In this document: positions 1 through 50,986 of the stretch, piece after piece
How positions within the stretch are numbered: the first letter of the stretch is position 1
Layout of the letters: every line of letters starts with the position of its first letter
From: Fonticula-like sp. SCN 57-25
Taxonomy: Eukaryota
Length of the DNA: 50,986 nt
NCBI GenBank assembly: GCA_001724245.1
Contig: MEDX01000021.1
Location: forward strand, 1 to 50,986
Direction of reading: 5' to 3'
Notes under the pieces: generated by a model
Seen by the model: the letters and a program-made list of their open reading frames with translations, nothing else
What the model was told of the DNA's origin: nothing
Database searches by the model: none
Program-made: the position numbers and the translations under genes

Positions 1-493
1 GCCTCTTCTGGAGCGAGGTGCGTCGCTCTCTACCCCTTTCTATTGGCTGACTTATTTTGTCAACAGGACCCGCGCTTCATCAGCCAGTTTGAGGAGGGAA
101 AGATCGTCAAGTTTGCGCCGTACTCGCGCTTCCCCGCCTGCTACAAGGACATTACCTTCTGGCACCCGCCGCAGGGCATCCACGAGAACGACTTTTTCGA
201 GCTCGTGCGGTCCGTCGGCGGCGACCTCGTCGAGAACGTCAAGCTGGTACGCCTTTAAGCGCTTGAGTGCCATTGCTAAGTGTGTGACAGATTGACAGGT
301 TTGAGCACAAGACAAAGGGCGTCAGCACATGCTACCGCATCCTCTACCGCTCCATGGACAGGTGCGCGGCGGTTCACGGCGTGAATTTCACTAACTGGCA
401 TTGAATAGGTCGCTCACGAATGAGGAGATTAATGTGCTGCAGCAGGCCGTCCGTGACAAGGCAAGCGCCGAGCTCGCCTGCGTGCTTCGCTAG
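1..493 (+). CDS. FARS2: Mitochondrial phenylalanyl-tRNA synthetase, 3' part (anticodon-binding domain); 5'-truncated by window edge
   Basis: Spliced product LFWSE|DPRFISQF...KFAPYSRFPACYKDITFW...HENDFFELVRSVGGDLVENVKL|IDRFEH...CYRILYRSMDR|SLTNEEIN...LR*. GT-AG introns at 18-66, 247-290 and 362-408. Confidence 0.9.
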
Positions 494-643
494 ATGAAAA
501 AGATACTATAACATCACCATTTTTGATATTTGCAATACAGTCTGTCCCATACACCAATGCTTCTTCCCACAGTCTTCCCACGCCATAAAAGGGGCATCAA
601 TCAGTTTGCAGTTTGCAGTATTATTGGTGGCCGGGCTCTAAAG

Positions 644-2244
644 ATGCTCGCGAGCCAGGCACCGCGCCTTGCGGTCGGTGCGCCGCGCGCGCGTGTTGGT
701 CCCCTTTTCATGCTAACCATATTCTTATTTTGTTAGTTATGGTGGGCTTGCCGGCGCGCGGCAAGACGTACATTGGCGCCAAGATTGCGCGGTACCTGCA
801 GTGGCTCGATGTCGGCACAAAGATCTTTAACGTGGGAACGTACCGCCGCGAGCTCTTTGGCGCAGAGCTGCCGGCAAGCTTCTTTGACCCGGCTAATGAG
901 GAGACCTCTCAGGCGCGCGTTTCGGCCGCGAATGCCGCGCTGAGCGACATGCTAGAGTCCGCCGCGATGCGATTCGCTATTGTTGCTTACGTCATTCGAT
1001 GCCGCCAGGTACCTCGACACGCAGGGGATCGTGGCCATCTACGACGCCACGAATAGCACGCGCGCTCGGCGGGACCACATAGCCAAGGCGTGCAGTGAAC
1101 GAAACATTGAGGTCATGTTTGTGGAATCAGTGTGTGATGACCAAAAAGTGGTACTCGACAGCATCCGAGAAGTGAAACTATCGAGTCCAGACTACGCCAA
1201 CACAGAACCAGAAGCCGCAGCAGCCGACTTTTTACAGCGCATTGGACACTATGCCAGTACGTTAGGAATGGTTGTCATTCATTATTGGCTAATTTTGCTC
1301 CCCATCCAGGCTGCTACGAGTCTGTGCAGGACGACGAGGGCGCCATTGTCAAGATCATTGACGCCGGTCGGCGATTCCTTGTTCTTCACACGCACGGCTT
1401 CATTCAGTCGCGCATTGTCTTTTTCGTAATGAACCTCCACATTCGCCCTCGCGTGATCTACCTGAGCCGTCACGGCGAGAGCGAGTTAAATGTCGCCGGC
1501 CGCATTGGCGGCGACGCCGACCTGAGCCCGCGCGGTCAAGAGTACGCGCGTCGCCTCCCCGACTTTTTCCGCTCTCAGCTCGGCGACGTCAACCTGACCG
1601 TGTGGACGAGCACGTTCAAGCGCACGCAGCAGACGGCGGAGCACCTGCCGTACCGCAAGCTCGCGTGGAAGGCGCTCGACGAGATCGACGCCGGCGTCTG
1701 CGACGGCCTCACGTACGAAGAGATCGCCGAGCGCTTCCCCGAGGACTTTGCCGCGCGCGACGACGACAAGTTCAACTACAGGTACCGCGGCGGCGAGTCG
1801 TACCGCGACCTTGTGCTGCGCGTCGAGCCAATCATCATGGAACTCGAGCGCCAGGAGAACAACTTTGTCGTTGGGCACCAGGCGGTCCTGCGCGCCATCC
1901 TCGCGTACTTTATGAACTACCCGCTGTCGGAGCTGCCTTACGTCGAGGTGCCACTTCACACTGTCGTCAAGCTCACGCCGCGCGCATACGGCACGCAGTA
2001 TGAAAAGTGCGCGCATTTGCTGTCCATTGAACGTCAACTTTGCTGACTCTGCGTTTCTAGGTTTCCGTTTGAGATTTCGGCCGTCAGCACGCACAGGGAC
2101 CCGCGCAAAGAGTGCCCCGCGCGCCACTCGGCTGCCGCGCCGCACGGCAAGGGCATCACGCCGACGAGCAGCGCGCAGCCGTCGCCGAGGCTTGCGGCGC
2201 TGCAGCCTCATCAGCACACGGCGCCGCACTCGCCGCAGCTCTAG
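644..2244 (+). CDS. PFKFB: 6-phosphofructo-2-kinase/fructose-2,6-bisphosphatase, 5 exons
   Basis: Kinase P-loop MVGLPARGKT, IFNVGTYRR and DATNSTRARR; histidine-phosphatase YLSRHGES, LDEIDAG, YRYRGGESY and VGHQAVLR. Four GT-AG introns join the ORF fragments. Confidence 0.95.
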
Positions 2245-2397
2245 GCGGGAAGCAACTCTCTTTGTGTTTAATACTTGTTTGTAATCCGCTCGTTAATAGT
2301 ATAATTATGATATCCTGACGCACTTTAGAGAAATGCGCGTATCTATTGTAAATAATCTATTATAGTACTGTGCTGAAATGAACATATTTGTGCGGCC

Positions 2398-3547
2398 TTA
2401 CATGACTGGCCTTGACTTTTGCGCCGTCATCCCCTGCATGAAATTGTAGTATGCCCAGTTGAGCCCAAACTGCATGTCGTACCAGAGGTTGACTGCAATG
2501 CACTTGCCCTCCTCGTCCGGCTCCTGCTGCACGTGGTGGAACCACAGCGCGGGCAGGTAGAGCATCTCGCCTGCGCTCACCGTCACCTGCAGCGGCCTCG
2601 CGTGCACCGAGCGCGGGAACCGGAACACGTCCGGGTTGAGCGGGTCGACCTGGATCCAAGGCACGCGCTCTGCGGCGTCGTCGACGGCCAGCTCGAGCCG
2701 TGCCGTGTCACCGTCCGCACGCTCGCGGTAGTGCGCTGGGATGCACGGCTCCTCGTACAGCAGCGGAAATGCCGTCGGCGGGTACAGCGTAAAGTGCTTC
2801 TTGCCCGTCACGACCACGTACAGGTTCTCGTAGTGGTCCTTGTGGAGGGACGTCGTCGAGCGCTCGTCGCCGATCCACACGTTCACGGCGTCCGGTTCGC
2901 ACCCAAAGGCGTCGCGCGCAAAGGGGAAGGAAAGGTCAACATCGCCGAGGAGAGAAGACCACTCGCCGCGCAGGTTGTTGTTCTGGAGCTGGACGTAGTG
3001 CACGCGCGGGTTGTGCTCGTCAAAGTCGTCGGAGCGGATTAGGGAGGCAATCTTGGATATCGACATCTTTTCCTCGCAGGGAGTCACAAAGAGCATCGTC
3101 GTGGGGTCGTGTGTCTTGAGGTACTCCCACGCCTGCTCGCTGAGCAGGCCGGCGCGGGCGGCATCACCGAGGCGCAAAGGGGCGTCAGCGCGGCCATCGG
3201 GCGTCACGGCAACAGTGAACTCTTGATCTCCGAGATGACGCTCAAGATAGGCCCACTTCCAACGCTCAAGGGCAGGCCAGCTGTCAACAGCGCCGCGGAT
3301 CAGCGCGGGGATGCTCGCGGCTACATGGTTGCGGTGAAAGGTCAGCGCATCGGGCGCGCCCTCCAGCACAGTCACCCTCGACGGAAGCGCCAGCACTACG
3401 TGGCATGAGAATTACACGATCCACAAGCGCGACCGCACCTTCAAACTCGCGAGAGAGGCGGATGACGGGGTCCGTAATGGCGTCCAGGTCGACCTCCTCG
3501 GGCTCGGCGCCCTCCGCAACGCGAGGATCCGTCTCCATGCTTGTCAT
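2398..3547 (-). CDS. JMJD7: JmjC (cupin-like) hydroxylase, JMJD7-like, 2 exons
   Basis: VAVTPDGRADA, YVQLQNNNL, DAVNVWIGDERSTTSLHKDHYENLY, GEMLYLPALWFHHVQQ and IAVNLWYDM; HxD...H metal triad intact. Confidence 0.9.
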
Positions 3548-3762
3548 TGCAGTACAGGTCACGTGATTATGGGGAGTGCATGCATGCACGCGTGCATCTA
3601 CTGTGGGAATGAACAGGGCATCTTTCAGCCCTTCCAAAACAGGGGGAGGTGTGTCAGCGTGGACGATGTCAAGTTCTGTCTTTAGCGACTACACTGCGTA
3701 ATTGAAATGTCCATATTTATATATCACAAAAAGAGTGGAAAGATAAAAAAAGGCGTGACTTT

Positions 3763-4955
3763 CTAGAGGCCCTCGTCCTCCTCCTCCTCCTTCTTCTTAC
3801 GGTCGCGGCGCTTCTTGCAGACGACCGCGATGATGATGATCACGGCAAGGACGACCACGCAGCCGATCACGATGACGGCAATGTGCCACGGCAGCAGCGT
3901 AAACTCGCACTCGGTCACAAGCATCGCCTGGGCCGTGCACGTCAGCGTGGACGCGGTGCCGACAACTGTTCGCTGCGTCAGCGCTAAAAAGCAGATAACA
4001 CGCGCGTGAACGCACCTTGCGTCGGGTCCCAGACGGTGGCGCTGAACGTGCAGAGGTTGTCTGAATTGCGCTTGAGGCCGACGCGGACGGGCAGCGACGT
4101 CGAGCCGAACGAGACGGCCGGCGAGTCAACCAGCCAGTCGAGGCGCGTGTAGTTGCCCTCGAGATAGACCGCGCCCGTGTATCTAAAAGAGGCCGTTAGC
4201 AATGAACAGCAAATTTAATAAGACGCACGATGAGTCGGACGGGCAGTTGACGTTGGTACTGAGGTACACCTCAAAGCCCGTCACGCCCGACAGCGTGACG
4301 TTGTACACATTGGAATTGGCGCTGTTCTGCTTGCTGCAGCGGCGGTGAGCGGATTCAAAATAAACAGCAAGTGCGTACGTGAGCTCTGCCTGGACGTAGA
4401 CCCACGAGCCGGGCGGCGGGCACTCGGCCGGGGCGTACTCGACGATGCCGCAGGACGCTGTTGAAGCATGAGCACGAGACAACATATGCACACGAGCGCG
4501 TGGACGTACAAAACACCTCGTACTGGTAGTAGAAGCCGCGGGTGTGGAAGCTCAAGTCGGCGCTCGTGGTCGTGACGTTGACATAAACGGGCCCGCTCGT
4601 GACGGACACGCCGCGGATTTGCACCTACACAGAAGCATGAGCGAAAAGGGAATGGAGCGGCGATCGCACCGGAATGCTCGTCGTGAGGTTTTGGCCAATG
4701 GTGAAAAAGGTCGGCGAAACAACGATGCTCGGGCTAGACGAGCTGACAGTGACATTGACAGGGGCGGTCGGTGGGACGACGGTCGTCACGAAAAACGTCT
4801 GCGGAAGATCCTGCGGAAGCTTAGAGTAGACCGATCCGACCCGCATCACCTCTGCGCACAAAGTGAGTATAGGTGTACAAGTATAGCCAATACGCACGGG
4901 CAGAGGCTACGTGCAACAGCACCGCGACAGCGAGGAAACTCAACGCACGCCGCAT
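3763..4955 (-). CDS. Hypothetical type I membrane protein (signal peptide, Thr/Ser/Val-rich beta-type ectodomain, one TM helix), 7 exons
   Basis: Six in-frame GT-AG introns. N-terminus MRRALSFLAVAVLLHVASA; C-terminus WHIAVIVIGCVVVLAVIIIIAVVC-KKRRDRKKKEEEEDEGL*. Confidence 0.75.
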
Positions 4956-5093
4956 GTCGACCGACGAGCTAAGAAGCTGAGGTATGCACTACGGATCTGA
5001 AGAATCTCGCCCTCTGCGCGGCGATTTGATTGGGCGGATCTCCACATCGAGCGATATGATTGGCTCGCGGCAAATTAGCGGCTTCGCTGAACC

Positions 5094-5663
5094 ATGACTG
5101 CGCTCCCGCCGCAAGCATCGGGGCCGCCGCCGGTGTCGAGCGGGACGCCCTCGCTCGACGATCCGCGCACCGTCGTGGAGGCGCTGTTTGCGCAGCTTAA
5201 CGACATAGAAGCGGCGTCGGGCGCGCTTTTCGACCGCTGGTACGGCCGTGGGGGGTGGATATGTTGGTAATTGCTAACCAGAGCGACAGCGAGCAAGGCG
5301 TTGAGAAGCCGTTCAAGGGGAGCGACGCCAAAGGTGCGCTCGCAGTTCTTTGTAAATATAGCGCTGATCGTACGTTTTAGACGCGATCGCTTCGCTCGAG
5401 GCGATGCTGGACGACTTTACCGGCAAGATGAACCGCAGCGGGCTGGTACGACTGCGCCTTTCCTCTTGCTGATCCTCACACCCCGGCCGCAGCTGTATGC
5501 CTCGCCGTTGCACGGCGACGGAGAAACGCCCAAGCCGCTTCACGACATTTACACAGAGTCCGACAGAAAGGTCCAAGGCGCGCACCGCGACCTGTCCGTT
5601 CTGCGGCAGTCGTGCGCCGTGTCGGGCAACGTGGCGAGCACGTCGCCGGCCGGCAAGCAGTAG
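5094..5663 (+). CDS. Hypothetical small helical protein (about 140 aa), 4 exons
   Basis: ATG at 5094; three introns with GTACGG, GTGCGC and GTACGA donors and CTRAY branch sites give one continuous frame ending TAG at 5661-5663. No family recognised. Confidence 0.65.
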
Positions 5664-5817
5664 CCGCCTTTTGTGGAATACGCAATGTACACTATGCCGT
5701 AAGTTCTAATTATCTATTATTTGTGATGGTGCTGAATAAAATATGATACGAAAAAGAAAGACAGTAACACAGGCTTACACAATTGACGAAAGTGCAAAAA
5801 TATGTATGGCGCAATGC

Positions 5818-7023
5818 TTAGCGCGCCTTGACCTTTCTAAGCTCCGTCTTGTCCTGGGCAGTGTACGATGTGGCCGCCAGGCCGATGGCCTCGGCGGTCA
5901 TGCGCTGCACGCGGTCGGCGAACTGAGGGGCCGGCTCGTCCTCGCTCTGGCGGTGTTGCTGCGGAAACAGACAAAGTCAGCAAAAAATGCGGCATCGGCA
6001 TCGGGATGCGCACCATGGGGAGGACAACCGCGTCGACAAACACCCACGGCTGGAAGGCCACGAGGAACATGTAGAGCGTGTAGTTGGGCATGATGGCGTG
6101 GAAGGGCAGGAAGGACAGCGCCGGGTAGTACCTGTCGAGTGGGGTGAGCACATAAGACCAGCACATAAGACCAGACCAAAAAAGCGAGCGTACCGGAGCC
6201 CGACCGGCTGGATGGGGCGGTTGAGGCCAAACACAAAGGCCGAGTAGCGCAAAAGGCCGACGTTGCCGTTGGTGGTGGCGCCCTCGGGATAGATGATGAC
6301 GGGCGTCGGGTCGGCGATGAGGTCCTTCATGATGGTCGCCTTGACCTGATCCTTGTCACCACCGACGAGGATCTTGTGCCGCGTGATAATGTCAAACGAG
6401 CCGACATTAGCCTTGTGGACAACGCGCGCGTTCTTGTGGAACAAAAAGTAGAGAAGGCCCGGATCGCCCGTGAACGTGTGGTTGCTCGTGATGATGGTGC
6501 GCTCGAGATCCTTCTCGGACGGCAGCTGGCCCTTGACGCTGCGCAAAAACACGCACGAAATGTAGCAAATGGTGCGGAACAGCCTAAAGGCAGCGCGAGA
6601 CGGTCAGTGCAAACGGGACGCGGCGGGGAGGCGAGATGCGTACGTGCGGTCAGAAATCGTCCACGGAAGGTACTTCTTGGACAGGATGGCAAAGGTGCAC
6701 AGAATCACGGTGAGGATGATGCGCACAAAGGCGATAACCGTGCCAAACGGAGCGTAGGCAATAAGCGCCGCCCACTTTAGCGGCGACATTGTGCGCAAAT
6801 ACTTGAAATCAAACAAATCCTTGAGCGCAGGGCTCTTGCCTCCGGCATCGCCCGCGTCACCCATCACGGTTTTGGGGGCGGCTTCGAGCGCTTCCTGCAA
6901 AACAGAGCAATCTCGTTAGATCTATGCCACACAGAATACCACGCGCAAATACGACCAAAACGCCCGCTCCCCTTCCCGCGACCGCCCGCCCTGGCGCACT
7001 GTTAGGCCTTCCTTTGGCGACAT
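5818..7023 (-). CDS. PlsC-type lysophospholipid acyltransferase, AUP1/LPCAT-like, 5 exons
   Basis: Hydrophobic hairpin ALIAYAPFGTVIAFVRIIL, HX4D motif SNHTFTGD, and YPEGATTNGNVGLLRYS...PIQPV. Confidence 0.8.
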
Positions 7024-7255
7024 GGTGAGCGTGGTCGAAGTCAGCCTGCACACGACACTATCAAGTGCCCCACTATTTCACGCGAATGTGCAATGTTGGG
7101 GTTCAGCGTGGTCCCCCCCTCGGCAGCACAGAGGGGTGTGCCAAACACAACACCATGCAAACCGTAGTGCAAACTTGGGCTGCAGCCAATCATGATTGAG
7201 AATCGCCGCACACCCGCCGCCATTACTCAAACACCGCGGCTGCCGACGGCCATCC

Positions 7256-8674
7256 ATGACGACCGCCGCCGATGAGGGCCGATCGGCTCGCTTCTACCTA
7301 TGGCGCCGCGTGGCAGTCGCCCTTCTCCTGCTCGGGTACCTTACGTACTATTTTAATCGCACGAATCTGTCCGTGACATCGAAAGCGATCATGGAGGATC
7401 TCGGCTTTAACGAGACCGAAATGGGCGTGATTGTGAGCGTTGGCTACGCCGTGTACGCCGTAGGCAAGTTTGTGACCGGCACGTGGGTCGAGCGCCTTGG
7501 CGGTCGCAACAGCTTCCTGCTCGGCCTCGGCATCTCGTCCCTCCTGACTATCGGCATGTCTTTCTGCAAGACTGTCCCCGCCTTCACTGCGGTGTGGTCA
7601 ATCAGCCGCTTTGCGCAGAGCATTGGCTGGGGCGCGCTTGTGCGGATCTGCTCGTGCTGGTTTGAGAGCAAGTCGTACGGCCGCGTGATGGGCATGATGT
7701 CTCTTTCGTACATGCTGGGCGACGCGCTGATCCGCCTCACGCTCGGCGTGCTTCAGAACGCCGGCCTCTCGTGGGAAGAGGTGTTTTACGTTTGCGCATC
7801 GCTGGGCATTGCCGTGGTGATCCCGAGCATCTTTTTGCTCAAGCAGTCTCCTCTTTTGATTGGCGAGTCAGAGCCGCACTCTTCCGAAAAGAACGTGTAC
7901 GGCGAGGAGACCAAGCAGGAGGAGGAGCGCGTGCTGACCCTTCGCGAGCTGATGGTGCCGCTGCTCAAGACGCCCAAGTTTTACATCCTTCTCGTCCTGT
8001 CCATCGTTCTGACGCTGATCCGCGAGACGTTCAACTCGTGGACGCCGATTTACCTGAGCGACGTCCTTGGGCTGTCGGACGGCGACGCCTCGATGGCCTC
8101 GATGGTGTTCCCCTTTTTCGGCACCATCTCGGCGCTCATCGGCGGCTGGCTCGTCGACCGCGTGCGCCCGCGCTGGCGTGGCGGCGTCTCCGTGTGCTTT
8201 CTGCTGCTGCTCACGGGCGCGCTCATCGGCCTCGCGTGGTTCTCGGACCGCTTCCCGGCGACAGACCCTCTCGCGCTCCCCATCGCGCTCACGCTCATTA
8301 GCCTGATCGGCCTCTTCCTGATGGCGCCCTACTCGTTCCTCGACGGCATCTACACGCTCGAGCTCGGCGGCAAGCACGGCTGCGCCGCCACGGCGTCCAT
8401 CATCAACGGCGCGGGCTACCTCGGCGCCACGTTCAGCGGCTTTGTGCTCGCCATGACCGACAGCGGGTCCGGCTGGGGCCCCGTGTTCCTGCTGCTCGCG
8501 CTGCTCACCGTCGCGTCCATGCTCGCCTTCATCCTCTTTTGGTACATTGACGTGCGCGACATCAACAGGACAGAGATGCGGCACAGCCAGGGCGACTGGC
8601 AGCAGCTCATCAACTCTGTTGACGACGACAACGACGAGCTGCCAGGCGCCGCGGGTGATCGCGAAGACGCCTGA
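7256..8674 (+). CDS. MFS organophosphate:Pi antiporter (GlpT/UhpC/SLC37 family), intronless
   Basis: GYLTYYFNRTNLS, YAVGKFVTG and FAQSIGW...WFESKSYGRVMG; about 12 hydrophobic segments. Confidence 0.85.
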   Translation: MTTAADEGRSARFYLWRRVAVALLLLGYLTYYFNRTNLSVTSKAIMEDLGFNETEMGVIVSVGYAVYAVGKFVTGTWVERLGGRNSFLLGLGISSLLTIGMSFCKTVPAFTAVWSISRFAQSIGWGALVRICSCWFESKSYGRVMGMMSLSYMLGDALIRLTLGVLQNAGLSWEEVFYVCASLGIAVVIPSIFLLKQSPLLIGESEPHSSEKNVYGEETKQEEERVLTLRELMVPLLKTPKFYILLVLSIVLTLIRETFNSWTPIYLSDVLGLSDGDASMASMVFPFFGTISALIGGWLVDRVRPRWRGGVSVCFLLLLTGALIGLAWFSDRFPATDPLALPIALTLISLIGLFLMAPYSFLDGIYTLELGGKHGCAATASIINGAGYLGATFSGFVLAMTDSGSGWGPVFLLLALLTVASMLAFILFWYIDVRDINRTEMRHSQGDWQQLINSVDDDNDELPGAAGDREDA

Positions 8675-8785
8675 GTACCTTTTCGTGTACATTTGCCCTG
8701 ACTGTTTTCGTTGTTTATTGTAAATGTTCATGTACAGATATGGTCAATAATACAAATTGATTGCCTTTTTCATTTCCTTTTCGTC

Positions 8786-11700
8786 TTAGATCTTGCCGCG
8801 GAACTTGTGCTTTTCACTGTACTCTGCGTGCAGCCCCTTGAAGAATACCTTTCCGGCCGGCGTCTGCGACACGAGCAGCTGCTGCAGCGCGTGCTCATTG
8901 CAGATATCCATGATGGCAAACACGCCGTCGACGAGCACGCGCTTGGCGTCGGTCGAGAGGCGCATGTGCTCGAGCAGCCGCACATAGTCGCCCAAAATGT
9001 TGATTGCGTACTTGTCGATGCGCTTCTTGTGCGTCGCGACGGCCTGCACGAGACGCGCCGCGTCCTCCAGGCACGACCGCGGCAGCGCAGCACCGGCAAT
9101 CCACGCATATGCCTGCGCACCAAAAGCTCCGCCCACACGGCCCTGAGCATGGCACAGCACAAGCGCTAACAAGATTTGGTCAGCACGAAAAAAAAAAACT
9201 GGGAGAAAAGGCGTACAGCGGACGCAGTCAATGTAGAGGGTCGCATTGTTGACGACGGCGGCGTCATGCCGCCTGCAAAGCGTCAAAAGAAGCGCGTAGA
9301 TTGCGTCATGAAGCGCCGCGGCGTCCTCTGCCGACGCTGCCGACGCGCCCGGGACGAGCGCGAGCGCGCCGATCGCCTGCAGCGTCACACCAACCTCGAG
9401 GCTCGTGAGGCGCTCGCACGGCTCACCATAGACAATGTTGGCCATCGAGAGCACCTTGGCCGCCTCGGCAGCGCCGGACGACCGGCCGACAGCGGCGGCA
9501 ATCAGCGACGACAGCGTGCCGGAAAAGGCGATGACGAGCGGCCGCACGGCAGGGCTCGTCCCGCGAAGCAGCGCGTCCAGCAAAAGTGCGCATGAAGAGG
9601 CGCGGCGGGGAAGCTCGCGGACCCACTGGCTCGTCTCGCGGCATACATGAACAAGCTGGTCGCGCGAGCACGACTTTACAAGAGCATTGAAAACCGCGCG
9701 CGATTCTTCTGTATATTAAAGAGTTAGCGATAAGGAAAGACGAAAAAAAGCAGAAGTTGTTGCACAAAAAGCATAAAAACACAAAACAACAAAATGTTTT
9801 AAAACAGACTCGTACCGTGGAGATCTGAGCGCGATTCGGTAACAAAAATGGCGACCGCGAGGACGGCGTCGACGACCGGCAGCGGCAACTGCCACGCACC
9901 TGAGAACTGGCTGACGAGGCGGGCGGCCTTGATGGCGAGCGCCGGGTCACTTGCCGCCGTCCGCAGCAGCGCCAGCAGCATGCCGAGGTGCTCACGTGCA
10001 CCCGCCATTGGCGCACCGTCAAACGCGCCCGTCAGGCGCCCCTGCTGCTCAGCGTGGCGAAGCTGAAGGCACGCGTCGGCCCTGTCGAGGTCCGCGTGGT
10101 CAGACAACGACGCAAAGGCGGCAGCGTCGATGGCGCGGATGCGCTTGCCGACCGACTTGCCGACCGACAGCGCGGGCTTGCCAGCCGTACGGCGATCCCA
10201 AAGGCCCTCGGCGACGCCGCGAAGCGCGGCAACGGCCGCAGAGCCGCCAAGAGCCGCCTTGACAAGGTCCTCGTCGCCGGTCACGGCGGCCGCGCGCGCG
10301 GCGAGCTGGACGGCCCGGTCGCCCGCAGCGCCCTCGGCAGCGAGACGCGCGGTGCTTCCAACGTGGCCGCTGGCAGTGGCCGCCTGGAGTGCGCGTTCGA
10401 CGAGCGTCCGCCAGGCGTCGGTGATGCGCGGCTCGACGCCCGACGCGTCGCGCTCGAGCAGCGCGTCGGCGTCTTCTGAGGTAATGTATCCGTCGGGTAG
10501 GCGCGCGGCGGCCGCCAGCACGCGAGAAAGCGAGCCCTCGCGGTCTTTCTTCTTTGAGAGTGCCTCGGTAGCCGCAGGCATGAACTGGGTACGCAAGGGC
10601 GCCAGCTCGAGCAGCGGAGCGGCGCGGAAAAAGGAGCGCGCGGCGACGCCCCACGCGTCATCAAGGAGAACGTCGCGGAGTAGTGTCCGCCACACGGCGA
10701 GCGCAATCTCGGCGGCTTGCTCCGACGGCACGAGCAGCAGCACGGGGAGGTATTCAATCACGATTTGCCAGAGCTCGGCGTCGCCGCCGCTCGCAACGGA
10801 AGCATTGACTGCAGCAAGTGACGCGCGCGCGACCAGCTCGGTCGGCAGCACCACGCTCTCGATGGCGGCGCCGTGGAGCGCCACGAGCAGCGCCCGCAGC
10901 GCAGCGCCGTTGAGTGCGTGGCCGTCCTCGCGGCCCTCTATCAAGTCGACGAGCGCGGTGACCGTAGCTGCATTGAAAAAGGCGGCCGCACGGTGCGACC
11001 AGGCGCGGCAGAGAAGCAGGTGAGCGTCGAGCGCCGCCTCGGACCACGCGTCGTCGACGAGCCGCGCAACGTCGGAGACCGTCTCGAGCTCGCGAAAGGC
11101 CGTCACGGCGGCGTCCACCTGGGCCCGCGACTCGGACGGGAACTGCGCCCGGACGAGCACGGCGTGCAGCAGGCGAGTCAATTGGCGAAGCGCACTCGCC
11201 GCCGACGGGTCAGCGGCCGCTTCCGCAGAAACGTTCGTCTTGCGCTTCTTCTTTGCCGGCGTAGTCGACGACGACTCGCCCCTCTTGAACGCAGAGTCCA
11301 TCGCCTCCAAAAGCACCTTGAGAAGGACGACGCTCTGCGCGGGCAGGGCGGCGCAGACGGCCGCCGTGAGCGCCTCGAGCGTCGCCGGGGCCACCGCGAC
11401 GACGGCCGCGTCAGCCTCGATGATCGCCTCGACGAGCACGCTGACGGGCCGCTCGAGCAGATTGAGTCGCGCATACGTCCGCAGGATGCGCGACTGGAGC
11501 CCCGCAGCCTCGGCGGTCGGCGGCGCGCGCCAGATCTGCGGCAGGAACGGCTGCACGAGGTCATAGTCGAGCGGAAGGATCGCCTCGAGGCAAGTGAGCG
11601 TCGCCGCCGCCACGTCGTCGCTCGAGCCGGGCGACAGGAGCTGACCAATCTTTGTCGCAAGGTCGCGCAGCACGGCAAGCTGCGCCAGCGACTGCGCGTC

Positions 11701-12759
11701 GTTAGCCACGTGGAAAACTTCCTTGTCGCTCAGCAGCGCAAAGACGGCCGTCGCAGAGGCGAGCTCGGGGACGCCCCAGCGCGACGCGTCGCCGGCAAGC
11801 GAAAGCATCTCGCGCGCAAAGTCAAAGCAGGAGCTGTTGCGCTGCTCGAGGTTGCGGCCCACGCGGGCGCCCGTTGTCGCAGAAAGCGAAACGGCCGCCG
11901 CACGGCTGCGGTCCGTCTGGAGAATAAACATGGAGAGGAGCTGCGGGAGAGCGTGAAAGGCGGCAGTGCGGCGGCCGTCTTTCGCCGACAAAAGGGTGGA
12001 AAGTTCATCGAAAAGCTGCTTGGGGTAGCTCGCCGCGCTCGCCGCCGCGCTTCGGCTGAACGAGTACGCGTTCGAAAACTCGCTCAGGTGATCGCGCGAA
12101 AAGAGGGCGCGCGAAAGAAGAAAAGTGGCCGCCTTTGCAATGTTGTCGTGCAGAGAGCCAGGTGCGCGGCTGGCTGTCTCCATGGCGCGCACGAGCGGCC
12201 AAAGGAGCTTGGAGCACACCGTGCTAAAGATCTTGCGCGGGTTGCCCTGCTGCAGGGCGACGGCCGCGAGATGATCCACAGCCGCTTCGGCAAACATCAG
12301 CAGCTCGGGCAAAGCAGCCTCGCCTTCCGCGTCCACCGCGTCCAGCACCTGCGTGGTGAATGCGACGGATTGCTCCAGCGTCGGGCGGAACAGGCGGCCG
12401 TACGCGCCGGTGAGCAGCCGGAACACGGCAAGAGCTTCGCCGATCACATCGTTATCGCGCGACAAAACAGCACCGGCCGTGGGCTGAAGTAGAAAAAAAC
12501 GAATAGGGCGGGAAAGGAGCTCATCGGACCGAACGTCCAGGATTTCCTTGGCGAGCCGCCATGGGCCGCGCTCGCGAGCAAAGGTCGTCCGATCGCTCGA
12601 GAACTTTACAAGCGTACCGGCGAGCCATTCAAAGAGAGCAACCGCTTTCCCCGGGAAACGGTCTGCCGGTATCGTCCGCCACGCGTTTTCGGCCGCGTCG
12701 ACCTTGGCGCTGAGGCTCAGCGCTGTGCCGCGCAAGTCCCGCAGCACCGCATGCGCCAT
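8786..12759 (-). CDS. URB2: Nucleolar pre-ribosomal protein Urb2/Npa2-like, 3 exons
   Basis: Large helical protein; C-terminal Urb2-type segment LVDGVFAIMDICNEHALQQL...FKGLHAEYSEKHKFRGKI*; N-terminal GKAVALFEWL motif. Introns near 9166-9216 and 9709-9815. Confidence 0.75.
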
Positions 12760-12959
12760 CAGCCCTCCACGCTGTCGCTGCTGACACAGTCCACGTGGCC
12801 AAGATCTTACTGAACTGGATCGATGTTTCACTTGGGTCAATCAGCACGACGCTCGACACCGCACTATAGAAAAACTGTACAATGTGCCGGTAAAAGCACA
12901 ATAGCAATGATGCGACGATATACACGTATATTTAAAAGAGGGATGATGTACAAAAATGT

Positions 12960-15900
12960 CTAATTCAGGGCATGCGTAATTGCCGCGAGGCGGTCGAGTG
13001 CTCCCGTGCGGTCGTTGCTGGCCGCAAACGCGAGGATTGCCTGCGCGCAGCGCGTGTGCAGGGCGCGAAGCTCGTCCAGGTCGTACGATGCGGTCCCTTT
13101 TGCGAGCGCGTCCAGGGTCAGCTCCCAGCGGGCGCGGTCGATAATGAAGGGCATCTCCTTTGGGGCCGGCGGCGTCGCGGGCTCCTCGGCGGGCGTCGTC
13201 TCCTCGGCGGCGGCGGTCGCGGCCGTCTGCTCGTCGTCGTCCGCCATCGGCTGGTCGTCATCGGCGTCGGCTTCCTCCTCGTCCTGCTCCTCGGCGTCGA
13301 CCTCCATAGCATCCTCGCCACGTGGCGCGATTTCCTCGTCCTCTTCGGACTCTTCCTTCTCATCTTCAGATGCAGAGTCAGAAGCAACAGCATTGGCATC
13401 GTCTTCCTTTTCTTCTTCTTCTTCCTTTTCTTCGTCATCCTCTTCTGCTACCTCTTCTGCTTCTTCTTCTTCCTTCTCTTCATCATCGTCTTCTGCCTCT
13501 TTTTCTTCTTCATCCTTCTCGTCTTCCTCGTTCTCTTCCTCTTCCTTCTCCTCCTTGTCTTCCTCGTCCACTTCCTTATCGTTCCCGTCCCCTTCCTTCT
13601 CTACCTTATCCTCCTCTTCCGCTCCCTTTACGATCTTCTTGGCCGTCTTACGCCTCGCGTCCAGCTCGGCCGGGACTTCATCCACGCGGTCGGGCATCTC
13701 GCCACGCAGCCTGCGGCTATGCCGCGGGCCCAAGTTCTTCTCGGGCGATGCCTCGCGCTTGCGACGCGCCGCGAGGGCCATGCACCGCGAAAGGAGGTCG
13801 GGTTCGATGAGCTTGGAGACCATCTGCGTCGCAATGTCCTTCATGGCACGCGCGCGGTTGACGATGCGCTCGGGGTCGTGGCGCGGGTTGAACTCGCGCG
13901 CGTTCGACAGGATGAGGTCAATGTCGGCGAGATACTCGTCAGGCAGCGAATAAACGCCCTCGTCAATCCTAAAAAACAGCGGAAAAGTAGAAATTTGTCA
14001 GTTTCACCCTTAACAGTCACTTTAGCCAACGCACTTTGACATCATTGTCGTGAGGTCCATGGGATGCTCGATGATCTCGTAATAGTCGGGCAGCACCTCC
14101 GGGTCGACCGGCTTGTGGAATGGCGCAAACTTGCGAACCTTGAGCAGCTCGTCGGTGGCGATGCGCAAGTCAATGCGCAGCTCGCGCAGCGTGTCCTCGT
14201 CGGCGCGCTCGCGCGCGCGGCGCTCTTCGGCCGACACGCGCGGCTTGGGCAGCGCCGGCGCCTTCGGCAGCGGCGGCGGCGGGACCTTGACGATCTCGAT
14301 GAGGGTTTCGCTGCCGTCGTCGGCGAGCTTAAAGCCGGCCGGCGGGCGGAACAGCAACGCCGACAGCGACTCAAAGAACGCGCGGCGGGCATCGACGCCC
14401 GGCGGTGACGCGGTGACGCGCGCGGCCATCGAGCGGCCTGAAAAGAGACGCTCGGTGACCTCGCAGGCGCCGGTGGTCTCTGACGTGGCGAGAAGCAGCA
14501 CGCGCTCCTCGGCCGGAAGCGTCTCAAAGGCGTCGACGAGCGCACTGACGACGGCGTCGGGCGCCGTCGCGGCCCATCTGTCAATGTGCGGAAGGTATGC
14601 GATGGCCGGCTGGCGCTTGCTGAGCTCGCGGAGCAGCGCAAGTGCGGTCGCGTCGGCGCCGCGCAGCCCGTCCGCGGCGAGCAGCGAAGACATGTCAAAG
14701 CTCTGGATAAACAGCGACGTGAACGAGTGCAGCACAGCGGCGCCAATGTCGGCGGCGCCGGGGCCCTGGACCAGCAGCCGCGGGCGGAAAACGCTAAAGG
14801 GCTTGTCCTGCAGCAGAGACGTCGCGCCGTCACCGGACCACTCGTCCTCGCGGCGCAGCAGCGACTCGAGCGTTACAAACTCGGTCGTCTCGGGGGCGCG
14901 GCCGCCGGCGGGCGCGGTGCGCTCGGCGATCATGAGCTTTTCGAGGACGGCAGCGGACCCCGCGGCGACGGCGTCCTTTAGCAGCGGCGCCATCAGCAGC
15001 GGGAGCGGGCGACCCGGGTGCTCGGCGCTGCGCCGCGACGACGGCGTGATGCCGCGCAGTGCCTCGGCAAAGTCGTCGCGGCGCACGCGGATCTGGTCGG
15101 GGTGGATGAGCAGCCGCTCGGACGACTCGTAGATCTGCGGGTAGTGCCGCTTGACCGCCTTGAGCGCCGCGTCGGTGCAGAGCGCGCGGATGTCGGCGCC
15201 GCCAAAACCCTTCGTCGCCTCGGCAAGCTCCGCCTTGAAGCCGTCCTCGAGCGGCGGCGACCACTTTGACGTGTGGATGTCAATGATGGAACGGCGCGCG
15301 ACCGCGTCCGGCAGCGAAAAGAAAAACTCGCGGTCAAAGCGGCCCGGGCGGCGCAGCGCGGGGTCGATCGCGTCAATGCGGTTCGTCGCGCCAATGACAA
15401 TCACCTGGCCGCGGCTATCGAGGCCGTCCATGAGCGCAAGGAGCGTCGACACGATCGACGAGTGGACCTGCTCTTGTTTGGACGACCGCACGGGCGCCAG
15501 GCCGTCAATCTCGTCGAAAAAGATGATGGATGGCTGCATCGCCTGCGCCTGCTCAAACAGGAGTCGCAGCTGGCGCTCCGCCTCGCCGACCCACTTGCTC
15601 AGGCAGTCGGCGCCCTTTCGCATAAAAAAGGAGATTTGGCGGGGTGCGCCGCCGACGCCGGGTACGCCAATCGTCGCAGAGTTGGCGAGCGCGCGCGCCA
15701 TGAGCGTCTTGCCCGTTCCGGGCGGGCCGTGGAAGAGCACGCCACGCGGCGGCGCAACGTCAAAGCGCGTAAACACTTCGGGATACAGCAGCGGTAGCAG
15801 TACCATTTCCTTTAGAATTGCAATATGGTGATTGAGGCCGCCGATCGACTCAAAGGTGGTCTGCGCGACAACGTTGAGCGGGTCCACGTCGGCGCGCGAG

Positions 15901-17081
15901 CTGCTGCCTAGCGGTAGGTGAGCATCGCCGCCCATGTTCAACGGCTGAATGGCGTGGCGCGACCCGCCCGACGACGACATCGGGCCGCCCTTGCGCCGGT
16001 CATAGTGCTTCTCATCGTCGCTTGAATCGTCAAAGCGATTCGCCTTGCGCGGCGACGACAGAATCGCGCTGAGCGACCGCTCGCTGATCCTGCGGTCAGG
16101 GAAACGCTGGCGGTGGCGGTCCATCTCCGCCTCGGACGGAAAGATGGTGGCGTAGTTGACCGACCGGCGCGGCCGCAGCGAGTAGCGGTCGGCGTCATTG
16201 TCGGGAGATGCGGCCCGCGAGCGCCGGCTGCTGCTGTCCTTTCGCGAGCTCGAACGCGACCGGCTCGACTTTTGGCGCGACTGGCGGCTCTCGTGGCGGT
16301 GCTGCCGCTCGCTGGACGCGTGCGACCGCCGAGCGGGCAGAGTGTCGCCGTTGTCGTTGTAGTTGATGGCGCGGCGCTGGCGAAGACCCTCGCGCGTCGT
16401 CGGGGTGTAGATGGGCACCTCTTCTTCGTGCTCTTCCTCGTAAAACACAGGCGGCGGGGGGCGGCGCTCGCGCAGCTGCCGCGTCGTCGCGGGCGTGTGC
16501 ACCCCTTCCTCGGCGTGCTCCGCTTGGTCGGCATCGTGCGCGTCATCGGCAGCGCCGTCATGGTGCGACTCATCGTCGCTCTCCTCGTCCGGCACGACGA
16601 TCCGCCGCCGGCTGCGCAGCGAGCGCGACCCTGACTCGTGCGTTTCCGCCTGCTGCGGCGACACGCTCTCTGTGCGGGCGCGCTTCGACTGCGGCGAATC
16701 CTGCTGCCTCTGTGACCTGCGCCGGGTCAAGGGGTCTTCGTCGTCGTGCTGACTGTCATCGTCTTCGTCGCTGCTCTCGGGATCGACGACGATGGCGCGC
16801 GTCCCACCTCGCGACGGGCGCACGTACATGTCAACCGGTGCAGACCGGCGCGACCGAGACGACGAGTGGCGCATCGGCTGGAAGTCGTCCTCTGAAAAGT
16901 CGTCGTCGTCCTCGGCAAGCACCGGGCGCTTGTCCCGCGACCGAAGCGACCGCGACGACTGCGACGACTCGCGGGACGGCGACTTTGTCGGCGACTGCGA
17001 CATTTGTTTGGCAAACAGCGCGCTCGCAATCTTGCGAGCCGACCTGGCAGCGGACGGGCTCGACTGGCCCCCGCTTCCCAT
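12960..17081 (-). CDS. ATAD2: AAA+ ATPase with bromodomain (ATAD2/Yta7), 2 exons
   Basis: GVLFHGPPGTGKT, FFMRKGADCLSKWVGEAERQLRLLF, IIFFDEIDGLAPVRS and ALRRPGRFDRE; bromodomain FHKPVDPEVLPDYYEIIEHPMDL split by an intron near 13968-14034. Confidence 0.95.
13330..13640 (-). repeat. Glu/Asp/Lys-rich low-complexity coding repeat within ATAD2
   Basis: (TCT/TCC/TCA)n on the + strand; the peptide contains two copies of AE(D/E)DDEEKEEEE. Confidence 0.8.
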
Positions 17082-17127
17082 GGCCGATCGACGCTGCGCG
17101 ACTCGAAGCTCGAGCGAAGCGGAACTT

Positions 17128-17146
17128 TTTCGCGCGCAATTTTGAA
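17128..17146. promoter_or_regulatory. E2F/CDE plus CHR element in the ATAD2/VPS51 bidirectional promoter
   Basis: TTTCGCGC(G) at 17128-17136, a 4-nt spacer CAAT, then TTTGAA at 17141-17146. Confidence 0.6.
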
Positions 17147-17254
17147 TCGCATGCGTAATCGCACCCTTGGACCTGATTTCGCCCTGGCTTTCTTATTCCT
17201 GCCTGATTGTTCTGATCTGGAGCTGGGATCGAGAGAGCGAGCCGACAACAAACC

Positions 17255-20012
17255 ATGTCGGATCGCAAAGGGGCCGCAGGGCCGGCGGCAAGCATGCCAC
17301 CGCCCGCAGCGCCTTCCGCTGGTGGAAGTTCCCGCCGCAAAAACCGGATGTTGAAGGACTTTTACGGGCTCGAAAAGACGGCGGCCGCATCCAACCCGCT
17401 GAGCTTGGATGACGAGGCGTTCAATGCAGACCTGTTCTTGAAGAAGGTCATGGCAGAGCGCGAGCTTCCGAAACTCGTTGATCTGGACAATAAGACGGTC
17501 GCCGGTATGAAGGCTTTGTATGATCGTGCGGCTGGCTTACCGCTCGTTTGCAGAAATCAAGGCGCTTGACAGTGACATGAAGATGCTCGTTTACGAAAAC
17601 TACAACAAGTTTATCAGCGCGACAGACACGATTAAAAAGGCATGCCAGTCCTTTTCCGCTGCAGCTTGTGCTAACAGTTTGTATTGCACATAGATGCGCA
17701 AGAATGTTGAGAATATGACGGAAGACATGGATCGCATGCGCAAGACGATGGAGAGCATTGACCGCGAGAGTCTGCAGGTGAACACGTCGCTCGTTGAAAA
17801 GCGTAACCGGATCAACCAGCTGTCGGGCGTCCTCGGCATGCTGCGCAAGCTCCAGTTTGTGTTTGAGCTGCCGTCCCGCCTGCGCAACTGCCTCAAGCTC
17901 AACGCGTACGACCAGGCGTACCGCTACTACATGCGGACGAGCGACGTCCTGAGCCACTACAGCCACCTCCCGTCCTTTGCGGCCATCCAAAAGGACTGCG
18001 ACGTCATCATCAAGGACCTCATCGTCAAGCTAAAGGCCAAGATGCGCGGCCCTGACGTACGCCCTTTGATTTATTGATCATTGTTGCTGATTCGCTGTCG
18101 CAGATCGGCATGGCCGACTTTTTAGAGTGCACGCAGATCCTCATCGGCCTCAAGGAGCCGGCCCAGGAGCTCTGGCGCGCCTATCTCGAGCGGTACGTTA
18201 ATTTTTTTTTACTTTTTTAACCCTTGCCTAACCGCTGCTGTAGTGAGAAGCGTGCGCTGCAGTCACTTCTTGCGTCGTGCGCAGTCTACAAGCCGCCGAC
18301 GCCGACGTCACCTCAGCCGGCGTCGGGCGATGATGCTGACGCTGACGCCGACGCGGTGCCCGTTGAGCCGCCGAGCGCCGAGGAGGGGAACGACCCGTGC
18401 GCGATGGTGAACCACGTGAACGACGTATTTTGCCGCCAGCTGGCCGACTTTATCGGCTCGTTCAACCGCGTGTTCCTTGGTGCGCTCGCGAGCAAGTCGT
18501 CTCTCCCTGCCCCGACGCTGTCGCAGCAGGAGAAGCGGACGGCGGAGGAGGACCTGTACGTGGCCGTGTCGGACCTCGGCCGCGACTACTTTACGCTGCT
18601 CGAGACCTTTTTGACCCCGCGGCCCGGCAGCCGGCTGTCGTCGCCGCCCGACTATGCGCGCACTTTTGTGCGCATGGAGTCGTCTGTCGCGACGATCGAT
18701 TCGCTGCTACCGCGCTCTGGCTTTGCGACCAAGAGCCGCAAGCTGACGGGCGACTTTTTGACCAACTATGTCGGCTTGACGTTTGGCAAGGTGGAGGAGT
18801 CGATCAAGGCGCAGATTGTGGCGCTACCCGCGCGCATCAAGAGCGACGAGGAAGAGGGACTAGAAGAGTGCTTGATGGACTGCCTCCGCGAGCTCAAGGG
18901 CGCCGTCAACAAGGGGTACATGGAGACGCTGTCCGGCCTCGACCTGTTTTTGCACCTCGACGAGTCCTTTGTCAACGCGCACAGCAACATGTTTGTCGGC
19001 GCCGTGTTCCGCCGCGCCCTCTCCTTTTGGCCGACCATTTCGGCCGACATGGTCGAGTTTGGGTCGTCAAAGTCGCTCGCCGCGTCGGCGCACTCGGCGC
19101 TCGTGACGCTCCTTCTCGCGCGCCTCTGCCTCGACCTCGAGTCAACCATCGTCGGCAACGCGCTCGGCCGCGTCGTCGAGCTCTTTGGCCTCGTCGGGCG
19201 GCGCAGTTTGACTGTCGAAAACAACGATATTCGCCTTTCAATGAGGAGCCTCGCCGACGACCTGCTCCAAAAGTACGTGGACAATGTCGCCGAGAGCCTC
19301 TCGTACATGATCCGCAACTCGGTCGAGTCGCGCAACTGGCTCACGCTCAAGGAGCCGCGGCGCATCTCTAAGGTGTGGGAGCAGGTGCTCTCGGACCTCG
19401 GCACAATGGCAAAGGGCGCCGATGCGCTCTTTGAAAAGGAGGATCGCTCAAATTACCACGCGCGCCTCAGTTCGGGTACGCTTTTGCCAAGAGCTCGTTT
19501 ATGTTTGCTAACTGTTTGACACAGATGGGAGCAGCCGCAGGACCGGCGCGACGTACACGTCGTCGGCGGGGCGCGGGCGGGGCATCGGCGGGCTGCCGGT
19601 CGGCACGGAAAACATTATGATTGACCGCCTCTTTGTGGAAAAGGTGGACGTGTTTGGCCGCGTGGACATGGCCAAGAGCGCCATCAAACTGGCCGTCATC
19701 AAGATTGTCCTCAAGAGCACTGTCGAGACGGTGCGCACGCGGACGCTCGGGCGGAACGGCTTCCAGCAGCTGCAGGTGGACGCAGAGTACCTGCGCATCA
19801 ACATGTGGCGGTTCGACGTCAACGAGAGGATAGCAAACAACATGATCACGGACATTGTGTCCAGCGCGCAGAACCGGTGCGTCGACCCGGTGCCAATGGA
19901 CCAGTCGGTACGTCTCTTTGCTTTATATTTCGCACAAAAGACGAGTTGCTGACAAACTACGCGCGCTTAGATTGTTGAAAAGCTTGCGAGCGAGGTCACG
20001 GCTGCTCATTAA
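17255..20012 (+). CDS. VPS51: GARP/EARP complex subunit Vps51, 7 exons (one GC-AG intron)
   Basis: [60 protein letters not shown] and [18 protein letters not shown]...RCVDPVPM. Confidence 0.92.
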
Positions 20013-20106
20013 GTATGAAACGGGCACCGAGGGCGAGCAAGTAAAAGCCATGAATATGTATTGAAAAATGTATGTTTTTGTATGACTCATATACTATTTT
20101 CCTAAA

Positions 20107-20575
20107 TTAAAAGAGCCCGCTCATTGTAATTGGGTCGTCGCGCTTGACACCCAGCCGCATGTCCTTGTCGAGCTTGAAAATTGTGCTCCGGATCATGCGC
20201 TCGTCAATCTTGAGCACGCGCGCCACCTCGGAGGCGACCGCAGGCCGCGCATCAAAGTGCATCAGGTAATAGCTGGAGGTAGACGATTAGAAATAAAAGA
20301 GTCCACAAGCAAGTCGTACCGGCCCTGCGTATAAAAATTCATGTGCGACTTCATGCGGTACGGGAGCGTGCGGACGCCCATGTGCTCAATCTTGCGCACG
20401 ACACCTCCATTGTCGAGCACCACAAAGGCGGCCTTCTTGCAAATGTCCGCCACCTCCGACTACCAAAACAAATTACAAAACAACAGCGTTCAGTATCCAA
20501 CAAATTCCGAAGACAAGCCGCCCGCACCATCGCCATCCTTGGCCGGACAATCGAAATCATCTCGTAGAGCACCAT
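20107..20575 (-). CDS. MRPS6: Mitochondrial ribosomal protein bS6m, 3 exons
   Basis: MVLYEMISIVRP...VLDNGGVVRKIEHMGVRTLPYRM...GRYYLMHFDARP...LKIDERMIRSTIFK. Confidence 0.9.
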
Positions 20576-20657
20576 GTTTGCGGGCGGTCCGGGTACGAGC
20601 TCGGTTCAAACGTGTTACGGCCACGTGCACACTGTGATCTTTTATGGTTGTTTCTCG

Positions 20658-21687
20658 ATGAATGCCGCAGTCAAAGTTGTGATGGGCCCGGCCACGCTGC
20701 TCGAGGGGGAGCTCGAGGGGCTGTCGCTCTCGGAGCGCCTGCCGGGCGAGGTTGTGTACACTCTGCTGCAGTTCCTGGACGTGCAGGACCTCGGCCGCCT
20801 GGCGCAGACATGCACTGAGCTGCGAGACATCGTCTACGCGTCCGACTGCTGGGAATCGCTCTGCGTCGACCGCTTCGGGTCGATCCTGATGTTGCAGTCG
20901 CTGGTGGAGGAGGCCGGCATCCCGCTGCCCGCCGCTCGGCAGCCGCCGTCCAACTGGCGCAACGAATACATGAGGCGCTTGGAACAGCCGCCGGTAGATC
21001 TCGATCATATCGCGGCAATGTACGATGACGCGCAGAGCAGGCTGCAGGACAATGCCGTGTCGACGCCCGAGCAGTTCACAGAGATCGCGCAGATCCTCCT
21101 GTCGATCCTCGGTACGTCCAACGCAATCTGCGCGCGTTTGCTCACGACCGGGCGCTGTAGACGCTTTCCCCGAGCACTACCCTTCGTACTACACGCTCGG
21201 CCACGTGTGCTTTGTGCTGAACGCTTATGACGCCGCCGAGCAGCTTGTTGAGCTGGCGCTCGAGCTGGCACCCGGTGCGCCCGAGTGCGTCGAGCTGCTC
21301 GCGAGCATCCAGCGCGTGCAGCGTGCCATTGACGGCGTTGAGGAGGGCGACCAGCCGCTGCTCGACGACCACGACGAGCTGAGCGAGCCGCTGCGCCGCG
21401 TGCTCGGCGAGATCTTTACGAAATACGACGCTGACAAGGACGGCGCGCTGAACCGCCGCGAGCTGTCGAGCCTCATCGAGCGGACGAACGGCGTTGCGCC
21501 GGCGCCGCAGCTGCTCGCGGCGCTGACGCGCAGCTTTGCGTCAACGCGCGCAGGGGCACTCAAGCTGGAAGGCTTCCTCGCATTCTACCTCGCACAGACG
21601 CAAGGCGACCCGGAGGAAACCATCAGCGACCTCGCCAAGCACGGCTACAACCGCCAGCTCAAGCTCGAGCTTGCGGGGTCTTCATAG
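20658..21687 (+). CDS. F-box + TPR + EF-hand protein, 2 exons
   Basis: F-box LPGEVVYTLLQFLDVQDLGRLAQTC...WESLC; TPR-like YYTLGHVCFVLNAYDAAEQLVELALELAP; EF loop DADKDGALNRRE. Confidence 0.8.
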
Positions 21688-21891
21688 TCACTTTTTCGTC
21701 TATGGGGAGCGGCAACTGCGAAATAATTTTTCAATTGATGTTGATGTATTTGTACACACACAGTCATGATTTATAAACACTGAAATGAGCGCGCACTATC
21801 CTCCTGAGCTAGCGAGAAAACCGCCTATATACTACAAACCGACCACAAAAACGCCCATTCAGCACCACAAACTGGCCACAAAGCCGCCCCT

Positions 21892-23877
21892 CTACTCTGG
21901 CATGTCGGCCATGACAGAGAGCTTCGTCAGGCAGATCGGGCACTGCGGCTTTTGTATGAGCCACGGGTCGATGCACGACGTATGGAATATGTGAAAGCAC
22001 GGCAGCGTGCGCACTTGCTCGCCCGCCTCGTACTGGTAGCGGCACACCTGGCACTCATTGACGCCGTTGCGCTTCTCCTGCATGCTCACCTTGTACTGCG
22101 TCACTGGCAGCAGCCCTATATGCACAGGTCCAACTACAAAATTGTGAGCAAAAACAAGTCATCTGCTTTGCGCGCGTACGCTCGGTCCTGCGCGCCAGGT
22201 CGCCCTTGAGGTCCTCTGACGCCTGCCGAATGTCACGTGTGGCCTCGACAAAGAGCTCGTGCTGCAGCATGCGCGCGAGCTCATAGTCTGACGTAATCTG
22301 GTCCTCTTCGCTGAGGTTCACCGCCGCGGGCTCGTCGTCGCTCCAGTGCTCCATGTCGGCCGCCGCGTCGTCTTTCCTCTCGACATCAGCGCCGCTCACG
22401 TCCTGCGCCGACGAGTCTGCCACCCTGCGCACCAATGTTAGCGCCGCCGTCGGCATCAAAAGAGTGCATTTCGTACTCTCGCGACGCGTCCTCGTCTTCC
22501 TCCTCGAGCAGGATCAGCCGCTGCAGGTCGCTCAGTGTCCGCATGGACGACCCGAGCTCGAGCGACAGGCGCTCCAGCTGCATCGACAGCGACCGCTGGC
22601 GCGTGAGCGACCCGAGCTGCGGCGAGGCGGCGACGTCCGGCGGCACGGCGGAGGCGGCGGCCTGCGACGCGCTCGGGATCGGAATGCTCGACGACGCCGT
22701 CGTGGGGCTCGCGATCGGGGTCGGGGGCTGCGAGTCGGGCGTGGGCAGCGAGCGGTAACCGAAGCGCAGACCAAAGCCCGCGTTATAGCGCTCGTCTATG
22801 CTCGCCTTGTCGATAAGGCCCTTGCCGACCGTCAGCGTCTCTTTTGTCGCGTCCATGAACGCTGTGCGGAAATTAAGTAACCGCAGCAATTATAAAAAAT
22901 ACGCACCGCTATTCATGTAGTGCGCAAACATGAGCTTGGGCGGCCCCTGCGACCGCCGGTGGTAAAACTTGCACAAAAAGTCGCCCGAGACGCGCGTGCC
23001 GCGCAGGTCAAACGTAACGTCGACGACGTCAGATAGAATAGTCCGCGGCGCGCGCTCGGTGATGAGCGAGTTGAAGATCACTTCGTTGTTCTGGACAATC
23101 ATGACAAAGGCGCGGACGGTCGTCGGCATCAGATGAACGTTGGGCGGGACAGGCTCGCTGAAAATGTGCGTCAGCACTCAATATTAAAAGAATAAAAAGA
23201 TATAAACGTACTTTTTCGGCAGGATGACGCGCCCGTACTTGGGGATGGTGAGGAGCGTCACCGAGTGGAGCTCGACCGGCGAGCACAGTGCCGAGAGTCC
23301 CTGCACGTCGAGCCGCTTCCTGAAGCGGTCAAAGTTTTGCAGAAAGCCGTACTCTGACGGGAGCGGGTTCTTGCCCGGCGTGAGGACGCGCACGCGCTTA
23401 ATTGCGCACAGCCTCACAAACTGCTTGGCCACGAGGTCAAAGGACGAGTACTGCGGGTCGCACTCGAGAAGCACGCACGACGCCAGCATCGGGCACTCCT
23501 CGCTCGCCATGTGAAGCACGGCGACCGCAGTCGGCGAGCTCTGCAGCCACGACCGCAGCGGGCTAATATACACGTCAGAGAAAATTAATGTTGGGGATCG
23601 CGGCGTACCGGCACACCGTCACGATGCCCTCGAGCGTGCGGCCTTCGAGAGACACGTGGATCGCGCTCGGGATCCCGGGCAGCACGCAGGGAGAGTTCAC
23701 CTGAACGACCATAATAGTGTCGCTTTCGTGGTTTGCGTGAAGCACGCCGACCAGCTTTTGGGCATCACGCGGGGAGCTGTTGCTAGGAAGCGTGCACAGG
23801 ATGATGCGGCTGCTCAGGTAGGTCAGGTGTTGATGGCGACGGCGGCCCGTCGGCCACAAGCGGGAAAGAAGATCCAT
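21892..23877 (-). CDS. PTEN/tensin-like pseudophosphatase + C2 + RING-H2 protein, 6 coding exons
   Basis: LTYLSSRII (compare PTEN LTYI..II), LRSWLQSSPTAVAVLHM, C2 motifs GDFLCKFYH...MFAHYMNSAF...IDKASIDERY, and RING-H2 CQVC...LPCFHIFHTSCIDPWL...CPIC. All five introns preserve frame. Confidence 0.8.
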
Positions 23878-24372
23878 CTTGGCGGGCAAAGCAGACGACG
23901 ATAAGGGAGGTAGAGGGCGTCGAGGTGGCCCAAACAATAACGATCGACGCTTAAATAAAGGCATCGCGCAAGAGAAAAGGTGGGCGCCACGCGCGTGTTA
24001 GCCAGCAGCTTAAACAAGAAAATACCACAAAACATGCTACGATCCCCCCTGCGTACCTTACTAAACACTCAAGGGGAGTGCTCGCCCTCCCCGGACAATT
24101 TCAGATCAGTGGCGAACCGGGAGATGGCGGTCTCGCAGAACACGGAGTATATTAAGCCCCCGGGTCAAAAGGGATCCCCTTTCGAAGGCCGTCACCCAAG
24201 GCGCAATGCAACAGCTAATCCCACGCCGCGCGCTCGCTGATCCCCACAAAAAAGAAGCTTAACAAAAGAAGACGGTTTGGTCGATCCCAGTGACGCAATG
24301 GGAATGGCACGCGGCTCCCCGTCGTCACCGTGGCGTGCGCGGCAGGTTTTGTTTGTTGTGGGGTGGTATGAC

Positions 24373-24438
24373 GCAAACTGCAAACATCAAAAATGCATGC
24401 AAACTGACTTGCAAAATGCAAACTGACACGCAAACTGA
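24373..24438. repeat. Cluster of GCAAACTG motifs
   Basis: Exact copies start at 24373, 24399, 24418 and 24430, with variants at 24380 and 24411. Confidence 0.7.
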
Positions 24439-24449
24439 GCCAACGGCCG

Positions 24450-25516
24450 ATGTTGTCGAGCCGGGCGGTGGGCGCGCCGTCGCCATGGCTGTGCAACTGC
24501 CTCGCGGTGTCGCCTGGCGGCGCGGTCAGCTTCCTCGGCGAAGGCATGTCATTACTAAATGTCGATGAAAGCGGCTGCGCGGGGCCCGGGCCTTCCAACC
24601 TCGGCGTGAGCCGGCCAATGTCGCAGGCGTGGTCGGCGGACGGCACGCTGCTGGTCGTCGGCGCGCGGCAGCAGGTCGTCCTCTTCCAGCGCGCGGCGGC
24701 TTCGGCGGGCGGTAGCGGCGCGCTCGAGCGTGTGTACAGCAAGAGCCTTCATTTTGAGCCCCGCGGGTCGGCGGTGGCGAACCGGATAGGTCGTGGCGGC
24801 GCGACCGTTGTGGCCGTGGCGGGAGTGGCCGGCGTCGAGATCTACTTTCTCGGCGCGTCGTGGCAGCAGATCGGCGCGACGCTGCGCGTGCAGCCAGAAT
24901 ACAACATCCTCCACGTATCCTTTGCGCCGTCCGGGCGCTTCCTCGCGCTCGCGACGCTCGAGGGGCATCTCGGCGTGTGGGAGACGGCCTTCATCGCCGA
25001 GCGCAATGGGGCCGTGGGATCCGCCCCGGCGGCTGCCGAGGACGAGATCCCGCCGGCGGCGCACACTGACGTTGTAACGCAGGGTCGCGTGACGACCGTG
25101 CTCTTTAGCCACGTCGGCAGTATGCTCGCGGTCATGACGTGGGACGGGATCTTAAAGGTGTACCAGGAGGTCCAGCGCGGACGGTGGCACAACATCTCGG
25201 GGACGCACCTCCGCGAGCCGCTCTGCGCTTCGCAATTTCTCAGCGAGCACCCGCCGCCGCTCATCGCGTGGACGCTAAACTGCGACGGCATTCTGTGCGT
25301 CCTCCCTTGTACTATCCTTGTTGCCTGACGCAAAGTAGAATATGGGCGCCGAAAAAGCCGTGGCGCGTTTTTGATATCGCCACAAGGACCGTGCAGACAT
25401 TGCACGCCATGCAGCCAATGGAAGACGTCGTCGGGCTCGCGGCCGTTCCCGCCGAGGGGCGCGTCGTGGCGGTGACGCGAAACGGGCAGGCCACCACGCT
25501 GCCGCCGCCGTGCTAG
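24450..25516 (+). CDS. WD40-repeat protein, 2 exons (start uncertain)
   Basis: AWSADGTLLVVG, VSFAPSGRFLALATLEGHLGVWE and VLFSHVGSMLAVMTWDGILKVY; intron near 25294-25338. Confidence 0.75.
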
Positions 25517-25898
25517 GAAGGGCAACAGGCCAATATTTGTGTACATGTGTGAAATATGGCGTGCGTGCAGTCTGCTTTGATGACTGTGCAAATGCGGTAT
25601 ATGTATAATGTTTGAATGATGTGCTGTACGACTATTGAAAGAACCATAAATTCCAAATTCATTTCTGATATATTCTTGAATCATGCACAATAAATGCGTG
25701 ACACACGAAACCCACAGCTAAGGAATTGGCCGAGAGGGTAGCAAGCAAGCAAGAAAAGATATAGAAAGAAAAAGGCTGCAATTGCCAGTGAATAACCAAG
25801 GAAAGCCGCAGAAAGCGCGATACAAACAAACCACCCGAGGTGAAAAGAGCTAAACATATCTTGAAACGAGATGAAACGAGCCACATGGCCCTTCTTTC

Positions 25899-28800
25899 TT
25901 ACCAACCGGCGAGGCGGTCGAGCATGGCAATCCACTTGTCGCGCTCGTCATCGGTGGTGGCGTCGAAAAAGTACTCGCGGTTGCTCCTCATGAGGATCTT
26001 GAAGCCGCAGCGCCGCCCGACGGCCGACAGGTCGACCTTTTCGACCTTGACCGCCTGGTCGAGACGGATAATACCGCGAGGCTCCTTGTCCTTCTTGTCC
26101 TGGTAGTAGAGGAGGAAGTGGTTGTTGAGGACGAGGTGGCGCTGCTCCCACTTTTTCGTGTTGCTGCCGCCCTGCTTGTACATGAGCGCGACGGCGGCGC
26201 TTCCGCGCATGGCGGTGGCAAAAGTAAGGTCGCCAAAGAGAAGCTTGACGAGGTCCGCCTCCTTGGGGAACTTTTCGTACACGTGGCGGAGCTGCATCTG
26301 AGCCTCCTGGCAGCGGTACGCAACCTCGATGAGCTGCTGGCGCTCGGCCTCGAGCAGGTTCAGCTTCTTGGTCAGCTCGGCGTTGCGCGCCACGAGCGAC
26401 TTCATGTCCGACGCCTGCGCGTGGATCGTGATGGCAGAGTTGGCCACCTCGCGCTCGAGGCGCGAAATGTTGTCCGTCGTAATGTTGGACACCTCCGACA
26501 GGCGGTGCTCCAGGTTGCGGCGCTCAATCATGATGCTGTCAATCACGGCCTGCTTGTTGTACGCGGCCGCGGCGGCCTGCGAGCGCACCTCCTGAATCTC
26601 CTCGCCCATGCGGCGCACCTCGTCAGCGTGCTGCGCCTCAGAGTCCGCAAGGCGCGCGCGGAGCATGCCGGCGCCGCGCATCTCCTCGCTAAGGCGCGCC
26701 TCCAGAACGGCGATGCGCTCAAACAGAGCAGACATGCGCGACTCGGCAGCCTCGAGCTGGCCTTGCGCCTGGCCAAGGTCCGTGCGGGCAGCAGCGTGCG
26801 CGCGACGCTCCTCGGCAAGCTGCGCCTCCACCTCGGCCTTTTGCGACGTGAGGCGGTTCAGAGCAGTGTTGCTCGAAGCCTGGGCCTCGGCGACGCGCTT
26901 CTCGGCAGCGATGCGGCCCTCGTTCTCGACGCGGATCGCAGCCTTGAGCTGGTTGATGCGGGCCTCAATCTCGCTGCGCATGCGGGCAACGTCGTCGCGC
27001 ATCGTGCGCTGTGCCGTGGCGGCGGCCTCGCGCTCCTTCTCCTGCGACGCCTTTTCGGCCGCGAGCGCCTCCTCGAGGTGCGCGCGGCGCGTCTCGGCGG
27101 CGCTGCGCGCCTCGCTCACGTCGCGCAGCTTGTTCTCGAGCTCGCCCTTTTCGGCGAGCGCCACGTGAAGATCCTTGAGGAGCGTGGTCGAGTCGCTCTC
27201 GGACGCCTTCTTGAGTGCGTTGATCTCGGTCACCTTTGACGCGCGCAGCTCCTCAATGTGGACGTTGAGGCTCTGGACGGCCGCCTTTTGGACGGCGAGC
27301 TCGGACGAGGCGTCCGACACGACCTTGGCCTGCGCAGCGAGCGTCGAGCGCGACTCGGCGAGCTGCGTCTCGGTGGCCTGGCGGGCGGTGGCCTCGGCCG
27401 TGAGGCGCTCCTGAAGGCTAGCCTTCTCGGCCTCGAGGGCGCGCGACGCCTCCTCGACGCGCTGCAGACGCGCCTCCAGCTCGGTGGTGTGCGCGGCAAC
27501 CTGCTCCTTGGCCTCGGTCATCTGGAGCAGTGACTCCTTAAGCTGGTTCGCGGCGAGCTTGAGCTCGTCGACCTGCTGCGAGTGGAGCAGGCGCTCCTCC
27601 TCGTCGCGGCGGCGCTTCTCCTCCTTGGCAATGCGGCGCTCCTCCTGCTGGCGCGCAAGCTGCGCCTCCTGCTCGGCCTTGAGCACGCGCTCCTGCTCGA
27701 GACGCTCTGCCTCGAGACGCTTCTCCTCCTGCTCGCGCAGCAGCTCCTCCTCGCGGCGCTTGCGCAGGATCTCGTCGCTGTACAGGCGGCGGCGCACGGT
27801 CTTGAGAAGGCCCTTCCAGATGCGCACGTAGCGCACAAAGAAGCGCGCGGTCCTACGGAAGCGGCGCACGAGGCGCACGCTCTCGATGCGTTTGCCGAGG
27901 CGGCCGATCGAGCGAACCGCGTGGATGGCAGCGCGGAAGCGCTTGCGCGCCAGCCAGCTCATGACCTTGGCCACAATGTGGTGCGAGGTCGCGGCGTCGT
28001 CACCCATCAGCTCGTCCATGAGCGAAAGCTTGCCGGCGCGGAAAAAGACCTTGGACAGGCCCGACTGGAAGTCCTCACCGCCGTGCAGGTCGAGCGCCAC
28101 GAGGAGCGCCTCGCAAAACTGGTTCGGCGCGAGGCTCGCCACCTTGGCGGGCATCCTGTCCTTGTAGCGCGCATAGAGCTCGTCAAAGGAGACGCGAGTG
28201 GGGAAGCCCTGCTGCATGAGCTGCAGCGCGGTGCACATGCCGCTGTAGCGCAGCTGCTGCATCACGCTGACGCTCTCAAAGACGCCGGCCGTCTGCACGC
28301 CGTTGGGCTTGATGCAGCGGATAAAGTGCGACTGGGTCTTCTCGAGCTGCTCGAGCAGCGCAGCGAGCTGCTTCTGGAACTTGCTGCCGACGCTCTTGAA
28401 GCGACCGCCCGAGACGAGCGCCTTGCAGTCGTCCTTGTTGATCTCCTCCTCCTTGGCAAACACGCCGCGCAAAAAGGCCGACGCCGAGCCGCTGAGCAGC
28501 TTGATGAGGTCCTCGTGCAGCGTGTCGTTGTTCTTGGCCAAAAAGTTCTTCACCTCGTACAGCACGTCACCGGCAAAGTGCTTCACCACAAAGGCGTCGT
28601 TCTCGTTCACGCGCTTCTTGGTCTTGCCGGGCTTGGGCTTTTCGAGCGCAGGGTTGCCGGCGTGCATCGTGTGCAGCTTGACGGCAAAGGTCTTGTCGCT
28701 CGACTGGGGCATGAGGCACTCCTCATCGAGGAGCGAAAGCACGCCGTTGCGGCGGTTCTCGACAAGGTCGATGATGCCGACGTTGTCCTCATAGTCAATC

Positions 28801-30450
28801 TTGCGCCAGCGAAGGCCCTCGAGCTCGTAAATGTCCTGCTCCTGCTTGAGGATCTGCTGGTTAAAGTACTGCTGGATCTTTTCGTTCGAGTAGTTGATGC
28901 AAAACTGCTCAAACGAGTTGGTCTCAAAGATCTCAAATCCAGAGATGTCGAGGACGCCGATCGAGTTGGCCGCCGAGGTCACCGGGATCGACTTGTTGAT
29001 CGTGAGGACGAGCCAGTCAAAGAGCGCCGCGTAAATGTACTTGGCGAGCGAGTCGCGGACCGTGGCCGCCTCGGCCACCTTGAGCGGGATGCTGTACGTC
29101 TCCTGGCGGTTGCCCGCGACCATGGTGCGCGTCACGAGGCCCTCGCTGAGCGCGTTCACCGGCAGCGAAAAGAGCTGCGAGGCGAGCTGGACCTTGGCGG
29201 CCGACTCGGGCGCGACGGTGCAGCGCTCGCCGTCAGAGTCGGTGACCGGCACAAAGGTCACGTCGCCGAGGTGAAGCAGCGCCGCGAGCGTCTGGAAGAT
29301 GTTGTTGCGCGTCGCCTCGTCGATGCCGAGCGACTCGAACGCCTTGATGACGACGTTGAACTCGGCGGCGTCGTTGACGTTGTCGATGCGCGTGCAGTTG
29401 CCCTGGTTCAGGAACGCGTGCTGCTCGGGGCCCTGCAAAAAGTACGTGTTGCGCTGCGCGGGCGTGCTGCCGGCCAGCAGCTGGTAAAAGATGTGGAAGC
29501 TACGCTCGCCGGCGGCCTGCGACACAAGGCGCGACTTTTCGAGCAGGTACGACTCGATGCGGGCGCCAGACATGCGCCACGAATTGTCAAACGTAATGTC
29601 GGTGAACTTGCCGAAACGCGACGAGTTGTTGTTGCGCGTCGTCTTGGCGTTACCAAAGGCCTCGAGAATTGGGTTCGCCTTAAGGATGCGCTCCTGGATC
29701 GAGTCGGTGGACGCACCCGCGCCCGCACCGCCCACCTTGGCCATGTACCGCATAACATGCTTGCACGTCTCCGTCTTACCGGCGCCCGACTCGCCGCTGT
29801 AGACAAGCGCAACAGACACGTCAGCACGCGGCAGGGACGGCATCAAAAGGAAAGAGCGCACCTGACGACGATCGACTGGTTGCGCTTGTTGCTCTTCATG
29901 CTACGGTAGGCGCGATCGGCGACCGCGTACACGTGCGGCGGAAGCTTGCCGATCGACTTGCCGGTGTACTGGGCAATCTTGTCATCGCCGTAAATGTCGA
30001 CCGCGCGATAAGGGTTGACGGCAATCAGAATGTAGGCGGTGTAGGTATAAATTTCGCCCTATTCCCTTCCCGGTCAGCTGGACTGTTTTCGCGCGTAAAT
30101 GTTTGGGAGATGCCCACGCACCTTTGCGTATCTGATGCGGAGATTGTCGAGCAAGGACGGGTCGTGCAGGAACGTGAGCTCCGTGTTGTCCTGGACGCCG
30201 GCCGTGTTAGTCGCGTCATAGGGGAACACCGAGGCGGCGGCCACGGTCTCCGCCTTGTAGTCCTTGTCAAACACCACCAGCGATCCGTTCGCGCTAACCT
30301 CCTTGACGGTCACGACCTACGTGGCGCCTCGTGAGCGTCGTGGGTAAATATACGTCACCGCCGGCGTACCTTGAAGCATTCCTGCGCGTCAGCGATCCAA
30401 ACGCGGTCCCCCTTGTTAATCGCCGGGGACGAGGCGACGGTGCTCTTCAT
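25899..30450 (-). CDS. Unconventional myosin: myosin-VI-like motor, ER/K helix, coiled coil and C-terminal PH domain, 4 exons
   Basis: GESGAGKT, EAFGNAKTTRNNNSSRFGK, DISGFE and FIRCIKPN; C-terminal MYKQGGSNTKKWEQRHLVL...LLYY...PRGII...EYFFDA...ERDKWIAML. Confidence 0.92.
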
Positions 30451-30919
30451 TCTTTCGATCTTTCGCTGGAACTAAGCCCAGCCCCCCTAAGTTCAGGGCA
30501 CACCGCAAACGTCGCGTGTGTGCCGCAAATATGCAGTAGCAACAGGGATTGCGCCCTTGGACCGTTCTTCGCCGGTTATTTTCGTCATTCCTTTTTGCCA
30601 GCCGGCCAATCACGAAACGGTCAGGAATGCCAGATCGCTGTGACATGCCTGTAGGTTGCGGCAGGGCTGCAGCAAGTTGCCGATTCACCCATGAGATTCG
30701 GTGATCGGTTTTCAGGAATGTTGCCGGCGGACTGTATTTTACCAAGGAATAGGCAGCGTATAGGGCGAGCGCGAATGATGCTGCAAAGCAGCGGCGTGTG
30801 CGGCTGTTCTGTGCAGAAATAAAGCTGAATTTTTATGCGTTTCAATGGTGTTTGACGTTTGTATGGTTGCAAAAAGGACAGAAAGGCACTTTATAATTGG
30901 GTCGCTCTATGGCAATGGT

Positions 30920-32305
30920 TTACACGAATCCAAACCTCTCGACCTGCTCCAGCTTGTCCTGCATGTAGTCCATCTCGTCGTCGTCGTCGGCCTCGATGTT
31001 GTCGGTGCTGTTCCTCCTGGACGGCTCCTCCGACGGCGGCGCCGACACGAACGGCTCCTGAATCGACTGCACGTCCGGCTTGACGGCGGGCTTGCTGCGC
31101 GCGCGGCGGCGGCGGCCGGGCTCGCTGAGCGAGCTGCCGGGCGCCAGCGACTCTGAAATCGCCTTGGAGAGGCCGGCGACGATTTCAGAAACGGGCTTTG
31201 TCTCGTCGTACGCGCCGACGTCCATGCGGTGCAGGATGCTAAGAACGAGCTCAAAGTTGCGCGTCGCGAACTCGGTCAGGACGGCCACCTCGCTCGCGCA
31301 GTCAAAGCAGTGGTCGAGTCCGGGGACGCCCGTGACCTCGTGCGGGTAGAGCGCCACGCGCGTGACGTTGTTAAAGTAAAACATTTGCTCCTCGTGCGCG
31401 CGGTTGTCGTACTGCACCAAAGCGTCGCCACCGTTTGTGACAGAAAGGTACACCTCGGTTCCCGTGGCCGGGCTCCAGATGGGCAAAAACATCTCGCCAG
31501 ACAAGTAGGACGTAATCAGGTCGTTCCACGGCAGGCCAAACCTGAGCAGCGCGGCGGCGGGCTTTATCGAGTCGCACCACTCCTTCTGCAACTTCATGTG
31601 GACGATCATCTGAAACTGGGCATCCTCTTCCTCGACGATGCGGCACTCGCTCACAAGCAGAATGGGAAGCGACGCAAACTCGGCCACGCTCTCGTCGCTA
31701 AACGCCTGCTCGCGCCACTCGAGAAGCGCGACGTCGCCCAGCTCCAGCGGCATCGGCGCAGTGTCGTAAACGATAAAGCGGTGATGCGGGAACATCTGGC
31801 ACAGGATCGGAAGGTGGGCGCTCACCGGCAACAGCATCACAACAGTGTCCGCAAGCGCCCCGTTCCTCAGAAGAAACTCTGTCACGGCCAACAACTGCGA
31901 CCGCGCCTTCCAGTTCACCACGCTCTTGACATCATCCCGACGCCGCCTGTACTTCATGCGCGGCGCCTCGACCAAAAGCTGGCGCGAGAACGGAATGTCC
32001 AACCGGGATCCCATGTTGATCACGCGGTCGTGCTGCGCCTGGAGGACGTGCTTGTTCGCGCGCGGATCGCTCCACGCCGACTCGCCCGTAATCACAACAG
32101 GGGCAAGCCGCGACCTCACCGGTGCTTCGGTTTCATCATGGCGATCGCGACGCCACCGATCGGACAGGACGCCATCTCGCGTCGGCGAATGATCGCGATA
32201 GGACCTCTGGCCGCGGCCGCGGTGGCGGCGTCCGGACTCGGGCTCCTCGTCGGCATACATGCCTCCGAAGCGCTCCCGGCGGCGCCTCCTTTGATCGTCC
32301 TCCAT
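30920..32305 (-). CDS. Poxvirus VP39 / poly(A) polymerase regulatory subunit-like (cap 2'-O-methyltransferase fold), probably catalytically dead; intronless
   Basis: Family-type segments KYRRRRDDVKSVVNW, LLRFGLPW...YLSGEMFLPIWSPATGTE and YDNRAHEEQMFYFNNVTR...GLDHCFDCASEVAVL (recalled consensus). Confidence 0.75.
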   Translation of the reverse strand: MEDDQRRRRRERFGGMYADEEPESGRRHRGRGQRSYRDHSPTRDGVLSDRWRRDRHDETEAPVRSRLAPVVITGESAWSDPRANKHVLQAQHDRVINMGSRLDIPFSRQLLVEAPRMKYRRRRDDVKSVVNWKARSQLLAVTEFLLRNGALADTVVMLLPVSAHLPILCQMFPHHRFIVYDTAPMPLELGDVALLEWREQAFSDESVAEFASLPILLVSECRIVEEEDAQFQMIVHMKLQKEWCDSIKPAAALLRFGLPWNDLITSYLSGEMFLPIWSPATGTEVYLSVTNGGDALVQYDNRAHEEQMFYFNNVTRVALYPHEVTGVPGLDHCFDCASEVAVLTEFATRNFELVLSILHRMDVGAYDETKPVSEIVAGLSKAISESLAPGSSLSEPGRRRRARSKPAVKPDVQSIQEPFVSAPPSEEPSRRNSTDNIEADDDDEMDYMQDKLEQVERFGFV

Positions 32306-32318
32306 CACGTCTCGACGC

Positions 32319-32339
32319 TGACGTCACGGAGTGACGTCA
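32319..32339. promoter_or_regulatory. Two perfect CRE palindromes
   Basis: TGACGTCA at 32319-32326 and 32332-32339, in the divergent promoter between the VP39-like gene and VTI1. Confidence 0.55.
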
Positions 32340-32530
32340 ACAAAGTCTCATGCACGTGGCCGCGCTCTATTTACTGGTTTCGGTCGTCTCTTTTCCCTTG
32401 TGTTTGCGCAAGCCACAGCAGGGATCGCCGCGAGGGTGCGCTCAGGCCAGCATGGCGCTCTTTATTAATTGGCTAAATTGTCTGTAGTACCTTGCTTTAA
32501 GCGCATCTTTTTTTTTGCCCTTTGGACAAC

Positions 32531-33721
32531 ATGTCGAACCCGGGCGGGTCGGAACTTTTCGAGAGCTATGAGCGCGACTATATGGCGATCGCGTCATCTC
32601 TGAGCCGCAGGATCAACTCGCACATTCCCAACTACACCGGGGGTACGTTTAACGCAATAGCGAGCTTTTTATTTTGCGATTGCCTTTGCTCATTGGTCCC
32701 ACAGAGCAGAAGAAGGAGAGCATCCGCGCCGCGTACCGCGAGCTGGAGGAGGGCGATGAGATCGTACGTGATCCGCTCTCTGTGAAACGCCATGCTGATG
32801 CACGGCCGGTCTTTAGATTGAGCAAGTGGACATGGAGCTGCGCGGCCTTCCGGCTGCCACGCGCAATCGCCTGCAGCCTCGCCACAAGAACTACAAGAAC
32901 GATCACGCTCGCCTCAAGAAGGAGCTCGTGCGTTTGACAGGGGCGAAACACGTGTCGGTCGCTCACCGCCCGCTTTTCTTTTCCTTTTCCTTTCGTTGGA
33001 ATTTCTTAGAAAGTGGTTGAGAGTGCCGGCCTCAATCAGCGTGATGAGCTGCTGGGCGGCGGCGCCTCGGATCTCGATGGCACGTCGGCCGATCAGCGCG
33101 CTCGCCTGCTCAACGCCAATTCCCGCCTGGAGAACTCGACCAAGCGCCTCGAGCAGAGCCACATGCTTGTCTCGGAGACGGAGGAGATTGGCGCCGATAT
33201 TCTGCGCCAGCTCGCCGGCCAGCGCGAGACCATTCAGGGCGCCCGGAAAAAGGTGCGTTTCATGGTAGTTTGCGCGGCGTGACGGCCACTGACGCGCGGA
33301 AATAGCTCGATAATGTAGATGAGAATATTGACAAGAGCGATAACATTCTGCGCGCGATGGGTCGGAGGTCCGTTTTCTTCTTTTGATACTATTATGTTTT
33401 GTGGATGCATAGGGAAGGGAAAAGGAAAGGGATGACATTTGGCATGCAGTTATTTCATCAGGATAAATGTTTATCCCGCGTTATGTTTTGTATATTCGTT
33501 TATATCATGTAGGTATGTGTTACTTGGCTGTGCAGTTTGTTTTGTACGCCCTTTGCAAATACATTGGCGCTACGCACATTTGTTTGCACCCTGGGGGATC
33601 AAAATGCTGACGCGCCGCTTTCCGAATCATTAGGATCCAAACGAACAAGGTCATCACTGCGCTCATCATCATCGTACTGCTCGGCATTATCGGCCTGATC
33701 ATCTACCTGTCGGTGGCCTAA
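32531..33721 (+). CDS. VTI1: Qb-SNARE Vti1, 6 exons
   Basis: SELFESYERDY, DQRARLL...RLENSTKRLEQS...ETEEIGADILRQLAGQRETI...LRAMGRR, and a C-terminal TM helix. Confidence 0.93.
33430..33581 (+). ncRNA. Candidate intronic box H/ACA RNA in VTI1 intron 5
   Basis: Hairpin (GGATAAA/TTTATCC), H-box ATATCA at 33502-33507, second hairpin (TGTAG/CTACG, ATGTGTT/AATACAT, GGC.GTGCAG/TTGTACGCC), then ACA at 33576-33578. Folded by eye only. Confidence 0.35.
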
Positions 33722-34586
33722 CTGCCCACCTGATCGCCACCGCCTTAGACTTGTCGTTTGACTTTTTACCCTCGTCTTATTGTCACCTTCCAATCCTCTA
33801 TTCCTATCGTTGGCCGGGCGCTCTGGACTAGGCCAGCACCCTTTTTTTCTCTTTCGGTTTTCGTTGTGTTTGCGCTGCGTGGGCCGCCCCAGTGGGTGTC
33901 GCCTCTAGGCCGCCCCTTTGTAAGTGTGCGTGAATGTCATATCAATCAAAAATGCCATTATTTTAAGCGGCTGTCGGTCCAGAAAGTGTACTTTCTCGGT
34001 GTGGTGCATTAAAAAAAAGGCTTTTACGGCGGAAAATAGCAGGTAGAAAGTGTTGTTGTTGTCTTACCAAGCAGCCGCACAACTCACGACGGGTCAGGAG
34101 TCGATAACGATTCCCATTGGCCGATGCTCTTCTTCTGAACCAATCAGGACGATCGGGTGGTCCTGCTGTGTTGTGCCGAACGCGCGCGGGGGAGGCGGTC
34201 CATCGCGTTCTACTACTGAACGACAGCGCGCAGGACGGCAGGTCCGCTAGCGCGTTGCTCTAGAACCGTCGCAGGCCGCATTTCGTCGACTTTTCGTCCT
34301 TTTCTTCTTTTGTGCGTTTGCGTGCGCTCGGCCATTGACCGCGAGTTTCCGCGAGTCTTCTGCGTAATTTGACTTGGCTGCCGTGGGAGCACCGGCCGGC
34401 CCCGACCCGCGCAGGCCCTTTCCTTGGCGCCCATAGAGTGCATTGGACGACAGTGCCAGTGAACCGTGCCTGTTGCTTTCCTTTTGCCGTTTTACTGCTT
34501 TCCAAGCGCCGCTCGGCCCGACCCATCGCCGATCCCTAGTTGTTGTTTTGCAGCGTTGACGCTTGCCGGCACTGCTAAACGAGGGA

Positions 34587-36197
34587 ATGTCGCGGCCCTT
34601 TTCTGAAGAGTGGGAAAAGTCGAGGACGTTCCAGTCTTCAATTGAGCCGCCGCTCGCGTTTCCCTTTCCGCCGTCGCCGAATCCGACGCGGCCTCGGCCT
34701 ACATCCGATAGCGCCGCGCTCCGGCATGGCGGCGGGTGGCATCCCTTTGCCGAGAATGGCGGCGTGCCCTCTTACGCATCCCGTGAGGCAATGGTGCGGC
34801 TCCCTTTCCCTTTGCGCGCTGCTGTTCTTTTCGCTAACATACGTTTTTTTTTCAGACGATTGACCGCTGGTTTGAAGATCTCTCTACGTACGAAAAGACG
34901 CTTGAGCAGATGGCAGACATCAAGATCCTCGACGAGTTTCGGGAGCAGATGCGCGGCGTTGACCGCTGGTTCCAGCAGCAGAATGAGAATGAAAAGACAA
35001 CTGTTATTTACGCGCTGCTGCGGCACTGCAGCCCGCTTCAGATCCGCTTCTTCCTCACGGTGCTGCAGTCGATGGCCAAGAAGGACCCGATCGCAGAGAT
35101 CCTGTCGCCCCGCGGCTCCATTCTCGCGCAGGACGCGGACGCCGCAGAGGAGCAGGCCTCCAATCGGCTATTCGAGAAGCTGACGCAGGCGGAGGTGCGC
35201 GAGCAAGAGTCATCCAGGAGACTCTACGACCCTTTCTCGCAGGACGGCGACGAGGGCCAGACAGGGACGAGACCTACGGTCAATGTGTACGAAAGCAGTA
35301 ATATTTAGGCTTTGCGTAGCCGTGAATGTGTTATTCGGTCATCCTTTAATGTCATTTCTGTCTCTTTCCACCTTTTTTTGATTCGTTCTCACATTTTTCC
35401 GCGCCACCAGCCAACGGAGCGTTTCGATGCCGAGCGTCCCCTCGTCACCCACCGTCGCCAGCAGCCCCCTTCCCTCCTCCTCCTCTGCATCTCTTTCTCG
35501 CCCGACGCCTAAACCCGACACCGCGCCGCCTCGCAAAACGCCGACGCCGTCGACCGAGCGCTCCTTTGCGCCGCCGCCGCAGCCTCAGGCGCAGCCGCCC
35601 AAGATGCCGCCGCGGCCGACGGCGCCCGCTGTGACGGCGCTGCAGGCCGCGCAGGTCACCGGCGCGTCGGGGCCACCTTCGCCGTCGTCGTCGGACGCGC
35701 CGGCCATGCCCAAGCGGCCCGTACAGTACGCGGCGGTGGCGGCGACGGGCGCTGTGGCCCCCGCTTCTGCAGTGCAGGCCGCTGCAGCGCCGTCGCCGAC
35801 GCAGAAGAAGCCGCCGCAGCTAATGACGTCGCCCGTCGGCCCGCTGCCGTCGCTCCCCGCGCGGCCAAATACTGCCGCTGCTGCTGCCGCTGCGGCGGCT
35901 GCTGCGGCGCTGAATGGCCCCGATGCATCGTCGCCTGTAGTGGCGTCGCCGACGTCGGCGCGGCCCGACGTGCAGTACACCCCGGGCGAAGACATTGGCA
36001 CGTGGCTCAAATCGCTGCGTCTTCACAAGTACACGACCGTATTCGAGTCGCTGAGCTGGGAGGCGCTGTACAAGCTCACCGAAGAAGACCTCGAGAGGAT
36101 GGGGATATCAGCGCTGGGCGCGAGGCGCAAGCTGCTAAAGTCAATTGAGGCGATACGCAATGGCGAGCCGATTATGGCGGCAAGCGGGGCGGAATGA
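34587..36197 (+). CDS. VTS1: Vts1/Smaug-family SAM-domain RNA-binding protein, 3 exons
   Basis: IDRWFEDLSTYEKTLEQMA and RWF...EKTTVIYALL...QIRFFLTVLQSM; SAM domain WLKSLRLHKY...ALGARRKLL. Confidence 0.88.
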
Positions 36198-36505
36198 GCG
36201 CTGATATTATAATATTGATCAAGGGATGTTTTGTGGAATATGAATATACGCACGATGGCATTATATGTAGGCTTTGCAGGGTGCAGTGATGGGATTGTGG
36301 CCAATAAGCAATGAGTTATACACATAGTCAATCAGCATCAAATTCAGAGATAATTATCCACACATTGTGATCATGATCATCGCATTGATGTATTGCTCCA
36401 CACTGGCCACTTTAAACAATACTCGTATGTTCTGCTGTTTTATTTGATAATTTTACAAAAATGGCCATGATTGTATGCGATGAAGCGCCCAGACGCCAGA
36501 AACGT

Positions 36506-37729
36506 CTACTTTGGCGCGAGGATTGCCGCGTCGCGCACGGCGTAAATCTCCTTGCCTCCAATGGTTCCCACCCTTCCGGTCGTGCCAAACGTCGTGAACG
36601 ACTTTACCTCGCCGACGGGCGGCTCGAGCGACACCCACGCAATACCGTTGGCCTTGGCGAGCGTCAGCTCGACCTTGACCGACAAAAAGTTGGCGCGGCA
36701 CTGGTCGGGCGCGATCGGCTACGAATGAACGTGAAGCGTGTCAGCCAATCATTCCACTTTTTCGCAGAAAGCTACCAATGAGAGCAACGCGTACCTGCGA
36801 AAGGGGGATGTTCTTTTGGTAGACTGAGCCATCCTCGAGGACGAGCTCGACGGTCATCTGCTCGTCGGCAAAGTCGATCTTTGACGCCTGCTTGTTGACC
36901 TTTTTGGCAAAGAAGCTGACGATCACGTGCGTCTGCGTCTGGTACCAGTCGATGCGGACCTCTACCTTTTTGGGCGCGGGCGTGGCGGCCGTGATGGCCT
37001 CGGTGTAGCGGTGGCGGCCGGTCTTGCAGCCCTTGATCTTTAGAAACTCGTCAAACTCGAGCACCTTGCGGTTGCAGCACGACCACCCCTTGGACCCTTC
37101 GTGGAAGACGGGCTCGCCGCTGTGAAAAACGCACTCGCTCTTGTCATCCGCGCCGCCGTACGTGTGCTTGCACCAGGGGCGCTTGCACGGCGCGCCGGCA
37201 GCGACCGTGGCGTCGGCGGGATCGTTAACGTCCTCCTCCTTGGGAAGGGCGGCGCTCGCGGGCTGCGTCGACGCCTTGGCGGGGGCAGCGGCGGCGGAAG
37301 AGGAGGGCGCAAAGATGCTGCTGCCAGAGGACGAAAACTCGGTCTTCTGATCGTCCTTGCCGATCTGGCTCGTGTCCGAGAACTGAGGAAGAGGCTCAGT
37401 GTCCACAGTGTGCTTGCCTGATGCAATGGAAAGTGGGTGTAAGAGGGAGCGTAAAAAGGATTTGTGTGTGAAAGCGGCATACCGGTGGTGCAGCCGGGGA
37501 GCGCCATGAACTCTTCAAAGGTCAGGACGCGCTTGGGGCAGCACGCCCATCCCTTTTGGCCTTCGTGAAAGACAGGGCCGCCGGGATGGTACGTGCACGA
37601 GCCCTCCTCATTGGCCGACTCTTCAAAGTTCTAAAAGGCAGAAAAAATGTGTCAGGCAAAGACCAGCGATATTGATAGACGCGTGCGCACCTTGCCGCAG
37701 CCGCGACGGCCGCACTTGAGCTCGGGCAT
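36506..37729 (-). CDS. CHORDC1: CHORD domain-containing HSP90 co-chaperone (2x CHORD + CS), 4 exons
   Basis: CGRRGCG...CTYHPGGPVFHEGQKGWACC, CKRPWC...CVFHSGEPVFHEGSKGWSCC...GCKTGRH, and CS domain RIDWYQTQTHVIVSFFAK...KVELTLAKANGIAW. Confidence 0.92.
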
Positions 37730-38038
37730 CGTTGATCGACCAGAGATCGTCTGAGAAGGTCAAAGAACAATGGCCACGTGGAATGCTGACGGTGCATTGT
37801 GGATTCACAACATTGCAACGCCGAGCAGAAATGCCGCGGCCACAAGCATGCATGTAGCAGGTAGACAGGAAGCGCAGCGTCAATGCTGGAGTATAAAGGG
37901 TTCATTTTCGTCTGTGTTGCTATTTCACGGGCAAAGTTGGCGCAAATTGTGGCCTCTCACCGACCCCCTTTCGCCAAGGGGTGATCGCGTCACTGCTTTA
38001 CTGCACGATTCCACGCGATTGATCGATGCCTTGCAACG

Positions 38039-38896
38039 ATGCGCCCACCTGCGTTGCGCACGCTAGCAGCTCTTTTGCTCGTGCTTGTAGTGCAAGCAAA
38101 CGCAGTGGACATTGCCGGACTCCGTGTCTGCAATGTTGGCGATTGGGTTAATCAGGCCGGTGCGCATCCCGCCCTTGCAGTTGTGCATACTAAAAGAGGG
38201 AAAACTGCCGAGCAGAGCCCGTTTGCGCCGTGCCGGACGTTGTACCAGAGGTCGGCTGTGTTGCAAGCGCAGACTGCTACAGCATCAACTGCGCCACAAA
38301 CTCGTCCTCGGCCACGCTGGTAATATCATTCGACCCTTGCGCTGGGGTACGTGTGCGCTTTTGGCCGCGCGTACTGACGTGTTGCTCTACAGCAACTGGT
38401 GTACACACTGACGGACGCCGACGGCTACGAGGACACTGTGGCTCGCTCTTGTATGCCTTTTTTTTTCTTTTTTCCTCCCTTGCCTCGCTCATTTTTTGCG
38501 CAGTGGTCACCCAGAGCACCCTCAACGGCCCGTTCAGCGTGTCGGTCGCCTTCTCGGACGTCAGCGAGTCGAGCATTTCGGGCCACTTTGTCATAAAAGA
38601 AGGCGAAGACGTCATTTTATTTGATGATGCTAATGTCATTCTCGGCGTTCCCGGTACGCCTCGCTGTCATTGTCGCGCTCGACTGACACGGCGCGGCAGA
38701 CTGCGTCAAGCCGCTGCGCTGCGTGCTGACGATTGTCATTCTTGTGTGTGTAATTGCCGGCCTTATGCTGCTGGGCAGCTGCGTGTGCTGCTGCTTTTGC
38801 TTCCCGCTCAAGCTCGCCGTCATCTTTGTCGTCCTCACGAGCCTCGGGGTCGGGGGAACTTTTCTCGGGACGCGATTTGCGCTCTTCCCTGCCTAG
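38039..38896 (+). CDS. Hypothetical membrane protein (signal peptide, Cys-containing ectodomain, C-terminal hydrophobic hairpin with CVCCCFC), 5 exons
   Basis: MRPPALRTLAALLLVLVVQANA; four in-frame GT-AG introns; stop TAG at 38894-38896. Confidence 0.7.
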
Positions 38897-39132
38897 ACTG
38901 CTGACCATGACTACATCAAGTGTGTTTCTATTTGCATGTTTATCGCTTATATGAATTGTACATAAGGCGCTCTATCAACCCCTCTTGTTTTCAATGCATC
39001 ACTTTTCACTGCAATTTTCGCTCACATGTACCTAGACTGCACCATATTCCTACTTACTTTGCAATGTCTATATTTGATACAAATACACGGTGACTTGCCA
39101 CCCAAAATCGCACAATTTACACATCATTACTT

Positions 39133-40974
39133 TCACTTTTCCTTCTTCTCGTTCATGTACTGCTGCGCCAACATCTGCCACGACTGCTTCTGCTCCACCA
39201 GCTCCCTCTTCCTCCTCGAGTCGCGCAGCCGCCACGCGTGCGCGCCATCCAACTCAAGATCCACGTGGACCTCATCCACATCTGGCACCCTCTCGGCCGT
39301 CAGCTTTGCTTGCTTGGCCACGTGACGCGCGTCGGCGATCGACAGCGCATCGTCGACCGTGATCTGCGCCTCGACGAGAACGTTTTCATTGATGTAGTGG
39401 CAGGCCACGTGGGAGACGGAGCGCACGTCGGGGACGGCGCCAAGAATGGCCGCGCGGACTTCGTCGGAAATCTCGGACGGCGACCGCGGGAGGGCACGTG
39501 GCCCGACGCCCTCGTAAGAGGGGGAGGCGTCATTGTCAATGTCCACGTGGACGAGTACCTCGGAGACGAATGGGAAGTTGTCCATGACGTGCTTGCGCAC
39601 GCGAAGGCCCGCGTGGTGCGCCGACGACACGCTAAGGAGGGGGTTGACTTGCACGTGCATGTCGACGAGCGTGTTGGGGCCCATTGCGCGAGCACGAACG
39701 CGGTGAACGCCAGTAATGTCGGAATCCATTTCCTGTGAAAAGATGTTAAAGTGGGTTAGAACAAGGAAGGAAAGAGCAAAAATGTTCAAAACGATACCAA
39801 GAAGGCACAAAATGAACTAAAACAATCCACACATCATCACAAAACATCATAAAACACATTAAAAACAACGTACGGCAAATTCGTTTGCAGCTATCTCGAT
39901 GTCGTCCCTTGCTGCGTCTGCTGTATTCGCGTCAAGCAGCTGCCTGAACGCGTTCCACCCGTTGTCCGCACCCGCGCGCACGATCATCCCCGCGACGATG
40001 ATGCCCGCAATGGGGTCAAGCACCTGAATACCCGCGGCCGACCCCGCGACGCCGACGAGCGCGACGACGCTCGACACGGCGTCGCTCCTGTGGTGCCACG
40101 CGTTGGCGAGCAGTGTCTGGCTGCGGTGCTGCTTTGCGACGCGCTTGGTCGCGTGAAAGAGCCACTCCTTTGCCGCGATGGACGCGATGATGACGCCAAA
40201 GGCAACGGGATGCGAAATGGAACCGGTCACGACGTCGGCCGCGTTATGCATCAGCACGACCACATCGGACGCGCCGCCGGGGGGCGACGGAAGCGCCGGC
40301 GGCGCCTTCGACACAAAGTCCACGATCTGGTAGTACGCAAAGCGCGCGATGCCAACACCGCCGCCCACGAGGAGGATGCTCACGGCGAGGGCGCCCAGCG
40401 GTTCGTACTTGCCGTAGCCGTACAGGTACTTGGAGTCGGCGGGGCGGCGCGAGATCTTGACAACGGCCAGCGTCACAAAATCGGACAAGAGATCAGTCAG
40501 GGAATGGTACGCGTCAGCTATCAGCGCGGAAGAGTTTACAGCAACTCCGACAAGGCCCTGGAGCAGTGTCAGTACAAGAACAGCGGGGAGGATGGGCGCA
40601 CCTTGCTCACTGACAGGACGAGATTCGTGTACACGCCAACCCACGTGATCCGCGACATGGCGCGCTGTGCTGCACGAGGGCGTGAGAACAGCGACGCAGA
40701 GCAATACAAGCGTACCGTCCTCAGACAGACCGGCGGGAATGCTATGTGAGTGGCCGTGGCTACCGTGCGGCATGGCATGCGCATGCCCCTGCATGCCGCC
40801 GTGCGCGTGCACGTCAGCATGCCCCAGCGACCCATGCGCGTGCGAAACTTGACGCACGCGGCCGCCGCCGTCCGAGTCTCCCGGTGCGGCCGTCGCTGTC
40901 GCGCGCCACCGCAAGGAGTGCGACTGGGCGAGCGGGCGCAGGCGGGAAGCCCGCGCGGCAGCTCGTAGCAGCAT
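39133..40974 (-). CDS. Cation diffusion facilitator, mitochondrial Mmt1/2-like, 4 exons
   Basis: Arg-rich presequence, His-rich segment, SSALIADAYHSLTDL, YGYGKYEPLG, ANAWHHRSDA, and a duplicated C-terminal dimerisation domain. Confidence 0.9.
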
Positions 40975-41195
40975 CACCTCGGGGTATTACAGTACGCGGC
41001 GACGAAATGACAACATCGGCGATCACGTGGGATTGGTTGAAAAGTGGCGGGAAACGCGCCAAGCACAGCAGCATTCAATGTAAAAGTATACTTTGCTAGC
41101 GGGGAACAAAAGGAAATACAAAAATGCATGCTGTTTATTATTGTATCACTGGTGCAGTGTATATACACGGATATTGGCATAGAAGAGCAGTACAT

Positions 41196-42004
41196 CTAGT
41201 AGCCGAGGGGCTCCTTGACGATGATGACGTGGACACGCGGCGTCATCTGAGCGCGCATGACCGACAGGTTGTTGAACGAAGCACCGGCGTTCTTGTACAC
41301 AGCGCGGCAGCGAGCCGACTCGACGGTGTACGCCCACTCGCGCGAGCGCTGGAGGGCCTCCTCGTACGTGGCAGTGATCTTGTTGCTGCCGACGATGAAG
41401 ATGACCTTGTCGGTCGTCAGGATCGGGCCGATCTTGGTGCCGCTGGCGTCAACAAGGACGATCTCGCCAGTCTCGCTGACAGCGGGCGCGCTGGCAAGAG
41501 TGTAGGCGGAGGTGAGGCGGCGGCCGACGATCTCGCGCTGCTTGCTGGGATCCTTGTTGGCGAACATCAGGCCGCGAATATCAGTGAACGGGAGCTCGCC
41601 CTTGATCGACATGTCGAGGTAGCCAATCTCGCGCTGATCATCATACAGTTAGCATCTGGGTTTGTAATAGAACGAAATAAGCGTACCAGGGTGGTCGATC
41701 CGACGCTGGTGACGTCGACGCCGGCCGGGACGATCTTGAGGATCGACGCGAGCGCGTCGGCGGGCTTGTCGACGACCTCGACGGTGTGCTTGAACTGCTC
41801 GAGGCCCTTGCGGGTGCGCTCGATAGCGTCATCTGAGGCGGGGCCGGCGTACTTGGCCTTGACCTCGGCGGGCATGGCGGCGAGCTCGCTGTCCTGCATC
41901 AGCTCGGAAGCGGACGGGACGCCAAAGTTGTTGGGAGCGGAAGCCATCGTGCGAACAAGGCGGGAAGCTTGCGGGCGGAGAGTGAAAGCGCGGCGCAGAA
42001 GCAT
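41196..42004 (-). CDS. LUD (LutC/YkgG)-domain protein, copy with putative mitochondrial presequence, 2 exons
   Basis: GSTTLREIG, LASAPAVSETGEIVLVDASG, KVIFIVGSNKI and RVHVIIVKEPLGY; N-terminus MLLRRAFTLRPQASRLVRT. Confidence 0.8.
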
Positions 42005-42547
42005 GAAGGGAAAAGAAAAGTGGGTTGAAAGTGCGCACACGAGGGGAAAGCAGCTGCTGCCGAGGTAAGGCGAACGGGTGAACGGCGCAATATATTTATG
42101 CCCTCGATCGCCTTGCACTGATTTGTCATGGATTAGTAATCGGCCGCCATTGGTCAGCGATAGCCAATCAGAAGGCTGTTTGTGCGATGATGCGGTCGAG
42201 AACAATCCACCGAGTGCAAACAAAAAAAAGGAAGAGGGCAAGAAGCATAGAAAACAGCGCCAACATGCAGAGCTGATAGAGAAAACACTGCGTATTGTGG
42301 TTGAACATGGCTATTGCACAATGTGGGATAGAGGGCATTGTCCGTATTGACTGTTGTGCCAAGCAATCCCCATGACGCTTTTCATGATGCTGCCACGTGT
42401 AAGATGAAAAAAATGGCTGCCGCCAAGGCGGCCAGTTCTGTCGGTTAGTACGACTTCGTGGTGGTCTGAATTGAGTAAAAGTACACATGCAATATATTTA
42501 TATCCAAAATCGGTCTAGCACTAAGAATACATGCGACTGTCACGCGT

Positions 42548-43287
42548 CTAATAGCCGAGGGGCTCCTTGACGATGATGACGTGGATACGAGGGCTCACCT
42601 GGGCGCGGATCGTAATCATGTTGTTAAAGGACGACCCAGCGTTCTTGTAAACGGCGCGGCAGCGAGCCGACTCGACGGGGTACGCCCACTCGTGCGTGCG
42701 CTTAAGGGCCTCCTCGTACGTGGCAGTGATCTTGTTGCTGCCGACGATAAAGATCACCTTGTCGGTCGTCAGGATCGGGCCGATCTTGGTGCCGCTCGCG
42801 TCAACGAGCACAATCTCACCGGTCTCGCTGATAGCGGGCGCGCTCGCAAGAGTGTACGCGGCGGTCAGGCGGCGGCCAACGAGCTCGCGCTGCTTGCTAG
42901 GATCCTTGTTTCCGTACACGAGGCCGCGCACATCGGTGAAGGGAAGCTCGCCCTTGATCGACTTGTCAAGGTAACCGATCTCGCGCTGATACCAAAGCGT
43001 TAGACGGATAAAGTAGACGCAAAAAAAGAGCGTACCAGAGAAGTCGAACCGACGCTGGTGACGTCGACGCCAGCCGGGACGATCTTGAGGATCGACGCGA
43101 GCGCGTCCTCGGGCTTATCGACAACCTCGACGGTGTGCTTGAACTGCTCGAGGCCCTTGCGGGTGCGCTCGATGGCCTCGTCCGAGGCGCGCGCGGTATA
43201 CTTGGCCTTCACGTCGGGGGCGATGGCGGCCAGCTCGCTGTCCTGCATGAGGTCAGTAGCAGAGGGGACACCGTAGTTGTCAGCCAT
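42548..43287 (-). CDS. LUD (LutC/YkgG)-domain protein, tandem paralog without presequence, 2 exons
   Basis: Near-identical to the neighbouring copy with the same intron position; TATAAAA upstream on the - strand near 43386-43392. Confidence 0.8.
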
Positions 43288-43915
43288 GATGATGTTGTTT
43301 TGTCGCTTGTGGTTTGAGACGAGGTCTGATGACGAAGCTGGATCAGAGGCGGATCTCTAATGCAGAGCCAAAAAAGGCCGCCTCCTTTTATACCTATTCC
43401 ATAATTAGGCCGATTACAAATGATTACAAAACCATGATGCGCTGACAAAGCAGACAATCGACGAACGATCTGCGAACGATTGATTGCAAATACGCACAAG
43501 CCTGTCACAGGCGTGTTGATTGGTAATGCGATTGACTTTTGCGGACGGTTTCCCGCCAACTTTTTTTTGGCTAGTTTTCGTCAACACCGGCCATTGCAAG
43601 ATTCCATGAATCATTCAGAGGCTCGCATGGCGCAAAACAAGGCACGCTGGGCCGTGTAAGCAAAGTGCCGAGAGGGATATTAATAGTCTAATGCTTGTAC
43701 AACTCGTGCTGATCAAACAAAAACCAACAAAACGCAAGCAAGATCATACATAAAGCAAACAACTACATGATAGGACGTCAAACCAGAGAAAAGCGGGGAA
43801 ATATTACACCTTGACGGGACTCTCTGCACTATAGGAAGTGCTCTCTGCCCAATTGGGCGTGAAAGTGATCACTGTATTGGCTGCAATGTGACGTGAGACA
43901 CGAGCAAAGTGATCA

Positions 43916-45101
43916 TTAGGTCGTACCATCTCCCTCGTTCACAGCTTCGAGCACGGCCGGTGGCAGGTACTTTAGCATGTCGCTCGACACCATTGCCTTG
44001 AGCTCTGCCACGGTGCACTTGTTAAAGCCCATCCTGGTGAGCACCTCAATGTCGTCGTTGATCTCGAACGGCACGTCAAACTCGAACCGGAATTGTGTGC
44101 TGCCGCCGACAAATGTGAGCAAGCGCAGGCAAAAACAAAAAAGACCGTACCTGGCGGGCGTCATTTCGCAGTTGATGCGCGCCTCCTTGTGAGTATTGAC
44201 GAGGATAAATGGGAGCGCGATGCACGACTTGGGGTCAGGCTTATCGGGCAGCGTGGCGTTGCGCTTGACGAGATTATTAAACACAATGCGCTGAAGCAGC
44301 AGCTCTTGAAAGTGGATATACTTTTGCCGGATCCGCTGCGTGGCGTCGTACTTGCTCGTCTATCGCGACAAACGTGTTAGAGTTGCGGCGTCAGCATCGG
44401 CAAAAGGCGCACCTCAAAAAGCGCCGCTTCCTGGGTCGACGTTGTCGGCAGCCCGTTCCAGCGAATGTCCTTCTTTTCCTTGAAGATGATGTTCAATGCC
44501 ATGAGGACATTGAGCGCATCGTATACACGGCGGCGGATGTTTTTCTGCGATCCACGTGAGCCAAAAGTGCGCGGGAAAGTACGCATCGGCGAAAAAAAAA
44601 AGAAAGCGCACCTCTTCGCCGATCATTGACGTCGGGTCCGCCGCGCACTCGTTGACGAGCTCGTCGGCCACCTCATTGTATGTTGTGCATCCCTTCTCCT
44701 CGACCTTTTGACAGACGCGCATGCTGAATTGACGCAACCCCTTGTTGCCCTTGTCGCTGTCGCGCGTCCCAGAGCTGCTCGAGACGCGCGGGAGCTTCTT
44801 CTTCTTGGCGTCGTCTTGCGAACCCGGCGCGAGAAAGTCGCCGCGGCCCTGTGTCCCCCCCATGCCTGCATGGCGGGGCCGCCCCTGCGATGATGACCCC
44901 CGGACATCAGTGTCCGTCGAAGACTCATAACCATCCGACGAGGGAAGCCCGGAAGAAGAAATATTCGCGTCGTCCATCCGAAGGCGCTTCACGGTGTCGC
45001 CCGGCACATCCACCTTCCGCTTGGCCGCTGCAACATGCCAATCATCAGTTTGCGTTCCAAATCGCGCGGGAACACGGAGACGACGTACCGGAAACGTCCA
45101 T
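43916..45101 (-). CDS. TFDP: Transcription factor DP (E2F dimerisation partner), 5 exons
   Basis: [47 protein letters not shown]...[17 protein letters not shown] and [14 protein letters not shown]. Confidence 0.95.
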
Positions 45102-45332
45102 ATTCCCTCCTGCTTTAAGATCTGGTCACAACAACTAGCCAACCGCTTTCCCGCAAAATAAAGATACACCCCGACACAAAGGCGGCGCTGATCACCTCCT
45201 ACTCTGGGTGGCCGCCTCGATCAACCCACGATTGCAGCCTGCCAGATCGCCTTGTCAATGCGAGAGGGGAAGAATTTTTTCTCATTGAAAGTCGGATTGA
45301 ACCCTACCGTATTATTTTCAAAATCGACAAAG

Positions 45333-45944
45333 ATGGCGGGACCGCGCGCGCACTGGCCCTCGGTGCTCGAGATGTGGCGCGCGTTCCTTTGGGTTGGTGC
45401 CGTGGGCGCGCTTCTGGACGCCGGGCATACGTTCACTGATGTGCTGGGCTATAACAAGCCGGACATTGTGTACTGGCGGACGGCGTGGTGGGTGCCCCCG
45501 CAGTTTGGCGTCGGCGGCATCATCATGCTCATCCTGCCCCACATTGTCGGCTTCCGCCCGCACCGCCTTTGCCAAGAGTCGGTTCTCTACGTCCAGATCA
45601 TGAGCGCAGTGTTTGTGTATGCCATTTCTTCTGTTTTGTCGCTCTACAAGTGGACCGATGCCGGCATCAGCGCCTTCCTCGCCTTCTCCGTCATCGCGAC
45701 GTGGGCCATCACCGACACGTCGGCGCACTCGCTGGGTGTCTGCATGCTGGCGGGTCTGCTCGGCTGGGCGTACGAGGGAACTCTCTGCCACCTCGGCTTT
45801 TTCCACTACAACAACCCGGATCTGTGGCATGTGCGCCACTGGATCTGCTGGATCTGGGCCGGCGTCGCACTTGCGGGGCACGGCATCGCGAGCGATCTTT
45901 TGCGCACACGGATCCGTGCGCCCGCTACCAAAAAGACCGACTAG
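45333..45944 (+). CDS. Multi-pass membrane protein, INSIG-like family (tentative), intronless
   Basis: GALLDAGH...Y, AWWVPPQFG and EGTLCHLGFFHYNNPDLWHVRHWICWIW; about 6 TM segments. Confidence 0.55.
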   Translation: MAGPRAHWPSVLEMWRAFLWVGAVGALLDAGHTFTDVLGYNKPDIVYWRTAWWVPPQFGVGGIIMLILPHIVGFRPHRLCQESVLYVQIMSAVFVYAISSVLSLYKWTDAGISAFLAFSVIATWAITDTSAHSLGVCMLAGLLGWAYEGTLCHLGFFHYNNPDLWHVRHWICWIWAGVALAGHGIASDLLRTRIRAPATKKTD

Positions 45945-45995
45945 CCTACATGAATAATGTATTCTTGTTTCTATAAATTGAGGTAATATATATTT

Positions 45996-46537
45996 TTACG
46001 ACTTTGTCAGGAAAGGGTCGTCCCGCAGCGAGGCCAGGCCTGGCTTGTCGAGCTCGGTGTTGGCAAACTCAATGTCCGAATTAATGGCAGTGATAAGCTC
46101 GTCGAGGCTACCAAAATTGCGCTCGGGGCGGATAAAGCCCAGAACGACCACCCGAAGCTCCTCGCCGTAGAAATCATGCTCAAACTTGTGCATCACGTGA
46201 ATCTCCTACAGTCGGGGATTAGCACGGGATTAACAAGAAGCGCGATCTCGCACCGAAGTTTTCTTTTCATTCTTGTAAAATGGGTTCCAGCCGAGGCTCA
46301 TGACCATTTTGTAGACGCCGCCGAGCACGCTGCACCACCCAAAGTAGATGCCAGTGTCGAGATCCTGGGCTATCCGCGCCGTTTCCTCGTCAGGAAGATT
46401 GGCTGCCGACGATCGTTAACACGCGGGATCCATGGATTTTCGGCCGTACCTGTGGGAATGCCCAGCTGTTTGCTACCGCGTCCAAAACCCCGGACGACAT
46501 TGCCGCGCATCCGCACTGCCTGGAACGAGCCCCCCAT
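45996..46537 (-). CDS. RFK: Riboflavin kinase, 3 exons
   Basis: GNVVRGFGRGSKQLGIPTAN, GIYFGW, MVMSLGWNPFYKN and EIHVMHKFEHDFYGEEL...GFIRPE. Confidence 0.95.
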
Positions 46538-46730
46538 CCTGGGCGCCGAGTCACCTTTCGCTGAGTCAGCCACGCAATGATGAGTCAGCGTAACGTCAGA
46601 CGATCCTCTCATTTTATCGTACACAGTTGTGAAAAACGCAACGCACATAAACAGAGCAGAAAGGGTGATATATATTAATGCTCAATATAGATTGTATGTA
46701 CACATTTGAAGTGTTTGATAGGATTCCATC

Positions 46731-48611
46731 TCAGTCGTCCTTCTTTGCCTCGGCAGCCTTTTCGGCCTTTTTCGCTTTGCGGTTCTTGCGGTACTTTAAA
46801 AACACCGAGATCGACCCAAAGAAAGCGCCCATCGTCATGATGACAGTCATTGCGCTTGCCTTTGCAAGGTACATGAGCATGCTCTCGTTCAAAAACTTGC
46901 TGAGCGGTGCCTCTGGAAAGTCTCCCGGGAGGTTCCTCATGAGGCCTCTCTCGTCGAGGAACGAGTCCCACAGCGGGCAGCGCTCGTAGCTGGGCACAAT
47001 CGGCACGTGGCAAGTCGTACGGTTGCACGAGTTCTCACTCCAGAACGGGTGCACGTACGGGTCGCTTTGCGGCATGAACGGCCGCCACTCGCCGTGGTCC
47101 GGCAGCGACTCGGGCGCACCGCCGCGCGCGAACGAGTGGAACAGTGCCTGGAACTGACGCATGACGTGGCCGTTGAGCGGGTGTTCCGGCTTGGCGTCGC
47201 GGCCCGACCAGATGCCGAGCTCGCTGCCGTGGAAGGAGCCGAGCCCCGAGAACGGCCACGAAAGGCCCTCGGTGCGGTGCGAGTAGTGGTACACAAACAC
47301 TTGGCCGGGGAGGCTCTCGGCGATCGCGTCGGCCGAGCCGCGCGTCAGGCAGTGCCACATTTGCGAGAAAACGTGGCTGGCATAGTCGCGCGCGCTAAGG
47401 AACTTGCGCTCGGCGGCGTTGAGCGCGTGCAGCTGCTCGACGCCCTCTTGGCCAAACATGGCGCCGAGCATCTCGGACACGTGGACGCTGTCGAGGTAGA
47501 TCGGGTAGCCGAGCATGACAAAGATGCTGCCTTCGTCCTCGTTGGCGCCGAGCACGACGCGCACGCTCTCGTCGACGTAGCCGGGCGAGCGGAAGGCGGC
47601 CATCGGGCCGTCGGCGTGCATCAGCGAGTCGTCAATCACGGGGAACCACGTGTAGCCGTCGTAGAAGAGGAGGCCGCGACGCGGCTTGAGGGCCTCGAGC
47701 ACGGCCGACGGCGACGCAGAGCGAAGGCACTCGGCAACTTCGGCGGCGGTTCCGTTCTCGCAGCCAATAGCGTGAGAGAGAAGCGTGCCCTGCGCGTGAC
47801 CTTCCTCGCGCGTCGGGAAGGGGTAGTTGCACAGGACGCTCGACATGATCGCGCGGTGGAAGAGGCCGCGCGAGGCGGGCGTCGAGAGGAGAAGGCAAAT
47901 GGAGAAGGCGCCGGCAGACTCGCCCATGAGCGTCACCTCGCTGGCGTCGCCGTAAAAGTTGCCAATGTGGCGTTGGACCCACTGCAGCGCAGCGCTATAA
48001 CAAAAAGTGTCAGCAAAGAGCAATGTTAACAGGAAAACGCACAGCTGATCACGGATGCCGAGGGCGCCCGACTTGGCGTCCGGGCCGTCGAGCGCGGGGT
48101 GCGCGAGGAAGCCAAAGGGGCCCAGACGGTAGTTAAGCGACACGTACACCAGTCCGGTGGTGTTAACCAGCTGCTCCGGGTTGGGCGAGACCATCTCGTT
48201 GCCGGCCGATCCCAGCACGAAACCGCCGCCGTGTAGCATGACGACGACCGGCTGGCGCGTCGATGCCTCGCGCGCCGAGCGGGGCACCCAGATGTTAAGG
48301 AAGAGGCAGTCCTCGTTGGGCTCCATAATGTCGGGGAGCATCGACTTTCCGGACGGGTAGCATGGCGCGCCAAAGCTGGTCGCGTTGAGCACACCCTCCC
48401 ACGCCAGCGGCGCGGCCGGCCCGCGCCAGCGACGATCGCCGGTCGGAGGCTGCGCGTAGGGGATCCCGCGGAATATCCACGTGCCGTCCTTTGTCTCCAC
48501 TCCGCGAATGGTCCCGAGCGCCGTCGTGACGAGTACGTCGGCGTCGGCGTCGGCCGCCCGCAGCAGGAGCAGGAGCACCAGCGTGCCCGCCACCGCCCGC
48601 AGCGCCGCCAT
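46731..48611 (-). CDS. Type-B carboxylesterase with signal peptide and C-terminal TM anchor, 2 exons
   Basis: FRGIPYAQPP, EDCLFLNIW, HGGGF, NYRLGPFGFL, GESAG, GANEDEG and SFHGSEL (Ser-Glu-His triad). Confidence 0.93.
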   Translation of the reverse strand: MAALRAVAGTLVLLLLLRAADADADVLVTTALGTIRGVETKDGTWIFRGIPYAQPPTGDRRWRGPAAPLAWEGVLNATSFGAPCYPSGKSMLPDIMEPNEDCLFLNIWVPRSAREASTRQPVVVMLHGGGFVLGSAGNEMVSPNPEQLVNTTGLVYVSLNYRLGPFGFLAHPALDGPDAKSGALGIRDQLCVFLLTLLFADTFCYSAALQWVQRHIGNFYGDASEVTLMGESAGAFSICLLLSTPASRGLFHRAIMSSVLCNYPFPTREEGHAQGTLLSHAIGCENGTAAEVAECLRSASPSAVLEALKPRRGLLFYDGYTWFPVIDDSLMHADGPMAAFRSPGYVDESVRVVLGANEDEGSIFVMLGYPIYLDSVHVSEMLGAMFGQEGVEQLHALNAAERKFLSARDYASHVFSQMWHCLTRGSADAIAESLPGQVFVYHYSHRTEGLSWPFSGLGSFHGSELGIWSGRDAKPEHPLNGHVMRQFQALFHSFARGGAPESLPDHGEWRPFMPQSDPYVHPFWSENSCNRTTCHVPIVPSYERCPLWDSFLDERGLMRNLPGDFPEAPLSKFLNESMLMYLAKASAMTVIMTMGAFFGSISVFLKYRKNRKAKKAEKAAEAKKDD

Positions 48612-48698
48612 GATTGCTGACCAATGAAAACTACTTTGGCGCACAGCAGTGTGGCAGGCCTGCGGATCTGCGACGGCGGGATGTGATTGGCCAACGAG

Positions 48699-48792
48699 CG
48701 TGGCAGGTTCTGATTGGGCCACCTGTCTTTTTGCAAAAAGGGCCCTCTGGTGTGGTTCCACGTAGGCACGAAGAACCTTTCCAGAAAGTTCT
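48699..48792. promoter_or_regulatory. BiP promoter: ERSE, UPRE-like site and HSE
   Basis: CGTGG-caggttctg-ATTGG at 48699-48717 (reverse of CCAAT-N9-CCACG); CCACGTA at 48758-48764; tTTCcaGAAagTTCt at 48778-48792. Confidence 0.7.
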
Positions 48793-48877
48793 ACTCTTTT
48801 TCCTCGGCATAGTTTTTATAGGCCGCGTCTGCCCGTCACCCGCACACTCGCGTCTTTACCTGTTGTCAGCTTTGGCG

Positions 48878-49406
48878 ATGGCTCGTGGAGCGTTGTTCAT
48901 TGCCGCGGCGGCCCTCCTCCTGGTGGGGCTCGCCGGCGTGCATGCGACCGAGGAGAAGCTTGAGAATGTTATCGGTATCGATCTTGGAACCACCTACTCG
49001 TGCGTCGGCATCTTCCGTGGCGGCCGCGTCGAGATCATCCCCAACGACCAGGGCAACCGCATCACTCCGTCGGTTGTCGCCTTCACCGACGATAGCGAGC
49101 GCCTTATCGGCGACTCGGCCAAGAACCAGGCTGCCATGAACCCCGAGCGCACCGTCTATGATGCCAAGCGCCTTATCGGCCGCCGCTTCACCGAGAAGGA
49201 TGTGCAGAACGACATGAAGAACTGGCCTTTCAAGGTTGTCAGCAAGGACGGCAAGCCCGCCATTAGCGTGGAGGTGTCCGGCAAGCCGGTCGTCTTTGTC
49301 CCCGAGGAGATCTCGGGCATGGTCCTGCTCAAGATGAAGGAGATCGCCGAGACTTACCTTGACAAGGAAGTTAAGCACGCTGTCGTCACCGTGCCCGCCT
49401 ACTTCA

Positions 49407-49437
<31 letters not shown>

Positions 49438-50836
49438 TGGCACCATCGCTGGCCTCAACGTGGTGCGCATCATCAACGAGCCCACCGCCGCCGCCATTGC
49501 CTACGGCCTCGACAAGAAGGACGACGAGCGCGTCATTCTCGTTTTCGATCTCGGAGGCGGTACCTTTGACGTGTCCATCCTCGCCATCGACGGCGGCGTC
49601 TTTGAGGTGCTCTCGACCAACGGTGACACTCACCTCGGTGGTGAGGACTTTGACCACCGCGTCATGGACTACCTGATCAGCCTCTTCCAGCGCAAGCACA
49701 AGAAGAACCTCCGCGACGACCTCCGCGCCCTCGGCAAGCTCAAGCGCGAGGTGGAGAAGGCCAAGCGCACCCTCTCGCTCCAGACCTCGGCCCGCATCGA
49801 GATCGAGTCGATCATGGACGGCATTGACTTTACCGAGACGCTCACCCGCGCCAAATTTGAGGAGCTCAACATTGACCTCTTCCGCCGCACGCTCGAGCCC
49901 GTCAAGAAGGTGCTTGAGGACGCTGGCCTCGCCAAGAACGAGATCAACGACATTGTGCTCGTCGGCGGCTCGACCCGCATCCCCAAGGTCGTCGAGCTCC
50001 TCGAGACCTTCTTTGAGGGCCGCAAGGCCAACAAGGGCATCAACCCCGACGAGGCCGTCGCGTACGGCGCTGCTGTCCAGGGCGGCGTCCTCTCCAACCA
50101 GGCCGAGACTGAGGACATTGTGCTCCTCGACGTGTGCCCGCTCACGCTCGGCATTGAGACTGCCGGCGGCATCATGACCAAGATCATCCCGCGCAACACT
50201 GTCGTCCCGACCAAGAAGAGCCAGATGTTCACCACCACGGCCGACAACCAGCCCACCGTCAGCATCGTCGTGTACGAGGGCGAGCGCCAGATGACCAAGG
50301 ACAACAACCAGCTCGGCAAGTTTGACCTGACCAACCTCGCCCCCGCCCCCCGCGGCGTCCCGCAGATTGAGGTCACCTTTGAGATTGACGTTAACGGCAT
50401 TCTGCGCGTGTCCGCGCTCGACAAGGGCACCGGCAAGTCCAACTCTGTCACGATCACCAACGACAAGGGCCGCCTCACCCAGGAGCAGATCGACCGCATG
50501 ATCGCCGACGCTGAGCGCTACGCCGAGGAGGACCGTCTCGTCCGCGAGCGCGTCGAGGCCCGCAACGCCCTCGAGGCCTACGCGTACCAGCTCAAGAACC
50601 AGGTCGCTGACGAGCAGGCGCTCGGCGGCAAGCTCTCGGAGGAGGAGAAGGAGACCATCACGACCGCCGTCGACGAGACGCTCTCGTGGATCAACGCCAA
50701 CTCGGAGGCCGAGACTGACGACATCAACGAGCAGAAGAAGACGCTCGAGGGCATCGTCCACCCGATCGTCTCGCGCCTCTACGCCGACGGGTCCGCCGGC
50801 GGCGAGGAGGAGATGCCCGACCACGACGAGCTCTAA
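48878..50836 (+). CDS. HSPA5: ER Hsp70 chaperone BiP/GRP78, intronless
   Basis: Signal peptide, [32 protein letters not shown] and C-terminal HDEL. Confidence 0.98.
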
Positions 50837-50986
50837 GCTGAAAAAAGACAAATTGTCCTCAGTTCTAGATGGATGTGTAAAAGAAATAACGCTTTGTTTT
50901 TGATGTGCGTGCATGGTTATGTGCGTGGGCGCACGGTCTGTATTCCAATATACTTGTTGAATGTGCTCATCATACTTTGAAACGCC

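Follow-up and report, generated by a model that had tools for sequence, protein, structure and literature searches.

Introduction

Ubiquitin ligases of the NEDD4 family are C2-HECT proteins in which a lipid-binding C2 domain puts the ligase on membranes. To our knowledge the combination of a PTEN phosphatase-C2 module with a RING domain is absent from the described E3 families, and we know of no PTEN-type module in the families of C-terminal RING-H2 ligases. The PTEN domain has itself been likened to a building block of great versatility, taken up independently in several protein contexts, including in the stramenopiles (PMC2386819). In the plant class II formins the PTEN-like domain is eroded, and localisation of the FH2 domain is its proposed role (PMC2386819). 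The dead PTEN-like modules of auxilin and GAK are described as having no phosphatase activity, as recognising phosphoinositide head groups, and as setting where and when these proteins are recruited (PMC7054993).

The locus analysed here lies in a contig of 50,986 nt from Fonticula-like sp. SCN 57-25 (MEDX01000021.1), the whole of which is referred to as the window. This is eukaryotic DNA of 60% G+C, rich in short introns. The reading to which we give some preference is that a single gene encodes a protein of 580 residues, with an N-terminal PTEN-type module, a linker carrying a helix and a C-terminal RING-H2 domain, and that the product would be a ubiquitin ligase held at a membrane.

Results

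A gene of six exons

The gene occupies 23877-21892 on the minus strand, and comprises six exons that splice in frame into 1743 nt (580 codons) without stops, as the first-pass annotation of this DNA had proposed. Its elements are the following.

23877-23875 and 21894-21892, minus strand: start codon (ATG) and stop codon
23609-23877, minus strand: exon 1, coding for residues 1-89 with two bases left over; coding-versus-noncoding log-likelihood +25.6 bits; N-terminal basic patch GRRRHQH, followed by the opening half of a putative domain with a PTEN-like phosphatase fold
23563-23608, minus strand: intron 1, 46 nt, GTACGC ... CTGAC ... TAG
23212-23562, minus strand: exon 2, residues 91-206; log-likelihood +67.7 bits; remaining half of that putative domain, after which the C2 domain begins
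23158-23211, minus strand: intron 2, 54 nt, with TAA and TGA inside, in frame
22907-23157, minus strand: exon 3, residues 208-290; C2 domain of the PTEN type, core portion
22862-22906, minus strand: intron 3, 45 nt, with TAA inside, in frame
22477-22861, minus strand: exon 4, residues 292-418; log-likelihood +93.8 bits; end of the C2 domain, Ser/Pro/Ala-rich linker, and a predicted helical stretch LERLSLEL...LQRLILLEEEDED
22425-22476, minus strand: intron 4, 52 nt, GTACGA ... GCTAAC ... CAG, on whose removal the fusion hinges
22180-22424, minus strand: exon 5, residues 420-500; an acidic stretch followed by the predicted SDYELARMLQHE helix
22134-22179, minus strand: intron 5, 46 nt, GTACGC ... 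CTCAC ... TAG
21892-22133, minus strand: exon 6, residues 502-580 and the stop; RING-H2 domain at 22053-21931

All five introns (46, 54, 45, 52 and 46 nt) have a GT[AG]CG donor, a CTRAY-type branch sequence located 11-13 nt from the 3' end, and a YAG acceptor. The lengths of introns 2 and 3 are divisible by three, so that exons 2-4 share one genomic frame. The log-likelihood of coding versus noncoding sequence is positive in all six exons (+18.8 to +93.8 bits), and is strongly negative for all the plus-strand frames across the span of the gene. A strict intron pattern was defined as GT[AG]CG, followed by YTRAY and then YAG, with a total length of at most 66 nt. This has 46 matches on the two strands of the window; within the long open reading frames (14,667 nt) it has no sense-strand match, and there is a single false locus, located in exon 2 of this gene. 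One sequencing run (X1), taken as RNA by guess only, gave a single contig of 188 nt (22009-21822) that is identical to the window and contains no exon joints.

The RING-H2 and C2 domains

The C-terminal domain encoded by exon 6 is a RING-H2 domain. The Pfam profile zf-RING_2 (PF13639) matches this exon at E = 7e-14, with a score of 52.3 bits where the cut-off is 27.3, covering positions 1-43 of the 44 in the profile. The eight metal ligands are contained in residues 528-568 with the canonical spacing CQVC-x14-CFH-x2-H-x2-C-x10-CPIC, and the spliced model matches the general ligand pattern C-x2-C-x(9-39)-C-x(1-3)-H-x(2-3)-H-x2-C-x(4-48)-C-x2-C. The complete C3H2C3 RING that had been recognised from the letters is thus confirmed both by the profile and by the presence of all eight ligands. 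The domain would function as an E3 ligase.

Upstream of the linker is a C2 domain of the PTEN type, matched over the following span.

22761-23153, minus strand: region matched by PTEN_C2, which starts in exon 3, takes in intron 3 and reaches exon 4

With exon 3 alone as the query the Pfam profile PTEN_C2 (PF10409) scores 16.3 bits (E = 0.0084), which is under the cut-off. When exons 2-4 are read through, with introns 2 and 3 left in place and an X at each of the three stops, the match extends over positions 15-129 of 133 and its score rises to 27.1 bits (E = 3.9e-6), which is just the value of the curated cut-off; in this query 15 intron-encoded residues interrupt the match. The junction of exons 3 and 4 is supported by the continuation of the match from the one into the other. 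The domain is real by profile search, by a borderline pass, and this agrees with the earlier assignment while being independent of the eye that made it.

The N-terminal region

Residues 1-185 precede the C2 domain, and here the first-pass annotation had placed a PTEN/tensin phosphatase fold. The fold was not borne out by searches of profiles or structures. Exons 1 and 2, queried separately against Pfam with E values up to 10, match no family, Tc-R-P (PF22785) included; this is a weaker test than one made on the spliced domain, because the two exons are in different frames and were queried apart. A sequence search of the PDB gave nothing for exon 2 or exon 3, a single match for exon 1 (6-phosphogluconolactonase, E = 0.26), and only low-complexity matches to SPT6 for the read-through (E = 0.99). 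An AlphaFold2 model of a 280-residue read-through, calculated without an alignment, has a mean pLDDT of 33.4 and a pTM of 0.24, and is unusable as evidence of a fold. A language-model search of the ESM Atlas with exon 1 (recognition value 2776) returned cysteine-phosphatase families for all of the ten best named matches, at scores of 0.79-0.82 that the tool itself treats as leads only (<0.9). The top three named clusters, with scores of 0.81-0.82, contain PF22785 (Tc-R-P) in 44, 12 and 66% of their members. The same search with exon 2 returned nothing (recognition 1384, best score 0.79).

The catalytic loop of this region would be located as follows.

23490-23513, minus strand: HMASEECP, at the place expected for the PTEN-type HCxxGxxR loop, with both the Cys and the Arg absent

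The replacement of HCxxGxxR by HMASEECP was part of the original description. The peptide is encoded at these positions, and the dipeptide HC does not occur anywhere in the spliced model, so the HCxxGxxR loop is absent; the assignment of HMASEECP to the P-loop is tentative, having been made by eye against PTEN and not by alignment. The formal CX5R strings in the protein begin at C142 (CAIKRVR) and C269, and neither has the His or the Gly. Given that such a string exists at C142, inactivity is not proven. By the same comparison by eye with PTEN, we take the elements LTY..II..P, a His in the strand before the loop, and PSE.Y to line up in the PTEN order; the basic patch ahead of the LTY..II motif presumably corresponds to that of PTEN, TPTE/VSP and the tensins.

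In all the described families known to us that contain PTEN_C2 (PTEN, tensin, auxilin/GAK, TPTE and the class II formins) it follows a domain with a phosphatase fold, and for this reason we consider it probable that residues 1-185 form a PTEN-like pseudophosphatase, the context being joined by the low-scoring language-model lead and the resemblance seen by eye. The region would at most be a pseudophosphatase member of the phosphatase family. The alternative that only the C2 and RING are real domains, with residues 1-185 having some other fold or no stable domain at all, would account for the empty Pfam results of exons 1 and 2, the lack of a relevant match in the PDB, the blank Atlas result for exon 2 and the low pLDDT (33) of the model. 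We regard this as unlikely in view of the constant position of PTEN_C2 behind a phosphatase fold in the families known to us, the Atlas matches of exon 1, in which the tensin type comes first among the ten, and the clear coding signal of exons 1 and 2, together with the PTEN-like order of motifs as judged by eye. It is extremely improbable that the domain is instead an active phosphatase using a displaced catalytic loop at residues 142-148. The formal CX5R string there is what suggests it, but there is no His ahead of C142 and no Gly within the loop, and C142 lies ~45 residues before the start of the C2 domain, where by comparison by eye with PTEN a helix is expected. A helix is also drawn at this position by the AlphaFold model, with low confidence.

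The linker

Residues 326-500 form a linker of 175 amino acids (25 Ser, 12 Pro, 22 Ala and 35 Asp plus Glu). It is a Pro/Ser linker as first noted, and is rich in Ala and in acidic residues besides. Towards its C-terminal end is a predicted helix.

22262-22291, minus strand: SDYELARMLQ (the SDYELARMLQHE helix), in exon 5, ~55 residues upstream of the RING

The sequence DYELARMLQ can be fitted by eye to the core of the MIU, D-hydrophobic-x-L-A-x-x-L-Q, and would be a candidate for binding ubiquitin; the consensus of the MIU, or inverted UIM, is reportedly that of Penengo and colleagues (2006). We take the helix to resemble the MIU of Rabex-5 and RNF168, a helix that binds ubiquitin, and presumably to an equal degree the YEELLxL-type helix that precedes the RING in Arkadia/RNF38-like ligases. 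MIU motifs as such are described in the literature (PMC2699339, PMC11520951).

Searches for relatives

A phmmer search of 1.84 billion representative proteins with exon 2 gave one match, which is the 101-residue fragment of the window itself. In searches against longer proteins none of the 213 candidates for exon 2 scored, and neither did the two for the RING exon, for which no relative was retrieved; the homologue search with the C2 region gave 333 candidates, and again none scored. Two bacterial stretches matched the RING exon in prokaryote genomes (36% identity over 42 residues and 48% over 23); they were rejected as relatives and taken as chance. Homologues of the PTEN-like part were thus not found in the collections searched, which cover eukaryotic proteomes poorly, and conservation of the fusion consequently cannot be shown.

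The first-pass annotation had named no known PTEN-C2-RING fusion, and our search of the literature was likewise without a described protein containing PTEN_C2 and a RING, noting that domain tables in supplements could list one. The names of the two Pfam families occur together in plant NLR surveys.

Intron 4 and the probable union of the two parts

If intron 4 is retained, the reading frame of the PTEN-like/C2 part (frame A) ends at a TGA located at 22388-22386 on the minus strand; this stop had been pointed out in the first-pass annotation, and it is present. There are 28 choices of GT..AG boundaries that give an open frame of six exons, and in the junction zone the strict pattern selects 22476-22425 alone. 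The intron so defined is the same as the others of the gene in its donor, its branch sequence, its branch-to-acceptor distance (13 nt, in line with the other introns) and its acceptor. From the rate of false matches we estimate that a strict-pattern match with the right phase would arise by chance in the 128-nt junction zone with a probability of ~0.003.

The coding statistics change frame exactly at the acceptor of intron 4. In frame A, 26 of the 29 codons before the donor have G or C at the third position, compared with 17 of the 29 from the donor to the stop; in the frame of exon 5 (frame B) the count from the acceptor onward is 19 of 23. These 23 codons (22423-22355), which lie upstream of the first Met of exon 5, score +19.7 bits as coding sequence, a value above anything seen in 432 off-frame windows (maximum 8.1) or in 83 windows in the flanks (maximum 1.1). 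Over 22456-22424, directly ahead of the acceptor, the score of frame B is -4.6 bits. Frame A ends with 12 codons that together give -1.2 bits, and 4.8% of true in-frame windows score that low. Overall, the composition likelihood puts an intron followed by frame B ahead of frame A continuing to its stop followed by noncoding sequence, by 19.5 bits. The intron itself, read in frame A, is ambiguous against the noncoding model (+1.8 bits, with G or C at the third position in 10 of 17 codons), and looks unusually like coding sequence when the comparison is with off-frame codons (+16.5 bits). Of the 45 further matches of the intron pattern, only two, which overlap and lie within coding exon 2, attain 16 bits, and none of the remaining 43 does so. 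From the splice signals and the coding statistics it is probable that one reading frame joins the PTEN-like/C2 part to the RING.

Two other arrangements of this region were rejected. Were a RING gene to begin at 22456, where frame B has an ATG, its first section would be the one that scores -4.6 bits (22456-22424). The alternative intron 22432-22372 has an AAG acceptor preceded by two earlier AGs, and would cut out 17 codons with a good frame-B signal.

A scan of metagenomes gave one locus, L001, from the same organism (99.83% identity). This aligns with 24093-22318 of the window over 1776 nt, with three mismatches and no gaps. The absence of gaps rules out an assembly indel as the origin of the change of frame between exons 4 and 5. 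L001 carries the following difference.

22410, minus strand: C to A in L001; in the exon 5 frame TCG becomes TAG (codon 424), and in frame A GTC becomes GTA, which is synonymous

Since it is silent in frame A and introduces a stop in the exon 5 frame, the change is what would be expected were frame A coding at this point, and it counts against the fusion. It may be an error, since the coverage of L001 is ~3-fold as judged from the name of the contig. C-to-A changes are a common type of sequencing artefact. If the change is real, the strain represented by L001 would be without the fused product.

The reading that competes most directly with a single frame is that there are two products and no fusion, comprising a PTEN-like/C2 protein of 448 residues that terminates at the TGA and a separate RING-H2 protein of ~134 residues starting from the ATG at 22354. 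Exons 1-4 do form a complete open reading frame up to this stop, the intron is coding-like in frame A when set against off-frame codons, the change at 22410 leaves frame A intact while closing frame B, and the ATG has a G at both -3 and +4. We nevertheless think two products quite unlikely. The gap from the stop to the ATG is just 31 nt, so that the promoter and the 5' end of the second gene would have to lie inside the first; the 23 codons ahead of that ATG would have acquired a frame-B coding signal unmatched in any off-frame or flanking window; the end of frame A is poor in coding signal, with its third-position G+C falling from the donor onward; and a canonical intron of the right phase would be there by chance. 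It is more improbable still, and very much so, that we are dealing with a decaying or functionless orphan restricted to one lineage, of which at least one strain has already lost the RING to a stop. The TAG at codon 424 of L001 and the lack of a homologue in any collection searched are what would be expected of such an orphan. Against it, the window has six exons with open frames and codon usage of the coding type, the RING retains eight of its eight ligands, and the C-to-A change was seen in a contig of such low coverage that it is possibly an artefact.

Discussion

We return to the reading of a single fused protein. Its closest analogues resemble it in architecture. Auxilin (DNAJC6) and GAK also have an inactive PTEN-like phosphatase domain with a C2 domain, connected by a long disordered linker to a small effector at the C-terminus (PMC7054993). 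Their effector, however, is a clathrin-binding region with a J domain that recruits Hsc70, in the place of which there is a RING here, and apart from the Pfam C2 profile there is no detectable similarity of sequence. In the class II formins of plants and in those of stramenopiles a PTEN-related domain, its catalytic site eroded, is again joined to an unrelated effector (PMC2386819); this is the FH1-FH2 region, which nucleates actin, and the module of the present locus is far more divergent. The profile PTEN_C2 is shared with PTEN, TPTE/VSP and the tensins, from which the locus differs in having HMASEECP for HCxxGxxR, in the lack of a match to a phosphatase-family profile, and in carrying a C-terminal RING in place of the PDZ-binding tail, the voltage sensor or the SH2-PTB region. 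With the C-terminal RING-H2 ligases of the zf-RING_2 type it has in common a complete C3H2C3 RING at the extreme C-terminus. The logic proposed, that of a C2 domain placing a ligase on a membrane, is the same as in the NEDD4 family, whereas the components are not: a Ca2+/phospholipid-type C2 and a HECT thioester there, a PTEN-type C2 and a RING scaffold here. The parts are known, and it is their arrangement, with a RING placed C-terminally to a PTEN-type C2 module, that is new among the proteins and papers searched, which may be seen as domain shuffling around a portable membrane-address module.

A possible mechanism can be outlined. The N-terminal domain of ~185 residues probably has the cysteine-phosphatase fold, with the Cys and Arg of HCxxGxxR lost, and would be packed on the PTEN-type C2 domain. 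By analogy with auxilin/GAK and the plant class II formins, the dead module would anchor the protein at a membrane, where the RRR patch (residues 12-14) and a basic loop of the C2 domain (HRRSQGPPK) may read acidic lipids or phosphoinositide head groups. The Ser/Pro/Ala-rich, acidic linker of ~175 residues is predicted to be disordered and to carry the SDYELARMLQHE helix, which might either bind ubiquitin or support the RING. The RING-H2 domain would recruit a ubiquitin-charged E2, leading to the ubiquitination of proteins on the same membrane. Retention of intron 4 would generate an isoform lacking the RING and ending at 22386, and this could compete for the same membrane sites.

The boldest form of this proposal is that a dead PTEN phosphatase-C2 lipid reader serves as the substrate-finding part of a ubiquitin ligase, and so couples the phosphoinositide identity of a membrane to ubiquitination by a RING. 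We put it forward tentatively, as a doubtful idea that is less probable than the fused protein itself. The value of the finding is limited in that this is an orphan gene for which no relatives were found. If the fusion is real and active, the RING would be a fourth kind of effector on the dead PTEN-C2 module, after the J domain, FH2 and SH2-PTB. This would support the view of the module as a portable unit of membrane address, and in this protein there would be a compact case, provided by nature, of a RING ligase whose ubiquitination is addressed by lipids.

Genes flanking the RING gene

The six-exon RING gene, which probably encodes a PTEN-type C2 domain and a C-terminal RING-H2 in one protein, runs on the minus strand from 23877 to 21892. 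Positions 24093–22318 are 99.83% identical to L001, an independent metagenome contig. Read on the strand of the RING gene, two of the three differences are C-to-A or G-to-T, the kind of change that oxidative damage typically introduces as a sequencing artefact where coverage is low.

The translation of the spliced model contains RQRSLS at residues 377–382 (about 22590–22573, minus strand), within the Ser/Pro/Ala-rich linker between C2 and RING. It fits RxRxxS, the consensus site for Akt and other AGC kinases, and is a possible regulatory site in a PTEN-like protein.

Other coding regions in the window include the following.

7196–8674, plus: MFS transporter (E 4e-40)
14022–17192, minus: 1056-codon open frame, AAA ATPase, AAA lid and start of a bromodomain
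20568–21687, plus: convergent neighbour of the RING gene, two overlapping frames with Pfam domains
25899–29900, minus: 1333-codon open frame, myosin head (E 1.9e-197), with a PH domain at the C-terminus (E 6e-17)
46731–48815, minus: carboxylesterase (E 3e-87)
48614–50836, plus: Hsp70 (E 5e-254)

The domain order at 14022–17192 is ATAD2/Yta7-like. No Pfam family was matched by a 1013-codon frame at 9799–12840 (minus strand). Between the end of the convergent neighbour and the stop codon of the RING gene lie 204 nt. In the neighbour's two frames, an F-box-like domain (E 5e-8) is followed by TPR and an EF-hand pair (E 1.6e-5); the frames probably form a single gene, joined by an intron, with an unusual F-box/TPR/EF-hand mix.

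Intron signals

Exon 2 of the RING gene holds two overlapping matches to the intron pattern GT[AG]CG...YTRAY...YAG, at 23478–23421 (minus strand). Both are coding-like (+22.9 and +16.8 bits), and their excision would break the frame; the pattern thus arises by chance in coding sequence. Over both strands of the whole window it is matched by 46 short elements of 43–65 nt. From these sequences, intron length and signals seem highly uniform in Fonticula-like sp. SCN 57-25, and if they are so uniform a simple intron finder would be workable on its genome.

Follow-up and report, generated by a model that had tools for sequence, protein, structure and literature searches.

One open reading frame in the 50,986-nt stretch of DNA analysed here (the window) specifies a protein of the VP39/TbMTr2 family that is of full length, with a degenerate active site and with the residues of the cap pocket kept. 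VP39 is both a cap 1 2'-O-methyltransferase and the processivity factor of VP55. Methylation appears to have been lost from the protein described here, which is best explained, with a probability of roughly 0.6, as a nuclear protein that reads the cap or serves as a scaffold without being catalytic. m7G-capped RNA would be held in the retained pocket (Y119, W260, E305, D262) and left unmodified, and the Arg-rich N-terminus and a basic C-terminal patch would place the protein in the nucleus together with pre-mRNA-processing factors. The gene itself would be cellular and resident in its host, an opisthokont-like protist that is uncultured, rich in GC, and equipped with introns. Its features are listed in Table 1.

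Table 1. Positions of the gene, its motifs, and its upstream region in the window
Feature	Position	Strand	Remarks
Coding sequence of the predicted VP39/TbMTr2-family pseudo-methyltransferase	30920..32305	-	461 codons; stop codon at 30920-30922
Arg-rich mixed-charge N-terminus, residues 1-75	32081..32305	-	19 R, 8 D, 8 E, 5 S, lysine absent; predicted to be largely disordered
VP39-type Rossmann-like fold, residues 99-392	31130..32011	-	aligns to VP39 residues 1-297
Y119	31949..31951	-	candidate counterpart of Y22 in VP39 and Y18 in TbCom1, the first aromatic residue stacking on the cap; present in 19/19 degenerate relatives
First-lysine motif NWKARSQL (family HWGQRKLL), residues 131-138	31892..31915	-	K41->S136, Q39->A134
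Degenerate SAM loop VVMLLPVSAH (family VVYAGAAPGTH), residues 155-164	31814..31843	-	glycine absent, one residue deleted, H164 kept
LVSECR (family FISDIR), residues 217-222	31640..31657	-	D138->E220; R222 kept
LLRFGLPWND (family MLKFRLPW..), LLRFGLP at residues 253-259	31520..31549	-	K175->R255, R177->G257; W260 (VP39 F180) and D262 (VP39 D182) kept
TGTEVY (family TTTExR), GTE at residues 282-284	31448..31465	-	E207->E284 kept; R209->Y286
HEEQMFYFN	31370..31396	-	E305 = VP39 E233 / TbCom1 E253 (m7G hydrogen bond); in 19/19 degenerate relatives
DHCFDC motif, residues 331-336, family-specific C-terminal module	31298..31315	-	C333, D335, C336 invariant in alignment A1
C-terminal tail, residues 401-461	30923..31105	-	basic patch, low-confidence linker, acidic stretch with predicted helix 441-458
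Two perfect TGACGTCA palindromes, 32319-32326 and 32332-32339	32319..32339	.	14-35 nt upstream of the ATG

Membership in the VP39/TbMTr2 family

With E-values of at most 1e-3, phmmer revealed 2353 relatives, and 196 of them remained at a limit of 1e-30. Since the E-values reach down to 4e-56 for the best non-self match, chance similarity is excluded. A family profile from alignment A1 matched 12 distinct VP39 sequences with E-values from 2e-26 to 4e-24, and VP39 was still matched (E 7.5e-9) by a profile built from six degenerate members only. With the protein sequence alone, no VP39 chain was found among the PDB sequences; profiles were needed for this step. A word-indexed protein search gave five matches each with the protein and with the profile of the degenerate clade; the low-complexity tails probably swamp its filter, and an exhaustive HMMER search was used instead. 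For PF01358 (PARP_regulatory), the Pfam family proposed as a check, the outcome was divided: it was detected at E 5.1e-5 over residues 176-317 only, but with 22.8 bits it stayed below the gathering cut-off of 25.4. This sub-threshold score fits the loss of motifs described below; 42 of the 43 members aligned in A1 match PF01358 at E<=0.001.

A VP39-type Rossmann-like fold was found in the AlphaFold model of the protein (pLDDT 79.1, pTM 0.75), for which Foldseek ranks 1 to 21 were without exception VP39 chains. Homology to the VP39/TbMTr2 family is real, as had been predicted. The protein shares its family with TbMTr2 (TbCom1/TbMT48) of T. brucei and with the relatives of TbMTr2 in protists and giant viruses, which form the 'cap2 methyltransferase' branch of PF01358. 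Its nearest relatives carry the motifs HWGQRKLL, YAGAAPGTH, ISDIR, LKFRLPW, TTE, and DHCYDC and include Naegleria gruberi, a species assigned to the TbMTr2 branch by Werner et al. 2011 (PMC3113572).

Degeneration of the catalytic tetrad and the SAM loop

All motif strings quoted in the original prediction (NWKARSQL, MLLPVSAH, LVSECR, LLRFGLP, GTE, and DHCFDC) are located at the expected alignment columns, and the consensus to which they had been compared (HWGQRKLL, YAGAAPGxH, ISDIR, MLKFRLP, and TTE) is the majority sequence in 152 aligned relatives. Among these, the first lysine of the tetrad is present in 133, the aspartate in 142, and the second lysine in 135. In the profile-to-VP39 alignment the K-D-K-E tetrad is replaced by S-E-R-E (S136, E220, R255, E284), and the SAM loop YAGAAPGTH has become MLLPVSA-H, so that both losses proposed earlier were borne out. 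The loop replacements are G159 to L, G163 to A, and Y157 to M, accompanied by Q134 to A.

According to the contact list in PMC1636459, AdoMet is bound by VP39 through Q39, Y66, G72, H74, and D138. Three of these five methionine-side contacts (Q39, Y66, G72) are replaced by A134, M157, and A163, D138 is conservatively changed to E220, and the equivalent of H74, H164, is the sole one kept. Two RNA-backbone arginines are also gone; in place of R257 and R286, conserved to 97-98% in active members, the protein has G and Y, respectively. Neither the K-D-K-E tetrad nor the AdoMet loop with its contacts, by which the cap 2'-O-methyltransferase class is recognised, is thus present. On its adenosine side, the SAM pocket has retained D181, F202, R222, and H164, and a lysine, K133, is located three residues before S136. 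When residues of the AdoMet site of TbCom1 are changed singly to alanine, less than 2% of activity is reported to be left (PMC1636459). As the tetrad is dismantled, and likewise the SAM pocket on its methionine side, methyltransferase activity is not expected from the sequence.

The changes are not spread evenly over the protein. Of the 68 columns in which 133 active-looking relatives are conserved to at least 85%, the protein has retained 45. The 26 columns in the catalytic and SAM motifs account for 17 of the losses and the other 42 columns for 6 (Fisher p 3.9e-5), where both the division into 19 degenerate and 133 active-looking members and the choice of motif columns were defined after the alignment had been seen. 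Three of the 133 active-looking relatives have one tetrad change each.

Retention of the cap pocket

The residues that hold m7G in VP39 (Y22, F180, E233) are conserved in the protein, making it a putative cap-binding protein. W260 and E305 were placed by the profile alignment to VP39, and Y119 was equated with Y22 from the offset of the aligned ranges, which is not a residue-level superposition. Y119, an aromatic residue at 260, and E305 are all kept in 19/19 degenerate members. Likewise, equivalents of TbCom1 Y18, Y187, and E253 and of F180, D182, and E233 of VP39 (vaccinia/monkeypox; PDB 1av6, 8oiv) are present. Among the TbCom1 mutants in PMC1636459, binding is lost in Y18A, Y187A, and E253A, about half of capped-RNA binding is left in H75A, and D142A and R144A lose activity while strong binding to capped RNA is retained. 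The earlier suggestion of a cap reader hence gains indirect support from two sides, the cap-stacking and hydrogen-bonding residues that are kept and the AdoMet-site mutants of TbCom1/TbMTr2 that still bind capped RNA (PMC1636459). As judged from these residues, capped RNA is probably bound by the protein but left unmodified.

Terminal regions and comparison with known systems

The charged tails described in the original prediction were confirmed, with the composition of residues 1-75 given in Table 1 and a net charge of -9 over residues 426-461. Of 152 family members, 23 have Arg-rich or RS-like tails; since most of these are active-looking, the Arg-rich N-terminus is not particular to the dead copy. 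The N-terminal region is likely a nuclear-targeting or RNA-processing tail. Accessory domains of relatives, namely WW domains that pass the Pfam cut-off in P0010 and P0022 and G-patch domains in 3 of the 43 members of A1, together with the composition of the tails, would be in line with a nuclear localisation. The DHCFDC motif is kept as stated before, and the sequence alignment with VP39 stops before this module.

Compared to VP39, the protein differs by an additional H/C-rich C-terminal module and by replaced catalytic and AdoMet methionine-side residues. It is also specified by a cellular gene, and a VP55-type partner is not in evidence among the 18 open reading frames scanned in the window. 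From TbMTr2 it differs in having S-E-R-E instead of K-D-K-E, a lost SAM loop, no expected methyltransferase activity as far as the residues tell, and an Arg-rich N-terminus, a feature common to some active relatives. Methyltransferase folds without an active site that are needed for a cap-related function are also described (PMC3113572, PMC4402537, PMC9479742) for D12 of vaccinia and for the RFM-like domain at the C-terminus of human CMTR2 (hMTr2). These belong elsewhere in the RrmJ-like superfamily, and each is joined to an active enzyme that is known, by fusion or by tight binding, whereas the protein described here is free-standing, of the VP39/TbMTr2 type, with a cap pocket intact by its residues and no known partner.

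Genomic setting and selection

The reading frame is intact and intronless, as originally proposed. An in-frame TGA is located seven codons 5' of the ATG (32305), and there is no sign of an intron because the family alignment is unbroken over residues 76-405. The two TGACGTCA palindromes lie within a divergent intergenic region of 216 nt, which is common to a gene for a Vti1-like SNARE, and are possible promoter elements. A Pfam scan of 18 open reading frames of the window revealed ordinary cellular, intron-bearing genes of an opisthokont-like protist as neighbours, and therefore the region is not a viral island. No match was obtained by tblastn of phage records, and scanning the window for tRNA genes and Rfam families yielded nothing. 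The gene has a GC3 of 0.83, and its relative synonymous codon usage correlates with that of neighbouring genes (r 0.88). Capsaspora, Naegleria, Ceratiomyxa, and choanoflagellates are found among the 30 relatives that were given names. The gene had been considered possibly virus-related. This holds in a deep sense only, the family being common in giant viruses; codon usage of the gene is host-like, its neighbours are cellular and intron-bearing, and cellular organisms harbor relatives.

In contigs of two other metagenome runs, 17 variant sites were detected, 14 synonymous and three non-synonymous, with 320 synonymous and 1063 non-synonymous sites available (binomial p 4e-7; pN/pS about 0.06); these contigs are of low depth (about 2-8) and may represent one or two strains. 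Purifying selection acts on the gene. The dN/dS check that had been recommended was carried out in this form, as population variants, and indicated that the gene is retained and not decaying. Transcription is represented by one 157-nt metatranscriptome contig (X20) over positions 30983-31139, too little to claim expression, and a second 'RNA?' run covering the gene was flagged as probably DNA.

Degenerate relatives

Applying the division mentioned above, 19 of the 152 nearest family representatives are degenerate. These include the metagenomic protein P0003 and P0010, P0062, and P0064 from the choanoflagellates Salpingoeca urceolata, Choanoeca perplexa, and Microstomoeca roanoka. As in the protein from the window, the first lysine is absent, the SAM loop is degraded, and Y119, the aromatic residue at 260, and E305 are kept, but identity is just 28-35% and the replacement residues are not the same. 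Because of these different replacements, it is not demonstrated that the loss goes back to a common origin. P0003, at 35% identity, is saturated for dN/dS. The choanoflagellate proteins also differ in carrying an N-terminal WW-like domain, above the Pfam cut-off in P0010 and just below it in P0062 and P0064, instead of an Arg-rich tail. Holozoa harbor both kinds, active in Capsaspora and degenerate in three choanoflagellates.

The phylogeny that had been suggested was calculated with FastTree and as an IQ-TREE quick tree, which do not resolve the placement of the gene. A six-member degenerate clade including P0001, P0003, and the choanoflagellate proteins was not rejected (p-AU 0.653), nor was one clade of all 19 degenerate members (p-AU 0.362), and P0072 and P0109 were placed within an active clade with a branch support of 99 in the IQ-TREE quick tree. 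Since the tree tests permit alternatives, no claim is made on one or several origins or on a viral or cellular donor. A metagenome scan, covering the best 80 of 147 loci, did not reveal a close orthologue; 3 of 88 were degenerate (L065, L079, L082), and the first-lysine segment is absent from four metagenome loci.

Alternative functions

The protein could also act as an obligate non-catalytic subunit by which an active cap methyltransferase, a VP39/TbMTr2-type paralog or another one, is activated or targeted, with cap binding being secondary. We consider this less probable, but it has to be taken seriously. Precedents exist in vaccinia D12 with D1 and in the inactive second methyltransferase-like domain of human CMTR2: the inactive C-terminal domain of hMTr2 is described as essential for activity (PMC3113572) and D12 as an inactive 2'-O-methyltransferase homologue retained by poxviruses (PMC4402537). 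The occurrence of active and degenerate members side by side in Holozoa and a surface that is nearly all kept outside the active site (36 of 42 conserved non-motif columns) would agree with such a function. However, there is no known partner, VP39 and TbCom1 are not known to need a subunit of this kind for methylation (PMC1636459), and a pure activator does not need the cap triad that is retained in 19/19 degenerate members. That the protein is still an enzyme, an unorthodox methyltransferase or one using another adenosine cofactor via E220, R255, E284, and perhaps K133, appears improbable. The conservative changes of D to E and K to R, the adenosine side that is kept along with E284, and the position of K133, by inferred geometry one helical turn ahead of position 136, may allow some catalysis to remain or an adenosine ligand to be bound. 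Against catalysis stand the replaced loop residues and Q134, the deleted residue, the exchange of both arginines nearly invariant in active members, and the fate of the TbCom1 AdoMet-site mutants; furthermore, the terminal branch of the gene, 1.97 vs a median of 0.78 in the IQ-TREE quick tree, fits a released catalytic constraint.

A methylation-independent function as processivity factor of a poly(A) polymerase, as for VP39 with VP55, had been another option of the original prediction, in favour of which nothing was found specifically for this protein; we regard it as very improbable. VP39 does have such a second role (PMC4402537), and matches by Foldseek and VIA-align included the VP39 chain of the VP55-VP39 heterodimers 2ga9 and 2gaf, but this reflects the same fold and is not a match of the interface. 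A viral-type poly(A) polymerase is absent from the 18 open reading frames scanned with Pfam in the 51-kb window, Mg18 of Megavirus is described in the same source as binding its poly(A) polymerase without conferring processivity, which argues against a family trait, and a cellular host should use its canonical nuclear poly(A) polymerase. Equally remote is a functionless remnant, either recently inactivated or derived from a virus and heading to decay. The very long terminal branch, the sub-threshold Pfam score, and the weak evidence for transcription would suit a remnant, but the frame of 461 codons is intact, synonymous changes strongly prevail among the variants, codon usage and neighbours are those of a cellular gene, and 45 of the 68 family-conserved columns are kept with losses concentrated at the active site. 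A non-catalytic cap-binding reader or scaffold consequently remains the preferred function.

Implications

No published description of a protein of this kind was found in the literature searched, as judged from abstracts and passages. The case adds a clear example to the known pseudo-enzymes, with losses concentrated in the active site (17/26 vs 6/42) and population variants under constraint. While cap 2'-O-methyltransferases have been known as enzymes that write, a free-standing protein of the VP39/TbMTr2 branch that lost this ability, kept its cap pocket, and is maintained by selection would represent a writer converted into a reader or regulator. More tentatively, and with considerable doubt, dead VP39/TbMTr2-type proteins might constitute a class of m7G-cap readers that recurs in unicellular eukaryotes, among them the nearest relatives of animals, and is maintained by selection. 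WW domains or Arg-rich tails would tether these proteins to the machinery of transcription and processing, and as cap-binding modules they would have originated independently of eIF4E and CBP20. WW domains in CMTR1 bind the Pol II tail. The dead choanoflagellate copies, some with WW domains of the CMTR1 kind, would offer a culturable route to the question of which cap-adjacent marks are read, and by which proteins, in relatives of animals that branched off early.

Homology of the 461-aa protein to VP39

The VP39-like ORF was read as a single uninterrupted frame, as expected from the original prediction, and all motif strings quoted there were found in it with verified window coordinates. An in-frame TGA lies seven codons 5' of its start (ATG at 32305) and a divergent Vti1-like SNARE gene begins 216 nt away, so that an extra upstream exon is unlikely.

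Features of the window and motifs of the 461-aa VP39-like protein
Feature	Position	Strand	Remarks
VP39-like ORF	30920-32305	-	461 codons, uninterrupted (ORF reading)
NWKARSQL	residues 131-138
VVMLLPVSAH	residues 155-164
LVSECR	residues 217-222
LLRFGLPWND	residues 253-262
TGTEVY	residues 281-286
HEEQMFYFN	residues 304-312
DHCFDC	residues 331-336
Family-specific module	residues 322-339 (~31289-31342)		H322...(D)H332-C333-x-D335-C336...E339
AAA ATPase with bromodomain	14022-17081	-	bromodomain match reaches only position 45 of the 84-position profile and ends with the ORF
Myosin, long coiled coil and C-terminal PH domain	25899-29843	-	head match begins at profile position 87
TGACGTCA palindromes, two	32319-32326, 32332-32339	.	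spacing 13 nt; 14-35 nt 5' of the ATG, within the 216 nt between the two divergent genes
HSP70, full-length	48878-50836	+	PF00012, E 3e-254
682-aa ORF	48866-50914	-	antisense to HSP70

Pfam alone makes a weak case for the proposed relationship to VP39, the poxvirus cap 2'-O-methyltransferase. The score for PF01358 was 22.8 bits, below the cut-off of 25.4, and a PDB sequence search with the protein alone returned no VP39 chain. Family, profile and fold searches, however, place homology beyond doubt. An exhaustive HMMER search yielded 2353 relatives at E<=1e-3, of which 196 reach E<=1e-30 (best non-self match 4e-56). A profile of 43 relatives (A1) matches 12 distinct VP39 sequences with E values from 2e-26 to 4e-24, and one built only from six degenerate members (A2) matches VP39 at 7.5e-9. 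The AlphaFold2 model built with A1 (mean pLDDT 79.1, pTM 0.75) is confident at about residues 80-400, with pLDDT below 50 at 15-53, 55-68, 408-440 and 458-461. Foldseek ranks 1-21 were VP39 chains throughout (E about 4e-14 to 5e-13, target-normalised TM 0.72-0.76), and a search of the ESM Atlas concurred.

Catalytic tetrad and ligand pockets

The family alignment comprised 152 proteins: the query, four from a word-indexed protein search and 147 from the exhaustive HMMER search. Of the tetrad residues, 133 of them carry the first K, 142 the D and 135 the second K, with R at that last position in another 14; the family consensus of the original prediction is the true majority. When the family profile is aligned to VP39 with HMMER, K41, D138, K175 and E207 correspond to S136, E220, R255 and E284, which fixes the tetrad as S-E-R-E, in agreement with the original prediction. 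Further equivalents from this alignment are R177=G257, F180=W260, D182=D262, R209=Y286 and E233=E305.

The predicted loss of the SAM-binding loop applies to one side of the pocket. In the available text of Hall and Ho (PMC1636459), the methionine side of AdoMet is contacted by Q39, Y66, G72, H74 and D138 of VP39 and the adenosine side by D95, F115 and R140. The former are A134, M157, A163, H164 and E220 in the 461-aa protein, with a SAM loop shorter by one residue, but the latter are retained as D181, F202 and R222, which speaks against total loss of ligand binding.

The relatives were split by eye into 19 degenerate proteins and 133 active-looking ones, three of which have one tetrad change. 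Among the active-looking set, 68 columns are at least 85% conserved, and the query retains 45. Of the 23 lost columns, 17 are among the 26 of the catalytic and SAM motifs, which were picked after viewing the alignment, and 6 among the other 42 (Fisher p 3.9e-5). All conserved columns at 305-393 are retained, likewise the five at 86-122 in the N-terminal module. The DHCFDC motif is kept as predicted and belongs to the module H322-E339, near-invariant in active and dead members alike; the sequence alignment to VP39 ends ahead of this module, which may be a metal site.

In the accessible text of PMC1636459 and PMC4402537, Y22 and F180 of VP39 stack on m7G, and D182 and E233 hydrogen-bond to it. 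The equivalents are W260, D262 and E305 by alignment and Y119 by offset of the aligned ranges. Y119, an aromatic residue at 260 and E305 occur in all 19 degenerate relatives, whereas only 114 of the 133 active-looking ones have E at 305.

Phylogeny, selection and expression

Two family trees placed the protein differently, and the degenerate copies may have one origin or several, with or without a viral donor. FastTree grouped it with the metagenomic P0003 and a choanoflagellate trio (support 83). In a mixture-model quick tree it fell inside a group (support 84) that comprises 12 degenerate proteins and P0128, on a terminal branch of 1.97 versus a median of 0.78; long-branch attraction is a live risk in these trees. 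A six-member clade that includes the query, P0003 and the choanoflagellate trio, defined after viewing the FastTree tree, was not rejected (p-AU 0.653), and the constrained tree was 13.9 log-likelihood units above the free quick search. A single clade of all 19 degenerate proteins was likewise not rejected (p-AU 0.362), yet two proteins, P0072 and P0109, sit within an active clade (branch support 99).

Near-identical DNA was found in other public metagenome runs, and variants were surveyed over 30400-32900 with contigs from four of them, two of DNA and two labelled as RNA. Within the ORF, 17 variant sites were detected, 14 synonymous and three non-synonymous (S414A, H359R, L239M). Set against the 320 synonymous and 1063 non-synonymous sites of the ORF, the silent excess is significant (binomial p 4e-7) and pN/pS is about 0.06, on variant contigs of depth about 2-8 that come from two runs and possibly one or two strains. 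Contigs of run X4 are mosaic in divergence, with 11 differences in 550 nt at 31031-31580 (3' half) and none in 442 nt at 31773-32214 (5' half), which suggests two strains or recombination in the sample. GC3 of the ORF is 0.83, compared with 0.74-0.89 in six Pfam-supported neighbours, and its RSCU correlates with that of the pooled neighbours (r 0.88). Evidence of transcription is slight: a single metatranscriptome contig of 157 nt spans 30983-31139, and the second run labelled as RNA was flagged as probably DNA.

Genomic neighbourhood

The window is filled with cellular genes of ordinary kinds, several with introns, among them genes for an MFS transporter, a cation-efflux protein, a carboxylesterase, HSP70, and SAM-domain and WD40 proteins. 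From the profile position at which its head match begins, the myosin gene has its first exon or exons upstream; its best named relatives are a Capsaspora 'MYO6 variant' (59%), a eukprot transcriptome protein (57%) and a Fonticula protein (55%). The AAA ATPase gene, which presumably specifies an ATAD2/Yta7-type protein, would continue after an intron in a further exon, since the bromodomain match stops at the ORF end. The 682-aa ORF matches PF10712 'NAD-specific glutamate dehydrogenase' (E 4e-133); this identity was rejected as an annotation trap, the ORF being an antisense frame of HSP70.

With such intron-bearing neighbours and an even GC content (0.52-0.70), the locus is not a viral island. 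The host is probably a single-celled opisthokont that has been sampled only in metagenomes. The palindrome TGACGTCA, which we take to be a CRE/ATF-type site, occurs only twice in the 51-kb window, a count that chance readily gives (27 of 100 shuffles); the feature of note is the adjacency of both copies at one promoter, not their count.

Family members and possible function

The suggestion of a possibly virus-related protein holds for the family, with relatives in giant-virus MAGs, but not for this locus with its cellular neighbours. The giant-virus MAG copies are active-looking and about 30% identical to the 461-aa protein, and only 3 of 88 viral and metagenomic loci fetched carry degenerate copies. 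The named cellular members from Capsaspora, Ceratiomyxa and Naegleria are each active-looking; the choanoflagellates Salpingoeca urceolata (P0010), Choanoeca perplexa (P0062) and Microstomoeca roanoka (P0064) have degenerate members. Werner et al. 2011 (PMC3113572), in the text available, include Naegleria, Paramecium, Perkinsus and Monosiga proteins in the TbMTr2 branch.

The N-terminal residues 1-75 contain 19 Arg, 8 Asp, 8 Glu, 5 Ser and no Lys, and residues 426-461 have a net charge of -9, consistent with the predicted Arg-rich N-terminus and acidic tail. Accessory modules recur across the family: P0010 and P0022 have a WW domain that passes the Pfam cut-off, P0062 and P0064 one slightly under it, G-patch is found in 3 of 43 A1 members, and Arg-rich tails with RS/RD repeats in 23 of 152 family members (e.g. 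P0066, P0005, P0107). An Arg-rich N-terminus is thus one of the accessory features of the family and does not distinguish the dead copy. In the very long members P0026 (1562 aa), P0047 (1486 aa) and P0125 (1478 aa), the methyltransferase domain lies mid-protein or near the C-terminus. WW, G-patch and Arg-rich tails are module kinds of nuclear RNA-processing factors. Modules of the WW, G-patch and RS-like kind are also carried by CMTR1. CMTR1 is recruited to the Pol II CTD (PMC6071836, available text). Animal CMTR1 and the protist VP39/TbMTr2-type proteins share the same accessory set but belong to different methyltransferase lineages, which looks like convergent architecture.

For the trypanosome homologue TbCom1, the accessible text of PMC1636459 reports that D142A and R144A in the AdoMet site reduce activity below 2% while capped-RNA binding stays strong, that H75A leaves about half of the binding, and that Y18A, Y187A and E253A abolish it. 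This precedent and the retained cap residues favour the cap-reader option of the original prediction, and from them we infer the binding itself. The protein may equally be a silent partner of an active enzyme, for which D12 and the C-terminal domain of CMTR2 are precedents in the text available from PMC3113572, PMC4402537 and PMC9479742. A role as poly(A) polymerase (PAP) cofactor, also proposed originally, found no support; according to PMC4402537, the Megavirus homologue Mg18 binds its PAP without giving processivity, so that PAP binding in the VP39 family need not yield it. In the literature reached by full-text search, as far as its text was available, no catalytically dead free-standing VP39/TbMTr2-type protein is described; the supplementary tree of Werner et al. 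might show a Monosiga member. As the simplest reading of its residues, the 461-aa protein would still grip the m7G cap through the retained pocket, would be unable to methylate it, and would act as a cap reader or scaffold, probably in the nucleus.
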